From Alphaproteobacteria bacterium (GTDB lineage: Bacteria > Pseudomonadota > Alphaproteobacteria > Rickettsiales > SXRF01), in the NCBI GenBank assembly GCA_039808985.1, contig JBDHUC010000003.1:18523-82522 (forward strand): DNA of 64,000 nucleotides, read 5' to 3'. The position numbers were made by a program, and so were the translations under genes. Positions 1 through 64,000 of this stretch are shown one piece after another. The notes beneath the pieces were generated by a model, which saw only the letters and a list, made by a program, of their open reading frames with translations, was not told the origin of the DNA and searched no databases. Each line of letters opens with the position of its first letter. Within the stretch, counting starts at the first letter, position 1.

Positions 1-1
1 T

Positions 2-409
2 TCCCTTGTGCTTGCCGGTTTTGTCAAGAAAGAGCAGGTTGTAGTGGCTTATGGGCATGGGCAGGGTAATTATCTTGGCTGCTATAACGGCGGGTATGGC
101 TATCTTTATTTCGCTGACCTGCTTAGTATAGACGTTGATTTTGGCTGGATTTACGGTAGCCCATTTGTATTACCAGCAGGCACTAAAAAAGGCGTGACTT
201 TCACCTGCGCAACCTGGGATAATGGCGGCGGCATCGGCCAACCGGTAATAAGCGCCAATGATGCCCGTGCGATTGATATAAAACTGGATGATGGGCTGCC
301 ACAAAGCGGAAAATTCCTTTCGCAGTCATATAGCGGCTTCTGCAACACCGGAAACGCCTACCAGAATTCCGACGTTATTGGCTGCCGTACTGTTTATTAT
401 TTGCCTTAA
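2..409 (+). CDS. C-terminal part of a pilin-like protein (paralog of the ORF at 40028-41002); 5' end lies outside the window
   Basis: The frame is open to the window edge. The C-terminal motif 'AIDIKLDDGLPQSGKFL' matches 'AIDKKIDDGFPQSGKVL' in the 40028-41002 protein, which has a canonical prepilin N-terminus. Confidence 0.45.
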   Translation, partial: SLVLAGFVKKEQVVVAYGHGQGNYLGCYNGGYGYLYFADLLSIDVDFGWIYGSPFVLPAGTKKGVTFTCATWDNGGGIGQPVISANDARAIDIKLDDGLPQSGKFLSQSYSGFCNTGNAYQNSDVIGCRTVYYLP

Positions 410-411
410 TC

Positions 412-556
412 AGGTTCTGATATATTCAAACCCTAACTTGCTGCAAACGCCAGTTTTCTGCGCTTCCGTTGCTCACGTACTCTAACGTACGCTCCGCTAC
501 GGTTCTCGTAAACCGGCATTTTCGCTAAGTTATCTTTTTGAATGTAGGCAGAACCT
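412..556. repeat. MITE-like element of about 145 bp with imperfect ~20-bp terminal inverted repeats
   Basis: The left arm aggttctgatatattcaaa (412-430) matches the reverse complement of tttgaatgtaggcagaacct (537-556). The right arm forms part of the perfect 16-bp palindrome cagaacctaggttctg (549-564), which contains the coaX stop codon. Confidence 0.5.
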
Positions 557-1352
557 AGGTTCTGTCGGCATTCATCGCGTATAGTTCACGCAAACCGTGG
601 ATGGTTAAATCGCCATCGACATATTCGATTACCGGGCAGGCTTTGGAATAAAGCGATGCCAGCCCGCCAGTTGCTATCACCAGCATATTGCTGCCGTCTG
701 GGGAATGTTCCGCTTTTATGCGCCCGACTATTCCTTCGACCAGCCCTACATAACCATAATAAATTCCTGACTGCATCGCACCGATAGTATTGGTGCCAAT
801 AATTTTATCCGGTTTGGCGATGCCGATATTGGGAAGCTTGGCAGCAGCACGCTGAAGTGCATCAAGCGACAGGTTCACTCCCGGAGCAATTACTCCGCCG
901 ATATAATCTCCACTGGCATTTACCACATCGAAAGTGGTGGCGGTGCCAAAATCCACAACTATCAGCGGTTTTTTATAGCGCGACCAGGCGGCAAAGGCAT
1001 TAACCAGCCGATCTGCCCCGACTTCCGCCGGATTGTCTATCTTCACACCTACCCCGGTTTTAAGCTTAAGGCGCGGATCACCTATAACCATAAGCTCTGT
1101 ATTAAAATAACGCCTGGCAAGCTGGCGCAAATCAAACAACACCTGCGGCACAACCGATGCCACCACAGCGCCAGTTATATCCTCGGGCTTAATTTTTGAA
1201 TGTTCCAGAACCTGCGTAAGCCACACACCATATTCATCGGCTGTGCGCCGCGCATTAGTTGAAATCCGCCACTGTCCTTTTATCTCCGGGCCAGAAAAAA
1301 CCGCAAATACCACATTGGTATTGCCAACATCAATCACAAGAAGCATAGACAT
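555..1352 (-). CDS. coaX: type III pantothenate kinase
   Basis: 265 aa. The N-terminal 'LLVIDVGNTN' ASKHA phosphate-1 motif, the 'DFGTATT' motif and the length are typical of CoaX. Its position after birA downstream of nuoN is the usual alphaproteobacterial arrangement. Confidence 0.93.
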   Translation of the reverse strand: MSMLLVIDVGNTNVVFAVFSGPEIKGQWRISTNARRTADEYGVWLTQVLEHSKIKPEDITGAVVASVVPQVLFDLRQLARRYFNTELMVIGDPRLKLKTGVGVKIDNPAEVGADRLVNAFAAWSRYKKPLIVVDFGTATTFDVVNASGDYIGGVIAPGVNLSLDALQRAAAKLPNIGIAKPDKIIGTNTIGAMQSGIYYGYVGLVEGIVGRIKAEHSPDGSNMLVIATGGLASLYSKACPVIEYVDGDLTIHGLRELYAMNADRT

Positions 1353-2106
1353 CCCCTGCGTGAATAGTTTGCTTCTTACCTTTGTCCGGGGTTATGAGCA
1401 GGCTGCCGCTGGCATCAATACCTTCGAATACCCCTTCCACCTGCCCTTCCGGCAGGCGCGCCACGATACGCTGCTTCAGGTTCCACGCCTGCGCCGACCA
1501 ATCCTTACGGATACCGGAAAACCCCCTGCTGCACCATTGGTCATAACGCTCGATGAAATGATGGATAAAGCGCGACAGTATAATTTTTGCCGATACCAGC
1601 TCGACCCCGGCCTCTTTGAGGCAGGTAGCCGGGAATTCAGTACGCGGCGGGTAGCTGTCGATATTGATGCCAACCCCTACTACAACCCACGGAATATCGC
1701 TTCCTTCCGTGCGGAAAGATTCAAGAAGTATACCACCCAGTTTACGCCCTGAAAGAAGTATATCATTTGGCCATTTCACTTTAAGGCAATCCTGCTCGGG
1801 AAGCAGGGGTGCGATAGCCTCTAAAGCGGCAATTGCCGCAACGAATGAAAGCTGCGCCAGCTCTGCAAGCGGCTTTTTTGGCTGGAGAAGAACGGATACG
1901 AATAAATTACCCTCGGAAGAAAGCCATGTCCGCCCCATCCGGCCTTTTCCTTCACTTTGCTTTTTTGCCCAGATGACAGCCCCGTGGCTGCCGCCTGCAC
2001 GGGCCAGGCGCTTGGCCTCCTCGTTGGTTGAATCAAGCATGTCGAAAGACAATAGATGGTAGTCGTTGAGCAGGTTGGAGATTATTTTTTTCTTCTGCAC
2101 GCTCAT
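1330..2106 (-). CDS. birA: biotin--[acetyl-CoA-carboxylase] ligase (no N-terminal HTH domain)
   Basis: 258 aa. 'QSEGKGRMGRTW' matches the BirA GRGRxGR-type biotin-binding loop, and 'KWPNDILL' is present. The gene lies immediately after nuoN. Confidence 0.9.
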   Translation of the reverse strand: MSVQKKKIISNLLNDYHLLSFDMLDSTNEEAKRLARAGGSHGAVIWAKKQSEGKGRMGRTWLSSEGNLFVSVLLQPKKPLAELAQLSFVAAIAALEAIAPLLPEQDCLKVKWPNDILLSGRKLGGILLESFRTEGSDIPWVVVGVGINIDSYPPRTEFPATCLKEAGVELVSAKIILSRFIHHFIERYDQWCSRGFSGIRKDWSAQAWNLKQRIVARLPEGQVEGVFEGIDASGSLLITPDKGKKQTIHAGDVYASCD

Positions 2107-2107
2107 A

Positions 2108-3562
2108 TTATTTTATCAGGCTGGCAGCAACGGTTTTAGCGAATGTTACCAGCGGTGTCGGCACCAGGAAAAAGAACATTGTAACCCCTGCCCCAATTGC
2201 AATCGCTATATTTACTACAGGCGAGGAAGATCTGTCGAAGGCTGGTTTAGGGTCATCAAAATAAATGGTTTTTACTATTTTAAGATAATAGTAGCAGCTT
2301 ATTACGCTTATACACACGCCAAGAACGGCAAGCCAGGTAAGCCCGCCTTCAATTGCAGCCAGAACCACATAGAATTTTCCAAAAAAGCCTGACATTGGCG
2401 GAATTCCGGCCATGGAAAACAAACAAATAGAAAAGACGATTGCCAGCAACGGATTAGTCTGCGACAAACCGCCAAGTTCGCTTATATTTTCCAGAGATTC
2501 GCCGCCGCGCTTCATAAGCAGAACCGCACCGAACATCGCAACGCTCATGAACACATAAACCGTCATGTAAATTAAAATCGCCTGAACGCCGCCCTGATTA
2601 TCTGCTGCAAGCCCCATAAGCATGAAACCGACATGCCCTATCGAGCTGTAGGCCAGAAGGCGCTTGATATTGGTCTGCATAATTGCGCCCAGCGCCCCGA
2701 CCAGCATGGAAACCAGCGATACGAAAATCACAACCTGCTGCCACTGCCCTACCGCGCTGGCAAAAGGCTCCATAAGGAAACGCATGAACAGAGCGAGCGC
2801 TGCTATTTTCGGCGCAGTTGCAAAAAACACCGTTACCGGAGTTGGCGCACCTTCATAAACATCGGGCGTCCACATATGGAAAGGAACAGCGGAAATCTTG
2901 AAACAGAAACCAGTGATTATTAAAACAAGCCCGACAATAACACCTTTGGAAAGCACATAATGCTGACCAGCGAACAGCTCAGAAAGGCTTGCGAAGCTGG
3001 TGCTTCCAGCAAACCCATAAACCAGCGACATGCCAAACAGCATCATGCCTGAAGCCAGCGCCCCAAGGACAAAATATTTAAGCCCTGCTTCGCTTGATTT
3101 GGCATGGTCACGCGAGAACGAAGCCAGCACATACAGCGCAAGGCTGGACATTTCCAGCGCCATGTACAACGCCAGGAGATCTGCGGCGGAAACCATAAGC
3201 ATCATGCCAATCATGGAAAAAAGCATCAGGATTATGAATTCAAACGGCCTGCCCCCGTCTTCACGCAAATAGCCTGATGCAAGCATAAGCACCAGGCCGC
3301 CTGCCGCCAATATAAGCATTTTTACAAATACCGTAAACTGGCTGCTTGCGAACATGCCGCCAAGATAAACCCCATCTGGTATAGAACGACAGGTAACAAG
3401 GAATCCTGTAAATAAAATTGCGACCAGCGCCAGGGTTATAAACTGGCCAGATGTACGAGGCTGGCGGTAGAGGCCGTAAAGCAATAGGATTACCGTTGAA
3501 AACAGTAAGAATATCTCCGGTTTTATCGCAACTATTCCGGCATTTACAAGAATATCCAGCAT
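2108..3562 (-). CDS. nuoN: NADH-quinone oxidoreductase subunit N
   Basis: 484-aa polytopic antiporter-like subunit with 'KISAVPFHMWTPDVYEGAPTPVT'. It is the last gene of the nuo operon. Confidence 0.96.
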   Translation of the reverse strand: MLDILVNAGIVAIKPEIFLLFSTVILLLYGLYRQPRTSGQFITLALVAILFTGFLVTCRSIPDGVYLGGMFASSQFTVFVKMLILAAGGLVLMLASGYLREDGGRPFEFIILMLFSMIGMMLMVSAADLLALYMALEMSSLALYVLASFSRDHAKSSEAGLKYFVLGALASGMMLFGMSLVYGFAGSTSFASLSELFAGQHYVLSKGVIVGLVLIITGFCFKISAVPFHMWTPDVYEGAPTPVTVFFATAPKIAALALFMRFLMEPFASAVGQWQQVVIFVSLVSMLVGALGAIMQTNIKRLLAYSSIGHVGFMLMGLAADNQGGVQAILIYMTVYVFMSVAMFGAVLLMKRGGESLENISELGGLSQTNPLLAIVFSICLFSMAGIPPMSGFFGKFYVVLAAIEGGLTWLAVLGVCISVISCYYYLKIVKTIYFDDPKPAFDRSSSPVVNIAIAIGAGVTMFFFLVPTPLVTFAKTVAASLIK

Positions 3563-5034
3563 CAGTTCTTTCCTGAAATATTTGTTTGTTCAATTAACTG
3601 CTTCACCGAAACTTCCAGCGCGCCAAGATATTGTTTCGGGTATATACCGATCCACAGCACACAGAGGACAAGCGGTATGAATATCAGTAACTCACGCGCC
3701 GAAACATCAGGCATTGTGCGCACATCTTCATTGGTTATTTCGCCAAAGGCCACGCGTTTATAGAGCCACAGTGCATAAGCCGCGCCCAGCACCACACCGG
3801 TTGCCGCACCGAATGCAACATAGGTGCTGGCCTTGAAGGAACCAAGCAAAACAAGGAATTCACCGACAAAGCCCGAAGTTACCGGCAGCCCGACCGAGGC
3901 CATGGTGAAAAACATGAACAGCAGCGCGTATCTCGGCATTATGGAAGCCACCCCGCCATAGCGGTTTATCTCGCGGGTATGCAGGCGGTCATAAAGCACA
4001 CCTACGCAAAGGAAGAGCGCCCCGGAAACAAGGCCGTGGCTTATCATCTGGATTATAGCGCCTTCGATGCCCTGGATATTAAAGGTGAATATACCTATGG
4101 TCACGAAGCCCATATGCGCAACCGAAGAATAGGCGATTAGCTTTTTCATATCACTCTGCACCAGGGCCACCAGGGAAGTATAAATAACGGCAATAACGCT
4201 TAAAGTGAATATAAATGGCGCAAAGTAATGCGAAGCATCAGGCAGCATCGGCAGCGAAAAACGCAGGAAGCCATATGCACCCATTTTAAGCAATATCCCG
4301 GCCAGTATCACCGAACCGGCAGTTGGGGCCTGCACGTGGGCATCAGGAAGCCAGGTATGCACCGGCCACATAGGAACTTTAACAGCAAAAGATGCAAACA
4401 TAGCCAGCCACAGATATTGCTGCACATGCAGAGGAAGCGTATGCCCGGCTGCAATAAGATCCGGGATGCTGGTAGTGCCGAAGGTTATATAGAGATAAAC
4501 TATTGCAACCAGGAATAATAGCGACCCGGCAAGTGTATAGAGGAAGAATTTATAGGCCGCGTATATACGCCGGTTGCCGCCCCATATTCCTATTATAAGG
4601 TACATGGGAATCAGCATGCCCTCAAAGAATATATAAAACATAACCACGTCAAGCGCACAGAACACGCCGATTACCATTGATTCAAGAAGCAGGAAATTAA
4701 CCATGAAGGCGCGAACCCGGACGGTTATGGATTGCCAACTGCATAATATGCAAAACGGCATGAGGAAAGTGGTGAGAAGGACCATGAACAGGGAAATCCC
4801 GTCAATCCCCAGATTATAGCTGATTCCAAGATCCTTGAACCAGGCCCCGGTTTCTACAAACTGGAACTTGGCCGAGGTCGCATCGAACCCTACCCACAGC
4901 CACAAAGAGGCGGCGAAGGTAACGACTGTTGTAAACAAGGCAATATAGCGCGCTGTATTCGCCTCATCCTGTTTGCCTGCCAGCATTATTGTGAATGCGC
5001 CGATAAGCGGTAATAATATTAATATGCTAAGCAT
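3562..5034 (-). CDS. nuoM: NADH-quinone oxidoreductase subunit M
   Basis: 490 aa with 'WPVHTWLPDAHVQAPTAGSVILAGILLK'. Position in the operon fits nuoM. Confidence 0.97.
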   Translation of the reverse strand: MLSILILLPLIGAFTIMLAGKQDEANTARYIALFTTVVTFAASLWLWVGFDATSAKFQFVETGAWFKDLGISYNLGIDGISLFMVLLTTFLMPFCILCSWQSITVRVRAFMVNFLLLESMVIGVFCALDVVMFYIFFEGMLIPMYLIIGIWGGNRRIYAAYKFFLYTLAGSLLFLVAIVYLYITFGTTSIPDLIAAGHTLPLHVQQYLWLAMFASFAVKVPMWPVHTWLPDAHVQAPTAGSVILAGILLKMGAYGFLRFSLPMLPDASHYFAPFIFTLSVIAVIYTSLVALVQSDMKKLIAYSSVAHMGFVTIGIFTFNIQGIEGAIIQMISHGLVSGALFLCVGVLYDRLHTREINRYGGVASIMPRYALLFMFFTMASVGLPVTSGFVGEFLVLLGSFKASTYVAFGAATGVVLGAAYALWLYKRVAFGEITNEDVRTMPDVSARELLIFIPLVLCVLWIGIYPKQYLGALEVSVKQLIEQTNISGKN

Positions 5035-6950
5035 TATTTAAACACCACCCAGCTAGTAATTAGTAAAAATCCCAAAAGCATTGCAAACGCATAATGATAC
5101 ACATACCCGGTTTGCAGGCGGCTGGTTTTGCCTGCCGCTATATGCGTAAGCAGCGCTGCCCCGTTGGGACCAAGCCCATCTATTATCTTCTCATCCCAGA
5201 ATTTCCAGAGATACTGGCCAAGGCGCTTAGCCGGGTTTACAAACAGGCAATCATACAGTTCATCGAAATACCATTTGTTTAAGAAGAAGCGGTATAGATA
5301 AGGGAATTTCATGGCGACCAGGCTTGGAACCATCGGCGCGGCGATATAGAATACCCATGCCAGCGCAATACCAGAAAGCGCCATAAGCAGCGGTAGGACA
5401 CCTACCCATGCCGGTACGTGATGCGCTTTTTCGATAGCCTCGTTAGAAGCTACTGCTCCTTGCCAGAAATGCCCATCGACCGAAACAAGGCCCAGCACAT
5501 GATAACCCAGCCAGCCAGAAAAAACCGCGCCAAAAGCCAGCAGCAGAAGAGGACGCAACATTATCGGCGGCGATTCATGAACATGCGCCAGCACATCTTT
5601 CGGCGCCCTCGATTTTCCATGGAATGTCATAAATAATAAACGCCATGAATAAAATGCTGTCATGAAAGCAGCGGCTATACCCATCCAGAAAGCAAAAACA
5701 CCCACTCCTCCATGCCCATAGGCCGCTTCGATAATCATATCCTTGGAATAATAACCGGCAAAGAAAGGAAGCCCGCCAAGCGCAAGCGAACCTATCCACA
5801 TATAAGCGTATGTTACCGGCATTTTTTTCCACACACCGCCCATATTGCGCATATCCTGCTCGCCGGAAAAGCCATGGATAACAGAGCCTGCGCCAAGGAA
5901 TAAAAGGGCTTTGAAAAAAGCATGGGTCATAAGATGGAATACAGCAACTGAATAAGCGCCGACACCGCAGGCAAAAAACATGTAGCCAAGCTGTGAACAG
6001 GTGGAATAGGCAATAACACGCTTAATATCATTTTGCACAAGACCAACAGTTGCCGCGAAAAAGGCCGTGCACGCACCAACTACGCAGACTATCTGCAAAG
6101 CCTGTTCGGACTGTTCGAATAAAGGCGAGCAGCGTGCAACCATGAACACACCGGCAGTCACCATGGTAGCTGCGTGGATGAGGGCTGAAACCGGGGTTGG
6201 GCCTTCCATCGCATCGGGAAGCCAGGTATGTAATCCTAGCTGAGCCGACTTGCCCATAGCGCCAATGAACAGCAGAACGCATATCAAAGTCAGGGCGTTG
6301 AATTCCATTCCAATGAAGCTGTAGGTGTCTGAAGAATGCGTAAATGCCGCGCTGAAAATAGCATCGAACTGCACTGTACCAAACAGCCAGTAAGTTGCGA
6401 ATATGCCAAGGGCAAAACCGAAATCACCAACACGGTTTACAATAAATGCCTTCATAGCGGCGTTGCAGGCCGACTGTTTCTTGAACCAGAAACCTATAAG
6501 AAGATAGGAGCAGAGCCCCACCCCTTCCCAGCCAAGGAAAAGCTGCACAAGGTTGTCGGAAGTTACCAGCATCAGCATGAAAAAAGTAAACAGCGAGAGA
6601 TAGGCCATAAAACGCGGCTGGTGCTCATCATGGCTCATATAGCCAATCGAGTAAATATGCACAACCGACGAAACCCACGTAACCACAACCAGCATTACCG
6701 CCGTCAGCGCATCAACCCTTAGCGTCCAGTTGGCAACAAAATCGCCAGACATTATCCACGGTATGATATTGGATTTATAGGCAATGCTGTCGCCGAAAGC
6801 AAAACCCCAAAATACCATGCCTGAAAGTACAGCGGAAAGAACCATGGCCGAGCAGGTTATGATATGCGAAAGGCGCGGCGTCATCGCGCTCACGTTCAGC
6901 CCTATTATAAGTGCGGCAAATAAAGGCAGGAATACGATGAAAGTTATCAT
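5034..6950 (-). CDS. nuoL: NADH-quinone oxidoreductase subunit L
   Basis: 638 aa with 'GLHTWLPDAMEGPTPVSALIHAATMVTAGV' and the long C-terminal lateral-helix region. Position in the operon fits nuoL. Confidence 0.97.
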   Translation of the reverse strand: MITFIVFLPLFAALIIGLNVSAMTPRLSHIITCSAMVLSAVLSGMVFWGFAFGDSIAYKSNIIPWIMSGDFVANWTLRVDALTAVMLVVVTWVSSVVHIYSIGYMSHDEHQPRFMAYLSLFTFFMLMLVTSDNLVQLFLGWEGVGLCSYLLIGFWFKKQSACNAAMKAFIVNRVGDFGFALGIFATYWLFGTVQFDAIFSAAFTHSSDTYSFIGMEFNALTLICVLLFIGAMGKSAQLGLHTWLPDAMEGPTPVSALIHAATMVTAGVFMVARCSPLFEQSEQALQIVCVVGACTAFFAATVGLVQNDIKRVIAYSTCSQLGYMFFACGVGAYSVAVFHLMTHAFFKALLFLGAGSVIHGFSGEQDMRNMGGVWKKMPVTYAYMWIGSLALGGLPFFAGYYSKDMIIEAAYGHGGVGVFAFWMGIAAAFMTAFYSWRLLFMTFHGKSRAPKDVLAHVHESPPIMLRPLLLLAFGAVFSGWLGYHVLGLVSVDGHFWQGAVASNEAIEKAHHVPAWVGVLPLLMALSGIALAWVFYIAAPMVPSLVAMKFPYLYRFFLNKWYFDELYDCLFVNPAKRLGQYLWKFWDEKIIDGLGPNGAALLTHIAAGKTSRLQTGYVYHYAFAMLLGFLLITSWVVFK

Positions 6951-6953
6951 GGG

Positions 6954-7280
6954 CTAGCCTTTCATCATATTAACATCCTCAACCGCGATAGAACCGCGGT
7001 TACGGAAATAGATAACCAGTATCGCAAGGCCAATCGCGGCCTCGGCGGCGGCAACCGTAAGCACGAACATGGCAAATACCTGCCCGGTCAAATCACCAAG
7101 CTTTACCGAAAAAGCCACAAAATTGATATTTACCGAAAGAAGTATAAGCTCAATAGACATAAGTATTGTGATGATATTCTTACGGTTTAAGAAAATTCCG
7201 CACACGCCAATGGTAAATAAAAGGCTAGATAGAACAAGGTAATGAAAAATACCAATACTTCCGAAAAAAACATGATCCAT
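6954..7280 (-). CDS. nuoK: NADH-quinone oxidoreductase subunit K
   Basis: 108 aa with 3 TM segments, '[18 protein letters not shown]' and '[13 protein letters not shown]'. Confidence 0.95.
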
Positions 7281-7284
7281 TACA

Positions 7285-7427
7285 AAATTCCCTCGCTGTC
7301 ATTCTGTGAGGTGTCCACTTCTTTTGTGGGCAACGGCACAGAATCTCCACCAATTATAAACAGACCCTGTGCTGCGGCTACACCGCCCACAGGATGACCA
7401 ATGCCCATATTCATGAAATTCCCTCGC
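7285..7427. mobile_element. MITE-like insertion between nuoJ and nuoK, flanked by a 12-bp direct duplication
   Basis: aaattccctcgc occurs at 7285-7296 and again at 7416-7427. The intervening sequence carries the inverted repeats gtcattctgtg (7298-7308) and cacaggatgac (7388-7398). The same termini bound the element at 38121-38209. Confidence 0.6.
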
Positions 7428-8034
7428 CAGATTTTACAGAAACGATTTCTATTCCTAACTCCTTGGTCCTGGCAAGCTGTTTGGCAATATTTTGTTTGCG
7501 CACCCCTACCCTCTCACGCTTGGTCAGCACTATTGCACCAATCATCGCTATAAGAAGTATCAATCCCGCAACCTGGAAAGCATAGGCATAGCCTGTATAT
7601 AGAACCGAACCAATGGCAACAGTATTGCTGGTTTCCGCGCTCGGCTCGATTATATTACGCGCAGACGCAAAAGCAGTTTTTTTAGAAAGGGAACTGTAGA
7701 AAATAAAGATAAACTCGGCAAAAATAATTGCTGCAACCCCAGCCCCCAGAGGAAGGTATTTAAGGAACGAACCACGCATCTCAGCAAAATTTATGTTAAG
7801 CATCATAACAACAAACAGGAACAGGACAGCAACTGCGCCTACATAAACAATTACCAGGGTCATCGCTATATATTCCGCACCAAGCAATACAAATAATCCG
7901 GCAGCATTAAAAAACGCCAGTATCAAGAAGAACACCGAATGCACAGGGTTCTTGCTGGAAATAACCATTCCCGCCGAAAGCACAGTCAGCCCGGCAAATA
8001 TATAGAACATCAGCGTTGCGATATTATCGGCCAT
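7411..8034 (-). CDS. nuoJ: NADH-quinone oxidoreductase subunit J
   Basis: 207-aa membrane subunit with 'GAEYIAMTLVIVYVGAVAVLFLFVVMM'. Position in the operon fits nuoJ. Confidence 0.93.
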   Translation of the reverse strand: MADNIATLMFYIFAGLTVLSAGMVISSKNPVHSVFFLILAFFNAAGLFVLLGAEYIAMTLVIVYVGAVAVLFLFVVMMLNINFAEMRGSFLKYLPLGAGVAAIIFAEFIFIFYSSLSKKTAFASARNIIEPSAETSNTVAIGSVLYTGYAYAFQVAGLILLIAMIGAIVLTKRERVGVRKQNIAKQLARTKELGIEIVSVKSGEGIS

Positions 8035-8037
8035 CTT

Positions 8038-8541
8038 TTACCTGTATCTTTCATCAGCAAGCAGGTTAGCCGCCAGCGCGCTTTCCCAGCGGTCGCCATT
8101 GGCCAGGAGCTTTTCTTTATTATACAATAACTCTTCATGGGTTTCCGCTGCGAATTCGAAGTTCGGCCCTTCAACAATAGCATCTACCGGGCAGGCTTCC
8201 TGGCAGAAGCCGCAATATATGCACTTGGTCATATCTATGTCATAGCGCGTGGTGCGGCGCGAACCATCCCCGCGAGCTTCAGCTTCGATAGTTATAGCCT
8301 GCGCAGGGCAGATAGCCTCGCAGAGCTTGCAGGCTATACAACGCTCCTCGCCGTTTGGATAACGGCGCAGGGCATGCTCGCCGCGAAAGCGCGGACTTAG
8401 AGGCCCTTTTTCATATGGATAGTTTATAGTAACAGGCTTTTTAAACATGTATTTAAGGGTCAGCATGAAGCCCGACACAAGCTCTGCCAATAAAAAAGCC
8501 CTCGCTGTCCTAGTTGCCTTCACTATCTTCACTCCCTGCAA
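8038..8541 (-). CDS. nuoI: NADH-quinone oxidoreductase subunit I (2x[4Fe-4S] ferredoxin-type)
   Basis: 167 aa with two cluster motifs, '[12 protein letters not shown]' and '[12 protein letters not shown]'. The annotated start overlaps the end of the dedA-like gene, so the exact start is uncertain. Confidence 0.93.
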
Positions 8542-9145
8542 TCTTTTTTCCTAAACGCGATATATAAAATATAATCCCAACTATTACAAGCAACACAACC
8601 ACGCCGGAAATATATGGCAGGTAATGATGCACCATCTCTTTATTATCGCCGATGAGATAACCTACTGTGGTAAGTATTGTCATCCATATCCCACTGCCAA
8701 GGCTTGTGTAAATACAGAATTTTTTTAAATCCATATGGCCAAGGCCAGCCGGAAAAGCGATGAAATGCCTGAGGCCTGGTATTAACCTGCCGGTAAAGGT
8801 TGAAATATCACCGTGCTTGCTGAAGAATTTATCCAGCTTATCGATCTTTTCATGGGTAAAGAAAAAATATTTTCCGTAGGCGTAGAAAAATTTACGCCCC
8901 AGGTAATAAGCTATATAATAGTTGGCAAGAGAGCCTCCCAAAGCCCCAAGCGTGGCCAGGCCCACTACAACAAAGAAATTCATATGCCCCTGCTGGACCA
9001 AAACACCGGCAGGAACCATGGTCACTTCTCCTGGTATAGGCACAAATGTGCTTTCCAGAAATGACATGATAAAAATACCCAGGTAACCAAAATGGTGTAC
9101 GAAATCAACCAGCCATTGACCAAATGCTTCAAGTGTATGTCCCAT
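8510..9145 (-). CDS. DedA/SNARE-associated family membrane protein, inserted between nuoH and nuoI
   Basis: '[21 protein letters not shown]' and '[17 protein letters not shown]' are DedA signature segments. The internal ATG at 9145 lies 2 nt after the nuoH stop codon. Confidence 0.8.
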
Positions 9146-9147
9146 GC

Positions 9148-10158
9148 CTATGCCGCCCAGAAAACAACGTAAGCCGAGGTAAGAACCACCCATACAAGTG
9201 ACAACGGCAGAAAAACTTTCCACCCTAGGCGCATCAACTGGTCATAACGATAGCGCGGCAGGGTAGCGCGTGCCCAGATGAAAGTGAACAGGCAAAGGCA
9301 GATTTTAAGCATGAACCAGATAAACCCCGGTATCAGGTTGAACAGCGCAATATCAGCCGGGGCCTGCCATCCGCCAAGGAATAATATGGAAGTCATCCCT
9401 GACATAAGTATCATATTGGCGTATTCACCGAGGAAGAACAGCGCAAAGGACATTGAGGAATATTCAACGTTATAACCAGAAACCAGCTCCGCCTCCGCTT
9501 CCGGCAGGTCAAAAGGATGGCGGTTGGTTTCTGCAAGAGCTGAGATAAAAAATACAACGAACATAGGGAACAAACCACCGAAGGCATGCCAGTGCAAAAT
9601 GCCGCCTGACTGGGCGTTGACTATGTCGCCAAGATTTAGTGAGCCAACTAACATAAGCACCGTAACTATTACAAAACCTATTGATACTTCGTAAGAAACC
9701 ATTTGCGCACTGGAACGTATCGCCCCTAAAAAAGCATATTTTGAGTTACTCGCCCACCCCGCCATTATTATTCCGTAAACACTTAATGAAGAAATGGCGA
9801 ACAGATATAATACGCCTACGTTAATATTGGCGATCACAAAATCCTGGGAAAGAGGGATAACTGCCCAGCCAAGAAGAGCCAGCATAAAAGTCAGCATCGG
9901 CGCCATAAGGAATATTACCCGGCTGGATTCGGAAGGAATAATTGTTTCCTTGAGAAATAATTTAAGCCCGTCAGCAAAAGGCTGGAGAAGCCCCCAGAAG
10001 CCGGTCACATTTGGCCCCCTGCGCAGTTGCATGGCAGCAATCACCTTACGCTCGGCAAGCGTAAGCATGGCGACACATATAAGCAAAGGCACCACCAGGA
10101 GCAATATCTTGCCCAGTATTATCAGTAGCGGCATAAGCATATTAAAAAAATCCTGCAT
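9148..10158 (-). CDS. nuoH: NADH-quinone oxidoreductase subunit H
   Basis: 336 aa with '[17 protein letters not shown]' and '[25 protein letters not shown]'. Confidence 0.97.
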
Positions 10159-10159
10159 A

Positions 10160-12229
10160 TCAGGCTACCCTTTTTGTTTGCTGGGCTGCTGCTTCGCGGG
10201 TGCATTCAGCCATGGTTTTACTTGCGCGCGAAATAGGGTCAGTCATATAGAAATTGGTTATGAACTCGTCAAACGGAGCAGCGCTTATAACCACGCGCCC
10301 CTGCGCTATCTCACCTTCCTGTGTTGGCGAAGGCGTTATTTCACCAATATTTGCAAAATGTGGCGCTGTTTTTTCAATGCGCGCACGAAGCTGCTCAATA
10401 TTATTATAAGGAAGCGGCTTCCCAAGCAAATCGGAAAGTGCGCGCAGGATCTTCCAGTCCTCCCTGGCCTTGCCAACCGGAAAGACAGCACGCCTGGTGC
10501 GCTGCACCCGCCCCTCCATATTGACATAGGTAGCATCTTTTTCGGTATAGGTGGCGGCCGGCAGGATAACATCGGCGCGGTGCGCACCATCATCGCCATG
10601 GCTACCCTGATATACGACAAAAGCATTGCCAAGCAGCCCCATATCAAACTCATCGGCGCCAAGCAGGTACACCATTTTTATTTTATAATCGGCGCAACCA
10701 GCAAATATCTCCGCGATATTCCGTCCGCCTTCCCTGGGCACAAACCCAAGATCAAGCGCCCCTACCCGGCCTGCCGCATGGTGGAGAATATTAAACCCGT
10801 TCCAGCCATCTTTTATAACGCCGTATTTTTTTGCAATCTGCTTGGCAGCGGCAAATATCGCCGCGCCATCATTGCGCCCAACCGCCGCAGTACCAAGTAT
10901 GATAACGGGATTTTTAGCCTGTTCCAGCACCTGCGCCAGAGGATGGGTCCCCAGTGCTATGTCGGAGAGAACCCGTGGATCATTGCCAAAAGAATATACC
11001 GGATAGTTAAAATCACTGTCGCTGCCTATAGAATATACTTTAAGGCCGCCGCGAAGATAGGTTTTACGAATCCTGGCATTTAAAAGCGCAGCTTCCTTGC
11101 GCGGATTTGCGCCGATAAGCAGTATCATATCCGCCTTCTCAATCCCGGCTATGGTTGTATTGAACAGGTAATTAGAACGGCTGGATGCATCATACATCGC
11201 ACCGTCCTGCCTGCAATCACGATTGGCAACGCCTATGCTGTCAAGCACATCGCCCAGGGCCATCACGCTTTCCGCACAGGCAAGGTTTCCTGACAGGGCC
11301 GCGATCTCTGATGGCATGAATTCCTGCATTTTTTTTGCAACCAGCGCCAATGCATCATCCCAGCCTGCCTCATGCAGCTTGCCGTCATTGCCGCGAATAT
11401 AAGGACGGTCAAGGCGCTGGACACGAAGCCCATCGCAGGCATGGCGGGTTTTATCGGAAATCCATTCCTCATTTATGTCCTCATGCACACGCGGCAATAT
11501 ACGCAGCACCGCTTCACCCCGGCTGTCAACGCGGATGTTGGAGCCTACTGCGTCCAGCACGTCTATACTCTCGGTCTTGGTAAGTTCCCACGGACGGGCG
11601 GAGAAAGCGTACGGCCTGCTGGTAAGCGCACCGACCGGGCAGAGATCCACAAGATTGCCGGAAAGTTCCGATGTAAGGGATTTTTCGACATAAGTTCCGA
11701 TCTCCATATGCTCGCCGCGGCCAAAAGCACCAAGCTCAGGAACACCAGCAATCTCAGTTGCGAAACGTACACAGCGGGTGCAATGTATGCAGCGGGTCAT
11801 CTCTGTTTTTACTATCGGCCCCATATATTTATTTTCAACGCCGCGCTTATGCTCCTTGTAACGGCTTATACCACTTCCGTAAGCCATAGCCTGGTCCTGC
11901 AGGTCGCACTCGCCCCCCTGATCGCAAATCGGGCAGTCCAGCGGATGGTTTATGAGCAAAAATTCCATAACCCCTTCACGGGCTTTTTTAACCATGGGCG
12001 AATTGGTCTTTACCACCATATTATCGGCGCAGGGAAGCGCGCAGCTTGCCTGAGGCTTTGGCGGCCCAGGCGCAACTTCCACAAGGCACATGCGGCAGTT
12101 GCCAGCGATAGCAAGGCGCTCATGGTAGCAAAAACGGGGTATTTCAATGCCCAGGCGCTCAGCCGCCTGTATTATAACAGTGCCGTTTTCTACTTCTATT
12201 TCCTGTCCGTCTATCGTTAGTTTAGGCAT
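10160..12229 (-). CDS. nuoG: NADH-quinone oxidoreductase subunit G
   Basis: '[13 protein letters not shown]...[21 protein letters not shown]' gives the 2Fe-2S and 4Fe-4S motifs, followed by a molybdopterin-like domain. The probable ATG at 12229 lies 1 nt after the hicA stop. The ORF track extends it to a TTG at 12241. Confidence 0.95.
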
Positions 12230-12230
12230 T

Positions 12231-12428
12231 TTAATTCTCAAATTCCTGCTTAGTTAAACCAGATTGCTTTATGATTGAACCAAAAGTCCCGATTGGTATA
12301 TCTTTTCTTGGATGCGGAACAATTACCTGATTTATTCCATTCCGCAATTTTACGTGACTACCATTTTGTGACTTCACAACAAAACCATTTCTTTCTAACA
12401 CCTGTATAATATGTCGGGAACTAACCAT
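12231..12428 (-). CDS. hicA: HicA-family mRNA interferase toxin
   Basis: 65 aa. 'IIQVLERNGFVVKSQNGSHVKL...HPRKDIPIGTFGSIIKQSGL' matches the HicA/YcfA fold signature, including the GSH motif. Confidence 0.85.
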   Translation of the reverse strand: MVSSRHIIQVLERNGFVVKSQNGSHVKLRNGINQVIVPHPRKDIPIGTFGSIIKQSGLTKQEFEN

Positions 12429-12431
12429 TTA

Positions 12432-12659
12432 CTAGGCCTGAATATCCTGCTCGGCAATCATCGCAAGTTCTACAGGAGTATAATTTATATCGCCAACACC
12501 ATCTTCTTCAAAATACAACTCCAAAGCTTCTTTCATATTCTTTTGAGCTTCGTCCAAAGTTTCGCCAAAAGTTGAAAGCTCAAAATTAAGGCATTTTGTA
12601 ACGAAATATTTGCCTTCTTTGTATATTACGTATTTTACATTGTGCATTTTCTGCCCCAT
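12432..12659 (-). CDS. hicB: HicB-like antitoxin (UPF0150 N-terminal domain only)
   Basis: 75 aa with 'YVIYKEGKYFVTKCLNFELSTFGETLDEAQKNMKEALELYFE', typical of the HicB N-domain. The gene ends 3 nt before the hicA start. Confidence 0.8.
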   Translation of the reverse strand: MGQKMHNVKYVIYKEGKYFVTKCLNFELSTFGETLDEAQKNMKEALELYFEEDGVGDINYTPVELAMIAEQDIQA

Positions 12660-12721
12660 AATTTTATATTACATAATTTTTACTATAACTTGCCGCCATT
12701 GCGAACATAGCGAAGCATTCA

Positions 12722-13999
12722 TCATGCAGCCCTCCGCGAAAATTCGGCTATGCGGCGCTCGATCTCAGGACGGAAATGGCGGACCAGCCCCTGAACCGGC
12801 CAGGCAGCAGCATCACCCAGCGCGCAAATAGTATGGCCTTCAATGCGCCCGGCAACATCCAGCATCTGGTCTATATCGGAAACCTGGGCACGCCCCTCGA
12901 CCATGCGCTCCATCATCCGCCACAGCCAGCCGGTACCTTCCCGGCAGGGTGTGCATTGCCCGCAGGATTCATGGGTATAAAACTTGGAAAGACGGGCTAT
13001 CGCCCTTACCACATCGGTCGATTTATCCATAACAATAACTGCGGCTGTGCCCAGCCCGGACCTTACAGCCTTCAAGCTGTCAAAATCCATAAGCACTGTA
13101 TCGCATATCTCTTTTGGCAGCAGCGGAACAGAAGAACCGCCTGGAATTATGGCAAGAAGATTATCCCAGCCACCGCGCACGCCGCCAGCATGTTTTTCGA
13201 TAAGGTCTTTTAGAGGGATTCCCATTTCCTCTTCCACGTTGCATGGCTTGTTCACATGCCCGGAAATGCAGAATACCTTAGTTCCGACATTATTGGGGCG
13301 GCCAATACCAGCAAACCAGGCCGGGCTGCGCCTGAGTATCGTTGGCACTACCGCTATAGATTCAACATTATTAACCGTGGTAGGGCAACCCCACAGCCCC
13401 ATTGCCGCCGGGAAAGGCGGTTTCAGGCGCGGCTGGCCTTTTTTTCCTTCGAGCGATTCGATAAGCGCCATTTCCTCGCCGCAAATATACGCGCCCGCGC
13501 CACGATGCACGAACACGTCAATATCAACCCCGCTGCCACAGGCATTCTTACCTATAAGCCCGGCTTCGTAAGCCTCTGCTATCGCGTATTCCAGCCTGTC
13601 GGCCTCTTCGCGGAACTCGCCGCGCACATAAATGTAGGCGGCAACAGCGCGCATGGCAAAACAGGCTATCAGGCAACCTTCGATGAGCTTGTGCGGCTCG
13701 TGACGCATCATGTCGCGATCCTTACAGGTCCCCGGTTCGCCCTCATCGGCATTTACCACCAGATAGGACGGGCGGCCATCAGATTTTTTGGGCATGAACG
13801 ACCATTTAACCCCGGTGGAAAAACCAGCGCCACCGCGCCCACGCAGGCCAGAAGCCTTTACTTCCTCAATTATCGCATCCTCGCCTTTGGCAAGTATAGA
13901 CCTGGTATTGTCCCAATCGCCGCGCGCACGCGCTCCCGCAAGTTTCCAGTCATCGAAACCATAGAGGTTGGTAAAAATTCTGTCTTCCTGTTTAAGCAT
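12722..13999 (-). CDS. nuoF: NADH-quinone oxidoreductase subunit F
   Basis: 425 aa with '[18 protein letters not shown]', an FMN/NADH site, and '[12 protein letters not shown]' for the 4Fe-4S cluster. Confidence 0.97.
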
Positions 14000-14610
14000 T
14001 ATGACCCCGCAGAATTATTTTTTGGTTCGCTGGATCTGCGCCCATTCTGTGGACCGGGCTTTGGTGTTTCACCCTTAGCCAGAGAATCTATAAGTTGGAC
14101 AACTGACTCTGTGGATAAATCCTCGTAATAGCTAGCATCACCGCCAAAACTTGTTGCCTGGCACATAGGCGCATTTACACATGCGCCAAGACATTCAACC
14201 TCGCGCAAGGTGAATTGTCCATCAGGAGTAGTTTCCCCTATCCCAATTCCCAGCCGCTTCTCGCAAGCCTCGACTATTTCCGAAGAGCCGCGTAACCAGC
14301 ATGGGGTTGTGGTACAAATCTCAACAAGATGCCTGCCCACCGGCTCAAGATTATACATTGTATAAAAACTTGCCACCTCATAGACCCTGACCGGAGGCAT
14401 GCCCAGCATTGCAGCAACGTAATCCATAGCCACCTTGGGAAGCCAGTTGTTATTCTGCTTCTGCGCCAGCGCCAGCAATGGCATTACAGCACTTTGCTGC
14501 CGCCCTTGCGGATATTTATTTGCTATGGCCTGCGCCTTTTCAAAATTATCCTGCGTGAACTCAAAGCTTTGAGGCTCTATATCCGGTCTGTAATGGTATT
14601 TATTGCTCAT
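13999..14610 (-). CDS. nuoE: NADH-quinone oxidoreductase subunit E
   Basis: 203 aa with thioredoxin-like 2Fe-2S motifs '[10 protein letters not shown]' and '[10 protein letters not shown]'. Confidence 0.95.
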
Positions 14611-14621
14611 GATTTTATAAT

Positions 14622-15224
14622 TTATTCTGAATTGCCAGGAAGATTTACCGGTGGTTGCTGTGATTCAAACTCAGGAAACATTTTCTGATAAACTTTTACC
14701 AGACGTCCACGAGCTGACTTTTTAGGTGGCATTAACAATAACTGCCCGACAAGGAACGGGCCTGAGCTGGCAGCAACAACAAAGCAGGCCAGACTGTCAA
14801 CCGCAACACGATCCTTATAAAAATACAGATTGCCACTCTGGTTTAAAGTATATTGCTGGGTGTTGCTTATCTGCGATAATGCCACCTTCTTTACTTCCGC
14901 TAAAGTTACAGCATGCAGTATGCTCTCATAATGCCCATAGCGGCTATCGGCATTAAATACATAAAACTGCAGGGGGTGATCTGTGTAATTTCTAATCTCA
15001 CGGCCAGATGGCACCTCATATATCATAAGCAGCTTCCACATGCCAATCAGGTTTTCCTTGGTGCAGAATGTAGAAGGCGGAAGCTTGGGAAAAACATCAA
15101 GGCTGCTGGTTGGCTGGCGCTCTATAGTAACCTGCGGATCTGGCATCTGTGCATATGCCGGAAATACGGACAAAGCGGCAAAAACCACAGCCAATATAAT
15201 TTTGTTCATATAATATTTTTTCAT
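14622..15224 (-). CDS. secreted hypothetical protein inserted between nuoD and nuoE
   Basis: The internal start '[26 protein letters not shown]' is a Sec signal peptide. Its ATG overlaps the nuoD TGA as ATGA. I recognised no family motif. Confidence 0.6.
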
Positions 15225-16402
15225 CGATCGATCTCGCCAAATACAATATCCATAGTCCCTATGATTGCCACCACATCGGCAAGCATATGGCCCTTGCACA
15301 TAAATTCAAGCGCCTGAAGATGAGAAAATCCCGGAGCCTTTATCTTGCAACGATACGGCTTATTAGTCCCGTCTGCAACCAAATATACGCCGAACTCACC
15401 CTTGGGCGCTTCCACCGCAACATATGTTTCGCCGTTTGGAACGTGATAGCCTTCGCTGTATAATTTAAAATGGCTAATCAGGGCTTCCATTGACTGCTTC
15501 ATAAGGGCGCGTTTCGGCGGAGAAATTTTTGGATCGCCGGTTACAACCGGACCTTGCGGCATTTTCTCCACGCACTGCTTTATAATCCTAAGCGACTGGC
15601 GCATCTCTTCCATACGGACCAGATAACGGTCATAGCAATCGCCATTCTTGCCGATGGGAATATCAAACTCCATCCTGTCATAAACTTCATAAGGCTGGGA
15701 CTTGCGCAAATCCCACGCAACACCAGACCCACGGAGCATCACCCCGGAAAAACCCCAGTCAAACGCATCTTTGGCCGACACGACACCTATATCAACAAGG
15801 CGTTGCTTAAATATGCGGTTCTCGGTCAGGAGATCGTCCACATCGTCAATATATTGCACGAAATTTTCGCAGAATTTAAGAATATCATCCAGAAGCCCAT
15901 CAGGAATATCCTGATGTACGCCGCCAGGACGGATATAGGCCGAATGGAAACGCGCACCCGACGCCCGTTCATAAAACTCAAGGACCTTTTCACGCTCTTC
16001 GAACAACCATAAAAGCGGTGTCATTGCCCCAACATCAAGAGCTTGCGTAGTAATGTTAAGAATATGGTTTAAGACACGGGTAAGCTCACAGAACATAACG
16101 CGGATATATTTGGCGCGCTCAGGAACTTCGCAGCCAAGAAGCTTTTCCACAGCCAGGGAATAGCAATGCTCCTGCGCCATAGGCGACACATAATCGAGCC
16201 GGTCAAAATAAGGAAGCGCCTGCAAATAGGTTTTATGCTCGATAAGCTTTTCGGTGCCGCGGTGCAGAAGGCCGATATGCGGGTCGGCGCGCTCTATAAC
16301 CTCTCCATCCATTTCCAGGACAAGGCGCAGAACCCCATGCGCGGCTGGATGCTGCGGCCCGAAATTTATGGTTATATTCTTTTTATCTGTTGTTTTGGTC
16401 AT
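15221..16402 (-). CDS. nuoD: NADH-quinone oxidoreductase subunit D
   Basis: 393 aa with '[16 protein letters not shown]' and 'HRGTEKLIE'. Confidence 0.97.
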
Positions 16403-16404
16403 AG

Positions 16405-16500
16405 AGGTTCTAGGTACTTGGTTCTAGGTGCTAGTATACAAATCGCATATTTCCTATTTTATTCATAACTGTCAATGTTTTTAGTAAACTAGAACCTAGT
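16405..16500. repeat. Cluster of GGTTCTAG motif copies (two direct, one inverted) in the GNAT-nuoD spacer
   Basis: aggttctaggt at 16405-16415 and ggttctaggtg at 16420-16430 are direct copies. ctagaacctagt at 16489-16500 is the inverted copy. The core is shared with motifs at 549-564, 20439-20451 and 38213-38226. Confidence 0.5.
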
Positions 16501-16522
16501 AGCAAGCCCATAGCAGCTACTA

Positions 16523-17074
16523 TTACAAAAACTGATGCATCACATATACATCAACCAGCCCTTTATCGGCATGGTCGAAACCTTTGGGCAAAGTGCCGAC
16601 TATCTTAAAGCCCAAAGACTGCCACAGATCCACAGCAACTTTATTAACGCTCACCACAAAATTAAACTGCATAGCCAGATAACCCTGCTTTTTTGCGTAT
16701 TTAAGCGCCATCTTTCCCATCTCCCTTGCTATACCCATCCTGCGGAAATCAGGATGGACGATGAAGGAGGCGTTAGCAACATGATGTGCCCTTCCGGTGC
16801 GGTGAGGCCTGACTGCGGCAACACCTGCAACCTTGCCGTCAATATCAGCAACCATGCAATATGTCCCGGGCGCTGATATCCAGTAAGCAAGCGAGCGCTC
16901 AGGCGTCATCTCGGCAAGAGTATAGGAATAAGTCCTTCCCTCAGTCAGGACTTTGCAGAATATATCATATATCTCCTCAAAATCCTCAAGCCGGGCAGGC
17001 CTTACGTGGAAAGGTCTATGAGTGGCAAGTGATGAGCGACGAGTTTTAGAAGATTTTTTTTTCGGTTTAGCCAT
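16523..17074 (-). CDS. GNAT-family N-acetyltransferase inserted between nuoC and nuoD
   Basis: 183 aa. 'VHPDFRRMGIAREMGKMALKYAKKQGY' is the acetyl-CoA-binding motif A (R/Q-x-x-G-x-A/G). Confidence 0.8.
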   Translation of the reverse strand: MAKPKKKSSKTRRSSLATHRPFHVRPARLEDFEEIYDIFCKVLTEGRTYSYTLAEMTPERSLAYWISAPGTYCMVADIDGKVAGVAAVRPHRTGRAHHVANASFIVHPDFRRMGIAREMGKMALKYAKKQGYLAMQFNFVVSVNKVAVDLWQSLGFKIVGTLPKGFDHADKGLVDVYVMHQFL

Positions 17075-17139
17075 GCATGTATCTTTTATCTATGCTTCCA
17101 CTCATCAACTCTATACTCAATACCCAACACCCTAAACCC

Positions 17140-17712
17140 CTATTTCCCGGCCTTTTCATCCCCTGGAAGAACATGCTCCATGCCTTCCCACGGGCTTAAA
17201 TAATCAAAACTGCGATATGCCTGATTGAGCTTAACCGGCTCGTACACCACCCTCTTCTGCTCGCTGTCATAGCGCAGCTCTACATAACCGGTGAGAGGAA
17301 AATCCTTGCGCTGCGGATGACCTTCAAAACCATAATCGGTCAGGATGCGCCGCAGGTCGGGATTATCGGAAAATAATATGCCATACATATCCCACGCCTC
17401 ACGCTCGAACCAGCCAGCCGACGAATAAAGCGCAACCACAGAAGGCACCGGGGTTTTTTCGTCAGTTGCAACGCGCACACGCAGGCGAATATTTTTCTTA
17501 AGATTAAGCAGCATATACACAACTTCAAAACGTTGCGGCCTTTCTGGATAATCAACACCGGCAATCTCAACCAACTGGACAAAACCGCATTCATCACGCA
17601 GGGTATCCATTAAGGAAATAAGGTTAGCAATTCCTACTGTAACCACCTCCTGTCCGGATATGGTTTCTTCGCTCGCAGAAAATTTTTCTAAAAAGCCTGG
17701 TTCAAACATCAT
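17140..17712 (-). CDS. nuoC: NADH-quinone oxidoreductase subunit C
   Basis: 190 aa with '[45 protein letters not shown]'. Confidence 0.96.
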
Positions 17713-18386
17713 AAGCTGCTTCCTAATAATTTATCGCCAAAAACACGGCGATGGATTTTTTTATTTTCGCCAAGAGTAATGACATTTACATTACCCGGCT
17801 GGCCTTTTATCCTTGCTGAGATAAATTCATACAAAGTGCAATTAGTAATATATTCCTGCGTTTTATCCACAAAAATTTCACCCAGCACATTCTCGACAAC
17901 CCGGCGGATATTACCGCCATGGCTTATAAACAAAGGCACACCGGAAGCGCCTCCCAGATTCCTTATAACCGCCTGCAAGGTGCGCATTGCCACATCCTGC
18001 TTGCTTTCCTCCCCCTCAATGGCAACGCCATTTTTTTTAAGCTCATTACGGTCTTTATCGCTCATGCCTTCTGCTGTGCCGTAAGCCCGTTCGTTAAGCC
18101 CACTATCAACGCCAACCGGCAGGCATTCAAGGGTTTTGCAACCGCAGATTATAGCCGCAGTATCTTTGGCACGCTGCATTTCGCTGGTGACTATCCTGTT
18201 TATTACCGGGTCTTTATCCGGATCGAGCCGACACAATATTTCCCGGACTGCCAAGGCCTGTTTTTTACCGGTTTCAGTCAATTTAGTTGAGCTTCCGCTA
18301 CCGCTTACCAGCTTGTTCACATTATCTTCTGTCTGGGCATGGCGCAGCATATAAAAATCCTTTCCCAGCGGCAATTCAATGCTCAC
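17709..18386 (-). CDS. histidine phosphatase (phosphoglycerate mutase-like) family protein inserted between nuoB and nuoC
   Basis: '[11 protein letters not shown]' provides the RHG-type catalytic motif and 'FISHGGNIR' the second His motif. The gene has 4-nt overlaps with both nuoB and nuoC. Confidence 0.75.
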
Positions 18387-18946
18387 CTTATTATACTCCC
18401 GGTGCGCCGGATCTTTTTCTGGAGCTGCAATATACCATACATCAGAGCTTCAGCAGTCGGCGGACAGCCGGGAACATAGACATCAACCGGCACTATGCGG
18501 TCGCAGCCGCGCACTACCGAATAAGAATAATGGTAATAGCCGCCGCCATTGGCGCAACTGCCCATCGAGATAACATAGCGCGGCTCAGCCATCTGGTCAT
18601 ACACCTTACGAAGCGCCGGAGCCATCTTGTTGCACAATGTACCGGCAACTATCATGACGTCCGCCTGCCTTGGGCTTGGGCGGAACACAACCCCAAGATG
18701 ATCCATATCATAACGCGAAGCAGCAGCCTGCATCATCTCCACCGCGCAGCAGGCAAGGCCAAAAGTCATTGGCCACAGGCTTCCGGCCCTCGCCCAGTTG
18801 GCAAGCTTGTCGAAATTGGTGACGACAAACCCCTTATCGTTATACTCCTCCATGACATTGTTAAGCAGGTCATCCTGCGAAACCGGACTTTGAGTGCTGA
18901 TTGCCGAGTTTTGACTTATTCCCATTCTAATGCGCCTTTTTTCCAT
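18383..18946 (-). CDS. nuoB: NADH-quinone oxidoreductase subunit B
   Basis: 187 aa with '[17 protein letters not shown]' and '[10 protein letters not shown]...VPGCPP'. The start may be the internal 'MGISQ'. Confidence 0.96.
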
Positions 18947-19281
18947 TCATAAATAAACCCAATGGTAAGCACGGCAAGGAATACCATCATCGACCAGAAG
19001 CCAGCCACCCCGACAAGCTTAAGTGAAATCGCCCAGGGGAAAAGAAATGCCACCTCCAAGTCAAAGATAATAAATAATATCGCTACAAGATAAAAGCGCA
19101 CATCGAACTTGCCGCGCGCATCGCCAAACGACTCAAACCCGCACTCATAGGGCGACACTTTCTCCACATCAGGCTTCTGCCTGCCTATTATCATAGGCGC
19201 GAAAATCATTATAAGAGAAAGCCCCACGGCGATGGCTATAAATATCAGAATAGGGAAATACTGTTCAACGACCTGATCCAT
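18916..19281 (-). CDS. nuoA: NADH-quinone oxidoreductase subunit A
   Basis: 121 aa with 'YECGFE' and '[14 protein letters not shown]'. It is the first gene of the operon. Confidence 0.95.
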
Positions 19282-19388
19282 ATTATTCTATCTTTGCTGG
19301 TATAACTGAATTATGTTACTTGGACTGTTTATAAACAGTTTTTTGGCTATTACAATTTGTTTTTGGTAAAGTTTTGGGTTAGGCAGGC

Positions 19389-20441
19389 GTGGATTATAAC
19401 ATTAAAGAGAATATATGCAACAAAGCGCTGGAAACAGGGTTTGACGCAGTTGGCTTCTGTAGCGCCGGACTTCCTGCCATGGCCGGTGAAAATTTAAGCA
19501 AATTCCTAAGCAGGAATTATCATGGCGAGATGGGATGGCTTATGGAAAAAGCCCAGTGGCGCTCATCTCCTGGCAGTTTATGGCCGGAGGCGAAATCGGT
19601 TATAATGCTTGGGCATAATTACGCGCCGGGCTACAACCCCATGGACAGGCTCGCGCAAAAAAACATTGGGAATATTTCCTGCTACGCGCAGAATGAAGAC
19701 TACCACGATATAATAAAGAAAAAACTCAAACAGGTCGCAAGCTGGCTGGCGGTACAATATAAATGCGAGGTAAAGGTTTTTGTAGATACCGCCCCGGTGA
19801 TGGAAAAGCCACTGGCACAGCAGGCAGGGATGGGATGGCAGGGCAAGCATACCTGCCTGGTAAGCCGCGAGTTCGGCTCGTGGCTGTTCCTGGGCGCGAT
19901 ATTTACCACACTGGAGATAGAGCCGGATGAGCCAATAGCCGATAGCTGCGGCAGTTGCAGCAAATGCATAGATATATGCCCAACAAACGCTTTTGATGGG
20001 GAAAGAAAAATTGATGCGCGCAAATGCATTTCCTATCTCACTATTGAAAGCAAAGAGCAGATACCCCTGGAATTCCGCAAAGCCATAGGAAACCGCATAT
20101 ATGGCTGTGACGATTGCCTTGCCGTCTGCCCGTGGAATAAATTTGCCAAGTCCGCGCACGAAAGCGCATATCACCCGCGCGAATCCATAAAGTCACCGTT
20201 GCTGGCGGATTTAGCGGCGCTTGACGATGCAGAATTTCGTAACATGTTCCGCAAATCACCAGTTAAGCGTATCGGGCGCGAGCGCTTCATACGCAATGTG
20301 CTGGTTGCCATAGGCAATAGCGGAGATACATCCCTTTTGCCAGTTGCACAAAAATTAGGAATTGATGAAGCGCCACTGGTTTCGGAAATGGCGAGATGGG
20401 CTGTTGCAGAGTTGATGGACAAAACTCAAAAACAATGTTAG
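19389..20441 (+). CDS. queG: tRNA epoxyqueuosine(34) reductase
   Basis: 350 aa with the 4Fe-4S motifs 'CGSCSKCIDICPTNAF' and 'CDDCLAVCPWNKF' and a C-terminal HEAT-like region. The start codon is GTG. Confidence 0.9.
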   Translation: MDYNIKENICNKALETGFDAVGFCSAGLPAMAGENLSKFLSRNYHGEMGWLMEKAQWRSSPGSLWPEAKSVIMLGHNYAPGYNPMDRLAQKNIGNISCYAQNEDYHDIIKKKLKQVASWLAVQYKCEVKVFVDTAPVMEKPLAQQAGMGWQGKHTCLVSREFGSWLFLGAIFTTLEIEPDEPIADSCGSCSKCIDICPTNAFDGERKIDARKCISYLTIESKEQIPLEFRKAIGNRIYGCDDCLAVCPWNKFAKSAHESAYHPRESIKSPLLADLAALDDAEFRNMFRKSPVKRIGRERFIRNVLVAIGNSGDTSLLPVAQKLGIDEAPLVSEMARWAVAELMDKTQKQC

Positions 20442-20469
20442 GTTCTGCCTAAAAATATAGAGGTGATTT

Positions 20470-20733
20470 ATGCCCAACGTTATTATTTACACCAAAGATT
20501 ACTGCCCATATTGCATCAAGGCAAAATCGCTGCTGCAGCGCAAAGGCGTAAATGACTTCAATGAAATAGACATCACCAATGATGAAAAACTCCAGCAGGA
20601 AATGATAAATAAATCCGGTGGGCGCAAAACAGTTCCGCAGATATTCATTGGCAGCACCCATGTGGGCGGTTGCGATGACCTATACGCACTAGAAAAAGAT
20701 GGCAAACTTTCTAATTTACTAGCGGCACAATAA
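20470..20733 (+). CDS. grxC: glutaredoxin 3
   Basis: 87 aa with the 'CPYCIKAK' active site, 'TVPQIFI' and 'GGCDDL'. Confidence 0.93.
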   Translation: MPNVIIYTKDYCPYCIKAKSLLQRKGVNDFNEIDITNDEKLQQEMINKSGGRKTVPQIFIGSTHVGGCDDLYALEKDGKLSNLLAAQ

Positions 20734-20969
20734 CCACAATTTTAATGAAATCTTTAAACTTTGTTGCTTTAATGCAACAACACTAAGTTTAATGCAGCTT
20801 TTTTTACAAACCACTATATATAGTGGTGGCGTAAAGGTGAATTTTTTGTAAATAATACCTAAAATTTTATATAAATGGCTTACAAAAATTGTTTCATCTA
20901 TGCTTTTTTACGGGAAAAAAGGCAAAAAAAAGAGGCAAAAACAGGGTGTTATATTCTCAGTTCCGTTCT

Positions 20970-22406
20970 ATGCCTTCGGGCGATAATGCCAATGACCAAC
21001 AGCCACCGCAGGGAAGGCCGCCTGAGCCACCACTAGCTATCATACTGGGAAATAAGGATTCAGCAGAAATTAAGGACGTTATGGCTAACAATGTAAGCCA
21101 TGTTATTTCCCTTTATAATGAGCTACATAGGCTGACTTCCTCGGAATCGGACGCAGCTTTGCTTGAAAAAGCCAATCGCCTGCTTGACGAATGCACATAT
21201 CTTTTGAAAGACCAGCAGGAAAATTCAACCAGCGCTAGTGGTCAAACAAAGGATAAATATGCCGGTGAAAAATACAAATATTTAACCGAATACGGAACCC
21301 AGATACTCGCGCTTTTCACGCCATCTGGAAATTGCACTTATCTTTCACGTAATTTTGAAAGGCTTACAGGCCATCAGACAGATGCGGGGCTTGATGGAAT
21401 ATTTTTTAAACTTATACATCCTGATTTCCGCGAACGCCTTAAAAATACTTTGCGGCCTATAGGCCTGGCAGCAGAAACCGCGCCTGCGCAAATACTGCGC
21501 CTTAAAATGCAGCATGGTGATGGCAAACATTACTGGTACCAGTTCACACTCCACAGCAAGCCAGAACACTATATCTGCCTTATAGAAAATATACATGAGC
21601 ATATGCAGACCCAAAGCACATTGCAAAAAGCAAGGCTGGAAGCCGAGCTTGCGTTGCGCGCCCGTTCGGAATTCCTTGCCAATATGAGCCATGAACTGCG
21701 CACGCCTTTAAATGCTGTCATCGGTTTTTCACAGGTAATGGAACGTGGCGTTTTCGGCAAAATAGATAACCCGCAATATAGCAGCTATATACGCCATATC
21801 CAGGAAAGCGGGCATGACCTGCTGGCAAAAATTGAAGACCTGCTTGAAATCGCAAATATTGATGCGGGGCGCGTATCGCTTAATTGTGAAGAAATTTATA
21901 TTAATGACCTTATAAGCCATGTGATTAACGCACAGATGCATCATGCGCAGGATGCAAAAGTCGCTATTTCCTACGTGCCACGCGGCAACGTACTTATGTT
22001 TGTAGACAGGCTTAAGATCCAGCATATACTTGGGCATCTGGTGGCAAATGCCATCAAGTTCAACAATGCCGGTGGCGAAGTGACAATCGAAATAAATCGC
22101 GATGGCAAGAACGGCATAAGGCTTTCTGTGCATGATAACGGGGTTGGAATTAACGACCTGAAATGCCATGACATACGCGAGTCATTGCAACAGGATAATT
22201 GCTGGACGGCAAAAAACAACCAGCATATCGGCATCGGACTGGCCCTCACCAAGGAATTTATTGCCCTGCATGGAGGAACTGTTGAAATTTCCAGCAGTAA
22301 TGGTATAGGTACTACTGTTTCTATCACCCTGCCCCGCGAATGCATCCGCATGGTCGCAGCCAGGAAAGATGATAATGTAAAACAGTTAGAACTGGAAAAT
22401 GGATAA
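20970..22406 (+). CDS. PAS-domain sensor histidine kinase (cytoplasmic)
   Basis: The H-box 'FLANMSHELRTPLNAVIGF', N-box 'LVANAIKFN', G1 'HDNGVGI' and G2 'GIGLAL' are all present. The ORF is open from a TTG at 20889 and the first ATG is at 20970. Confidence 0.85.
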   Translation: MPSGDNANDQQPPQGRPPEPPLAIILGNKDSAEIKDVMANNVSHVISLYNELHRLTSSESDAALLEKANRLLDECTYLLKDQQENSTSASGQTKDKYAGEKYKYLTEYGTQILALFTPSGNCTYLSRNFERLTGHQTDAGLDGIFFKLIHPDFRERLKNTLRPIGLAAETAPAQILRLKMQHGDGKHYWYQFTLHSKPEHYICLIENIHEHMQTQSTLQKARLEAELALRARSEFLANMSHELRTPLNAVIGFSQVMERGVFGKIDNPQYSSYIRHIQESGHDLLAKIEDLLEIANIDAGRVSLNCEEIYINDLISHVINAQMHHAQDAKVAISYVPRGNVLMFVDRLKIQHILGHLVANAIKFNNAGGEVTIEINRDGKNGIRLSVHDNGVGINDLKCHDIRESLQQDNCWTAKNNQHIGIGLALTKEFIALHGGTVEISSSNGIGTTVSITLPRECIRMVAARKDDNVKQLELENG

Positions 22407-23007
22407 AGCAAAAGCCGCATATGATATTATAACTGCCGCCCTGCCCCTTGTTCCTTTTGATGGCTGGAACATAAAAACCCTTAGGCAGGCAGCCGTTGAA
22501 GCTGGCTATAAAAAAACTGATGTGGTACGAGTTTTTTCAGGCGGCGCAATAGATGCGGTCGATGCTTATTCGCGGATTTGCGACCAGCAGATGCTTGAAG
22601 CGCTTTCCAATTACCATATGGATAATATGAAAATACGCCAGCGCATAACCTCTGCGGTACGTCTGCGCCTTGAGCTGCAAAGCAAAAACCGCGAGGCTAT
22701 GCGCAGGGCGGTGGCGATGCATTCATTGCCCATATATGCACATCGCGGCCTCAGGGCGCTTTATGAAACGGTGGATAATATCTGGTATGCCATAGGTGAT
22801 AATTCCACAGATTTCAATTTCTACAGCAAGCGCATGACACTTGCTGCGGTGTATATTGCCACGCTACGCATGTGGCTTGACGATAACAGCCCTGGCTGCG
22901 AGGCTAGCTGGCAATTTTTAGACCGGCGCATCGAGGATGTTATGAAGATAGAAAAAGCTAAACAGCAACTGCGGGGCTGGTTTTCAAAAGTTAGGGCATT
23001 TTCCTGA
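22399..23007 (+). CDS. COQ9-family protein (ubiquinone biosynthesis accessory; 'rpsU-divergently transcribed' family)
   Basis: 202 aa. The TetR-like N-terminal 'PLVPFDGWNIKTLRQAAVEAGY' and the overall length match bacterial COQ9 homologs as I recall them. Confidence 0.65.
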   Translation: MDKAKAAYDIITAALPLVPFDGWNIKTLRQAAVEAGYKKTDVVRVFSGGAIDAVDAYSRICDQQMLEALSNYHMDNMKIRQRITSAVRLRLELQSKNREAMRRAVAMHSLPIYAHRGLRALYETVDNIWYAIGDNSTDFNFYSKRMTLAAVYIATLRMWLDDNSPGCEASWQFLDRRIEDVMKIEKAKQQLRGWFSKVRAFS

Positions 23008-23025
23008 AGCAGTATAGTATAAGCG

Positions 23026-23431
23026 GATGAATAGATGAATGGATTAATAGATGAATGAAGCACCTGATTCATCTATTACGTTGGCTTCGTCATATCCTTC
23101 ACCCAGCGGCATAAGTGGACTGGGGGACAGTAAATGGCAATTGCATTTGATATTTTCCCAGCTTGTCATGCCGCCGTATGGCGGCATCCTGCGTATTAAA
23201 AACCCCAGCCCCCGCAATAATGCGGGGCGACAGTTCTCGTCATCCTGTGAGCCGCAAGGCTGCACAGGATCTGCATCAATAATCCTGAGATCCTGCGCAA
23301 TGCTCACGCATTCGCAGGGCTACAAGAACCCCGCACCCGTTGCGGGGTCTGGCTCCGGATACCGCCGTGCGGCGGCATGACAACATTGTCACACAGAGGA
23401 TGAATGAAACACCTGATTCATCTATTACGTT
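23026..23431. repeat. Composite intergenic repeat island of nested hairpin/MITE-like modules
   Basis: There is an 8-bp tandem GATGAATR x4 at 23026-23057. 33-bp direct repeats lie at 23050-23082 and 23399-23431 (1 mismatch). An inner ~221-bp unit has 25-bp inverted termini at 23163-23187 and 23359-23383. GC-rich hairpins lie at 23210-23227 and 23329-23347, and a gtcatcctgtgag module starts at 23239. Confidence 0.7.
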
Positions 23432-25323
23432 TTCTCCTCAAAAACTATACGCGATGCCGGAAAAAACACTATATGGCTGTGTATTTCGCCGTCAGCAGGC
23501 TCAGAATGAAGGGCGCCGCCATGCAATAATATAAGCGTTTTTGCAAGCTCAAGACGCAGGTCTATGGGTTCTGACATCAAGGCAAAATGATTGCCTCCTT
23601 CATTGTATGGGGTTGGCGCAAATAATTTTTCGGCAATGGTGGAGAGCTTCTCTTGTGGCTGCGCCTCGGATTTTGAATTTTTAATTACAAGCGCAAAAAA
23701 CTGGCGGCCATGATGCTCACTGATTATTTCAGGCTCGATGGTTATTACGCTTTCCCGCACAGAATAATCGAGAATAATAAGCAACAGATTGCTTATTATC
23801 TGCTGCATGCGAAACTCATCGGCCAGAAGATGCGGCAACTGATCATGCCCCTTTATTCTCACGCTTACACCGGCAGCTTCCAGCCTGTCGCTTAGCTGGC
23901 GGATTACAGAGGAAGCCACATTGGTTATATCCAATGATTTTTCCTGCAGGTCAATATAACCTATTTCGGATTTCGCATGGAGGATTATGTCCTGTATTTT
24001 ACCAACCAGTTGATTGCCAATACTGAATATATCGGCAGAATACTGACGGTATTTACGGTTTTCTATCGCGCCATAAATCTGGTCTTTAAGCACCTGGGCA
24101 AAGCCTATTATATTATTCACCGGCAGGCGCATCTCCTGTACTATATAGGCAAGGAATTCAGACTTGCTGCGCATGTTTATCTCGGCATTTTCCTTAGCTT
24201 TTTTGAGCAGGAACATTTTGTTGCGAAGCTCGCTTTCGATGCGTTTATTTTCTTCGATATAACGGCTTACCTGCTGCACCTGCGCTGCCAGCGCCTCGAT
24301 CTCAACCGGGCCATTCTTGGGAATAGGCACAAATTTTTCCCCACGGGTTATGGAGGCTACCAGCTCGGTCATATCTAAAACCGGATTTATCACACGTACA
24401 CGCACAATCCACAAAAACAGCATAAGAAAAACAGCAACTGAAAGTATCATCAGCAGCCGCGCCCAGAGAAGGGCCCGAACTGTCTCATCGCTGTAATTAG
24501 CGTCATAACCCATCATCACGATATAGGGATAGTTTTCCGATACTCGGTAATAGGCATAAATACCGGTGCCCCATAAAATGCTGCCTTTGGATATAAGGCC
24601 GCTTGGGTTCTTATCAAAATCTACATCAACAAGTTTTTTCGCCGGGAAATTATCGCCTATGAAATTCTTACTGTCGGAAACTTCGGTTAGGGTTACCAGG
24701 TCTTTGGTGACTACGGCGAAGCTTATTCCATCACGCTTTACCAGGCTTCTTATCTGGTCGGTAAGCACGCCAATATCAATGCTGAGCGCTATTATGCCGA
24801 TAAATTTCCCGGTATAATCGGTAATTCCCATCGCAACCGGAATCACCCAGCGCCCGGACACCCTTCCCTCTATTGGCCTTCCGATATGCATTTTCCACGA
24901 ATCAGCCGCAGCCTGCTGGATAAAATCGCGATCTGATATATCCACCGGCTCTTTGAGAACGCCTTTGTTGCTGCTTATTACAAGCTTCCTGTCGGTATCG
25001 GTCCAGGAAAAAATGCTATAGATACTATTTTTATTGTCGAAGGATTTAAGGGCCTGCGCAAGCTTGGTATAGTCACGATTAGGATCGTTGACAATCTGGC
25101 GGCCAAGGGAAGCCAGCATGTAACTGGCATCCCCCATTTCGGTCAGGATCGTATTCTCTATACGCACCGCCTCTTTTTCAAGGTCGGTGGTTATACGCTC
25201 GGACTGGCGGTTATAGGTGCGGTAGGTCACCCAGCCGGAAATAAGCACCAGTACAAACAGGACCCCCGCCGCAAGCAGCTTGAAATCACGTGATAAAGAT
25301 GGCTGGACCCAGGAATTACGCAT
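23425..25323 (-). CDS. Membrane sensor with periplasmic Cache-like domain and HAMP, plus a degenerate (probably inactive) histidine-kinase core
   Basis: Two TM segments flank a ~260-aa extracytoplasmic domain. The H-box reads 'FLAYIVQEMRLPVNNIIGF' with Gln where the phospho-His should be (codon 24136-24138). The N and G boxes are not recognisable. Confidence 0.75.
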   Translation of the reverse strand: MRNSWVQPSLSRDFKLLAAGVLFVLVLISGWVTYRTYNRQSERITTDLEKEAVRIENTILTEMGDASYMLASLGRQIVNDPNRDYTKLAQALKSFDNKNSIYSIFSWTDTDRKLVISSNKGVLKEPVDISDRDFIQQAAADSWKMHIGRPIEGRVSGRWVIPVAMGITDYTGKFIGIIALSIDIGVLTDQIRSLVKRDGISFAVVTKDLVTLTEVSDSKNFIGDNFPAKKLVDVDFDKNPSGLISKGSILWGTGIYAYYRVSENYPYIVMMGYDANYSDETVRALLWARLLMILSVAVFLMLFLWIVRVRVINPVLDMTELVASITRGEKFVPIPKNGPVEIEALAAQVQQVSRYIEENKRIESELRNKMFLLKKAKENAEINMRSKSEFLAYIVQEMRLPVNNIIGFAQVLKDQIYGAIENRKYRQYSADIFSIGNQLVGKIQDIILHAKSEIGYIDLQEKSLDITNVASSVIRQLSDRLEAAGVSVRIKGHDQLPHLLADEFRMQQIISNLLLIILDYSVRESVITIEPEIISEHHGRQFFALVIKNSKSEAQPQEKLSTIAEKLFAPTPYNEGGNHFALMSEPIDLRLELAKTLILLHGGALHSEPADGEIHSHIVFFPASRIVFEEKT

Positions 25324-25400
25324 TTAATAAATATATCATATAAGGATTGTAAATACATAATAGTAATAGCTTTTTTCTAATATGCAACAAAGGCGCAGGA

Positions 25401-26420
25401 TTATGAAGATTTTTTCCTGGGGCCAGGCTTTTCTTTCCGCGCAAGAGGGTGATGCTCATGCACCAGCTTGTTCAAACGCTCTCCCGCCACATGGGTATAT
25501 ATCTGGGTGGTGGAAATGTCGGAATGGCCAAGGAGTTCCTGGATTACCCTCAAATCAGCGCCACCTTCCAGCAGGTGGGTTGCAAAAGAATGGCGCAACG
25601 TATGTGGCGAGAATTTCTGCGGATCGATATTAGCTTTTACCGCAAGCTCCTTGAGCATAACCCCGAATTGCTGGCGGGTTATATATCCAACGGCACGATG
25701 GTATGGAAACATCCACAGCGATGTTTTCTGGTCGCCTAAAAACTCCTTGCGCACATCAAGATAGCGCGAAAGGGCTGCCCTGGCCTTATCATGCAGCGGA
25801 ACCATGCGCTCCTTATTGCCCTTGCCACGCACTATCACAAAATCAACATCAACCGTGGTTTTCCCTTCGCGTACCTGAAGGGCAGAAAGCTTAAGGCTTA
25901 CCAGCTCCGAAACGCGCAGGCCAGCGCCATACATAAGCTCAAGCATAGCCTGAAGGCGCAGCCCCCTGGCCGAATTATCCTCCCTCGCCGCCTCCAGAAG
26001 CAGAAGCACATCCTGTTTTCCAAGGATTGACGGCAGGTGCCTGGGAAGCTTAGGGGAATCAATGCTGACTGCCGGATCATCGGGCCTGTGTTTTTCACTG
26101 TATAAAAAGGAAAAAAACTGGCGCAGGACCGAAAGCTTACGGGCAATTGTGGGAGCGCTTATACCAGCCTGGCTCAGGGAAGCCAGAAATTCCTCGATAC
26201 TACCAGTAGAGATTTTATTTATATGCTCACCAATATCATGGCAATATCCTGAAAACCCATGTAAATCGCGCTTGTAAGCAGCAACAGTATCAGCCGCAAC
26301 AGCACGCTCAGCCACGATCATTTCGAGGAACTGCTCCACGAGCGCATCGTCTTCCTTATTGGTTTTTACTATTACTACCGGCCTGACCATTTTTAAAAAC
26401 CATGTTTGCTTTTGTTGCAT
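25401..26420 (-). CDS. xerD: site-specific tyrosine recombinase XerD
   Basis: 'LLEMIVAERAVAADTVAAYKRDL', 'GLRVSELVSLK' and 'HTLRHSFATHLLEGGADLRVIQELLGHSDISTTQIYTHV' are present. The gene is divergent from aroK-aroB, as in many alphaproteobacteria. The start may be the internal 'MVRPV'. Confidence 0.9.
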   Translation of the reverse strand: MQQKQTWFLKMVRPVVIVKTNKEDDALVEQFLEMIVAERAVAADTVAAYKRDLHGFSGYCHDIGEHINKISTGSIEEFLASLSQAGISAPTIARKLSVLRQFFSFLYSEKHRPDDPAVSIDSPKLPRHLPSILGKQDVLLLLEAAREDNSARGLRLQAMLELMYGAGLRVSELVSLKLSALQVREGKTTVDVDFVIVRGKGNKERMVPLHDKARAALSRYLDVRKEFLGDQKTSLWMFPYHRAVGYITRQQFGVMLKELAVKANIDPQKFSPHTLRHSFATHLLEGGADLRVIQELLGHSDISTTQIYTHVAGERLNKLVHEHHPLARKEKPGPRKKSS

Positions 26421-26457
26421 TATTTCTTATTTCCTCTAATTATGATAGGGAATAATA

Positions 26458-27042
26458 ATGTTTTTGCCAAAAGAAATGACAGAAGAACACACAAACTCCG
26501 GTGGAAATTCAAAGATCATCTCGCAGCCGGTTGTGCTTGTGGGCTTGATGGGGGCCGGGAAATCAACCATCGGGCGCAGGCTGGCCAGCTCGCTTTCTGT
26601 GCCGTTTATTGATTCCGACACCGAAATAATTGAAGCTGCAGGATGCAGCATCTCCGATATTTTCGAAGGTTATGGCGAACATATTTTCCGCGACCTCGAA
26701 CAGCGCGTTATCCTGCGGCTGATGACCGGCACTCCCTGCATAGTGGCAACCGGGGGTGGCGCGTATATACAGCCTGCGATCCGCGAAGCCATCTCGCAGA
26801 AGGCAATATCTGTCTGGTTAAAGGCTGACCTCCATGTATTGCTTGAACGCGTATCACGGAGAGATAACCGCCCGCTGCTCAAAACCGGGGATAAAAGCGA
26901 AATACTGCAAAAACTCATTGATGAACGCTACCATATTTACGCACAGTCGGACATTACAATTGACAGCAATTTCGGGCCGCATGAATCAGTGGTTGAGGAT
27001 ATTGTCGCGGCACTTAAGCAATGGCAGAAAAAAGATGCCTGA
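26458..27042 (+). CDS. aroK: shikimate kinase
   Basis: The Walker A 'LVGLMGAGKSTIGRRLA', 'DSD' and 'VATGGG' are present. Confidence 0.92.
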   Translation: MFLPKEMTEEHTNSGGNSKIISQPVVLVGLMGAGKSTIGRRLASSLSVPFIDSDTEIIEAAGCSISDIFEGYGEHIFRDLEQRVILRLMTGTPCIVATGGGAYIQPAIREAISQKAISVWLKADLHVLLERVSRRDNRPLLKTGDKSEILQKLIDERYHIYAQSDITIDSNFGPHESVVEDIVAALKQWQKKDA

Positions 27043-28147
27043 AATCCAGAAACTAAATGTGAAGCTTGATAAGGGCGGCTATGAGATAGTAGTTGGAGAA
27101 CGCCTGCTGGCACGGGCCGGAGAATATATATCCCCGCTGCTTAAAGGCAAAAATGTAATTATAATAAGCGATAGCAATGTAGCAAAATTATATCTGCACC
27201 GGCTTACTAATTCGCTGGAAGATGCTCATATTCGCTCACGCTCGCTGATAGTACCGCCAGGAGAAGCAACTAAAAGCCTGGAGAGCTTTTCCAGGCTTAT
27301 GGAAAACCTGCTGGAGCAAAAGCCTGACCGCAGCACGGTCCTTGTTGCCCTTGGCGGCGGGGTGGTTGGTGATTTAACAGGGTTTGCCGCAAGTGTCTTG
27401 CTTAGAGGTGTGAATTTTATACAGATACCAACAAGTTTGCTTGCACAGGTAGATAGCTCGGTTGGTGGAAAAACAGGTATCAATTCCGGTTTTGGCAAAA
27501 ACCTGATTGGCAGTTTCCATCAGCCGGTTTTAGTGCTTACCGATGTTGCAACGCTTACAAGCCTGCCCAAGCGCGAAATGCTTTCCGGATATGCGGAAGT
27601 TGTAAAATATGGCTTTATAAGCGACCCGGAATTTTTTACATGGCTGGAAAAAAACGCAGGCGCGATGCTTGCCGGTGACAGCGAGTTGCAGGCGCAGGCT
27701 ATAATAACAAGCTGTAAAGCCAAGGCAGATATTGTCGCGGCTGACGAGAAAGAGCAAAATATCCGCGCCCTGCTTAATTTTGGCCATACTTTTGGCCATG
27801 CGCTGGAAGCAGAAACCGGCTATAGTGACACGCTCCTGCACGGCGAAGCAGTTGCTATCGGCATGGCTCTGGCCTTTGCCGCCTCGGTAAAAATGGGAAT
27901 ATGCCCAAAGGAAGACTCTGACCGCGCAAAAGCCCACATGCAGGCAGTTGGGTTGCCAATTTCCCCACAGGATATACGCAAAGAGTGGAATATTGACGCG
28001 CTTATGGAACACTTCACCCACGATAAAAAAACAACTGGCGGGAAACTCACATTTATTATGACACGTGGAATTGGCAAGGCATTTATTGAAAACAACATAG
28101 ACGCAGCCATCATTCGCCAGATACTTGTCGAATCCTGTAATTTATAA
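27035..28147 (+). CDS. aroB: 3-dehydroquinate synthase
   Basis: 'ALGGGVVGDLTGFAA', 'IQIPTSLLAQVDSSVGGKTGIN' and 'LNFGHTFGHALE' are present. The ATG at 27035 overlaps the aroK end by 8 nt. Confidence 0.93.
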   Translation: MPEIQKLNVKLDKGGYEIVVGERLLARAGEYISPLLKGKNVIIISDSNVAKLYLHRLTNSLEDAHIRSRSLIVPPGEATKSLESFSRLMENLLEQKPDRSTVLVALGGGVVGDLTGFAASVLLRGVNFIQIPTSLLAQVDSSVGGKTGINSGFGKNLIGSFHQPVLVLTDVATLTSLPKREMLSGYAEVVKYGFISDPEFFTWLEKNAGAMLAGDSELQAQAIITSCKAKADIVAADEKEQNIRALLNFGHTFGHALEAETGYSDTLLHGEAVAIGMALAFAASVKMGICPKEDSDRAKAHMQAVGLPISPQDIRKEWNIDALMEHFTHDKKTTGGKLTFIMTRGIGKAFIENNIDAAIIRQILVESCNL

Positions 28148-29459
28148 TATGGATATTAAAATGGATAACGATATTATCTTTTACGGCCTTACGATTTTCC
28201 TCTTCCTGCTTATCTCGGCCTTTTTCTCGGCGGCAGAAACCGCCCTTACCGCCGTTTCCCGCGCGCGTATTTACCAGCTTGTTATGGATGGCAATAAACG
28301 CGCCCAGATCGTAAGCCGCCTGCGCAAGGAAAAAGAAGCCATGATCGGCACAGTGCTGCTTGGCAACAACGCCGTAAATATAGCCGCCTCGGCAATTGCC
28401 ACCACCCTTTCAATTCGCCTTTTTGGCAATGAGAATGGGCTGGTGCTGGTTACATTGGTAATGACCCTGCTCGTTGTTATTTTCAGCGAGGTGCTCCCCA
28501 AAACTTATGCTATCCAGAATTCCGAGCGCGTATCGCTGGCATTCGCCCCTGTCCTCTCCCTTATGGTAAAGCTGTTCCAGCCTATCACTTACAGTATACA
28601 GTTTTTGATTCGCATAATACTTCGCTTGTTCGGGGTGGACATTACCAAATCCAACACCCTTATCTCGGCAACCGATGTAATACGCGGAACAATTGAACTT
28701 CACCACCGCGAAGGAAAGATGATAAAACAGGACCGCGATATGCTGGGAAGCATACTTGACCTTAACGACATCGAGGTGGAAAATATCATGGTCCACCGCA
28801 CGGAAGTGGAAACACTCGACGCCGACCTGTCGGCTGATGAGCTGGTTAAGATGGCGGTTTCAACCATGCATAGCCGAATACCGCTGTGGCGTGGGGAGCC
28901 GGATAATATCATCGGCCTTCTGCATGTAAAAAACCTTATCAAGATAATGCGTGAACAAAAAAGCGCGCTAACAACAGAAGCCATACTCGCCATCTGCAGC
29001 AAGCCATGGTTCATACCGGAAACCACCTCCCTGCGTGACCAGCTACTGGCATTTAGAAATAAGCGCCAGCATTTCGCTTTCGTCGTTGATGAATATGGCG
29101 CATGGCAGGGCGTTGTAACCCTTGAGGATATAATAGAAGAGATTGTTGGCGAGATAGACGATGAGCACGATGAAATCGAAAATGATATACAGAAGGTTGA
29201 CGATAGCACCTATCTTATAGATGGCAGCGTAACCCTGCGCGATTTGAACAGGCATTTAAGCTGGAACCTGCCCGATGATAATGCATCGACCATTGCAGGG
29301 CTTCTAATCCATGAAGCGCAGGAAATACCGGAAGTCGGGGAAAGCCATGAGCTTTATGGCTTTGATTGCACCGTGGTAGAAAAATCGGCAATGCAGATAA
29401 CCCGTGTTAAGATGAAGAAGCGCCCTGAAACCCGCCTGCATAGCGATATAGAATTGTGA
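28125..29459 (+). CDS. HlyC/CorC (CNNM/TlyC) family transporter: DUF21 + CBS pair + CorC_HlyC domain
   Basis: The N-terminal 4-TM region has 'SAFFSAAETALTAVS', a CBS region follows, and the C-terminal part has 'YLIDGSVTLRDLN'. The start could be an internal ATG around 28149. Confidence 0.85.
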   Translation: MSNPVIYNMDIKMDNDIIFYGLTIFLFLLISAFFSAAETALTAVSRARIYQLVMDGNKRAQIVSRLRKEKEAMIGTVLLGNNAVNIAASAIATTLSIRLFGNENGLVLVTLVMTLLVVIFSEVLPKTYAIQNSERVSLAFAPVLSLMVKLFQPITYSIQFLIRIILRLFGVDITKSNTLISATDVIRGTIELHHREGKMIKQDRDMLGSILDLNDIEVENIMVHRTEVETLDADLSADELVKMAVSTMHSRIPLWRGEPDNIIGLLHVKNLIKIMREQKSALTTEAILAICSKPWFIPETTSLRDQLLAFRNKRQHFAFVVDEYGAWQGVVTLEDIIEEIVGEIDDEHDEIENDIQKVDDSTYLIDGSVTLRDLNRHLSWNLPDDNASTIAGLLIHEAQEIPEVGESHELYGFDCTVVEKSAMQITRVKMKKRPETRLHSDIEL

Positions 29460-29671
29460 CGCCGCCCAGTGGAAATAATAATAGTGAAGACGGATATATC
29501 GTGGAATATATAGTGATAGGTAATTCAGTAAAAGCTACGGCCTTCGACCCGGTAACGCTCCGTGAAGTATCGGTTGTGGGGGCGCGGGAAATGCCAAGGC
29601 AGCAACTGGGGAAACTTGCAGTAAAGAAGCTCATTTATGTGCTTAAAAAAAATAGCGGCGTTCAGGATTAA
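29456..29671 (+). CDS. small conserved alphaproteobacterial protein (DUF6898-like, by recollection)
   Basis: 71 aa. 'IVEYIVIGNSVKATAFDPVTLREVSVVG' resembles a small family commonly found in this neighbourhood. The GTG start overlaps the upstream stop codon. Confidence 0.45.
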   Translation: MTPPSGNNNSEDGYIVEYIVIGNSVKATAFDPVTLREVSVVGAREMPRQQLGKLAVKKLIYVLKKNSGVQD

Positions 29672-29673
29672 TT

Positions 29674-31809
29674 ATGAGCTTTAAATCAATAATAAATAAA
29701 ATACTGCCGCGTAAAAAACGCAAAAAAGGTAAAAAAAATGGCCAGACAGGCAATGGCGCAAAAACCAGCAAAGCCAGCAAAACAAAATCTTCGCCCCATT
29801 ATCCTTCATACCGCGCCGCGCATAAAGCCAAGAGGCATGGTTTCTGGCCGTGGTGCAAACGCCTCATAAAAAAAACCATAATCTACGGAACTGTTGCGGT
29901 ATTGCTGTTTCTTGGATTTCTTACCCTAACCCTTCCCAATATCGACGACCTGAACAAAGTCACAAAAGTGCAGAGCGTTCTGGTAAAATCGGAAGACGGG
30001 CAGATAATCGGCAGCTTTGGTGATATTTACGGCGACTATATTAATTTCGATGAATTTCCAAAAAATCTTGTTGATGCTGTGGTTGCAACCGAGGACCGTA
30101 ATTTCTACCGCCATTTCGGGGTTGACCCTCTGGGGCTTGCGCGCGCGACATTCGCTAATATTAAAGCCGGTCACGTTGTGCAGGGCGGAAGCACAATAAC
30201 CCAGCAAGTGGCCAAGAATGTATTTTTAACCCCCGACCGTACCCTAATACGCAAGCTTAAGGAAATGCTCCTGGCATTTAAGCTGGAACACCGTTTTTCT
30301 AAAAAAGAGATACTCAGCATCTATTTAAACCGTGTTTACCTGGGCGCTGGCAGCTATGGGGTTGACGCTGCATCAAGGCGCTATTTCGATAAGTCAGCGC
30401 GCGAACTTAACCTTGCCGAATCGGCTATAATGGCTGGTTTGCTTAAAGCCCCTTCACGCTATGCGCCAACCAGCAACCCCACACTTTCACGCAAACGCGC
30501 CGACCAGATACTTGTTAATATGGAAGATGCCGGATACCTTACCAAAACACAATCAGACCGGGCGCGCAAAGAACTTGAAAGTGCCATGAAAGGTAAAAAA
30601 CCAAATTCGCAAAGCACCTTTTATTTTGCCGACTGGATAGCTGACCAGCTCCCGGAATATATAGGAAATGTTGATGACGATCTGGTGGTGACAACCACGC
30701 TTAAGCCTGACTGGCAGGCGATGGCGGAAAAATCCATGGCCGAAGTTATGGATAAAAGCGGGGAGAAAATGAATGCATCGCAGGCCTCGATGATAGCCAT
30801 GTCGCCAGACGGAGCTGTGCGGGTTATGATAGGTGGGCGCAGCTATGCAGAGAGCCAGTATAACCGCGCCACACAGTCAATGCGCCAGCCCGGCTCGGCA
30901 TTCAAGCTATTCGTCTATCTGGCAGGGCTGGAAAGCGGAATGACACCCGACACCACAATGGAGGACGAACCCCTGTCAATAAAAGTTGCTGGTGGCCGCT
31001 GGCAGCCACAGAACTACAACCATAAATATAACGGCACTATGACTCTTAAAGAAGCCATAAACGAATCTGTAAATACAATAGCGGTTAGCATAAGCGAATC
31101 GGTTGGGCGCGAGAAGGTAATAAATATGGCCGAAAGGCTTGGCATAAGTTCAGATATGAAGCCGCTTCCCAGCATCGCACTCGGCGCAACCGAAGTTAAC
31201 CTGCTTGAGCTTACCAACGCCTATGCCCATCTCGCGTCAAACGGGCAGATTGTATATCCTTATGGGATAGTAGAAATACGCACCAGCCACGATAAGCTTT
31301 TATATAAACGCTTAGATACCAAACGTGCCCTGGTACTTAGCGAAAACGTGGTTGCCATGATGAATGAACTGCTTATGGGAGTTATAAATAACGGAACCGG
31401 AAGGGCAGCGAGGATAGGAAGGCCGGAAGCTGGAAAAACCGGGACAACATCTGATTATAAAGACGCATGGTTCATCGGGTATACGCCTGACCTGGTTGCC
31501 GGTGTATGGGTTGGCAACGATGATAACGACCCGATGAAAAAAGTAACCGGGGGAACACTTCCGGCCTCGATCTGGCATGGGTTCATGCAGGCTGCTCTTG
31601 CCAAAACCCCGGCGTCAAACCTGCCAACCGAGCGCAGCTTCTTTGCAGCACCTGCGGTTAATAACAACCCTCAGGATACGACATATGAGATGCAGGATTC
31701 GGAGGTTTCCGAGGGTACTGAACCAGCTATGCCACCACCTAAGAAAGAAAATAAAAAGGATGTTGAACTTGGCGACTCATTCTGGAAAAAACTACAGGGA
31801 TTGCGCTAG
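29674..31809 (+). CDS. mrcA: penicillin-binding protein 1A family (bifunctional transglycosylase/transpeptidase)
   Basis: The GT51 motifs 'ATEDRNFYRHFGVD', 'GGSTITQQVAKN' and 'RKLKE' are present. The transpeptidase motifs 'SAFK', 'SVN' and 'KTGTT' are also present. The cytoplasmic N-tail is long and Lys-rich. Confidence 0.93.
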   Translation: MSFKSIINKILPRKKRKKGKKNGQTGNGAKTSKASKTKSSPHYPSYRAAHKAKRHGFWPWCKRLIKKTIIYGTVAVLLFLGFLTLTLPNIDDLNKVTKVQSVLVKSEDGQIIGSFGDIYGDYINFDEFPKNLVDAVVATEDRNFYRHFGVDPLGLARATFANIKAGHVVQGGSTITQQVAKNVFLTPDRTLIRKLKEMLLAFKLEHRFSKKEILSIYLNRVYLGAGSYGVDAASRRYFDKSARELNLAESAIMAGLLKAPSRYAPTSNPTLSRKRADQILVNMEDAGYLTKTQSDRARKELESAMKGKKPNSQSTFYFADWIADQLPEYIGNVDDDLVVTTTLKPDWQAMAEKSMAEVMDKSGEKMNASQASMIAMSPDGAVRVMIGGRSYAESQYNRATQSMRQPGSAFKLFVYLAGLESGMTPDTTMEDEPLSIKVAGGRWQPQNYNHKYNGTMTLKEAINESVNTIAVSISESVGREKVINMAERLGISSDMKPLPSIALGATEVNLLELTNAYAHLASNGQIVYPYGIVEIRTSHDKLLYKRLDTKRALVLSENVVAMMNELLMGVINNGTGRAARIGRPEAGKTGTTSDYKDAWFIGYTPDLVAGVWVGNDDNDPMKKVTGGTLPASIWHGFMQAALAKTPASNLPTERSFFAAPAVNNNPQDTTYEMQDSEVSEGTEPAMPPPKKENKKDVELGDSFWKKLQGLR

Positions 31810-33440
31810 TGAAAGCAATGCCGGAAATTTTTGCTGATAATGTAAGACGCGATTCGCTGTTTTTATTCCTGCTGATATTTGGCTTTTTCATCATAGGTCT
31901 TGGGGTAAATCCCTATATTACGCCCAGCGAAGCGCGCTATATCGAGATACCAGGGCAAATGCTTAAAAGCGGCGACTGGATTACACCGCATATCAACGGC
32001 GTACAGTATTTTGAAAAACCGCCGCTATTTTACTGGATGCAGGCAATTGCCCTGTTTATTGGGAACAGTGAGTTCTGGGGACGAATCGCAACAGCGCTGG
32101 TTGTATCACTCACCTGCGCCATAACTTATGCAACGGGAAGGCTGTTATTTGGAAGGGCCAGCGGGTTCCTGGCAGCAGCGGCGCTTGCAACCTCTCTTAT
32201 GGGTTATGGGCTTAGCCGCGTTGCCATGCTTGATGCGCCAGTTACATTGTTTTTGACAGCGGCAATTGCCAGCTTTATTTTTGCGCATAAAACCGGCGAG
32301 GCAAAATTTTATTATTTTATGTACGCCGCCGCTGCCCTTGCGGTTATGACCAAGGGACTTATCGGGATAGTGATTCCGGGGCTGGTTATCGGGGGCTGGA
32401 TATTATTTACCAATAACTGGAAAATATTAAAGTCAGCGCGGCTGTTCAGCGGGACATTACTATTCCTGGCTATTGTTGCGCCATGGCATATAATCATGCA
32501 GATAAAGCACCCGGAATTTTTTGATTTTTATTTTATCCACGAGCATTTTACACGTTTCCTGACCAGCGAACATAAGCGCACCGCGCCATGGTGGTTTTTT
32601 ATTGCAGTTACTTTGGCGGGGATGGTTCCGTGGTTGTTGGTAATGGGTCATGGGTCATGGGTCAGAAAGGGTAATGACAGAAATTTTCTGCTCCTCTGGA
32701 TAATCCTGCCGCTGCTCTTTTTCTCGTCGTCGCACTCCAAGCTGATACCTTATATTTTTCCGATTTTCCCACCGCTTTTTATTCTGGTGGGCTGGCAACT
32801 TGCAAAGTGGTGGGAGCTTCCTTCCGCCCCGAAACTTCTTCGCGCCAATGCCTTATTTTGCGTATTCCTGGTTGCTGGCGGGGTTATAGCAGTAGGATTT
32901 TTCGGGCAAAAACTCAAAATACCTGAATTTTCATTCTATGATTTCCTGCCACTTATGTTAGTAACCAGCGCATTATTTTTAGCCGCAATTATCAAAAAAA
33001 CCCCGGCAAAAACCCTTATCGCATGGACGCTTGTTTTTGGCGCATCCCTTGGGCTAACCACAAATTATAATGCCGGGAATTTTAACAAGCGCACAATAAA
33101 AACGCTGGCAGAAATGCTATTACCGGAATTGCAAGACGGCGACATGGTAGTTGCCTATAACAGCTACTGGCAGGATCTTCCGGTATATCTTTCCCGCAAC
33201 GTAACTGTTGCTGGCTGGACCGGCGAACTTAATTTCGGGCTGGAACACACGCCGGATGCAAAGGAATGGATGATAACCATACCGGAATTCTGGGAAAAAT
33301 GTTCTAATTCAAAAACAGGAGTATATGTGTTCATTAATGATGAGGATTTTAGCAGCATAGATGCGCATGATGGCTGCGTGTTGCACGAAATTTCCCGCTA
33401 TGGCAAAACTATATTGCTGAAAAAGGATAAAAACCAATGA
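31809..33440 (+). CDS. arnT: ArnT-like family-39 glycosyltransferase (undecaprenyl-phosphate-sugar : lipid A transferase)
   Basis: 543-aa polytopic protein with 'EARYIEIPGQMLKSGDWITPHINGVQYFEKPPLFYWM', typical of ArnT/PMT_2. It is linked to arnB and arnC. The start is GTG at 31809 or ATG at 31818. Confidence 0.8.
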   Translation: MKAMPEIFADNVRRDSLFLFLLIFGFFIIGLGVNPYITPSEARYIEIPGQMLKSGDWITPHINGVQYFEKPPLFYWMQAIALFIGNSEFWGRIATALVVSLTCAITYATGRLLFGRASGFLAAAALATSLMGYGLSRVAMLDAPVTLFLTAAIASFIFAHKTGEAKFYYFMYAAAALAVMTKGLIGIVIPGLVIGGWILFTNNWKILKSARLFSGTLLFLAIVAPWHIIMQIKHPEFFDFYFIHEHFTRFLTSEHKRTAPWWFFIAVTLAGMVPWLLVMGHGSWVRKGNDRNFLLLWIILPLLFFSSSHSKLIPYIFPIFPPLFILVGWQLAKWWELPSAPKLLRANALFCVFLVAGGVIAVGFFGQKLKIPEFSFYDFLPLMLVTSALFLAAIIKKTPAKTLIAWTLVFGASLGLTTNYNAGNFNKRTIKTLAEMLLPELQDGDMVVAYNSYWQDLPVYLSRNVTVAGWTGELNFGLEHTPDAKEWMITIPEFWEKCSNSKTGVYVFINDEDFSSIDAHDGCVLHEISRYGKTILLKKDKNQ

Positions 33441-34594
33441 CCGAACTACCATTCCTGCCCTTTGCCAGGCCAACCATATCAGAAGCTGCGATTGAAGAAG
33501 TGGTGGCCAGTTTGCGTTCAGGCTGGATTACTACCGGCCCCAAAGTGCAGAAATTTGAAGAAATGCTGTCTGCATATCACTCAGGAAGACGGGCAGTATG
33601 TGTTTCTTCGGCTACTGCTGGGTTACAGATCGCGCTAATTGCCCTTGGAATTAAGGAAGGCGACGAAATTATCACTACGCCGCTTACTTTTGTTGCCACC
33701 CTGAATACTATTGTACTTGCAGGGGGAAAGCCGGTTCTGGTTGATATAGACCCGCAAACCCTGAATATAAATGCTGCTGCAATTGAAGCGGCGATAACTC
33801 CAAAAACCAAAGCGATAATGCCGGTGCATTACGCCGGGCTTCCCTGCGATATGGACACTATTTACGCGCTTGCAAAAAAACATAGCTTGCGGGTGGTGGA
33901 AGATTGCGCCCATGCTATCGGCGCTGTTTATAAAGGCAGGAAACTGGGAAGTTCCGGCGATATACAGGTTATGAGTTTCCACCCCAACAAAAACATGACC
34001 ACCGGCGAAGGCGGCGCCATCATAACCGATGACAAAGAAGTTATACATAGGCTGGAGCGCCTGCGTTTCCACGGCATCGACCGCGACGCTTTCAACCGCT
34101 TCAGCAAGGCCGGAAGCCAGCAATATGATGTGGTGGCGGCTGGCTATAAATATAACATGATGGATATACAGGCCGCACTTGGCATCCACCAGTTGCCGGA
34201 GCTGGATGGTTTTATAGAAAAACGCACAAAACTGGCACGGCGTTACATTGAACTGCTGGGTGGCTGGAGCGAATTTACTTTGCCGCAAGCCCCAAAATAT
34301 GACCACGCCCACGCATGGCATCTATTCACCCCGCTACTCAACCAAAACAAAGCCGGGCTGGACCGCGACGGGCTGATAAATGCGATGAAAGCTGAGAATA
34401 TCGGGCTGGGGCTGCATTACCAGTCGACCCATACATTTTCCTATTACCAGGATAATTATGGCTGGAAACCAGGAGATTTCCCTAATGCTTTGAGTGCCGG
34501 AGAGAGGATTTTCAGCCTGCCCCTCTTCCCGCTTATGACCATTGATGAACAGGACCGGGTGATAAAAGCGCTGGAAAAGGTACTAAAAAGATAA
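33437..34594 (+). CDS. arnB: UDP-4-amino-4-deoxy-L-arabinose--oxoglutarate aminotransferase (DegT/DnrJ/EryC1 family)
   Basis: 385 aa. 'FLPFARPTISEAAIEEVVASLRSGWITTGPKV' and 'SFHPNKNMTTGEGG' (PLP lysine) are close to ArnB. Confidence 0.85.
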   Translation: MTELPFLPFARPTISEAAIEEVVASLRSGWITTGPKVQKFEEMLSAYHSGRRAVCVSSATAGLQIALIALGIKEGDEIITTPLTFVATLNTIVLAGGKPVLVDIDPQTLNINAAAIEAAITPKTKAIMPVHYAGLPCDMDTIYALAKKHSLRVVEDCAHAIGAVYKGRKLGSSGDIQVMSFHPNKNMTTGEGGAIITDDKEVIHRLERLRFHGIDRDAFNRFSKAGSQQYDVVAAGYKYNMMDIQAALGIHQLPELDGFIEKRTKLARRYIELLGGWSEFTLPQAPKYDHAHAWHLFTPLLNQNKAGLDRDGLINAMKAENIGLGLHYQSTHTFSYYQDNYGWKPGDFPNALSAGERIFSLPLFPLMTIDEQDRVIKALEKVLKR

Positions 34595-34606
34595 TAAACA
34601 GGCTTT

Positions 34607-35539
34607 ATGAACCCTTACATCTCCATCGTCATTCCCGTTTATAATGAGGAAAAAACCCTGCCGATAATGTTCTCGCGGCTGCTTAAGGTTATGGATGGAT
34701 ACGGCAAGGCTTACGAAGTTATTTTCGTAAATGACGGAAGCCACGATAATTCGCAGGCGATACTGGCCGAACTGTTCGCTAAGCGCCCCGATGTGATACG
34801 CGTGGTACAGTTCATGCGCAATTACGGCCAGCACCCGGCGATCATGGCCGGGTTCGAGCATGTGCGCGGCGATGTGGTGGTGACGCTGGATTGCGACCTG
34901 CAGAACCCGCCGGAAGATATACCTAAACTGCTAGCACTTATCGAAAGTGGGCATGATGTGGTTGGCGGCCGCCGCGCTAACCGCCGTGACCTGGCATGGC
35001 GCAAGGCGGTGTCAAAATTTTCCAATATCGTGCGCAAGAAAATCACTAATATAGATATGGGCGACCATGGCTGCATGTTGCGCGCCTACAGGCGCAATAT
35101 AATCGACCAGATAGTTGCAATCGGTGACGCCTCGCCTTTCATAACCGCGCTTTCGCAGGAACTCTCAGGAAACCCGGCGGAAATTGATGTCGGCCATGAA
35201 GAACGCGCTGCCGGAGAATCGAATTATAATTTATATAAGCTCATACGCTATAATTTCGACCTTGTTACCGGGTTCTCGCTCGTCCCTCTTCAGCTTTTCA
35301 CCATAGTTGGAATGTTCTGCTCAGGCGCGAGTTTCCTGCTGGTATTATACATGGCGGCGCGGCGCATAATTATAGGGCCGGAAGTAGACGGCGTGTTCAC
35401 CTTATTCGCGATACTGTTTTTCCTGATTAGCGTAACCATGCTGGGGCTGGGGATCATCGGCGAATATGTGGGACGCATCTACAAGGAAGTGCGCCACAGG
35501 CCGCGCTATATGGTGAAAGAAATACTGGAGCGAAAATAG
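34607..35539 (+). CDS. arnC: undecaprenyl-phosphate aminoarabinose transferase-like GT2 (ArnC-like)
   Basis: 310 aa with 'ISIVIPVYNEE', 'FVNDGSHDNS' and 'DCDLQNPPE', plus two C-terminal TM helices. Confidence 0.85.
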   Translation: MNPYISIVIPVYNEEKTLPIMFSRLLKVMDGYGKAYEVIFVNDGSHDNSQAILAELFAKRPDVIRVVQFMRNYGQHPAIMAGFEHVRGDVVVTLDCDLQNPPEDIPKLLALIESGHDVVGGRRANRRDLAWRKAVSKFSNIVRKKITNIDMGDHGCMLRAYRRNIIDQIVAIGDASPFITALSQELSGNPAEIDVGHEERAAGESNYNLYKLIRYNFDLVTGFSLVPLQLFTIVGMFCSGASFLLVLYMAARRIIIGPEVDGVFTLFAILFFLISVTMLGLGIIGEYVGRIYKEVRHRPRYMVKEILERK

Positions 35540-35604
35540 CCACTTCCTTAACATTAATTTATGGGTTTATTTTTATCCTTATGACTAAGTAGTAAGGATA
35601 ATGC

Positions 35605-36477
35605 ATGGACAGAAGAACACTATATAAAAGCCTGGAGGCAAGCGACCAGTATTACAAAATGGTGTTTACGCAACCCCTCTCCCCACTTGAACAGATACGT
35701 GCTGTAAATAGCCAGAAAATTACCGGGTTCTGGAATGAACTGACAACCATAGAATCGCATCTAAAGACCATGGAAGCGGAACTCGGCCATAAATACAGCC
35801 CCAGCCAGCCACGCGTTCCAGCAGGCAACCCCGCAGGTGGGCAATGGACCAGCGGCAATTTCGGAAGCGGGGTTGGCGCGGAAGTATATGTTCCAGCGCA
35901 ACCAAAACCAAGCAGCAGCACCCCGCCATATATACCATCGCACAAGCCAGATAATAACGGCTCCATAATGAACTATGACGATGGGGGCGAGTATGATGAC
36001 TGGGATTATGGGGATGGTGGAGATGATACCCCAGTTTATGATGGCGAACCCGACCTTCCTATCGAGCCGGTGTATCCACTGGAAGAATTATTAGGACTGT
36101 GGGCTGGCGGGGAATTATTCAGTTCATTTGATATTTTCGGCGGAGGAGCCGCAGGCGCTGCCGAAGGAGGAATTGACGCTGGCACAGAAATAGGGGGTAT
36201 GATTACTGAAGGTAGTGCAGAAGATTTAAGTGTAGAACAATCACAGAATTTAATACGATTTGAGAAAAATCTTCCAAATGGAGCAACAGAAACAAGGATT
36301 TCCAACCTTCCAGATGGGAGCAAGGTATTGGAATCTGATGTTCCTGCAAATAATATACCTGGTTCTTATGCCACATATCAAAAAACTATTGATGCAAGTG
36401 GCAAAACTGTAAGATATACAAAAACAACTTATGCCCCAGATGGTAGCATAGTTCATACAAAGGTAAAATTCCCATGA
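35605..36477 (+). CDS. hypothetical protein: helical N-terminus, Gly/Asp-rich disordered centre, beta-rich ~85-aa C-terminal module (candidate toxin)
   Basis: 290 aa with no signal peptide or TM segment. It contains 'PRVPAGNPAGGQWTSG', an acidic 'DDGGEYDDWDYGDGGDD' tract, and the C-terminal 'GSYATYQKTIDASGKTVRYTKTTYAPDGSIVHTKVKF'. The gene interrupts the arn cluster. Confidence 0.6.
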   Translation: MDRRTLYKSLEASDQYYKMVFTQPLSPLEQIRAVNSQKITGFWNELTTIESHLKTMEAELGHKYSPSQPRVPAGNPAGGQWTSGNFGSGVGAEVYVPAQPKPSSSTPPYIPSHKPDNNGSIMNYDDGGEYDDWDYGDGGDDTPVYDGEPDLPIEPVYPLEELLGLWAGGELFSSFDIFGGGAAGAAEGGIDAGTEIGGMITEGSAEDLSVEQSQNLIRFEKNLPNGATETRISNLPDGSKVLESDVPANNIPGSYATYQKTIDASGKTVRYTKTTYAPDGSIVHTKVKFP

Positions 36478-36818
36478 TAGAACGTAAATCATTACTGGAA
36501 AAATTGGTCGGGTTTGATGCTAAACTAGCAATCATCCTACCTTTGTTACGGCAATTTGGCTGGGATAGTGACAAAACATTGGTTATACTACAGCGCGAAG
36601 ATATAGTTTCCGTATTAGATAGATATTTAAAATCGGTCTTGAGCGCATCTGACATTGAACAATGGGCAAATGCCATAGAAGGCAGGGAAGATATTGAATA
36701 TGAGGCTGGCCATGGAAGCACTATATCTGCCGCCATACACGAACTTGCAAATCCTATTCTCACTGCATCACTTACTATTAAAAATGCCAAAAAATTGATT
36801 GGGCAACTGCAACAATGA
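36474..36818 (+). CDS. hypothetical protein, candidate cognate immunity protein
   Basis: 114-aa acidic helical protein. Its ATG overlaps the upstream TGA as ATGA at 36474-36477. Confidence 0.55.
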   Translation: MIERKSLLEKLVGFDAKLAIILPLLRQFGWDSDKTLVILQREDIVSVLDRYLKSVLSASDIEQWANAIEGREDIEYEAGHGSTISAAIHELANPILTASLTIKNAKKLIGQLQQ

Positions 36819-36961
36819 TGAAGCAACTTATGAAAGAACAGAGAGTTAAAGATATATCTGATCATATTCTTGTAGACATGCCAGAAATGGAAATTGTACG
36901 CCAGAAAGCCAACTTTGCCTTGAAGCTGGTTAATGAGGCTGTTGCGGCGGCTAAATCTTAA
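36815..36961 (+). CDS. small hypothetical ORF (48 aa), third member of the coupled cassette
   Basis: It is not in the ORF track because it is under 60 aa. I translated it by hand as MMKQLMKEQRVKDISDHILVDMPEMEIVRQKANFALKLVNEAVAAAKS. Its ATG overlaps the upstream TGA (ATGA at 36815-36818), and TAA lies at 36959-36961. Confidence 0.35.
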   Translation: MMKQLMKEQRVKDISDHILVDMPEMEIVRQKANFALKLVNEAVAAAKS

Positions 36962-37041
36962 GCTTTTATTGACATATGCCAGGGTTATGTGGCAGAGATA
37001 CAAGTAACAACCAGTATAGTTAACTCTTACCATTAAATTAC

Positions 37042-38070
37042 ATGAAAATACTGATACTTGGCGCTAATGGCTTTATAGGCAGCCACCTGAGCGAATTTAT
37101 ACTTGGAAACCGCGACTGGGAAGTCTATGCCATGGATAAAAGCTCGGACAAAATATCCGACTTCCTGAAGCATCCGCGCTTCCATTTCGTCGAAGGCGAT
37201 ATAACCATCAACAAGGAATGGGTGGAATACCATGTTAATAAATGTGACGTGGTATTGCCGCTGGTGGCCATAGCCAACCCGGCAACCTATGTGCGCGACC
37301 CGCTTTCGGTTTTTGAACTGGATTTCGAGGCCAACCTTGAAATTGTCCGCCACTGCGTACGCTATAAGAAACGCCTGGTTTTCCCATCTACTTCCGAAGT
37401 GTATGGCATGAGCATGGAAAATCCTTACGATGAGGAAGAAAGCCTGCTGGTTACAGGCCCGATAAAAAAGGAACGCTGGATATATTCAAGCAGCAAGCAA
37501 CTCATGGACAGGGTTATTTACGCTTACGGCCAGCATAAAGGACTGGATTTCACCTTGTTCCGCCCGTTCAACTGGTTTGGACCCAAGCTTGATAATGTAT
37601 GGGAAAGCAAGGAAGGTTCATCACGCGTGGCTACCCAGTTCCTGAGCAATATTTTCCATGGCCGGGAGATTATACTGGTGGGCGGCGGGACACAGCGCCG
37701 CTGTTTCCTTTATATAGATGATGCCATTGAAGCTATGATGAAGATAATTGAAAATAAAGATGGCGTGGCAAATGGACGTATCTTCAATATTGGCCATCCC
37801 GATAACGATGTTTCAATAAAAGAACTTGCCGAACTGATGATTGATGTAATGGGCGAATTCAAAGGTTATGAGAAAGTGCGCGACAAGGTAAAAATAACCG
37901 TTAAGTCCGGCGAGGAATTCTTCGGCGCCGGCTACCAGGACCTGGTGGCGCGGGTTCCTAAAATAGATAACGCGAAAAACCTGCTGGGCTGGGAACCTAC
38001 GACCGATATTAAAACCGCGATCCGCAAAACCATAGCTTACTACCAGGCCAATATCCCGGCCAGCCTTTGA
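37042..38070 (+). CDS. UDP-glucuronate decarboxylase / UDP-4-keto-pentose synthase (stand-alone ArnA C-terminal domain type, SDR)
   Basis: 'KILILGANGFIGSHL' and 'HPRFHFVEGDITINKEWVEYHVNKCDVVLPLVAIANPATYVRDPLSVFELDFEANL' align closely with my recollection of the E. coli ArnA dehydrogenase domain. No formyltransferase domain is present. Confidence 0.85.
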   Translation: MKILILGANGFIGSHLSEFILGNRDWEVYAMDKSSDKISDFLKHPRFHFVEGDITINKEWVEYHVNKCDVVLPLVAIANPATYVRDPLSVFELDFEANLEIVRHCVRYKKRLVFPSTSEVYGMSMENPYDEEESLLVTGPIKKERWIYSSSKQLMDRVIYAYGQHKGLDFTLFRPFNWFGPKLDNVWESKEGSSRVATQFLSNIFHGREIILVGGGTQRRCFLYIDDAIEAMMKIIENKDGVANGRIFNIGHPDNDVSIKELAELMIDVMGEFKGYEKVRDKVKITVKSGEEFFGAGYQDLVARVPKIDNAKNLLGWEPTTDIKTAIRKTIAYYQANIPASL

Positions 38071-38100
38071 TTATGCAAGGGGTTAGTGGTGAGTGGTGTA

Positions 38101-38209
38101 TGTCGTGCCGCCGCATGGCAGTCATCCTGTGAGGAGCAAGGCTACTGCACAGGATCTGCCCAATAATCCTGAGATCCTGCGCAAATTCTTACGAATTTCA
38201 CAGGATGAC
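38101..38209. repeat. MITE-like element with gtcatcctgtg / cacaggatgac termini, preceded by a partial gccgccgcatggc hairpin module
   Basis: The termini lie at 38121-38131 and 38199-38209. The internal cctgagatcctgcgcaa block is shared with 23284-23300 and 45703-45719. Confidence 0.65.
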
Positions 38210-38223
38210 ACCAACGCCAGAAC

Positions 38224-38748
38224 CTAGCGTTCCCTGGGCCTATGGTTATTTCTTCCTGCAATAAGCTTAAGCCTTTCTTGCTGCAATGAGCGCTCCTGCT
38301 CTTCCTGCCTCTGGGCAACGAGAGAGCGATATTCACCTGCCAGCTCTTCTACTGAGTTTACATAGGTAATTTTTGCATTTGGAAATTTATCTTTAATTTC
38401 AGCAGCAGCTACACTCTGCGCCGGAGCAAAATAACTATTATGGAAGCGGCTCCTTTTTTTCTCATGAACCTGGGGTATAGTAAATTTTATCGCTTTATCT
38501 TCCAGATTATAACCTGAATTATACCCAGCTTTTATTAGAAGGCTCTGGTGACTATAAAAAATATTTTTTACAGGGCCTGTGACCGCCCCCGTAAATACCA
38601 AAAATTTTTCATCTTTACCATTATGGCCAGGCGGCACCAACTCCAAAGGAAGCGCCTTTATGGGTATCGCTATCAATTCAACCGGTTCTTTCCCTGCTTT
38701 AGCCTGCACCCCGCCTGGCTTAATTTTATCTTGAAATTTTTTATTCAT
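38224..38748 (-). CDS. hypothetical protein
   Basis: 174-aa ORF with a Lys-rich N-terminus and an Arg/Glu/Gln-rich C-terminus. I recognised no motifs. It is the only long ORF in this interval. Confidence 0.45.
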   Translation of the reverse strand: MNKKFQDKIKPGGVQAKAGKEPVELIAIPIKALPLELVPPGHNGKDEKFLVFTGAVTGPVKNIFYSHQSLLIKAGYNSGYNLEDKAIKFTIPQVHEKKRSRFHNSYFAPAQSVAAAEIKDKFPNAKITYVNSVEELAGEYRSLVAQRQEEQERSLQQERLKLIAGRNNHRPRER

Positions 38749-38842
38749 ATAAAGCCGCTAACAAAATCACAATTGTATTACTTATTGTTAATCAAAATAT
38801 GATTTATTGGCAATTATAAATTTATAATTATTTTACAATAAT

Positions 38843-39904
38843 TTAATTTTTATTCACTATTGGCGCCGGGGCTGAAAAATAATAACCCTGGAACAAATCC
38901 ACCCCCAGGGCTTTAAGCGCAGCATATGCGTCTTCGGTTTCAACTCCTTCAGCTATTATGGTGCTGCCTGTGGCATGAACTATATCGACAATCCTGGTTA
39001 TTATATTGCGGGTAGAAGTTTCATGCGGTCCGCCCATTGCCTGGCTGTCTATCTTTACAAAATCGGGGCGTATCTCACTTACCAGCTTTTTTGCATTGTC
39101 AACCGTGGTTATATCGTCAAGCGCAATCGAATAGCCCTGCTGCCTTGCATAATCACATACGTTTTTTAAATGCTTCATGTCACGCGCCGTTTCGCAGCGG
39201 GTAAATTCCAGGACGAGATGCTTGGGAATTATCCCGTATATTTTTGCCGCCTCGCTAAGCCCTTCCAGATAAACAGATGGGCGATGTATAAAACCGGGAA
39301 TAAAATTCACAAACAGGAAGCCAGAAGAGTTGCTGCCTGCAAAGGTTTGCACTGTCAGAACCTGAAGATGGCGGTCTATCATATGCTCAATATTAAGAGC
39401 TTTGCTGGCTTTAATAATCTTGCCGCCGCTGATTATGTTACCATCAAGGCCGCGCGCGCGCACAAAAGATTCGAAGCCAAATATTTTATTCTTTTCGCCA
39501 ACTATGGGCTGGAAATAACACATGATCCGGTCGTCGCATAATGCCTCGCCCAACCATAAATTTTCAGCTATTGTCTGGATGGCTATGACTTTTTTGCGCT
39601 CCCCATTTTCCAGAGTCGGCAGGTCGCTATCGGTGGTTATGGAAACATCGGTGGCTTCAGTTAGTTTGGCTTTTTGCAGTATGTCGTAAGTACGCGCCCA
39701 TAATTCAGACCATTTTTGCGGCGTCTGTGCAAGAAGCCTGCCATCGAACCCTTTTTTGTAACCGAGATTTTTCAATTCCTCGGAAATATGAGGAGTTATT
39801 TTTTCCGGGGCAGGAAACAGGCTGAGCCAGTAGCTGTCATGCTGCAGGTAAGGAAGGTTAAAAGATTTCTGTTGTGCCTTAGCCATTTTATCCTGATTTT
39901 CCAA
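38843..39904 (-). CDS. EAL-domain protein (putative c-di-GMP phosphodiesterase or effector) with an uncharacterised ~100-aa N-terminus
   Basis: 'YFQPIV...GFESFVRA', 'VNF', 'IALDD', 'DFVKID', 'IAEGVETE' and 'FQGYYFSAP' follow the EAL-domain motif order. Confidence 0.8.
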   Translation of the reverse strand: MENQDKMAKAQQKSFNLPYLQHDSYWLSLFPAPEKITPHISEELKNLGYKKGFDGRLLAQTPQKWSELWARTYDILQKAKLTEATDVSITTDSDLPTLENGERKKVIAIQTIAENLWLGEALCDDRIMCYFQPIVGEKNKIFGFESFVRARGLDGNIISGGKIIKASKALNIEHMIDRHLQVLTVQTFAGSNSSGFLFVNFIPGFIHRPSVYLEGLSEAAKIYGIIPKHLVLEFTRCETARDMKHLKNVCDYARQQGYSIALDDITTVDNAKKLVSEIRPDFVKIDSQAMGGPHETSTRNIITRIVDIVHATGSTIIAEGVETEDAYAALKALGVDLFQGYYFSAPAPIVNKN

Positions 39905-40027
39905 TGCCAGAACTTGAGAAATAAACTTTATACCAATTTAGTTACTACTTTGTTAATTCCAAACAAATAAACTCAGTATTTCCGATTGTTATAAATTCAT
40001 TAATATTCTTGGCTTATTATTTATTGT

Positions 40028-41002
40028 ATGACATATAGCCCAAAAAGCGGATTCACACTTATTGAATTGTCGATTGTCCTGGTTATTATCGGGCTGGTAA
40101 TCGGCGGCGTATTGGTTGGCAAGGACCTGATAACAGCAGCAGAAACACGAGCGCAGATAGCCCAGATAGAAAAATACCAGACGGCGGTTAAAACATTCCG
40201 GGTTAAATATAATTCACTGCCCGGAGATATTAAAAGCGCTGATGCGGTAGCTTTTGGTTTCGTAAGCCGTGGTACGCTGAGGGGTGAAGGCAATGGCGAT
40301 GGTTTGCTGGAAGATTACTATTTCGGCAATGCGTATGGCTATATGATAGCGAATGGGGAAAATGCGCTTATTTGGCGGGATCTATCTGATGCAAAGATGA
40401 TTGATGGTTCATTTTCCACAGCTACCTATGATTATGCCACATCCTGCGCCACACCTATCAGCGGCACAAGGTTAAAGGCCTTTTACCCGGAAGCTAAATT
40501 AGGCAAGAATAATTATGTTTATGCATGGAGCGGTTCGGCAAGAATCGCCTATGGGCGTAGTGACCGCATGAATTATTTTTCTATTTCCAAGGTAGTAGAT
40601 GCTTGTTTCACGGCCATGGATGTAGGCATGACTCCTAACCAGGCCTATGCTATAGATAAAAAAATAGATGATGGATTTCCGCAATCAGGAAAGGTTCTGG
40701 CTGTATACCCCAATGTCTTCGCAGAGGAAGCAAATGGGATGAATTCGTTCTGGGCTGCCGCTGGAAATTCAGACCCCGGCATGGGGCAGCAAATTGGCGG
40801 CGCCTGTAATGTAGATGATCTTTGCGGCCCGGTTGCCGCCGGTGCTTTAACACCTATAACCGCCGACGCGCAGACCGATTACAATGCCGGAACTATTGAT
40901 TGCTTTGACAACCGCAACGTAGCCAATGCACAGATGCAATACACCACCCAGTTCATGGGCGGCAACAACCAGTCCTGCGCCCTATCCTTCCGCTTCCAAT
41001 AA
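40028..41002 (+). CDS. prepilin-type N-terminal cleavage/methylation domain protein (type IV pilin / T2SS pseudopilin-like)
   Basis: The N-terminus 'KSGFTLIELSIVLVIIGLVIGGVL' is the class III signal with Glu at +5. The C-terminal domain is large, Cys-containing and variable. Confidence 0.8.
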   Translation: MTYSPKSGFTLIELSIVLVIIGLVIGGVLVGKDLITAAETRAQIAQIEKYQTAVKTFRVKYNSLPGDIKSADAVAFGFVSRGTLRGEGNGDGLLEDYYFGNAYGYMIANGENALIWRDLSDAKMIDGSFSTATYDYATSCATPISGTRLKAFYPEAKLGKNNYVYAWSGSARIAYGRSDRMNYFSISKVVDACFTAMDVGMTPNQAYAIDKKIDDGFPQSGKVLAVYPNVFAEEANGMNSFWAAAGNSDPGMGQQIGGACNVDDLCGPVAAGALTPITADAQTDYNAGTIDCFDNRNVANAQMQYTTQFMGGNNQSCALSFRFQ

Positions 41003-41041
41003 CTAGCTTGTAGCATCGGCAGTACGCGCCTATAGTGGGGC

Positions 41042-41806
41042 ATGCTTTCAAATATATTAATTACACAACTTTTTGCATTCATGCTGGTATTTTGCCGGCT
41101 TGGTTCGGCTATTATGCTGCTTCCGGGCTTTGGTGAATCGTATGTTCCAGCGAGGGTAAGGCTTTTACTGGCAGCAATGTTCAGCGTGCTGCTTACGCCG
41201 GTTATCCAGAATTTACCGCCCATGCCTAGCAATGTTATAAACCTGTTCAATATAATGTTTGCTGAAATAATGGTGGGGTTATTTTTAGGTGGCCTCAGCA
41301 GGATGCTCATAGCGGTAGTTAATATAGCCGGCATGATAATAGCCTATCAGTCCAGCCTTGCATCAGCTGTAACACAGGACCTTACATTATCGCAGGCGCA
41401 AGGCACTTCGCTGGGTAACCTGCTTGGCATGAGTGCCCTGGTACTGTTGTTCGCAACCGATCTGCACCATCTTATGCTGCGCGGGCTGGCTGACAGCTAT
41501 GGGCTTTTCCTTCCTGGCCAGTTCCCACCAATTGATGATTTCACCAACCACGCCATACATACCATGAGCAGCGTTTTCCAGATGGCGATGAAGATGTCGG
41601 CACCGCACATCGTTATCGGCCTAATCATATATCTGGCTGCCGGTATAATTGCCCGCCTTATGCCTAATATACAGATTTTCTTCCTGCTCATGGCGCCGCA
41701 ACTGCTTATAAGCTTTTTTATTTTAATGATATGTTCCGGCGCGCTGATGTTATGGTATATGGATTATATAAAGGACTCCCTGGGTGTATTTCTTAGCCCG
41801 CATTAA
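41042..41806 (+). CDS. fliR: flagellar type III export apparatus protein FliR
   Basis: 254-aa polytopic protein with 'FAFMLVFCRLGSAIMLLPGFGE'. It is adjacent to flhB. Confidence 0.88.
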   Translation: MLSNILITQLFAFMLVFCRLGSAIMLLPGFGESYVPARVRLLLAAMFSVLLTPVIQNLPPMPSNVINLFNIMFAEIMVGLFLGGLSRMLIAVVNIAGMIIAYQSSLASAVTQDLTLSQAQGTSLGNLLGMSALVLLFATDLHHLMLRGLADSYGLFLPGQFPPIDDFTNHAIHTMSSVFQMAMKMSAPHIVIGLIIYLAAGIIARLMPNIQIFFLLMAPQLLISFFILMICSGALMLWYMDYIKDSLGVFLSPH

Positions 41807-41826
41807 ATATGCAGACAGGTATTTAA

Positions 41827-42894
41827 ATGGCTGATGAAGACAAGGAAAGCAAAACCGAGCAGCCGTCACAAAAACGGCTTGATGAAGCGCGGGAAAAAGG
41901 GAACCTTGCAAATTCCAAGGAACTCGGAAATTTCTTCATGCTGCTGGTTCTGGCAGTTACTATCGCGGTTTTCATGCCGCAGATCATGAAGCATACGGAA
42001 ACCCTGCTCACCCCATTTTTAAGCGATACAGAAAATTTCTCAGCCGACCGTAAAGGCATAAGCCTTATATTTTACAAGCTGGCATTTGGCAGCTTTGGCA
42101 TAATACTTATGCCACTGCTGGCATCGGTTGTTTCTGCCATAGCAACCGGGTTTTTGCAGCATGGGTTTGTGCTGAGCGCCGAACCGATAATGCCAAAGCT
42201 TAATAAAATATCGCCAATAGCCGGGCTTGGAAGAATATTCTCAATACGCTCGCTGGTCGATTTTGCAAAAAACATCATAAAAGTGATAGTGGTTGGTATA
42301 GTCGCATTTTTATCCATATACCCGGAGCTTAAGCATATACGCCTGCTTCCCAACAAAAGCACACAGGACATGCTGCTGTTCTTATGGATGCTGGCGCAGC
42401 GCATGACCATAGGGGTGGTGATAGCCATGTTCTTCATCGCCCTGTTCGACGTCATATTCCAGCGTTTCCAACACATTAAATCGCTCAGGATGAGCAAGCA
42501 GGAACTAAAAGATGAATATAAGCAGTCAGAAGGCGACCCGATGGTTAAGCAGCGTCTAAGGCGGTTACGCATGGAGCGCGCCCAGAACCGCATGATGGCG
42601 GCAGTGCCCAAGGCTGATGTGGTAATTACCAACCCAACCCATTTTGCGGTAGCTTTGCAATATGACAGCAAAAGCATGGCCGCACCAACGGTGGTTGCCA
42701 AGGGACAGGATCTGGTGGCGCTTAAAATACGTGAAATTGCAGAAGATAATGATGTGCCTGTCGTAGAGAACCCTCCGCTTGCCAGGGCATTATTTTCATC
42801 AACTGAAATTGAAAAAGAAATTCCGGTTGCCCATTATGAAGCTGTTGCAAAAATCATTTCATATGTTTATCAGCTTAAAGGAAGAAAGAATTAA
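41827..42894 (+). CDS. flhB: flagellar type III export apparatus protein FlhB
   Basis: 355 aa with 'KTEQPSQKRLDEAREKGNLANSKEL' at the N-terminus, the 'NPTH' autocleavage site and 'VPVVENPPLARAL'. Confidence 0.93.
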   Translation: MADEDKESKTEQPSQKRLDEAREKGNLANSKELGNFFMLLVLAVTIAVFMPQIMKHTETLLTPFLSDTENFSADRKGISLIFYKLAFGSFGIILMPLLASVVSAIATGFLQHGFVLSAEPIMPKLNKISPIAGLGRIFSIRSLVDFAKNIIKVIVVGIVAFLSIYPELKHIRLLPNKSTQDMLLFLWMLAQRMTIGVVIAMFFIALFDVIFQRFQHIKSLRMSKQELKDEYKQSEGDPMVKQRLRRLRMERAQNRMMAAVPKADVVITNPTHFAVALQYDSKSMAAPTVVAKGQDLVALKIREIAEDNDVPVVENPPLARALFSSTEIEKEIPVAHYEAVAKIISYVYQLKGRKN

Positions 42895-42964
42895 AAACAT
42901 GTTGTTATTTTTTAATATGTTTATAATATTTGCTGATAAAATATTATTAAGGTGATGATTCTAT

Positions 42965-44014
42965 ATGCCTATACGTTTTACTGATAAGTTAGCATCAGGC
43001 AATGGCATTCCGGTTGTCGATAATAATCAGGATTTTGTTGTAAGGAAACGCCGCCCTTTGTGGCAGACACTTGGGCTTATGTTTGCAGCATTATTCCCTA
43101 TAACTGTCGGCATAAGCCTGCTTGTTACAGATACGCTGGTTTTCAGCCAGGTATTGTTCGTATTGCTCACATCACTTGGAACTTATGTTGTTTATACCGT
43201 ACAGCGCTGCCGCGACCTGGTTTTAGCAACAGAATTCCAGAATGCTTTATTTTCCTCGGCGCTTGGCCATAGCAATAAATTTTGCATTATAATAAAAAAT
43301 GACAGCACAGTGGCCTATATCGACAGGTCGTTGCAGGAGCTGCTGCCTAATTTTTATAAGCAACCCCGCCATGCAATAGATGTTCTGCTTGAGCAGGGAC
43401 AAGTATCAAAAGAAGAGCGCAAACAGGTTTTTGAAGCCATTGAAAGGCGTGTTCGCGGCAAGGTTATATTCGATATTATTGACCATAAAAAACAAACCCA
43501 CCGCATAATGATGACTATCGAGCCGATCCAAAGGCCAAAAGGCTTCATGCTGCTGCGGGGACGCGAATTCGTAGAAAAACGGGTACTGGGCCCTCAGCTT
43601 CCCGAAAACAGCAAAACGCCATTATTCAACGAAACCAATATTGGCCTCTATTCCTATATTATGGACAGCATGGATATAGGCTCATATATAATCGACCTTT
43701 TTGGTAATATAACCTACGCCAACCTCACTCTTGAGCAATGGCTTGATTTTGACGAGGGAGAAATTATTGACCGTGGGCTTACGCTTAAGGATATTATTTC
43801 CGAAAAGGGACTGGACGTACATATTGACGATCTTAAGAACTTTGACGGCGAGGCAACTCTCATGCGCAAAATAGGAGGATCTTTCAAGGTAAGTATAGAT
43901 CAGAAAGCCATGTATGATGAACAGGGCGTGATAATTGGCTATTGCGCGCTTTTAAAACAGCTTAAAGATCAGGCCGCAAACGAAATTTCTGAAAAAATTA
44001 AAGACCTCTGGTAA
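42965..44014 (+). CDS. membrane-anchored PAS-domain protein resembling the N-terminal sensor half of CckA
   Basis: Two TM helices (about aa 33-80) are followed by two PAS-like segments. There is no kinase core. The ORF ends 10 nt before the kinase ORF, which is in a different frame. Confidence 0.6.
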   Translation: MPIRFTDKLASGNGIPVVDNNQDFVVRKRRPLWQTLGLMFAALFPITVGISLLVTDTLVFSQVLFVLLTSLGTYVVYTVQRCRDLVLATEFQNALFSSALGHSNKFCIIIKNDSTVAYIDRSLQELLPNFYKQPRHAIDVLLEQGQVSKEERKQVFEAIERRVRGKVIFDIIDHKKQTHRIMMTIEPIQRPKGFMLLRGREFVEKRVLGPQLPENSKTPLFNETNIGLYSYIMDSMDIGSYIIDLFGNITYANLTLEQWLDFDEGEIIDRGLTLKDIISEKGLDVHIDDLKNFDGEATLMRKIGGSFKVSIDQKAMYDEQGVIIGYCALLKQLKDQAANEISEKIKDLW

Positions 44015-44024
44015 ATTACGAATT

Positions 44025-45566
44025 ATGAATAATGATTTTAAAGTTTATGTTGACCTGTCACCTATCGCAATTATCAACCTTGACGAACATGGCAATATAA
44101 TTCATGGCAACCCTGCATTCCATATCCTGACCGGGCAGGCACTGGCAGAACGCCTGCCAACACCATTCCTAAATCTGATAGCTGAAGATAAAAGGGCTGA
44201 AGCAGACGCTATAATTAAAAAGGTTTTTGCTGATACCATCCCTTCTGAAACCCAGATATTTTCCCTTATACTGCCAAATAACAATGAAATAATAGTTTCC
44301 GCTTATTTCAGTATTATAGACGAAAAGAAGATATTAATGATGCACCTCATTAATGTCACCGAACAAAAGAACCTGGAAACACGCTTCGCCCATTCCCAGA
44401 AAATGCAGGCGGTGGGACAGCTTGCTGGCGGCGTTGCCCATGACTTTAACAACCTGCTTACCGCGATGATCGGATTTTGCGACCTGCTGCTGATGCGCCA
44501 CCCGGCTGGCGACCAGTCATTTGCCGACATCATGCAGGTAAAACAGAATGCCAACCGCGCTGCCAACCTCGTGCGCCAGCTCCTGGCCTTCTCCCGCCGC
44601 CAGACACTCCAGCCTAAAATACTCGACTTAACCGATGTGCTGGCCGACCTTGCCAATCTTATACGCAGGCTTATAGGCGAAAATATCGAACTTAAGATGA
44701 CGCATGGGCGCGATATAGGCCATGTACGCGCCGACCAGGGACAACTAGAGCAGGTAATCATCAACCTGGCGGTGAATGCACGCGACGCAATGCAGGGCGG
44801 CGGCACTCTTACCATCCGCACCAGCAAATATTCCATAAACCGAAATCATCCCCTGCCTAAAGATTTAATGGCGCCAGCCGAGGAAGACGCCAATATAGCC
44901 GATGGCGATTATGTGCTGGTAGAAGTTATAGACACTGGTTGCGGCATACCAAAAACCATACTCCAGAAAATTTTTGAGCCATTCTTCTCAACTAAGGAAG
45001 TTGGCTCCGGCACCGGGCTGGGCTTATCAACGGTATTTGGTATCATAAAGCAAACCGGGGGCTATATTTACGTAGCCAGCAAGGAAAACGAAGGCACTAA
45101 TTTCAGCCTGTTCTTCCCTAGCGTACAACAACATGAAGTGGCGGCAGCAGCAGCCACTGAAACAGCAGCTACCGAAAAATCAGAAAATGTCGATCTGACC
45201 GGAAAAGGCACGATCCTGCTGGTTGAGGATGAAACTCCGGTGCGTATTTTCGCAGGGCGCGCACTGCGCAACAAAGGCTATACGGTCCTGGAAGCTGACT
45301 GCGCCGAAACTGCCATCGAGCTTATGCAGCAGCATGGCGGCGAGGTTGAGGTTATTGTAACCGATGTTATAATGCCGGGAATGACCGGGCCAACCATGAT
45401 AGACCAGCTTATCCCGCAATATCCGAATGTGAAAGTAATATTCATTTCCGGTTATGCCGAGGATGTGTTCGTTAATAACTATGGCTCGGAACGCAGCTTC
45501 AATTTCCTTGCAAAACCTTTCACACTCAAGCAGTTAGCCAGCAAGATAAAAGAAGTAACCGGTTAA
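44025..45566 (+). CDS. cckA: hybrid sensor histidine kinase/response regulator, CckA-like (PAS-DHp-CA-REC)
   Basis: 'QAVGQLAGGVAHDFNNLLTAMIGFCDLLL' is a CckA-type H-box. 'NLAVNARDAM', 'DTGCGI' and 'GTGLGLS' are present, and the C-terminal receiver has 'ILLVEDE...VTDVIMPGMTG'. Confidence 0.75.
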   Translation: MNNDFKVYVDLSPIAIINLDEHGNIIHGNPAFHILTGQALAERLPTPFLNLIAEDKRAEADAIIKKVFADTIPSETQIFSLILPNNNEIIVSAYFSIIDEKKILMMHLINVTEQKNLETRFAHSQKMQAVGQLAGGVAHDFNNLLTAMIGFCDLLLMRHPAGDQSFADIMQVKQNANRAANLVRQLLAFSRRQTLQPKILDLTDVLADLANLIRRLIGENIELKMTHGRDIGHVRADQGQLEQVIINLAVNARDAMQGGGTLTIRTSKYSINRNHPLPKDLMAPAEEDANIADGDYVLVEVIDTGCGIPKTILQKIFEPFFSTKEVGSGTGLGLSTVFGIIKQTGGYIYVASKENEGTNFSLFFPSVQQHEVAAAAATETAATEKSENVDLTGKGTILLVEDETPVRIFAGRALRNKGYTVLEADCAETAIELMQQHGGEVEVIVTDVIMPGMTGPTMIDQLIPQYPNVKVIFISGYAEDVFVNNYGSERSFNFLAKPFTLKQLASKIKEVTG

Positions 45567-45612
45567 ATCATTTTCATTTAGAGCATTTTCCATTTAATCG
45601 TGCGTGTTGTTA

Positions 45613-45765
45613 GCATGGCAATTGCATTTGATATTTTCTCCAGCTTGTCATGCCGCCGTATGGCGGCATCCGGCATTAAAAAACTCAATAGTCCTGAGAT
45701 CCTGCGCAATGATTACGCATTCGCAGGACGACACATCCAGCAAAAGCCAAATGCAATTGCCATGC
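45613..45765. mobile_element. MITE-like element (153 bp) with perfect 18-bp terminal inverted repeats
   Basis: gcatggcaattgcatttg at 45613-45630 matches the reverse complement of caaatgcaattgccatgc at 45748-45765. The interior carries the gtcatgccgccgtatggcggcat hairpin and the cctgagatcctgcgcaatg...gcattcgcagg hairpin seen at 23134-23320. Confidence 0.7.
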
Positions 45766-45836
45766 AGCCTGCATTGACTGGTGACAGGTTTATGCTATAC
45801 TCCCCGTTTGCCTTTTAACATACCGGAAATCATTAA

Positions 45837-48689
<2,853 letters not shown>

Positions 48690-48741
48690 CAGATCAAATT
48701 ATAATGTTTGCAAGCAATAATATTTCGGAGCACGTTTCCCT

Positions 48742-48767
48742 AATTCCCCGCCTCTGCGGGGATGACA
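48742..48767. repeat. GC-rich hairpin repeat (tccccgc-ctct-gcgggga followed by tgaca)
   Basis: The 7-bp stem spans 48745-48762. It is the same type as the hairpins at 23210-23227 and 23329-23347. Read on the minus strand it encodes the '...VIPAEAGN' peptide signature typical of small REP-like repeats in intracellular bacteria. Confidence 0.5.
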
Positions 48768-48778
48768 GAAAATAATGT

Positions 48779-49600
48779 ATGCAATGGGCTGATGCAGCGA
48801 TAATACTTTCTGCCCGTAAACACGGAGAGAGCAGCGCGGTGGTGCGTGTATTGGCACGTGAGCACGGTGTTTTTGCAGGTGTTGTGCGCAGCGCGAATTC
48901 CAAGAATAACCGTGGGATTATACAAGCCGGAAACGTGGTAAGCGCAAACTGGCAGGCGCGGCTTTCGCATCAGCTTGGAAATTTTAAAATCGAACTGCTG
49001 GAAGCCCATGCGGCCCATATCATGCAGGACAGTGCCAGGCTTGCAGCCCTTACTTCGGCCTGCGCGACAGTAGAAGCCGCGCTTGCCGAGCGTCACCCCT
49101 ACCCTAAAATTTTTGCCGCATTACATGAGCTGTTGCACAGCCTTACCGCTATTTCCCCAACCCATGACTGGGAGAATGATTATATAAAATTCGAACTCTC
49201 CCTACTTGCCGAAAGCGGATATGGGCTTGATTTAAGCGAGTGCGCAGGTGATGGGGTTACTGATAGCCTTATCTATGTTTCTCCTAAATCAGGGCGAGCA
49301 GTCTGCAGCGATTGCGGAGAGCCTTATAAGGATAAGTTGTTGCCGCTTCCGGGGTTTTTATTGCCAAATACTCTCCCCCTACCTAACCATCCCCCGCAAG
49401 CTGGAGAGGGAATGAATAAGTCCCCTCTCCCCAAAGGAGAGAGGGGAAAAGAGAAATATAAAGAAATCCTTGCGGGAATGGAGCTTACGGGCTATTTTCT
49501 GGAAAATTCGCTGCTCGCGCCGCACGGAAAAAAAATGCCGTCTGCGCGTTTGCGGCTGCAAAATATATTAAAGGAACTTAATGCCACCGAAACAGTCTAG
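48779..49600 (+). CDS. recO: DNA repair protein RecO (with an in-frame ~30-aa insert)
   Basis: The OB-fold N-terminus reads '[36 protein letters not shown]'. A 'CSDCG' zinc motif and the C-terminal 'LTGYFL' are present. Confidence 0.88.
49365..49460. repeat. Palindromic repeat element embedded in-frame in recO
   Basis: ggagaggg (49403-49410), cccctctcc (49422-49430) and ggagagagggg (49436-49446) form alternative hairpins. The element encodes '[25 protein letters not shown]'. Confidence 0.6.
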
Positions 49601-51806
49601 CCCGGAACAGATAAATACAATCTCTTTCCGCACCACGCTTGAGGAAAAATACCTGGCATACGCGCTTTCAACCATTACTGCGCGATCGCTTCCTGACGTG
49701 CGTGACGGTTTGAAACCTGTACACCGCCGCCTGCTTTACGCGATGCTGCAATTAAAGCTAGACCCTAAATCGGGATATAAAAAATGCGCGCGTGTCGTGG
49801 GTGACGTTATCGGTAAATACCACCCGCACGGCGACAGCGCGGTTTACGAGGCTATGGTGCGCCTGGCGCAGGATTTCGCAGTGCGCTACCCTTTAGTTGA
49901 CGGCCAGGGAAATTTCGGCTCGGTGGATGGCGATAACGCGGCGGCAATGCGTTATACCGAGGCCAAGCTTACCGATGTAGCAATGGCACTGCTCGAAGGC
50001 ATTGATGAAAATACTGTTGATTTCCGTCCCACCTATGACGGGCAGGATGATGAGCCGGTAGTAATGCCTGCCGCCTTCCCCAACCTGCTTGCTAACGGCT
50101 CGGAAGGTATCGCGGTGGGTATGGCGACCTCGATTCCGCCGCATAATGTTGGCGAGCTGTGCAGCGCCATGCAATATATACTCAAACATCCCGATTGCAG
50201 CGTTGCAAGGCTGGTTAAATTTGTGGTTGGCCCGGATTTCCCAACCGGCGGTGTTATAGTCGAGTCAGAAGAAAATATCCTGGCGGCTTATGAAACCGGG
50301 CGCGGGGCGATACGTATGCGTGCCAAATGGCATAAGGAGGAACTGAGCCATGGATTGTTCCAGGTAATCATCACCGAGATCCCATACCAGATACAGAAAT
50401 CACGCCTTATAGAACGCATCGCCGAGCTGTTCAAAAATAAAAAACTGCCGCTTCTTGGCAATATACTTGACGAATCGGCAGAAGAAATCCGTATTGTCCT
50501 CGAGCCGAAGAACCGCAGCGTTGACCCGGAAATGCTTATGGAATCATTGTTCAAGGCTACTGACCTTGAAGCGCGTTTCAACATGAACCTGAATGTGCTG
50601 GATGCAACCGGCGCGCCGATGGTGATGAACCTTAAAGAAATACTGGTAGCGTTCCTTGAACACAGGATGGATGTATTGGTGCGGCGCACCAACTGGCGCC
50701 TCGATAAAATCGCACATCGCCTTGAAGTGCTGGGTGGCTTGCTTATCGCTTACCTGAACCTCGACGAAGTTATCCGCATCATCCGCACCGAGGATGAGCC
50801 AAAACCTATTATGGTCAAGAAATGGAAGCTTACCGATATACAGGTGGAGGCCATCTTAAATACCCGCCTGCGCTCACTTCGCAAGCTCGAAGAAATGGAA
50901 ATAAAGCGCGAACATAGCGAACTTCTCAAAGAGCAGAAAGAGCTTAAGGCATTGCTTGCTTCAGAGGATATGCGCAAGGAACGCATAGGCGAGGAAATCG
51001 GGGAAATCAAAAAACGCTTCGGGGAAAAAACCCAGCTTGGCAAAAGACGTACTGATTTTGCCGAAGCTCCGGTTGGAAAAATCATTGATATTGAAGCTTT
51101 CGTGGAAAAAGAGCCGATTACCATTTTATGCTCGAAGATGGGCTGGCTGCGCGCCATGAAAGGCCACCTGCTCGATGTTTCAGACATGAAGCATAAAGAG
51201 GGCGACGAAGAAAAATTCGCACTCCACGCGCAGACCACCGATAAGCTTTTAATATTCGCGTCTAACGGGCGTTTTTACACACTGCCTTGCGATAAGATAC
51301 CACGCGGCAAAGGTTTTGGGGAGCCTGTGCGCCTGATGATCGACATGGAAAACGATGTCGATATAACGGCAATGAGAATTTTTGCGCCGGAAGAAAAGCT
51401 GCTGGTCGCGGCAAGCAACGGCAAGGGATTTATTGTCGATGCCGCCGATGTGGAAGCACAGACCCGCAATGGCAAGCAGATACTAAATGTGGTGGAAGGC
51501 TCCCGCGCCATGCTCTGTGTGCCTGTAGAAGGGAATCATGTGGCGGTTATCGGCGAAAACCGCAAGCTTCTTATCTTCCCGCTGTCGCAGATACCGGTTA
51601 TGAAAAAGGGCCAGGGTGTTACCTTGCAGAAATATAAGGAAGGCGAGCTTTCCGATGTTAAATGCTTTAATTTAAAAGAAGGATTAAGCTGGCAGCTTGG
51701 CGAAAAAACCCGCACCGAAACCGACCTCAAGCCGTGGCTTGGTAATCGCGCCGATGCAGGACGCCTGCCGCCTACCGGATTTCCAAGAACGAATAAATTT
51801 TCTTAA
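49581..51806 (+). CDS. parC: DNA topoisomerase IV subunit A
   Basis: 741 aa with '[21 protein letters not shown]', '[19 protein letters not shown]' and the catalytic 'AAMRYTE'. The size is that of alphaproteobacterial ParC and there is no GyrA box. Confidence 0.9.
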
Positions 51807-51854
51807 AGTTGTGGAATATTGCGTAAATAGCATTTAGCTTTAATTTTCTATTAT

Positions 51855-51931
51855 GCACCCGTAGCTCAGTTGGATAGAGCGTTGCCCTCCGAAGGCAAAG
51901 GTCGGACGTTCGAATCGTCTCGGGTGCGCCA
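51855..51931 (+). tRNA. tRNA-Arg (anticodon CCG)
   Basis: The cloverleaf folds by hand. The acceptor stem is GCACCCG/CGGGTGC and the D stem is GCTC/GAGC. The anticodon stem TTGCC/GGCAA has loop CTCCGAA. The T arm is GGACG-TTCGAAT-CGTCT, and the 3' CCA is encoded. Confidence 0.93.
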
Positions 51932-52040
51932 TATTTCATTATAATACAACAACATAAAGTTTTCGACCACTGCTTTTTCCATGTATAAAACAGGTGCTAT
52001 TGCCCTATATACATATAAGCAGCATATGTTATAATGAAAC

Positions 52041-52313
52041 ATGAAGCTGAAAATAAAAAACTGTATCCATCTTTTATATATTGTACCTCTATTATGTAAC
52101 TTTGCTGCCAATGCAGCGCAAATGCGAACTTCCATACCGGTATCAGTTTATGTACTGCCAACATATAGAAGCGGCATAAAACCTGACAAAAAAATCGCTA
52201 TAAAGAAGAGCAACCTTCCCCAGCCGACGGCAAAAACCAGGAAAATAAATAATAAGCCATATGTATTCGACAGGCCATCCAGCGAGCCGCCACAAATTTC
52301 CGTTATAAGATAA
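52041..52313 (+). CDS. small hypothetical secreted protein upstream of the pilus operon
   Basis: 90 aa with the signal-like N-terminus 'LLYIVPLLCNFAANAAQ'. No other support. Confidence 0.3.
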   Translation: MKLKIKNCIHLLYIVPLLCNFAANAAQMRTSIPVSVYVLPTYRSGIKPDKKIAIKKSNLPQPTAKTRKINNKPYVFDRPSSEPPQISVIR

Positions 52314-52433
52314 AAATAGGGATTTGGCTCCCTTTTCTGTAGCAAATTGATACAACCTGTGAATTCAAAAATAATTTAATATTAAATTAATGGTTTTATA
52401 TTAGCCTGATGTCTTATCTTAAGGAGAAGGCCC

Positions 52434-52958
52434 ATGCTATTGCTTATGCGTTACTATTTTAAATCCATCCGCAGCTTTATTGCGTTTGCATTTTTTATTC
52501 CCATTATATTCATGCCGCTGCCGGTGCTTGCTGTACAGGCCACCGGATTGCTTTCCGTTTCCGCTACGGTTCTTTCAGTATGCGGTGTCACGGCAACGCC
52601 ACTGGCATTTGGGAATTATTCAGCAACAAATTCCTTACCGACTGATGCAACAGCCATCGTAACCGCCCTGTGCACTGCCGGTGTTTCTTATACCCTGGCA
52701 ATGGATGGCGGCCTTGGGTCAGGGGGAACGGTCACTAACCGTGTCCTGACGAATGGGCTTAATACGCTAAACTATACTGTTTATAGCAACGCCGGACGTA
52801 CCACCATCTGGGGTGACGGAAGCAACTCAACATCAACAGTAAGCGGAACTGCCGGGCTTCTGCCACAAAGCTATGCCGCTTACGGGCGAATACCGGCAGG
52901 ACAGCAATCTGCCGCCGGTGTGTATCTTGATGCCATCACTGTAACCCTGACCTATTAA
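52434..52958 (+). CDS. Spore-coat-U (SCPU)/CsuA-B-type pilin subunit
   Basis: A signal peptide is followed by 'LSVSATVLSVCGVTATPLAFGNY', 'YTVYSNAGRTTIWGDG' and the C-terminal 'AGVYLDAITVTLTY', which are hallmarks of SCPU-domain pilins. Confidence 0.85.
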   Translation: MLLLMRYYFKSIRSFIAFAFFIPIIFMPLPVLAVQATGLLSVSATVLSVCGVTATPLAFGNYSATNSLPTDATAIVTALCTAGVSYTLAMDGGLGSGGTVTNRVLTNGLNTLNYTVYSNAGRTTIWGDGSNSTSTVSGTAGLLPQSYAAYGRIPAGQQSAAGVYLDAITVTLTY

Positions 52959-52967
52959 GGACAGTCA

Positions 52968-53699
52968 ATGCAGAATTCGATTATAATGTTTTTACGGATT
53001 ATGATCAGAATACTTCCTGCGTTTACTGCTCATCAGGCATTAGCTGGAACATTTGAAGTAGCCCCCACTACGATTTCCCTGTCGCCGGAAATGCAAAATG
53101 GGGTTTTATATATAACCAACCGTGGCAATGATCCGGTTTACATACAAACAGAAGCGTTTGACTGGAAACAAACGCAAAAAGGCGATGAGCTTACACCAAG
53201 CGAAATGCTGCAGGTAAATCCACCAATGGCCGAACTTAAGCCAGGGCGCAAGCAAACCATTCGCCTTGCTGTAGCCAGGGATAGCGCTATTGAGAATAAA
53301 GAACGCGCTTTCCGTCTGCTTGCAAGCGAATTACCAAGCACCACCATTACAAACAATGAAGCTGTAAATGTACTCCTGCAATTCAGCGTTCCGCTATTTG
53401 TCGCGCCGCTTAAGAAAAACCCTGTGGCACTGGAATGGGGAATTGAAAATAATGACGGCAACATGATGCTCTCTGCCAGAAATGATGGAAACAGCCATGT
53501 CAAGCTTTCTGCGGTTAAAATCCAGGCTCCAGGTGGCAATGAGCTGGATGTTTCCAAAAAAACCATCAAATATATTCTTGCAGGAAGCACTGCATATTGG
53601 AAAATTGAATTAATGCAGATAATACATGGTGAAAAATACCATATTACTGCAAAAGACGATATGGGTGGCCAACTCAGCGCCACAATAATTCCACCATAG
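52968..53699 (+). CDS. periplasmic pilus chaperone (PapD-like, CsuC-type)
   Basis: 243 aa with 'FEVAPTTISLSP...YITNRGNDPVYIQ', 'QVNPPMAELKPGRKQTIRL' and 'LQFSVPLFV'. It lies between the pilin and usher genes. Confidence 0.85.
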   Translation: MQNSIIMFLRIMIRILPAFTAHQALAGTFEVAPTTISLSPEMQNGVLYITNRGNDPVYIQTEAFDWKQTQKGDELTPSEMLQVNPPMAELKPGRKQTIRLAVARDSAIENKERAFRLLASELPSTTITNNEAVNVLLQFSVPLFVAPLKKNPVALEWGIENNDGNMMLSARNDGNSHVKLSAVKIQAPGGNELDVSKKTIKYILAGSTAYWKIELMQIIHGEKYHITAKDDMGGQLSATIIPP

Positions 53700-53701
53700 C
53701 C

Positions 53702-56005
53702 ATGCGCAGGATAATACTAATTAATATTTTATTTTTATCTGCCGCAAGTAGCGCTAATGCCCAGGAAGATTTGCGATTACTGTTGGAGCTATGGGTAAAT
53801 GACACCAACAGGCACATAGTAAGCACTGTCATACAAAGGGATGATAAATTACTGGTAAGCGCACAGGATCTAAGCCTGGCAGGCATACAAACCAGCGCTG
53901 CTGAAACCGGCAAAGACGGGATGGTAGACCTGTACCAGCTTTCTCATGTAAATATGCGTTATTCCGATGTTGAACAAAAGCTTTTGCTCAGCGTAGGCCC
54001 TAGCCGCCTCCTCCCGCAGGTTTTTGACTTGAATAGCCAGAGAGTGAAAAATAAGGCGGAAAGCGCCAGCGGATTTATAGGCCAGTATGATATTACAGGA
54101 AGCGTGGATAATTTTGACAATACAAGGGATACATCAAGCCTTGGCACAGTGCTTGGCGGCACTTTTTTTACGCCAGACGGCAATATAACTGCAAATGGCT
54201 TTACCCAGACGCAACATTCCGGCTCACGAGCCGTGCGGCTGGATACGGCTGCAGAAATAAACGATCAGGAAAAACTGCGCAAATTTGTCATTGGGGATGC
54301 AGTTTCAGGAAGCCAGGCATGGGGGCGCTCAGTACGTTTTTCCGGCCTGCAAATAGCAACTGATTTTTCCCTGAGGCCCGACCTGAATACCATGCCCCTG
54401 CCAGCTTTTTTCGGACAGACTTCAGTTCCGGCCAATGTCGATATCTTTGTTAATTCGGCGCGAGTGTTTGAAAGCGAGGTGGAGCCAGGTACTTTTCAAA
54501 TAAACAACCTACCTGTCATAACCGGCAATGGACAGGCACAGGTGGTAGTGCGCGATGTAACTGGCCGGGAGGCCACTGTGTCCCTGCCCTTCTATGCCAG
54601 CAATTCCCTGCTGCGTCCCGGCCTTGATTCCTATGATTTTGATATAGGATTCCTGCGTAAGGGATATGGCCTGCAAAGTTTTGATTATGGCGAGCTGGCC
54701 GCAAGCGGGACTTACAGCACGGGCATCAATGATAAATTAACTATGGAAGGACATGTAGAAACCAGCCAGGACGTGCAACTGATAGGAGGCGGAGGCATTC
54801 TCGCGCTTGGTTCTTACGGCATTATTCATCCGGCGCTGGCAGTAAGCCACAGCAATATTGCAGATAATAGAGAAGCAGGTGCGCTTTATTCCCTGTCTTT
54901 TGAGGCGCAGAATAATCCATTTGGGTTCTTCGGGTCTTTTGGCATAACTTCTGGAAATTATAATGATATAGCCAGTAGCGATGGAAAACCGCCGCCTGAA
55001 TTGCAAATACAGCTAAGCACTAACGTCAACCTGGCAAAAAACGGTACGCTTGGCGGATCATTCATCGCTGCCAAACAGCACGACCAGGAAATGTCTAAAA
55101 TCGTCACCGCTTCTTATAACCTGCCACTTGGCGCAGGTTATAGCATAAGCACAACCGGATTTTATGACTACACACGTGGCGAAGTAGTAGCCCAGGCATT
55201 TTTCAGCATAGCCCTTGGCAGTAACGCCGTTGGCAATGTAAGCGTGCAAAAATCCAGGGATTCATACATTCAACAGGCAAGCTATACCGACCCGGCAAAT
55301 CCCGATGGCGGATTTGGTTATCAATTATCAGCATCGACAGGCGACAGCCGCATAGGACAGGCAAATGCAACCTGGATAGGGCAAAGGGGCAACCTTGACG
55401 GTGCAATCGCTGTGCGCGATGGCGATCTCGCAACCAGGGCAAGCGCCTCGGGCGGCCTTGTTTATATAGATGATTCACTATACGCGACCAGAAGGCCTAA
55501 TGGCGCAGTGGCGCTGGTGCGTACCGGCCAGGCAGATACAAAAATATATCAGGAAAATCGCCAGGTAGCAGTAGCCAATGAAGCTGGTAATGCACTGGTT
55601 ACAGGGCTGGTGCCTTTTGCCGATAACCGAATCTCTGTTGACCCGGCTAACTATAATTTTAAAACAATAATTGACGATGCAGAAAAAACTGTAACGCCAG
55701 CACGCAGCAGCGGTGTTATTGTAGATTTCACTCCACAGGCCAACTCCCCGGCCTTGCTTATGTTACGCCTTAAAGATGATTCCCTGCCACCAGTTGGAGC
55801 ACGTGTAACCTTAAATAATAGCACAGAACCATTAATTGTAGGACGGCGCGGAGAATTATTTATTGCCAATTTAAGTGAACCAATAGAAGGAAAGATAGAG
55901 TTTTCCAACAAATCCTGCATGTTCAGAGCTACGCCTGTGCATGCGCTCAATGACACCATTCCCCATCTGGATCCGGTTTATTGCGTAAGCAAGGAAAGCC
56001 AATGA
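53702..56005 (+). CDS. outer-membrane fimbrial usher (CsuD-type)
   Basis: 767-aa beta-rich protein with a signal peptide. Position in the SCPU chaperone-usher operon supports the call. Confidence 0.85.
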   Translation: MRRIILINILFLSAASSANAQEDLRLLLELWVNDTNRHIVSTVIQRDDKLLVSAQDLSLAGIQTSAAETGKDGMVDLYQLSHVNMRYSDVEQKLLLSVGPSRLLPQVFDLNSQRVKNKAESASGFIGQYDITGSVDNFDNTRDTSSLGTVLGGTFFTPDGNITANGFTQTQHSGSRAVRLDTAAEINDQEKLRKFVIGDAVSGSQAWGRSVRFSGLQIATDFSLRPDLNTMPLPAFFGQTSVPANVDIFVNSARVFESEVEPGTFQINNLPVITGNGQAQVVVRDVTGREATVSLPFYASNSLLRPGLDSYDFDIGFLRKGYGLQSFDYGELAASGTYSTGINDKLTMEGHVETSQDVQLIGGGGILALGSYGIIHPALAVSHSNIADNREAGALYSLSFEAQNNPFGFFGSFGITSGNYNDIASSDGKPPPELQIQLSTNVNLAKNGTLGGSFIAAKQHDQEMSKIVTASYNLPLGAGYSISTTGFYDYTRGEVVAQAFFSIALGSNAVGNVSVQKSRDSYIQQASYTDPANPDGGFGYQLSASTGDSRIGQANATWIGQRGNLDGAIAVRDGDLATRASASGGLVYIDDSLYATRRPNGAVALVRTGQADTKIYQENRQVAVANEAGNALVTGLVPFADNRISVDPANYNFKTIIDDAEKTVTPARSSGVIVDFTPQANSPALLMLRLKDDSLPPVGARVTLNNSTEPLIVGRRGELFIANLSEPIEGKIEFSNKSCMFRATPVHALNDTIPHLDPVYCVSKESQ

Positions 56006-56475
56006 AAAAAAATCCCATGAAAAAATTGCTGCTTATGTTTTGTATATGGTTCAAATCTTCAGCAAGCTACGCAGCCTGTACCGCAGGATTAGTCGCAACC
56101 AGCAGCGGCGGCATAAGCTTTGGCAATTACAGCGCCAACTCCGCCAGCGATAAAACCATGAACGGTACAGTTACAGCTAACTGCACCCTGGGCGGCACAC
56201 TCCCCAGCTTCACTATCGCGCTTTCAACCGGCGGTTCTAATACATTTTTATCGCGAACAATGAATTTACTGGTTGTGAATACTCTTGATTACAATATCTA
56301 CACCACTAACGGCTACACAACAGTATGGGGTGATGGCACCAATTCAACCGTTACACAATCTTATGGCGGCGGCAGCGGTTCTGTTAATTTCACAGCCTAT
56401 GGAAAAATTCCCACCGGACAATATGTACTGCCTGGCGCTTATGGTGATTCAATCACCATAACAGTCACCTATTGA
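56002..56475 (+). CDS. second SCPU-domain pilin/tip subunit
   Basis: 'ISFGNYSA', 'YNIYTTNGYTTVWGDG' and the C-terminal 'GAYGDSITITVTY' are present. The ATG overlaps the usher TGA (ATGA). Confidence 0.82.
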   Translation: MKKNPMKKLLLMFCIWFKSSASYAACTAGLVATSSGGISFGNYSANSASDKTMNGTVTANCTLGGTLPSFTIALSTGGSNTFLSRTMNLLVVNTLDYNIYTTNGYTTVWGDGTNSTVTQSYGGGSGSVNFTAYGKIPTGQYVLPGAYGDSITITVTY

Positions 56476-56876
56476 TAGATAAAATAAACGATAAATAACA
56501 GTGCGTTACTTTGCTTTGTTAAAGCAACACATTAACACGACCCGAAATGATTTGGCTGTAAAAAATACCCAATACAGTTTCCTGATTATTGATAATGTGT
56601 GTGTGTTGCCAGAAATTATAGCAAATAATAATTTTAAAATTATTGTTTTTTGCCTCTCCGATTATGCGGAGTAAGTTCAGGATTTCAGCTTTGACTTTAA
56701 TAGTCATTATTTATGATTTTTATATAATACAAGGAAGCCTTCCGGTTAAATTTTACAACATGATTTTATGCATTTACCAGAGCGTAAATTTCATTGTAAT
56801 ATACCGGGAATTACTTTAGAAAAAAACTATTATCACAATTAATTATTATGAAAATCACTGGAAGAAAACACATAGT

Positions 56877-58841
56877 ATGGGTGCGCGGCATACTGTAAGT
56901 TTAAAAAATATTTATATAGGCATAGCCAGTATTGCCTCCGCATTCACAGAACCATCTTATGTTTTTGCTGCATCAATGTATGAAAGCAATGACAATAGAA
57001 CCAATAATTATTTTGTTATTGTTGAGCCACAAAACAATACGGTTCAGGCCACGCCAACGCCCCAAGAACCGCCAATTCCAGCACTGATTGAACCGGTGCA
57101 GGCAAATAAGGAAATAGCTCTGCCCGCTGAAAAAATACTGCCTGCGAAAGAGCCGGTAATAGCTGTAAAAACACAACCGGTAATTCCTGCACCATCCACC
57201 CAACCAGTTGCTATTTTGCAAGAGGACAGGCAGATAGTGCTTCCTGCTGACAAAATATTACCAGCAAAACCTCAACAGGAACAAAGCAAACAAATACAAG
57301 AAGAAATAAAGCCACCTGCTCAAATAAAAGGTATAGAACCAGAAGAAATATTGCTTGGAGATAGTTCTAAATTAGACAGCCATGGTTTGAATATAGCTTA
57401 TGAAAAAAAAGCAACCGCAACCAATGAAAAAACTGATGAAAGAACAGATCTAAAGCCCATAAACCGTGACTACAGCGCATTCAAGCAATTCCTTGCGCAA
57501 AGCAATGGGGTTGTTGCTCTGAATGTCAGCGAATATGCGCAGCAAGCTAATGTAGTTGAGCCGATAAGGCTTGATGAAGCCGTAGCCTTCGCAATTAAAA
57601 ATAACCTGGAAATCAAGGCAGCTAATTCGCGTACTAAATCAGCGACACTGGAAAAAATAACTGCATATTCGCGGCTGCTGCCATCACTGGATGCCAAGCT
57701 ATCACGGGGAAACGAGCAATCCATGCCTGCATCATATAACGATATGTTCGGCAACCGTGTACTTGATGACAAGCATACGCGCAAAGACAGGACATTTGCC
57801 GTTCGCCAGCCACTTATCGACCTCGAGGTAATAGCTGACATATTAACCAGCGCTGACAAAGAAGCACTGACAAAAGTCCAGGGGCAGGACGAGAGGGATG
57901 GCATCGCTTATGATACGGTAAATATTTACCTGAAGCTGGTGCAGGCAAGAATTGCGGTCCAACTTGCTGACCAGTATCACGCCCATCTCGAGGAACTGCT
58001 TAACCGTATGAAAAACCGTGTAGACAGTGGCGGCGCAACTGTCGGCGATTTAGAAAGGATAAAGGGACATGCCAGCCTTGCTGAAGTTGCGCGCGCCGAA
58101 GCGTTGGGCGAATATGAAACCAACCTTGCCGAGTTCAGGCGCTTAACCCAGATAACTCCGGCACAGCTACAGGTTTCGGAAGTCCTCGTGCCTGACGTGC
58201 CTAAATCGTTGACCGATGCTATTTCAAAAGCCCTTAAAAACAACCCGTCATATAAGGCTACAGAGATCCAGCGCGATATAGCATCTTCAACTCGCAATAG
58301 CTCGTTTTCAAAACTGGCGCCCAAAGTTTCGCTCGAATATTCGGATACATATTCGTATAACGCGGGAGGTGCTGCAAAGGGAAACCCAGTTGACGGCGTT
58401 TACCCAAACCAGCAGGACAAACGTCTTTTACTGGTTGCGCACTGGACATTAAATGGCGGAATGGAAGTGGCAGAGGGTATGACAGCTCTGGAAAAGGAAC
58501 GCGAAACCAATTTCCGTTCTCTTGATGCGCGTTCGCGGATAGAAGAAGGCGTACGGGCAAGCTATAATGCTATCAACGCCGCCAACCAAAGGGTTGCCAT
58601 ACTGCAAAAAGGGGTTGAGTCTAACGAAAAAGTTGTGCGCGAATTTGAAGACCAGTATAAAAACGGCAGCAGGTCGGTTTTTGAGTTACTGGATGCGCAT
58701 GCCCAGCTTTATGGTAACCGCGTAAACCTTATGCGCATTGAAATCGCAAGGGCTTTGGCTGCATACCAGGTGCGCAGGCAAATGGGCGACCTGCTTACGG
58801 CATTAATTGAACAGGAACATTCAGCAAAGAGGGTAGATTGA
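56877..58841 (+). CDS. TolC-family outer-membrane channel with a ~225-aa Pro-rich repeat-containing N-terminal extension
   Basis: The core from about aa 229 ('PIRLDEAVAFAIKNNLEIKAA...') has the two-repeat TolC coiled-coil/barrel pattern. The N-terminus has a signal peptide followed by the repeats 'ALPAEKILPAKEP' and 'VLPADKILPAKPQ'. Confidence 0.85.
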   Translation: MGARHTVSLKNIYIGIASIASAFTEPSYVFAASMYESNDNRTNNYFVIVEPQNNTVQATPTPQEPPIPALIEPVQANKEIALPAEKILPAKEPVIAVKTQPVIPAPSTQPVAILQEDRQIVLPADKILPAKPQQEQSKQIQEEIKPPAQIKGIEPEEILLGDSSKLDSHGLNIAYEKKATATNEKTDERTDLKPINRDYSAFKQFLAQSNGVVALNVSEYAQQANVVEPIRLDEAVAFAIKNNLEIKAANSRTKSATLEKITAYSRLLPSLDAKLSRGNEQSMPASYNDMFGNRVLDDKHTRKDRTFAVRQPLIDLEVIADILTSADKEALTKVQGQDERDGIAYDTVNIYLKLVQARIAVQLADQYHAHLEELLNRMKNRVDSGGATVGDLERIKGHASLAEVARAEALGEYETNLAEFRRLTQITPAQLQVSEVLVPDVPKSLTDAISKALKNNPSYKATEIQRDIASSTRNSSFSKLAPKVSLEYSDTYSYNAGGAAKGNPVDGVYPNQQDKRLLLVAHWTLNGGMEVAEGMTALEKERETNFRSLDARSRIEEGVRASYNAINAANQRVAILQKGVESNEKVVREFEDQYKNGSRSVFELLDAHAQLYGNRVNLMRIEIARALAAYQVRRQMGDLLTALIEQEHSAKRVD

Positions 58842-58842
58842 C

Positions 58843-59505
58843 ATGGCTGGCGGCGGAAATGGAAAAGAACAAAATTACTGGCCAGGGTTCGTGGATGTAC
58901 TAAGCAATGTGGTGCTGACACTGGTATTCGTTCTGGTAGTATTCGTTATGGCACTGGCCCTTTCGGCAAATAAGGTTGAAAAGAGGATGCAGGAAATACT
59001 TAAGGAAAAAGCGGCATCGGAGAGCACCAGCAAGCCGCAGGAAACGCAGGCGGCGGTAGAGATAAAGCATAATGAATCAGGAGCAGCCAGGAAAAACGAT
59101 ACTGTAACCAGCAGCGGCAGCGTAGAAATCGAAAACAATGATACAACCCAGCAAAGCGGCACAAAAACTATTGACGCACCTGTTGATATACGTGAGTCAT
59201 CGGGGAAGATAGTTCTGTATTATCCTCTATCTGGAGTAGCCTTGAGCGACAAAACGGCTGAAAAGCTCCAGAAAGCTTTACTTTATAACAAGGAAAATCT
59301 CAGTAAATACAAGATTATCCTGAACTCCTATCTTGGCCAGGAACAATACAGCGTTGCCAACCGACTGGCATATTACAGGGTACTGTATATTCGTAAATTC
59401 CTTATAGATAATGGGATTGCCGATAACCAATCAATAACCAGCAAGATATTACAACCAGAAAAACCCGATGTCGGGCATGTAGAAATTATTTTGGAAAAAA
59501 ATTAG
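58843..59505 (+). CDS. MotB/OmpA-like protein (single TM with conserved Asp, C-terminal OmpA-like domain)
   Basis: 'NYWPGFVDVLSNVVLTLVFVLVVF' fits the MotB/ExbD-type plug/TM pattern, with Asp18 at 58894-58896. The C-terminal 'SVANRLAYYRVLYIRKFLIDNGI' resembles the OmpA_C 'N..LS..RA..V...L' helix. Confidence 0.7.
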   Translation: MAGGGNGKEQNYWPGFVDVLSNVVLTLVFVLVVFVMALALSANKVEKRMQEILKEKAASESTSKPQETQAAVEIKHNESGAARKNDTVTSSGSVEIENNDTTQQSGTKTIDAPVDIRESSGKIVLYYPLSGVALSDKTAEKLQKALLYNKENLSKYKIILNSYLGQEQYSVANRLAYYRVLYIRKFLIDNGIADNQSITSKILQPEKPDVGHVEIILEKN

Positions 59506-59506
59506 C

Positions 59507-60826
59507 ATGCCACCTAAATTGCCTAAAATACCCGCGCACGGAATAAACCTGATAAAGGACTTAAAGATGCGCCGCAGGATGGAAGGGCTGCGCCTGTATC
59601 TGGGTATTATTGCTTCCTGTACCGTTCTTATAATTATATGGGCGTCATTTGCACAGGTGGATAAAGTGGTAAGAGTTAGTGGCAAAATAATCCCATCAGG
59701 GCGCGGCCAGGAAATACAGCATTTGGAAGGCGGGATAGTTGCATCAATACAAACTACCGAAGGAGCTGCGGTTAAGAAAGGCGACCTGCTGCTTACAATT
59801 GATGATGTTACAGCCGGTGCCAACCTTGACGAAACAAAAGTAAAGCTTAACGCCCAGCGTGCGAAGGCCATAAGGCTGGACGGAGAAGTAAAAGGAAAAG
59901 ACAAGCTGGATTTTCCGGATGATTTAAGCAATACAACTGCGGCAAAGGCCGAGCAAAGCCTGTTTTTATCACGCCGTGAAAAACTACGCCAGGAAATGCT
60001 TATCCATGAAAGCACTTTAAACCAGCAAGCCGCCAGGCTGAATGAAATAAAGACCCGGCGCAGCAAGCTTGCAGAAGAACTCAATACCGCCAACAACCGT
60101 GCAAAGCTGGTAGAGGAAATGGCGGCGCGAGGCTCGGCATCAAAGCTTGAAGTCCTTGATTCGCAGGAACGGAAGAAGCGGCTGGACACAGAGCTGAGCG
60201 ATACGGCAACCAGCATACCAACATTAGAAGCAGCAATCGGCGAAGAAAAAGCCCGTACCAAAGCTTTGCAGACTGATTTTATAAACAGCGCCCAGGGCGA
60301 CCTTGTTGCAGCAATCGCCGAGAAAGAACGGCTGGAAAAAGTACTTCTTGGTGACTCCGACCGTTATAAGCGTACCGAAATACGCGCCCCTATGGATGGG
60401 ATTATAAACCGCATAAGCGTTAATACTATTGGTGGGGTCATAAAACCCGGCGACAAACTTATTGAGCTGATACCTTATACCAACGAAGTGCTTATAGAGG
60501 CACGTGCCAGACCACAGGATCGCGGCTATTTGAAGCCAGGGCTTGACGCAACTGTGCGTATTTCCGCCTATGATGTTGGTGAACTCGGGGTTTTAAAAAG
60601 CAAGGTTGTTGAAGTAAGCGCCGACACCATGGTTGACCAGCGTGGCGAAGCCTATTACCGGGTTAACCTCCTGGTAAGCGCCATACCCGAAAGCTACAAA
60701 AACCATATGATGGTTCCTGGAATGACCGCAACTGCCGATGTAGTTACCGGTAACAGGACCGTTATGGGACTTATACTCTCGCCTATACGCAAATTCACTT
60801 ATAATATTTTCAGGGACTCAATATGA
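59507..60826 (+). CDS. HlyD-family type I secretion periplasmic adaptor (membrane fusion protein)
   Basis: 439 aa with an N-terminal TM, 'VDKVVRVSGKIIPSGRGQEIQHLEGGIV', a long coiled-coil hairpin, and 'IRAPMDGIINRISVNTIGGVIKPG', typical of TIGR01843-type adaptors. Confidence 0.88.
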   Translation: MPPKLPKIPAHGINLIKDLKMRRRMEGLRLYLGIIASCTVLIIIWASFAQVDKVVRVSGKIIPSGRGQEIQHLEGGIVASIQTTEGAAVKKGDLLLTIDDVTAGANLDETKVKLNAQRAKAIRLDGEVKGKDKLDFPDDLSNTTAAKAEQSLFLSRREKLRQEMLIHESTLNQQAARLNEIKTRRSKLAEELNTANNRAKLVEEMAARGSASKLEVLDSQERKKRLDTELSDTATSIPTLEAAIGEEKARTKALQTDFINSAQGDLVAAIAEKERLEKVLLGDSDRYKRTEIRAPMDGIINRISVNTIGGVIKPGDKLIELIPYTNEVLIEARARPQDRGYLKPGLDATVRISAYDVGELGVLKSKVVEVSADTMVDQRGEAYYRVNLLVSAIPESYKNHMMVPGMTATADVVTGNRTVMGLILSPIRKFTYNIFRDSI

Positions 60827-62616
60827 TCATAATATCACCGATATTGCAAAACATGCGGAAACGTAACCCTATAGCTTACCGCGATAATGTAATAATAATA
60901 AAGATAATGTCGCCTCTTGTCCTGGTTGTATTGCTGGGGCTTTATTTTAATGAGTTCGTATGGCGCGCCATCGAAGCCGACTTTGCCATAAGTGGCGCAA
61001 TCTTATCCAGTACAATCTATGGAACGTTTATAATCCTGCAGAGGCTACGTAATGCACAACAGGATTTTCGTATTATAGAACGCTTCGGGCAGGAAGCCCA
61101 TTCCGGGGTTCCGATGAAGGAATTGCTTGATGAGCCATGGATACGTGACCGTTATGTACGCCATTACCTGAAGCATATCGCAGAAACAGGCGGGACACTC
61201 AGCTCGCAGCTTGACCAGAACGCAATAGAAAGCGAGCTGCATGCATTGCAGGCAGATTACGACAGCAAGCTTGAATTCCCGCAATTCCTTGTTGGTTTCA
61301 TGATTGCTATGGGGTTGCTTGGAACATTCATCGGACTGCTTGAAACGCTTACCGGTATTTCTGCAATGCTTGGCTCAATGGGCTCAGGAACAGCAAGCGC
61401 CGAAGAGCAGTTCAAGGGGCTGGTAAGCGAGTTGCGCAAACCTCTTGCGGGTATGGGTATCGCGTTTTCAGCATCCATGTTCGGCCTGATTGCAAGCCTC
61501 ATGCTTTCTATAATGATGACCAACCTGCGGCATTTTATAAGCCGTGTTGTCATGTGCGCCCGCAACGTAATGCACGACCTCACAGAAATAACCCGTAAAT
61601 CACAGCCTAACCAGCATAGCCATGGCACGGGTGAAACAGACGGCAGAGATAGGGCCGGTAGGAATAGTGATGATGCAGGGTTCGGCCTTTCAACCCGCAA
61701 TAGCGGGAACATACTGCTTGCCAGCCGCATGGACCAGCTCCTGAAAAAACTGGAAATAGTTATAAAATCATTCGAAAACAGTATAGCCGGAACTGCAAAG
61801 ACAAACGAACTTCTGGGATTTGGCCCACGTATGAAGGAAACCGCCGAGAATACGCTCGAGGAAATACGCTCGTTATCCTCATCAAACCTTGAACAGCAAA
61901 GGATAATGCAGCAGATAGCCGACTCGCAGTCACTGCTGGTAAATGCAATTAATTCCATTTCCGACACCCAAAGACGTTCACAAACTGAATTATCTAGCAT
62001 TTTCAGGGTAGTTGGTGAAAAACTAGGCTCAATCGAGCAATCGACAATCAGCAGCGGAAGGCATCTTTCAGAAATCAGGGAAGGTGTTAACAATATGGAG
62101 GTATTGCAATCACCATTTAAGGCCATGATGGCTGATATTGACCGGCAAAGCACCCTTTTTGAAGAGCTTGTTGTCGAGGAACGGAGCATAAAAGACCTTA
62201 TGGTTCTGGTGCTTGACACGCACCGCCGTTCGCAAACCGAGGTTATAAACTCGCTAAGGATTGTAGTAGAACGTGCGCATTCCATAGAAAAGACCAATAT
62301 CGGAACAGGCCGTCATTTATTTGAAATTAAGGAATTATTTACCAATTTCGGCGCATTATATGGTATGGTGGAAACTATGTCTTCAAACATAAACCACCAC
62401 ACTATATTATTTGAAGAAATGATTGCAGAGGCACGGAGAATAAAAGACTCAACCGGGACAGCAAAAGAAGGAAACGCAGAAGTAGTTGATGGGGACATAG
62501 AGGAGATTGACCTGGATAAAATAGACCTTAGCAATATAGATCTGAGCGAGATAGACCCTGATAATATAGATATAAACCAATTGATAAAACGCAGCAGGAC
62601 AGATGATGAAAAATAA
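60823..62616 (+). CDS. MotA/ExbB/TolQ-like proton-channel protein with a long repeat-containing cytoplasmic tail
   Basis: It has 4 predicted TM helices with a ~80-aa loop between TM2 and TM3. The core 'FLVGFMIAMGLLGTFIGLLE...LAGMGIAFSASMFGLIASLMLSI' spans about 61270-61543. A ~350-aa helical tail follows, containing a tandem 84-aa repeat and an acidic 'IDL' repeat end. Confidence 0.7.
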   Translation: MIIISPILQNMRKRNPIAYRDNVIIIKIMSPLVLVVLLGLYFNEFVWRAIEADFAISGAILSSTIYGTFIILQRLRNAQQDFRIIERFGQEAHSGVPMKELLDEPWIRDRYVRHYLKHIAETGGTLSSQLDQNAIESELHALQADYDSKLEFPQFLVGFMIAMGLLGTFIGLLETLTGISAMLGSMGSGTASAEEQFKGLVSELRKPLAGMGIAFSASMFGLIASLMLSIMMTNLRHFISRVVMCARNVMHDLTEITRKSQPNQHSHGTGETDGRDRAGRNSDDAGFGLSTRNSGNILLASRMDQLLKKLEIVIKSFENSIAGTAKTNELLGFGPRMKETAENTLEEIRSLSSSNLEQQRIMQQIADSQSLLVNAINSISDTQRRSQTELSSIFRVVGEKLGSIEQSTISSGRHLSEIREGVNNMEVLQSPFKAMMADIDRQSTLFEELVVEERSIKDLMVLVLDTHRRSQTEVINSLRIVVERAHSIEKTNIGTGRHLFEIKELFTNFGALYGMVETMSSNINHHTILFEEMIAEARRIKDSTGTAKEGNAEVVDGDIEEIDLDKIDLSNIDLSEIDPDNIDINQLIKRSRTDDEK

Positions 62617-62646
62617 ATCGCTGAAATTGGCTTAGGGCAGTAAAAA

Positions 62647-64000
62647 ATGGCGCGTAATATGATAGTACAGCAAAATGAGGCAGGCGTATATGAGCTAGCT
62701 GGTATTACACGCGCTGAAATTACCAAGGTTGATGTTGTCGATATTGATATAATCATCCTTACCAAAAACGGCGATCAGATTGTGCTCCCCGATGCAGGTA
62801 TAGCGTCAATGGGAGAAGTCCCGCCCAAGGTAGCCTTTAAGGACCAGACCATATCGGTCGATGCGTTATTCGCAAGTGTCGGGGCAACCCTGCATAGTGT
62901 TGACAGCTCAACTATAATCACCAGTGCCGACCCGGAAGCAAGCAAAGGCACCATCAGCGAAAAGGAGATGAAGGCTGCCGTTGAAAAAGCCGTTAAGGAG
63001 GCTGTAAAAGAAGCTAAGGCTGAAGCCGAGCATAAGCAGCAGGAGCAACAGCAACACCAGCAACAGCAGACCGCCTCCCTTACAACAAACACCGAAAGCT
63101 CGGTGGAAAATATGGTGGAAAAGGCGCAGAAGATAATTGATAACCTGCATTCGCATGATTACAGCTACGTCCCGCCGCATGAATTCGTCCCGCCTCCGGC
63201 AGCGGCAGCTTCGCCCCCCGGCGTCCCTGCCCCGATCAGCCTGACACCGGTTACAACCCTGTTTATGGGAAACGTGGTCAGCACTACTTATGATACGACG
63301 ACATCACCGGGAACAACGATAATTTATGGCGGCGGCGGGGCTGTTGGGTCGGATTCTTCCGCGCAGATCGGGCCACGAAATGCCTTGCAATTCTCAGCAG
63401 CGACCATTGCCGGAACTTCCGGCAATGACCTGATATATGCCGAAGGCCCGGCTTTGGGAAACTCCAACCCCGCTGTCAGCACTTCCAATTACGCCAAGGA
63501 ATTCATATTGAATGTTGCCGGGTATTTCATAACCCTCAATGACATAGCGTTCTCCGGTGTCCCTGCAGGGGTTACGATAGTTGGTGCAACCAATCATGGC
63601 GGCGGCAACTGGACATTATCCGCTGATTATGTAAAGCACGCCCAATCATTTACAATGGTCTATGATTCAGCGGGAAGCGGCAGCTTCGATATAACAGTTG
63701 ACGTTACCGGGCAAACCACTCGTGGCTCAGCCTTCCATAGCGAGCAGAACTTCCGCTTTCAATATATGGATGTAACCAATGTGAGCCAGGTTACAGATCA
63801 GACCCTAATATATGAGGACCATGGCCACCTGCAGGAAATATATATACTTCCGACTATGGACCAGCCAAACATAATAACACTGGACAGCGGAACAGACACG
63901 GTTTATGGGGGCCGTGGAAGCGACACCATAACCGGAACAACCGGGGATAAAACCGTTTATGCCCGTGAAGGCGATGACAGCGTTGCGCTGGGCAATGGTA
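62647..64000 (+). CDS. N-terminal part of a very large RTX/T1SS-type adhesin (3' end outside window)
   Basis: It is not in the ORF track because the frame is open to the window edge. My hand translation begins MARNMIVQQNEAGVYELAGITRAEITKVDVVDIDIIILTKNGDQIVLPD... It ends in '...VYGGRGSDTITGTTGDKTVYAREGDDSVALGNG' (GGxGxD-type nonapeptides). It lies directly downstream of the TolC/HlyD genes. Confidence 0.75.
   Translation, partial: MARNMIVQQNEAGVYELAGITRAEITKVDVVDIDIIILTKNGDQIVLPDAGIASMGEVPPKVAFKDQTISVDALFASVGATLHSVDSSTIITSADPEASKGTISEKEMKAAVEKAVKEAVKEAKAEAEHKQQEQQQHQQQQTASLTTNTESSVENMVEKAQKIIDNLHSHDYSYVPPHEFVPPPAAAASPPGVPAPISLTPVTTLFMGNVVSTTYDTTTSPGTTIIYGGGGAVGSDSSAQIGPRNALQFSAATIAGTSGNDLIYAEGPALGNSNPAVSTSNYAKEFILNVAGYFITLNDIAFSGVPAGVTIVGATNHGGGNWTLSADYVKHAQSFTMVYDSAGSGSFDITVDVTGQTTRGSAFHSEQNFRFQYMDVTNVSQVTDQTLIYEDHGHLQEIYILPTMDQPNIITLDSGTDTVYGGRGSDTITGTTGDKTVYAREGDDSVALGNG

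Follow-up and report, generated by a model that had tools for sequence, protein, structure and literature searches.

The 1.5-kb insert that splits the arnC and UDP-GlcA decarboxylase genes of an uncultured Rickettsiales bacterium from activated sludge is very probably a polymorphic toxin-immunity locus placed in the junction between these two genes. It lies in a window of 64,000 nucleotides, the whole stretch of DNA that was analysed, and holds three ORFs: ORF1 encodes a polymorphic toxin made of a carrier (residues 1-198) and an exchangeable C-terminal toxin module (CT-A), ORF2 its predicted cognate immunity protein and ORF3 the vestige of a displaced immunity gene. Four features that mark a polymorphic toxin system (sensu Zhang et al. 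2012) were found here, namely an N-terminus shared by proteins with diverse C-termini, one toxin domain joined to trafficking or delivery domains that are unrelated to each other (Rhs, PT-TG, MuF and WXG100), a small downstream immunity gene co-varying with the tip (the syntenic relative L003 has another tip with a different 123-aa partner) and traces of tip/immunity replacement (an orphan ORF2 homolog, the ORF3 remnant, an identity collapse and a GC3 drop). The sequence-only reading of the cassette as a polymorphic toxin/immunity module thus appears largely right, given a carrier with varied tips, the presence of CT-A on unrelated delivery domains, the linked ORF2 and the insertion site. The features are as follows.

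35540-35604, + strand: left-edge spacer, 65 nt after arnC (sequence; homologous in L003)
35605-36477, + strand: ORF1, 290-aa polymorphic toxin, carrier plus CT-A tip (homologs, profile searches)
35605-35805, + strand: ORF1 residues 1-67, variable N-terminal region of the carrier (aligned with 8 other carriers)
35806-35850, + strand: invariant carrier box QPRVPAGNPAGGQWT, residues 68-82 (9 carriers aligned)
35851-36048, + strand: acidic low-complexity Gly/Asp/Pro spacer, residues 83-148 (alignment, composition)
36049-36198, + strand: pre-toxin region (conservation between alleles; recombination breakpoint)
36202-36474, + strand: CT-A toxin module, residues 200-290, exchangeable tip of ~85 aa (alignments A1 and A3; AlphaFold2; GC3 0.163)
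36474-36818, + strand: ORF2 ("ImmA"), 114-aa putative cognate immunity protein with an invariant EQWANAIEGREDI core (homologs, linkage, model)
36815-36961, + strand: ORF3, 48 aa, vestige of a displaced immunity gene (match to the ImmB tail)
36962-37041, + strand: right-edge spacer, 80 nt before the decarboxylase gene (conserved with L003, TTTATTGACATAT...)

Position and composition of the cassette

The cassette is preceded by an ArnC-type GT2 gene (NF007986, 6.6e-99), with ArnT- and ArnB-type genes farther 5' of arnC, and is followed by a UDP-GlcA decarboxylase gene (NF008872, 2.3e-165). The three ORFs and their successive ATGA overlaps, as first described, were verified in the sequence, both in coordinates and at the ORF1/ORF2 (36474-36477) and ORF2/ORF3 (36815-36818) junctions. 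A short hairpin occupies positions 35575-35599 of the left spacer, and its 3' arm contains the only Shine-Dalgarno-like AAGGA. A comparison of arn clusters, which had been proposed as a check, was carried out and the cassette is missing from those of seven relatives (G008, G002, G005, G001, G009, G010 and G014), where arnC directly adjoins the decarboxylase gene. Therefore, the cassette is regarded as an insertion and not as a biosynthetic component. In G008, the closest of the seven, arnC and the decarboxylase gene overlap as ATGA without a spacer. The insertion interrupts a translationally coupled gene pair within a lipid A modification operon.

Scanning of the + strand of the cassette flanks for promoters and terminators gave none, the counts being not above those of shuffled sequences. 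Co-transcription of the cassette and the arn genes is probable; among the RNA runs searched, none holds the locus. No paralogs were found in the source genome. Contigs with an identical cassette come from four independent sludge studies, and the cassette is present in at least 20 activated-sludge metagenome runs.

The 3' two-thirds of the cassette had been described as more AT-rich than the flanking arn genes. This AT-richness is real and sharper than claimed; its onset, on the other hand, is not at a gene boundary but inside ORF1, at residue ~199. The N-terminal part of ORF1 (GC 0.513, GC3 0.472) is followed by a C-terminal module with a GC of 0.355 and a GC3 of 0.163, and ORF2 has values of 0.391 and 0.313, to be compared with arnC (0.516 and 0.621) and the decarboxylase gene (0.475 and 0.554). 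GC3 thus drops within ORF1 from 0.47 before the breakpoint to 0.16 after it, which speaks for a foreign origin of the tip; the toxin tip together with its immunity gene was exchanged by recombination behind a resident carrier.

The ORF1 carrier

The layout previously outlined for ORF1, with a 'PAGNPAGGQWTSG' motif, an acidic Gly/Asp/Pro linker and a compact C-terminal module, was found in all its parts. The variable N-terminal region, which is probably helical, has no Pfam match. In the box that follows, Q68, P69, R70, V71, P72, A73, G74, G78, G79, Q80, W81 and T82 are invariant in the nine carriers aligned. The acidic spacer differs in length among homologs, and the linker taken as residues 85-199 has a Gly/Asp/Pro composition and a net charge of -20. 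The pre-toxin region contains a PDLPIEPVYPLE box at residues 149-160, with PIEPVYPLE as the pre-toxin box of this carrier, then a Gly/Ala-rich hydrophobic stretch ending ...EIGG at residue 198; it is the part of ORF1 most conserved between alleles, and PIEPVYPE(L) is also met 5' of CT-A in MuF-type proteins. No signal-peptide-like segment and no segment of TM-grade hydrophobicity were detected in ORF1, in agreement with what had been noted before.

Of the 201 genomes of the order, 25 were matched by a carrier profile (A4); the QPRVPAG..GGQWT box is present in 22 of these, and single genomes have up to six copies. The expectation that the N-terminal region would be found fused to alternative C-termini elsewhere was borne out in these 22 box-bearing genomes. 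The tips include Phage_lysozyme (GH24, 4e-38), Ntox44 (1.6e-5) and Colicin_E5 RNase (1.6e-6) domains, a GHSxGG (lipase-like) hydrolase, a weak DUF4258-like domain and several unknowns; differing C-termini are also borne by the carriers P0002, P0016 and P0022-P0025, and in L005 carrier toxins stand in tandem. The carrier is lineage-specific and uncatalogued. The alphaproteobacteria of the order to which it is confined are mostly host-associated, and their interbacterial weaponry is little explored.

The CT-A toxin module

The AlphaFold2 model of CT-A (pLDDT 95) displays one helix (11-22) followed by five consecutive antiparallel strands, a generic topology, which bears out the description of a compact beta-rich C-terminal module. 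The conserved polar residues are N215, R218, Y258, K260, K273, T275, K286 and K288, to which H284 can be added in brackets since it is not invariant in the alignment. A profile search returned 617 cluster representatives, 458 of them at E<=1e-10, and among the 150 listed of these 617 the module is nearly always at the extreme C-terminus of host proteins of 64 to 4649 aa. It ends proteins with RHS_repeat and DUF6531, PT-TG, Phage_Mu_F or WXG100_2 domains, including Rhs proteins encoded on Leptospira plasmids, and many of the cyanobacterial copies are stand-alone ORFs of ~90 aa (~87 aa) with a partner gene. CT-A was absent from 50,697 phage records.

Scans of ORF1, ORF2 and ORF3 against Pfam, NCBIfam, PHROGs and PADLOC gave no match, nor was there any Pfam match for ORF1 at E<=0.1, and no family recurred when 18 stand-alone CT-A copies were compared with Pfam at a permissive threshold (E<=10). 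A sequence-profile search of the PDB with CT-A and ORF2 returned nothing; Foldseek searches with both models gave no PDB match at E<=0.001 (best for CT-A, E=0.085), and those with CT-A gave none at this threshold in BFVD (best E=7.5e-3). Ntox10 (PF15520), considered because of a Leptospira 'polymorphic toxin type 10' annotation, was rejected, only model positions 1-81 of 193 being matched, upstream of the CT-A-like region; the CT-A copies themselves do not match PF15520. CT-A is thus a widespread uncatalogued tip, with 617 clusters in at least nine phyla, a confident model and no match to a known structure or family.

An RNase-type activity is suggested by the combination of one helix with a meandering sheet, the conserved Arg/Lys/Tyr/Thr cluster and the lack of an acidic metal site. 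Judged from the model, the most likely activity of CT-A would be RNA cleavage that needs no metal, or some other attack directed at nucleic acids. This tentative assignment draws on topology and residue types, given that no significant match to a solved RNase or toxin fold was obtained.

The putative immunity partner ORF2

ORF2 had been described as small, acidic and helical, like a cognate immunity protein. Its pI is 5.3, within a family range of 4.2-5.3, and its model consists of six helices (pLDDT 94.8). ORF1 and ORF2 each have many homologs. In order to assess their linkage, 40 loci from at least nine phyla were picked by CT-A peptide patterns alone, and an ORF2-family gene was present directly 3' of CT-A on the same strand in 40/40 (E from 1e-19 to 4e-50); two more loci on Leptospira plasmids show the same arrangement, giving 42/42, and upholding the proposed role of ORF2. 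In P0021, the two are joined in a single MuF-CT-A-ORF2 protein. ORF2 is consequently predicted to be the cognate immunity protein of CT-A, and represents an uncatalogued immunity family strictly linked to this tip. ORF2 lacks a signal peptide and matches no recognisable DNA-binding family. The missing signal peptide, together with the acidic pI of the ORF2 family and the mostly basic pI (9-10) of the CT-A cores, suggests a cytoplasmic target for the tip. Being small, well conserved and easily expressed, the CT-A/ORF2 pair makes the activity directly testable.

Replacement of tip and immunity gene

L003 and L004 agree with the window in synteny and carrier, have an unrelated tip and a 123-aa partner (ImmB), and carry in addition an orphan 113-aa homolog of ORF2 with 68% identity. 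Between ORF1 and the L003 allele, identity is 75-80% in residues 141-200 and does not exceed 40% beyond, while DNA homology between the window and L003 stops at 36196. ORF3, which had been counted as a third component of the cassette, has to be reassigned: it matches residues 78-121 of the L003 ImmB (66% identity, E=6e-17) and is what remains of the 3' end of a displaced immunity gene. An in-frame stop lies 12 codons upstream of ORF3, with no more homology there. Since ORF3 spans just the last ~44 codons of the other partner, it is a recombination scar.

Taken together, these alleles show that tip and immunity units swap, with the conserved pre-toxin region as the site of recombination. The gene order in the window is ImmA then the ImmB remnant, and in L003 ImmB then ImmA, a difference that takes at least two exchange events to explain. 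The two alleles, together with an orphan immunity gene and a gene remnant, are seen at a single chromosomal site, which makes the locus a clean natural example of such a swap.

Export and alternative explanations

In the proposed mechanism, ORF1 would be exported and its tip would work inside the cytoplasm of competing bacteria, while the producer cell would be protected by ORF2, through binding and neutralisation of the tip. No secretion genes were found near the cassette. The source genome has a T4SS (two VirB4 genes) and an HlyB-type T1SS exporter, neither of them specific, and the T4SS is uninformative because it is present in 199 of the 201 genomes of the order. Delivery by a T6SS or an eCIS was ruled out for the source genome, which has no TssC and no phage contractile sheath, as was MuF delivery, PF04233 being absent from the whole genome. 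Export through a double-glycine leader and a C39-peptidase exporter was likewise rejected, as the sole C39-like exporter has DTG for the catalytic DCG and Glu for His and is therefore taken as a degenerate HlyB-type domain. It is possible, if on the doubtful side, that the QPRVPAG..GGQWT carrier, N-terminal and without signal peptide, T6SS, contractile sheath or MuF, represents a previously unrecognised effector export or delivery route in bacteria of the order Rickettsiales, and that CT-A and ORF2 form a new fold pair with an activity unlike those of catalogued polymorphic-toxin enzymes. Polymorphic toxins influence how microbes compete in dense communities, of which activated sludge is one.

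The lack of a signal peptide or TM segment in ORF1 and of adjacent secretion genes would also suit an intracellular toxin-antitoxin, addiction or abortive-infection module, in which ORF1 is never exported and ORF2 is a labile antitoxin, the module stabilising itself or killing the cell on phage attack. Related cassettes inside conserved housekeeping operons (surE-pcm in L005, pyrH-tsf in L006, arnC-decarboxylase here) are consistent with this, and so are the many stand-alone two-gene modules of cyanobacteria with a toxin of ~87 aa, which could indeed be intracellular toxin-antitoxin pairs. For the cassette itself the explanation is improbable, however, because CT-A also ends the Rhs, PT-TG, WXG100 and MuF export or delivery scaffolds and because other tips on the carrier, a GH24 lysozyme and a lipase-like hydrolase, have to get out of the cytoplasm in order to act. 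Furthermore, no PADLOC match was obtained, the toxin gene comes first, ORF2 has no recognisable DNA-binding domain, and competition loci typically contain orphan immunity genes and remnants of this kind. That the three genes are accessory parts of the arn pathway, which modifies lipid A with aminoarabinose, is next to negligible as a reading: its sole points are the position between arnC and the decarboxylase gene on the same strand and the lack of predicted promoters and terminators at the flanks, against which stand the seven uninterrupted arn clusters of relatives, homologs of ORF1 and ORF2 in unrelated contexts across many phyla, the different tip and partner held here by L003, and a foreign composition.

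For MuF toxins, delivery within a capsid has been put forward (Zhang et al. 2012, PMC3482391; Jamet et al. 2017, PMC5576092), and ORF1 might in the same way be cargo that its carrier directs to the head of a GTA-like particle or prophage (portal, S78 protease, HK97 capsid), the particle then injecting it into recipients. In alphaproteobacteria, CT-A is often fused to a fragment of MuF, the PIEPVYPE(L) box is common to MuF-type and carrier-type proteins, and portal, S78 protease and capsid genes are present in the source genome on contig C7. In genome G167, moreover, an S78 prohead protease lying between portal and capsid genes is extended by a QPRVPAG..GGQWT box and a toxin-like tip; this fusion, on the other hand, is one case only and could be an accidental insertion. 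The carrier shows no tendency to co-occur with S78 (14/22 carrier-bearing genomes with S78 vs 136/201 overall), S78 is missing from six carrier-bearing genomes whose completeness is 95-100%, and the missing MuF gene of the source genome and the absence of CT-A from phage records also argue against packaging, which is quite improbable. A polymorphic toxin-immunity locus remains the preferred reading.

Comparison with known systems

Compared with type II toxin-antitoxin systems, ORF1 differs by its 198-aa carrier, common to lysozyme- and lipase-tipped proteins, and ORF2 by the lack of a DNA-binding match. BECR-fold RNases (barnase, EndoU, colicin E5/D, RelE; 10.64898/2026.08.28.747851) resemble CT-A in their small size, in an N-terminal helix followed by a meandering antiparallel sheet, a compatible though generic topology, in conserved Arg/Lys/Tyr/Thr(/His) residues without a metal site, and in an acidic cytoplasmic immunity partner, and colicin-E5 and weak DUF4258-like domains occur on sister carriers. 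CT-A has, however, five strands instead of four; Foldseek finds no significant similarity to solved members, and no Pfam BECR family is matched at E<=10 across the 18 copies.

The MuF polymorphic toxins (PMC5576092, PMC3482391) share with the cassette the same CT-A tip and ORF2-family partner on MuF (PF04233) proteins, the PIEPVYPE(L) pre-toxin box, and short, unstalked proteins with a small immunity ORF downstream. Unlike them, ORF1 has no MuF domain, in a genome without a MuF gene, and lies in an arn operon instead of a prophage head or packaging module, the portal-protease-capsid genes of this genome being on another contig; CT-A is also missing from the sequenced phages. In the Rhs/YD-repeat and WXG100/LXG toxins associated with T6SS and T7SS, the same tip family stands at the extreme C-terminus and is followed by an ORF2-family gene, but ORF1 lacks Rhs repeats as well as PAAR and WXG100 domains, and its genome has neither a T6SS nor a contractile sheath. 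A T7SS is not expected in the Gram-negative lineage of the source.

MafB (Jamet et al. 2017) and CdiA loci combine a family-defining N-terminus with variable tips and orphan toxin/immunity cassettes. The carrier of ORF1 is unrelated to theirs, with no signal peptide, DUF1020, FHA or VENN; yet in these loci, as in the cassette, tip and immunity gene are replaced at a conserved pre-toxin sequence, and orphan immunity genes and fragments are kept.

Layout and composition of the cassette

The cassette is preceded by a PBP1A gene followed by ArnT-, ArnB- and ArnC-type genes, and it is followed by a UDP-glucuronate decarboxylase gene of the ArnA C-terminal type (NF008872, E=2.3e-165).

Cassette and flanking genes, with base composition
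35605-36961, + strand: ORF1, ORF2 and ORF3 (290, 114 and 48 codons)
ORF1, residues 1-199: GC 0.513, GC3 0.472
ORF1, residues 200-290: GC 0.355, GC3 0.163
ORF2: GC 0.391, GC3 0.313
arnC: GC 0.516, GC3 0.621
decarboxylase: GC 0.475, GC3 0.554

The features described in the sequence-only reading were recovered on inspection: the coordinates of the three ORFs and both ATGA stop/start overlaps (36474-36477 and 36815-36818), a GC content lower than that of the flanks (0.36-0.40 over 36150-37050, down from ~0.47-0.53), an ORF1 in which no signal-like or transmembrane-grade hydrophobic segment was found, and an acidic ORF2 (pI 5.3). The compositional break, judged from GC and GC3 of each feature, sits within ORF1; the linker of this protein (residues 85-199) is acidic, at net charge -20. 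A hairpin at 35575-35599 (atcctta/taaggat) overlaps the sole SD-like sequence of ORF1; in L003, a metagenomic relative, the loop differs but the 5-bp core (CCTTA/TAAGG) is preserved, and this conservation is weak evidence since the 3' arm is constrained as SD anyway.

The N-terminal carrier bears alternative C-termini

A region matching ORF1 residues ~45-175 is shared by proteins whose C-termini are unrelated, as had been anticipated for a polymorphic toxin. Alignment of nine carriers displays two conserved elements, an invariant QPRVPAG..GGQWT box and a PD.PIEPVYPLE box, separated by a variable Gly-rich spacer. Among 201 genomes of the order, the carrier profile matches 25; the box is present in 22 of these, which span many families, and a genome has up to six carrier copies. 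The tips found on the box include CT-A (the C-terminal module of ORF1), Phage_lysozyme (4e-38), Ntox44 (1.6e-5) and Colicin_E5 (1.6e-6), the latter two above their cut-offs, a GHSxGG alpha/beta-hydrolase and several unknown modules; one further tip has a weak full-length match to DUF4258, at E=0.075 and 0.17 in two proteins that bear it. Lysozyme- and lipase-tipped carrier proteins make sense only if they leave the cytoplasm. Carrier cassettes of other genomes are also lodged between housekeeping genes, with two tandem toxin/immunity pairs between surE and pcm (L005 6914-8983, GCA_974479005.1) and one pair on the opposite strand between pyrH and tsf (L006 8001-9075, GCA_964450945.1), and no mobile-element genes were found near either.

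CT-A occurs on many scaffolds together with an ORF2-family partner

In a word-indexed search with ORF1, some matched proteins had only residues ~205-290 in common with it, among them MuF (PF04233) and actinobacterial proteins, one Rhs/YD protein (PF25023) and one Rickettsiales protein. Exhaustive search with the CT-A profile retrieved 617 cluster representatives at E<=0.001 (458 at E<=1e-10), and in the 150 matches listed, in proteins of 64-4649 aa, CT-A nearly always forms the very C-terminal end. RHS_repeat together with DUF6531 is found in the long proteins, and PT-TG, Phage_Mu_F or WXG100_2 in others; CT-A also ends Rhs-core proteins on twelve Leptospira plasmids. CT-A appears, therefore, to be a toxin tip common to many delivery scaffolds. 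One of the Leptospira proteins is annotated 'polymorphic toxin type 10'; assignment of CT-A to Ntox10 was rejected because the PF15520 match in that protein is confined to positions 1-81 of the 193-position model and precedes the region that resembles CT-A.

The partner was examined at 40 loci picked from the genome collection by two peptide patterns taken from CT-A only. They come from Rickettsiales and Paracaedibacteraceae MAGs, Azospirillum, many cyanobacteria, Actinomycetota, Bacteroidota, Verrucomicrobiota, Elusimicrobia, Desulfobacterales, Oligoflexia, Gemmatimonadota and Dormibacterota. With a profile of the ORF2 family, a gene was detected directly downstream on the same strand in 40/40, as well as downstream of CT-A in the two Leptospira loci that were examined (5e-36, 2e-34), and these results favour the earlier view of ORF2 as the cognate immunity protein: it is, on this linkage, the probable obligate partner of CT-A. 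Protein P0021 (343 aa), encoded on a 19.7-kb ENA contig, joins a MuF fragment to CT-A and an ORF2-like domain in a single uninterrupted ORF, which would reflect natural fusion or else loss of a stop codon. ORF2-family proteins are all acidic (pI 4.2-5.3) and have no signal peptide, and most CT-A cores have a basic pI of 9-10. An acidic immunity protein without signal peptide paired with a basic toxin is the usual pattern for toxins acting in the cytoplasm, where CT-A would accordingly be expected to act.

Cyanobacterial CT-A copies (L029-L038, L045 and L048; e.g. L030 3989-4608) are mostly stand-alone ORFs of 85-106 aa overlapping their ORF2-family partner, and may be either orphan cassettes or toxin-antitoxin-like pairs.

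Insertion and allelic exchange at the arnC-decarboxylase junction

The decarboxylase was found in 12 of 31 related genomes and its neighbourhood retrieved for ten of these 12. In seven (G008, G002, G005, G001, G009, G010 and G014), arnC adjoins the decarboxylase without cassette, with a gap of 0-150 bp, consistent with the proposed insertion into the arn cluster. In G008, the closest cassette-free relative (same genus; decarboxylase 96% identical), the two genes overlap as ATGA (L019, G008:C12; window equivalents 35536-35539 and 37042), and thus the ~1.5-kb insert lies exactly in a translationally coupled junction, whose coupling it breaks. No promoter-like site was found on the + strand ahead of the decarboxylase, nor any promoter- or terminator-like site on that strand at the cassette flanks, which weakly fits co-transcription of the cassette with the arn genes.

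A 174-aa ORF without Pfam match lies on the - strand at 38224-38748, between the decarboxylase and an EAL gene; it is 76% identical in G008 and 50% in L003, its neighbours 93-96%, and no counterpart of it was found in G002, G005 or G001.

The site is occupied only in one metagenomic relative, found twice (L003 and L004; decarboxylase 95.6% identical). In L003 the same carrier bears an unrelated tip from residue ~199 on: in 20-residue windows, identity runs at 0.4-0.7 from residue 1 to 140, rises to 0.75-0.80 over 141-200 and is <=0.4 past ...GGIDAGxEIGG, and DNA homology ends at 36196 and restarts at 36473. The L003 toxin gene is followed by genes for a 123-aa protein, presumably the immunity protein of its tip, and for a 113-aa protein with 68% identity to ORF2, a probable orphan immunity gene. 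ORF3 had been counted as a third component of the cassette; it matches residues 78-121 of the 123-aa protein (66% identity, E=6e-17), with an in-frame stop 12 codons 5' of its ATG and no more homology upstream, and is therefore a truncated relic of that partner instead. Since the order of elements is unlike in the two alleles, more than one exchange has to be assumed.

At least 20 metagenome runs of activated sludge, wastewater or bioreactors, belonging to at least 11 studies, contain the cassette, and it is unchanged, with zero differences, in contigs of four studies. Among RNA runs, none was found to contain the locus. In two runs from independent sludge studies (X1 and X12), an identical cassette adjoins a second arnC haplotype (window 34696-35503) marked by 21 and 12 shared substitutions, none of them beyond 35503; at their arnC rate, zero differences in the following 524 bp have a probability of ~6e-6. 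The pattern points tentatively to recent recombination at the cassette's left edge, and the joins may otherwise be assembly chimeras.

Candidate delivery machinery

The window's genome (2.05 Mb, 62 contigs, estimated completeness 100%) was searched for delivery machinery, and MuF, the T6SS sheath (TssC) and a contractile phage-type sheath were absent from it. Two VirB4 (T4SS) genes are present, and VirB4 occurs in 199/201 genomes of the order and therefore cannot discriminate. One ABC exporter with a C39-like domain was found (L105, G000:C33:104-2038); this domain is degenerate, with DTG replacing DCG and Glu replacing His, substitutions that identify the exporter as an HlyB-type T1SS component, and it indicates a probable type I secretion system.

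Packaging of carrier toxins in a capsid, as proposed for MuF toxins (PMC3482391, PMC5576092), is suggested by a single ORF of G167 (L102 8071-9204, G167:C29) in which a caudovirus prohead protease (Peptidase_S78, 4e-34) is extended by the QPRVPAG..GGQWT box and a toxin-like tip. Its C-terminal '...WRNNNPGNLR...' module is also found on an ordinary carrier (L077), and a 206-aa ORF with no family match lies 3' of the G167 fusion. The window's genome has portal, S78 protease and HK97 capsid genes on contig C7. However, packaging gains no support from co-occurrence (S78 in 14/22 box-bearing genomes vs 136/201 overall), six genomes of 95-100% completeness have carriers and no S78, and none of 50,697 phage records carries CT-A.

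On contig C7 (L101, G000:C7:1-5100), the portal gene lies apart from those for the S78 prohead protease and HK97-type capsid, with unrelated cytochrome b561 and YceI genes in between, and the region is probably a head module, GTA-like or of a degraded prophage, whose genes are scattered.

Predicted structure and relation to known systems

The AlphaFold2 model of CT-A (10-sequence alignment; pLDDT 95, pTM 0.82) displays a helix (11-22) followed by five consecutive strands, and that of ORF2 a six-helix domain (pLDDT 94.8). Compared with the PDB, neither model gave a significant match (best E=0.085 for CT-A, 2.2 for ORF2), nor did CT-A in BFVD (best 7.5e-3), and sequence-profile searches of the PDB with both were empty. 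Over 18 stand-alone CT-A copies (ORF1 numbering), R218, K260 and K288 are invariant, N215, Y258, K273, T275 and K286 are kept in at least 90%, H284 is common but not invariant, and no acidic cluster was found among the conserved residues. In gross topology and residue set, CT-A resembles the metal-independent BECR RNases (defined in preprint 10.64898/2026.08.28.747851); since no similarity search supports membership, an RNA-directed nuclease is put forward only tentatively.

Taken together, the polymorphic carrier, the presence of the tip on many scaffolds and the linked ORF2-family gene uphold the candidate toxin/immunity module, which with its probable relic immunity fragment (ORF3) is best read as a genuine polymorphic toxin-immunity locus of known kind, with predicted toxicity and binding; its carrier, its tip and its immunity protein are all three uncatalogued.

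What the first reader, a model, noticed from the sequence alone, without database searches (positions are those of the whole stretch)
56877..64000. Candidate novel envelope machine: a T1SS-like TolC + HlyD operon in which a MotA/MotB-type proton-channel pair occupies the place of the ABC exporter, next to a giant RTX adhesin
Five same-strand genes are packed with 1-nt, 1-nt, overlapping (ATGA) and 30-nt junctions. They are a TolC-like channel, a MotB/OmpA-like protein, a T1SS-type HlyD adaptor, a MotA/ExbB/TolQ-like protein and a giant adhesin with RTX nonapeptides. The MotB/OmpA-like protein has a single TM helix carrying the conserved Asp in 'GFVDVLS' and a C-terminal OmpA-like domain. The MotA/ExbB/TolQ-like protein has 4 TM helices, the 'GLLGTFIGLLE' and 'AFSASMFGLIASL' segments and a ~350-aa helical tail. 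I found no Walker A/B or ABC signature ORF anywhere between 56.5 and 64 kb, although every characterised T1SS needs an ABC ATPase. OmpA-like accessory genes are known in some RTX-adhesin loci. A cognate MotA-like partner interleaved with the adaptor by adjacent or overlapping start/stop codons is not something I know to be described. The MotA-with-long-tail plus MotB-with-peptidoglycan-domain architecture is reminiscent of ZorA/ZorB of the Zorya defence system, here in a completely different context. My hypothesis is that a PMF-driven, peptidoglycan-anchored stator unit is mechanically coupled through HlyD to TolC. It could power or gate secretion, retention or release of the megadalton adhesin. 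The main caveat is that the ABC component may lie downstream of the adhesin gene, beyond the window.
Basis: partly seen in the sequence, partly recalled or inferred. Interest (0 to 1): 0.85.

Follow-up and report, generated by a model that had tools for sequence, protein, structure and literature searches.

The report
SiiAB-like proton motor in T1SS operon
This is the first five genes of a six-gene type I secretion operon for a large RTX protein; its two MotA/MotB-like accessory genes are distant relatives of Salmonella SiiB/SiiA, and the "missing" ABC exporter very probably lies just past the end of the window.

Summary
The central claim, that the MotA/MotB pair replaces the ABC exporter, does not hold. 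I fetched about 90 related loci. Wherever the sequence runs far enough, a T1SS ABC gene follows directly, apart from two rearranged or frameshifted loci. In the closest relatives (81-87% identical MotA-like protein) the operon is TolC–MotB-like–HlyD–MotA-like–RTX (1342-1396 aa)–ABC (666 aa). The window simply ends inside the RTX gene.

A MotA/MotB-type pair inside a T1SS is also already described: SiiA/SiiB of Salmonella SPI4. The MotB-like protein's best structural match is the SiiA peptidoglycan-binding domain. Profile comparison links both families specifically to SiiA (E 5e-13) and SiiB (E 8e-9), not to TolQR, ExbBD or MotAB.

What remains new is modest. This is a large, unannotated sister family of SiiAB. 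It has interleaved gene order and RTX rather than Ig-repeat substrates, and it occurs in Alpha-, Beta- and Gammaproteobacteria. The likely function is PMF-dependent control of surface retention versus release of the RTX protein. That function is inferred, not shown.

The parts
56877..58841 (+). TolC-family outer-membrane channel (654 aa). The first ~230 aa after the signal peptide form a Pro/Gln/Lys-rich extension.
   Evidence: PF02321 OEP 124 bits. TIGR01844 132 bits, below its 225 cutoff, matching residues 231-646. Orthologues sit in the same position in related loci.
58843..59505 (+). SiiA-like (MotB-like) subunit, 220 aa. It has an N-terminal TM helix carrying invariant Asp18 (58894-58896), a disordered linker (residues 64-106) and an OmpA-like peptidoglycan-binding domain (residues 112-220, 59176-59502).
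   Evidence: D18 and the WPGFVD motif are invariant in 49 sequences. AF2 mean pLDDT is 77, and above 90 for residues 112-220. The top Foldseek hit is SiiA-PD 6QVP: E 3.8e-6, target TM-score 0.85, rmsd 2.2-2.4 Å. hhalign against the SiiA family gives probability 97.9%, E 4.8e-13. BLASTP against SiiA gives 23% identity over 181 aa, with R174/L175/R179 aligned to SiiA R162/L163/R167.
59507..60826 (+). T1SS HlyD-type periplasmic adaptor (439 aa).
   Evidence: TIGR01843 318.5 bits against a cutoff of 208.65. 24% identical to SiiD over 403 aa, E 9e-20.
60823..62616 (+). SiiB-like (MotA/ExbB/TolQ-like) subunit, 597 aa. The four-helix TM core is residues 1-260 (60823-61602). The C-terminal part, inferred cytoplasmic, has long helices over residues 292-545 and contains a duplicated ~80-aa module (61963-62202 and 62215-62454).
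   Evidence: PF01618 30.8 bits against a gathering score of 22.9. PADLOC ZorA1 E 3.4e-10. AF2 core pLDDT is mostly 80-96. Foldseek matches ExbB, TolQ, PomA and ZorA. hhalign against SiiB gives probability 95.8%, E 8e-9 over 196 columns, against ≤3% for TolQ, ExbB and MotA. The tail repeat has 35/80 identities and scores 167, against 25.6±4.8 for shuffles.
62647..64000 (+). 5' part (451 codons) of the RTX-repeat substrate gene, cut by the window end. It has a conserved N-terminal region, a Lys/Glu/Gln-rich helical stretch, a Pro-rich linker, then a β-rich region and the first RTX repeats.
   Evidence: PF00353 26.3 bits. Collinear with the 1396-aa L004 protein. The N-terminal region is conserved across related loci. 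At least 1232 aa in L001.

Best explanation
The region is the first five genes of a six-gene type I secretion operon: TolC-like channel, SiiA-like protein, HlyD adaptor, SiiB-like protein, RTX substrate. A conventional T1SS ABC exporter very probably lies just beyond the window end.

The ABC/HlyD/TolC core exports the ~1,300-1,400-aa RTX protein in the usual ATP-driven, C-terminus-first way.

The SiiB-like and SiiA-like proteins form an inner-membrane proton channel of the MotAB/ExbBD/ZorAB type. A 5:2 stoichiometry is assumed by analogy. Asp18 of the SiiA-like subunit would be the proton-binding residue. Its small OmpA-like domain would anchor the unit to peptidoglycan.

By analogy with Salmonella SiiAB, the unit does not replace ATP. 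It uses or senses the proton-motive force to decide whether the N-terminal end of the substrate stays held in the secretion channel (surface display) or is let go (release).

Shown here: gene content, homology to SiiA and SiiB, conservation of the key residues, conserved synteny, and presence of the ABC gene in relatives. Inferred: stoichiometry, proton conduction, peptidoglycan binding, contact with the ABC/HlyD, and the retention/release role.
For: ABC gene downstream in relatives:
- L004 (MotA-like 87% identical): RTX 3865-8055, ABC 8061-10061, with PF00005 and PF00664. Its best NCBIfam match is TIGR03375, the LssB-type T1SS ABC.
- L089 and L090 (81% identical): OEP 733 aa, 235 aa, HlyD 439 aa, MotA_ExbB 602 aa, HemolysinCabind 1342 aa, ABC 666 aa.
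- tblastn finds the ABC gene in every locus that extends past the RTX gene, or past the MotA-like gene in Oxalobacteraceae. The exceptions are L033 and L035.

Conserved interleaved order: 80 GTDB species loci and distant members at E 1e-24 to 1e-36.

Homology to SiiAB:
- Foldseek top hit is SiiA-PD 6QVP.
- hhalign gives 97.9%/4.8e-13 for the SiiA family and 95.8%/8e-9 for the SiiB family.
- Controls against E. coli TolQR, ExbBD and MotAB give ≤3% probability, and the reciprocal comparisons agree.
- BLASTP aligns WPGFVD with WPSFVD, and R174/L175/R179 with R162/L163/R167.
- Asp18 is invariant.

Published SiiAB function:
- SiiAB conducts protons, and this needs Asp13. SiiA binds peptidoglycan through R162 and R167 (10.1101/641415).
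- Deleting siiAB leaves SiiE secretion intact but cuts adhesion and invasion. SiiB binds the ABC protein SiiF (PMC12607715).
- Acidification increases SiiE surface retention and CCCP decreases it (PMC6272769).
Against: - The window itself stops before any ABC gene, and I could not extend this genome's own contig. ABC presence here is therefore by inference from relatives.
- Identity to SiiA and SiiB is only 23-27%, and the tails do not align, so function may have diverged.
- The substrate is an RTX-repeat protein, not an Ig-repeat adhesin. The ABC protein in relatives lacks the N-terminal C39-like domain that SiiF has. The gene order also differs.
- How SiiAB itself works is still unresolved in Salmonella.
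- No experiment exists for any member of this family.
Confidence: 0.7

Rival explanations
1. The pair is required for translocation itself. The PMF-driven unit supplies energy or opens the HlyD-TolC conduit, so the RTX protein cannot be secreted at all without it. It would be a co-energiser of the ABC exporter rather than a retention switch.
For: The pair is kept, translationally coupled and interleaved with HlyD and TolC, across very divergent members. That fits a core subunit better than an optional regulator. The ABC proteins here lack the C39-like domain, so the system differs from SPI4.
Against: In the only studied homologue, deleting siiA or siiB does not reduce SiiE secretion (PMC12607715). 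Many T1SS that export RTX proteins work with ABC, HlyD and TolC alone (established knowledge).
Confidence: 0.17
2. One reading: an ABC-less T1SS-like machine in which the MotA/MotB-type pair takes the place of the ATPase and drives secretion with the PMF.
For: No ABC ORF lies within 56.5-64 kb of the window.
Against: The window ends inside the RTX gene. A T1SS ABC gene follows the RTX gene or the MotA-like gene in all relatives with enough sequence, bar two rearranged or frameshifted loci. These include loci 81-87% identical to the window's MotA-like protein.
Confidence: 0.03
3. The pair is a Zorya-type or otherwise independent stator module, for phage defence or envelope maintenance, that merely sits next to a T1SS.
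For: There are weak ZorA and ZorB model hits. The long helical tail recalls ZorA.
Against: The scores are far below the curated cut-offs (20.6 bits against 500). The Pfam-annotated genes of the sampled loci include nothing beyond T1SS components that could be a ZorC/D/E-type effector. The genes are interleaved with HlyD through start/stop overlap across three proteobacterial classes. Authentic SiiA and SiiB give the same weak Zor hits.
Confidence: 0.03

Closest known systems
SiiA/SiiB of the Salmonella enterica SPI4 type I secretion system (SiiABCDF plus the adhesin SiiE)
   Same: - A MotB-like subunit with an N-terminal TM Asp in a WP(G/S)FVD motif, a disordered linker and a minimal OmpA-like domain with the reduced R-L-x3-R motif.
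- A MotA/ExbB-like subunit with GLLGTF and PL.GM..AF motifs and a long helical C-terminal tail.
- Both are encoded in one operon with TolC-like, HlyD-like and ABC genes and a large Ca2+-binding secreted protein.
- Specific profile-profile homology.
   Different: - Only 23-27% identity.
- Gene order is TolC–B–HlyD–A–substrate–ABC, or …A–ABC–substrate, rather than A–B–OMP–MFP–substrate–ABC.
- The substrate is an RTX-repeat protein of 1.1 to over 3.2 kaa rather than a 5561-aa Big_13 adhesin.
- The ABC matches the LssB-type model only from position ~140, so it has no C39-like domain.
- The TolC homologue carries a long N-terminal extension.
- Hosts are environmental Alpha-, Beta- and Gammaproteobacteria rather than Enterobacterales.
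ZorA/ZorB of the Zorya anti-phage system
   Same: The same sub-branch of the stator superfamily by weak HMM hits to the TM core (ZorA1 E 3.4e-10, ZorB1 E 1e-4). The A subunit has a long helical C-terminal tail. The B subunit has a peptidoglycan-binding domain.
   Different: Scores are far below the family cut-offs. No Zorya effector-like genes appear among the annotated neighbours. The context is embedded in a T1SS. The helical part of the tail is shorter (about 255 residues, in an up to ~350-aa C-terminal region) and has its own repeat module.
ExbBD and TolQR (Ton and Tol-Pal motors)
   Same: The fold of the A-subunit TM core, with Foldseek target TM-scores of 0.5-0.64. Both use the inner-membrane PMF for an outer-membrane process.
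   Different: hhalign probability is ≤3%. The B subunit has an OmpA-like domain rather than a TolR/ExbD-type domain. There is no TonB or TolA partner gene. There is an extra N-terminal TM helix and a long tail.
LapA/LapB-C-E with LapG/LapD (two-step T1SS adhesin retention)
   Same: A T1SS whose large Ca2+-binding substrate is probably held at the cell surface by its N-terminal region, with regulated release.
   Different: No LapG-like protease or LapD-like receptor genes lie in the flanks of the relatives examined. Control would come from a PMF-dependent channel rather than from c-di-GMP-controlled proteolysis.

Membership tests
SiiAB-type T1SS auxiliary proton-channel pair | B subunit: a single N-terminal TM helix with a conserved Asp (SiiA Asp13). 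| tested here: met
   Asp18 is invariant in 49 homologues. It aligns with SiiA Asp13 (WPGFVD against WPSFVD) in BLASTP and hhalign.
SiiAB-type T1SS auxiliary proton-channel pair | B subunit: a disordered linker plus a small OmpA-like peptidoglycan-binding domain with the reduced motif (SiiA R162, L163, R167). | tested here: met
   In the AF2 model residues 64-106 have pLDDT below 50 and residues 112-220 above 90. Foldseek rank 1 is 6QVP SiiA-PD, with target TM-score 0.85. R174/L175/R179 align to R162/L163/R167. R174 and R179 are invariant.
SiiAB-type T1SS auxiliary proton-channel pair | A subunit: a MotA/ExbB/TolQ-type TM core specifically related to SiiB. | tested here: met
   PF01618 scores above its gathering score. 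hhalign against the SiiB family gives 95.8%, E 8e-9, over 196 columns. TolQ, ExbB and MotA give ≤3%.
SiiAB-type T1SS auxiliary proton-channel pair | Encoded in one operon with the T1SS OMP, MFP, ABC and substrate genes. | tested here: met
   OMP, MFP and substrate genes are in the window. The ABC gene is beyond the window end but present in relatives.
SiiAB-type T1SS auxiliary proton-channel pair | SPI4 gene order siiA-siiB-siiC-siiD-siiE-siiF and a giant Ig-repeat (Big_13) adhesin substrate. | tested here: not met
   The order here is TolC–B–HlyD–A–RTX(–ABC). The substrate has RTX repeats and no Big_13.
SiiAB-type T1SS auxiliary proton-channel pair | Proton conduction, peptidoglycan binding, binding to the ABC protein, and control of substrate retention. 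| not testable with these tools
   Known for SiiAB from 10.1101/641415, PMC12607715 and PMC6272769. No data exist for this family.
Canonical type I secretion system | HlyD-family T1SS periplasmic adaptor. | tested here: met
   TIGR01843 318.5 bits against a cutoff of 208.65.
Canonical type I secretion system | TolC-family outer-membrane protein. | tested here: met
   PF02321 124 bits against 22. TIGR01844 132 bits is below its 225 cutoff.
Canonical type I secretion system | ABC permease/ATPase. | tested here: inconclusive
   Absent from 56.5-64 kb because the window ends inside the RTX gene. Present next to the RTX or MotA-like gene in relatives. The window's own contig could not be extended.
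Canonical type I secretion system | Substrate with RTX nonapeptide repeats. | tested here: met
   PF00353 26.3 bits in the window fragment. In the full-length L004 homologue it scores 175 bits over 10 stretches.
Zorya ZorAB | ZorA and ZorB family models at curated thresholds. | tested here: not met
   NCBIfam ZorA_4 scores 20.6 bits against a cutoff of 500. The PADLOC ZorA1 and ZorB1 hits are weak and cover only the TM core.
Zorya ZorAB | Adjacent effector genes (ZorC/ZorD, ZorE or ZorF/G). | tested here: not met
   The neighbours are TolC, HlyD, RTX and ABC genes in the window and in relatives. The Pfam lists of the sampled loci show no other candidate effector gene inside the operon.
Flagellar MotAB stator | Specific similarity to MotA and MotB, and a flagellar gene context. 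| tested here: not met
   hhalign gives 2.8% for MotA and 0.2% for MotB. No flagellar genes are nearby.

The most novel reading that the evidence does not exclude
This family, SiiAB and ZorAB together form a distinct clade of 'tailed' 5:2 ion-driven motors. In T1SS operons the working part would be the cytoplasmic helical tail of the A subunit, which varies in length through repeat modules. PMF-driven movement of the tail would act on the ABC nucleotide-binding domains, or on the still-cytoplasmic N-terminus of the substrate, to clamp or release it. That would be a general PMF 'clutch', independent of LapD/LapG, for surface display of RTX proteins across Proteobacteria.
Probability: 0.25. Interest if true: 0.6.

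Novelty: new variant of a known kind. Interest (0 to 1): 0.4.

Why it matters
In the papers I found, SiiAB is studied only in Salmonella SPI4, and how it couples the proton-motive force to a T1SS is still an open question.

This work shows a large sister family. A profile search found 98 clusters (at 50% identity) at E≤1e-30 and 770 at E≤1e-10. About 80 species-representative genomes carry the family. It has the same key residues as SiiAB but different gene order, substrates and ABC type.

That gives comparative material: covariation between the pair and the ABC/HlyD, tail-length variation, and conservation of the substrate N-terminus. It also gives non-pathogenic culturable hosts, such as Herbaspirillum, Herminiimonas and Magnetospirillum, in which the mechanism could be tested.

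It does not reveal a new kind of ABC-less secretion machine.

Tried and rejected
1. ABC-less machine. Rejected after finding the ABC gene directly downstream in relatives.

2. Extending this genome's own contig. Look-ups with the MotA-like and MotB-like proteins returned only a 23.5-kb contig that ends inside the RTX gene, plus short contigs. The 94,870-bp contig listed was not returned.

3. Sequence-only searches of PDB chains with family profiles. No SiiA, MotA, ExbB or ZorA hit appeared, only a marginal Pal match at E 0.033. The relationship became visible only through predicted structure and profile-profile comparison.

4. Obtaining SiiA and SiiB sequences. No Salmonella collection was available. 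The database returned authentic entries named 'SPI-4 type I secretion system auxiliary protein SiiA' at 98% identity, and their contigs gave siiB. All comparisons use the retrieved sequences.

5. Zorya membership. Rejected: scores are below the cut-offs, there are no effector genes, and SiiAB gives the same weak hits.

6. BLASTP self-comparison missed the tail repeat. A direct alignment with shuffling controls confirmed it.

7. Literature searches for T1SS together with ZorA, or for SiiAB homologues outside Enterobacterales, found nothing on this family. Subscription-only papers were not searched.

8. BLASTP of the TolC-like protein against SiiC was not significant.

Full report
**1. What is in the sequence**

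ORF listing confirms five co-directional genes:
- 56877-58841 (654 aa)
- 58843-59505 (220 aa)
- 59507-60826 (439 aa)
- 60823-62616 (597 aa)
- an ORF starting with ATG at 62647 that is still open at 64000

The junctions are 1 nt, 1 nt, a 4-nt ATGA overlap and 30 nt.

Profile searches identify the genes as follows:
- A TolC-family channel: PF02321, 124 bits.
- A T1SS HlyD adaptor: TIGR01843, 318.5 bits against a cutoff of 208.65.
- A MotA/ExbB/TolQ-family protein: PF01618, 30.8 bits against a gathering score of 22.9.
- An RTX-repeat protein: PF00353.

The 220-aa protein has no Pfam hit. Its N-terminus matches the N-termini of 'peptidoglycan-binding protein' PRK09039 models.

Asp18 is codon 58894-58896. 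GLLGTFIGLLE (residues 164-174) and AFSASMFGLIASL (214-226) lie in almost invariant blocks. No ABC-like ORF lies between 56.5 and 64 kb.

The surroundings are ordinary chromosome: the nuo operon, PBP1, UvrA, RecO and ParC.

**2. The ABC exporter is not replaced; the window just ends too early**

The MotA-like protein belongs to a well-conserved family. A scan of one genome per GTDB species returned 80 loci:
- Alphaproteobacteria: Magnetospirillum, Rhodospirillaceae, Micavibrio, Oleispirillum
- Betaproteobacteria: Herbaspirillum, Herminiimonas, Oxalicibacterium, other Burkholderiales
- A Pseudomonas (Gammaproteobacteria)

phmmer with the window's five proteins shows the same interleaved order in nearly all of them: TolC, MotB-like, HlyD, MotA-like, then a protein sharing the N-terminal region of the window's RTX protein.

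Motif scanning and tblastn then show a T1SS-type ABC gene in every locus whose sequence extends far enough. It sits directly after the RTX gene in the Alpha/Gamma arrangement. It sits directly after the MotA-like gene in the Oxalobacteraceae arrangement. Nearly all loci without it end inside the RTX gene or at the contig end. L033 is rearranged and L035 looks frameshifted.

In the nearest relatives the operon is complete:
- L004 (MotA-like 87% identical): RTX 3865-8055 (1396 aa), ABC 8061-10061 (666 aa). The ABC has PF00005 and PF00664, and its best NCBIfam match is the LssB-type T1SS ABC model, from model position ~140.
- L089 and L090 (81% identical): OEP 733 aa, 235 aa, HlyD 439 aa, MotA_ExbB 602 aa, HemolysinCabind 1342 aa, ABC 666 aa. 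The flanking genes are unrelated to the window's.

L001 is the strain-level copy, 99.8% identical from window position 51914 to 64000. It shows that the RTX gene continues for at least 1232 codons before that contig ends.

I could not retrieve the rest of this genome's own contig. The ABC gene is therefore inferred here, with high confidence. 'Giant adhesin' is not supported for this lineage. Some distant family members do have RTX proteins of more than 2,800-3,200 aa.

**3. What the MotA/MotB-like pair is**

*B subunit.* AF2 with a 49-sequence alignment gives a TM helix plus extension (residues 16-61), a disordered linker (64-106) and a confident α/β domain (112-220, pLDDT above 90). In a Foldseek search of the PDB the first hit is the peptidoglycan-binding domain of Salmonella SiiA (6QVP): E 3.8e-6, target TM-score 0.85, rmsd 2.2-2.4 Å, 20% identity. 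OmpA-like domains, Pal and MotB periplasmic domains follow.

*A subunit.* The first 260 residues are modelled with high confidence. They match ExbB and TolQ (target TM-score 0.5-0.64), then PomA and ZorA. Residues 292-545 form four long helices.

By alignment with TolQ, the protein has one extra N-terminal TM helix, and the tail is cytoplasmic. This topology is an inference.

The tail contains a duplicated ~80-aa module (residues 381-460 and 465-544). It shows 35/80 identities and scores 167, against 25.6±4.8 for shuffles. The region C-terminal to the TM core ranges from about 175 to 450 aa across the family.

**4. The known precedent**

The literature search turned up SiiA/SiiB of the SPI4 T1SS.
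- SiiAB are inner-membrane proteins of the Mot/Exb/Tol family. They form a proton channel that depends on SiiA Asp13.
- SiiA has a disordered linker and an OmpA-like domain with a reduced peptidoglycan-binding motif (R162, L163, R167) (10.1101/641415).
- Deleting siiA or siiB does not stop SiiE secretion but reduces adhesion and invasion. SiiB binds the ABC protein SiiF (PMC12607715).
- Acidification raises SiiE surface retention and CCCP lowers it (PMC6272769).
- A 2025 review of force transducers lists 'type I secretion (SiiAB)' among the pentamer:dimer motors (PMC12204202).

**5. Is this pair a SiiAB homologue?**

Sequence-only PDB searches did not find SiiA. The database entries are named SiiA and are 98% identical to the bait. 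From their contigs I obtained siiB from Salmonella, Yersinia mollaretii and Hamiltonella.

Results:
- Profile-profile, MotB-like family against SiiA family: probability 97.9%, E 4.8e-13, 165 columns spanning the TM helix, linker and peptidoglycan-binding domain.
- Profile-profile, MotA-like family against SiiB family: probability 95.8%, E 8e-9, 196 columns spanning the whole TM core.
- Controls with E. coli TolQ, ExbB and MotA give ≤3%. TolR, ExbD and MotB give <1%. The reciprocal comparisons agree.
- BLASTP aligns the B subunits end to end: 23% identity over 181 aa, WPGFVD against WPSFVD, and R174/L175/R179 on R162/L163/R167.
- BLASTP aligns the A subunits over TM3-TM4: 27% identity, E 8e-10.
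- HlyD and SiiD are 24% identical over 403 aa. TolC against SiiC is not significant.

Authentic SiiA and SiiB give the same weak PRK09039, ZorB1 and ZorA1 hits as the window proteins. So SiiAB, this family and ZorAB appear to share a sub-branch of the stator superfamily.

**6. Size and depth of the family**

An exhaustive profile search of 1.84 billion cluster representatives finds 98 clusters at E≤1e-30, 770 at ≤1e-10 and 1331 at ≤1e-3.

I looked up four distant members, with E-values from 1e-24 to 5e-50. The three with usable contigs (E 1e-24 to 1e-36) all lie between a HlyD gene and a large downstream gene. That gene is an RTX protein in two of the three. A small MotB-like gene and an OEP gene lie upstream. 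The fourth contig was too short to tell.

The association with T1SS is therefore old and robust, not a local accident.

**7. Most likely mechanism**

I propose a conventional ATP-driven T1SS (ABC, HlyD and TolC) that exports the RTX protein C-terminus first.

The SiiB-like:SiiA-like unit is presumably 5:2. It would be anchored to peptidoglycan through the SiiA-like domain and gated through Asp18. It would use or sense the PMF to control whether the substrate's conserved N-terminal region stays lodged in the channel (surface display) or is released.

That N-terminal region consists of a β-rich segment, a Lys/Glu/Gln-rich helix, a Pro-rich linker and a second β-rich segment. By eye it resembles the β/coiled-coil/β layout described for SiiE, but I did not test this.

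Shown here: homology, conserved residues, synteny, and presence of the ABC gene in relatives. Inferred: stoichiometry, proton flux, peptidoglycan binding, partner contacts and the retention role.

The main rival is that the pair is needed for translocation itself.

**8. Novelty and verdict**

The concept is known and the pair is a distant SiiAB homologue. The striking claim of a T1SS without an ABC falls.

What is new is a large, unannotated sister family. Sources call its members 'hypothetical protein' or 'ExbB/TolQ'. It has a different operon layout, RTX substrates, an ABC without a C39-like domain and a TolC homologue with a long N-terminal extension, and it occurs in environmental Proteobacteria.

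I rate it a new variant of a known kind. Interest is moderate, mainly as comparative and experimental material for the unresolved question of how SiiAB-type motors act on a T1SS.

Noticed in passing
window 51855-51931; L001 1060-1095: A tRNA-Arg(CCG) gene lies immediately upstream of the pilus/T1SS block. The near-identical strain L001 keeps only about the last 18 nt of this tRNA. Before that it has unrelated DNA encoding a cNMP-binding/TIR (CAP12-PCTIR) protein. This looks like an integration hot-spot holding an extra, defence-type element in the other strain.
   Followed up: partly
window 52434-56475: A complete SCPU/Csu-type chaperone-usher pilus operon (SCPU 174 aa, PapD-like chaperone 243 aa, usher 767 aa, SCPU 164 aa) lies directly upstream of the T1SS operon on the same strand. 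It is not present next to the operon in the relatives L089 and L090.
   Followed up: partly
window 56877-57570: After its signal peptide the TolC-like protein has an extension of about 230 aa, rich in Pro, Gln and Lys, with repeated '(L)PA(E/D)KILPAK' motifs. The TolC model only matches from residue 231. Relatives also have long TolC homologues (733 aa in L089, against 439 aa for SiiC). The role is unknown.
   Followed up: no
window 62521-62557 (MotA-like residues ~560-585): The extreme C-terminus of the MotA-like protein carries acidic pentapeptide-like repeats (…IDLDKIDLSNIDLSEIDPDNIDIN…). They show up as a 15-nt tandem repeat. They are absent from most homologues in the alignment.
   Followed up: no
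L092 6001-8018 (Salmonella siiA/siiB); PADLOC and NCBIfam hits: Authentic SiiA and SiiB hit ZorB1 and ZorA1/ZorA3 models and the N-terminus of PRK09039 'peptidoglycan-binding protein' models, as the window proteins do. E. coli TolQ reaches only 49% probability against the SiiB profile, and ExbB and MotA reach ≤4%. This suggests that SiiAB and Zorya ZorAB belong to one 'tailed' sub-branch of the stator superfamily.
   Followed up: partly
L045-L083 (Oxalobacteraceae loci), e.g. L057 11638-13341: In Herbaspirillum, Herminiimonas and Oxalicibacterium the ABC gene sits between the MotA-like gene and the RTX gene, not after the RTX gene. The MotB-like protein there nearly reaches the Pfam OmpA threshold (26.0 bits against 27.2).
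   Followed up: partly
L101 1-9848: A distant member (E 1e-24) has a second HlyD gene and the ABC gene upstream of the OEP gene. It also has a much longer (440 aa) protein in the MotB-like position.
   Followed up: no
window 45837-48689; L092 1196-4021: uvrA lies about 8 kb upstream of the operon in the window, and uvrA-ssb directly flank SPI4 in Salmonella. This is probably coincidence.
   Followed up: no
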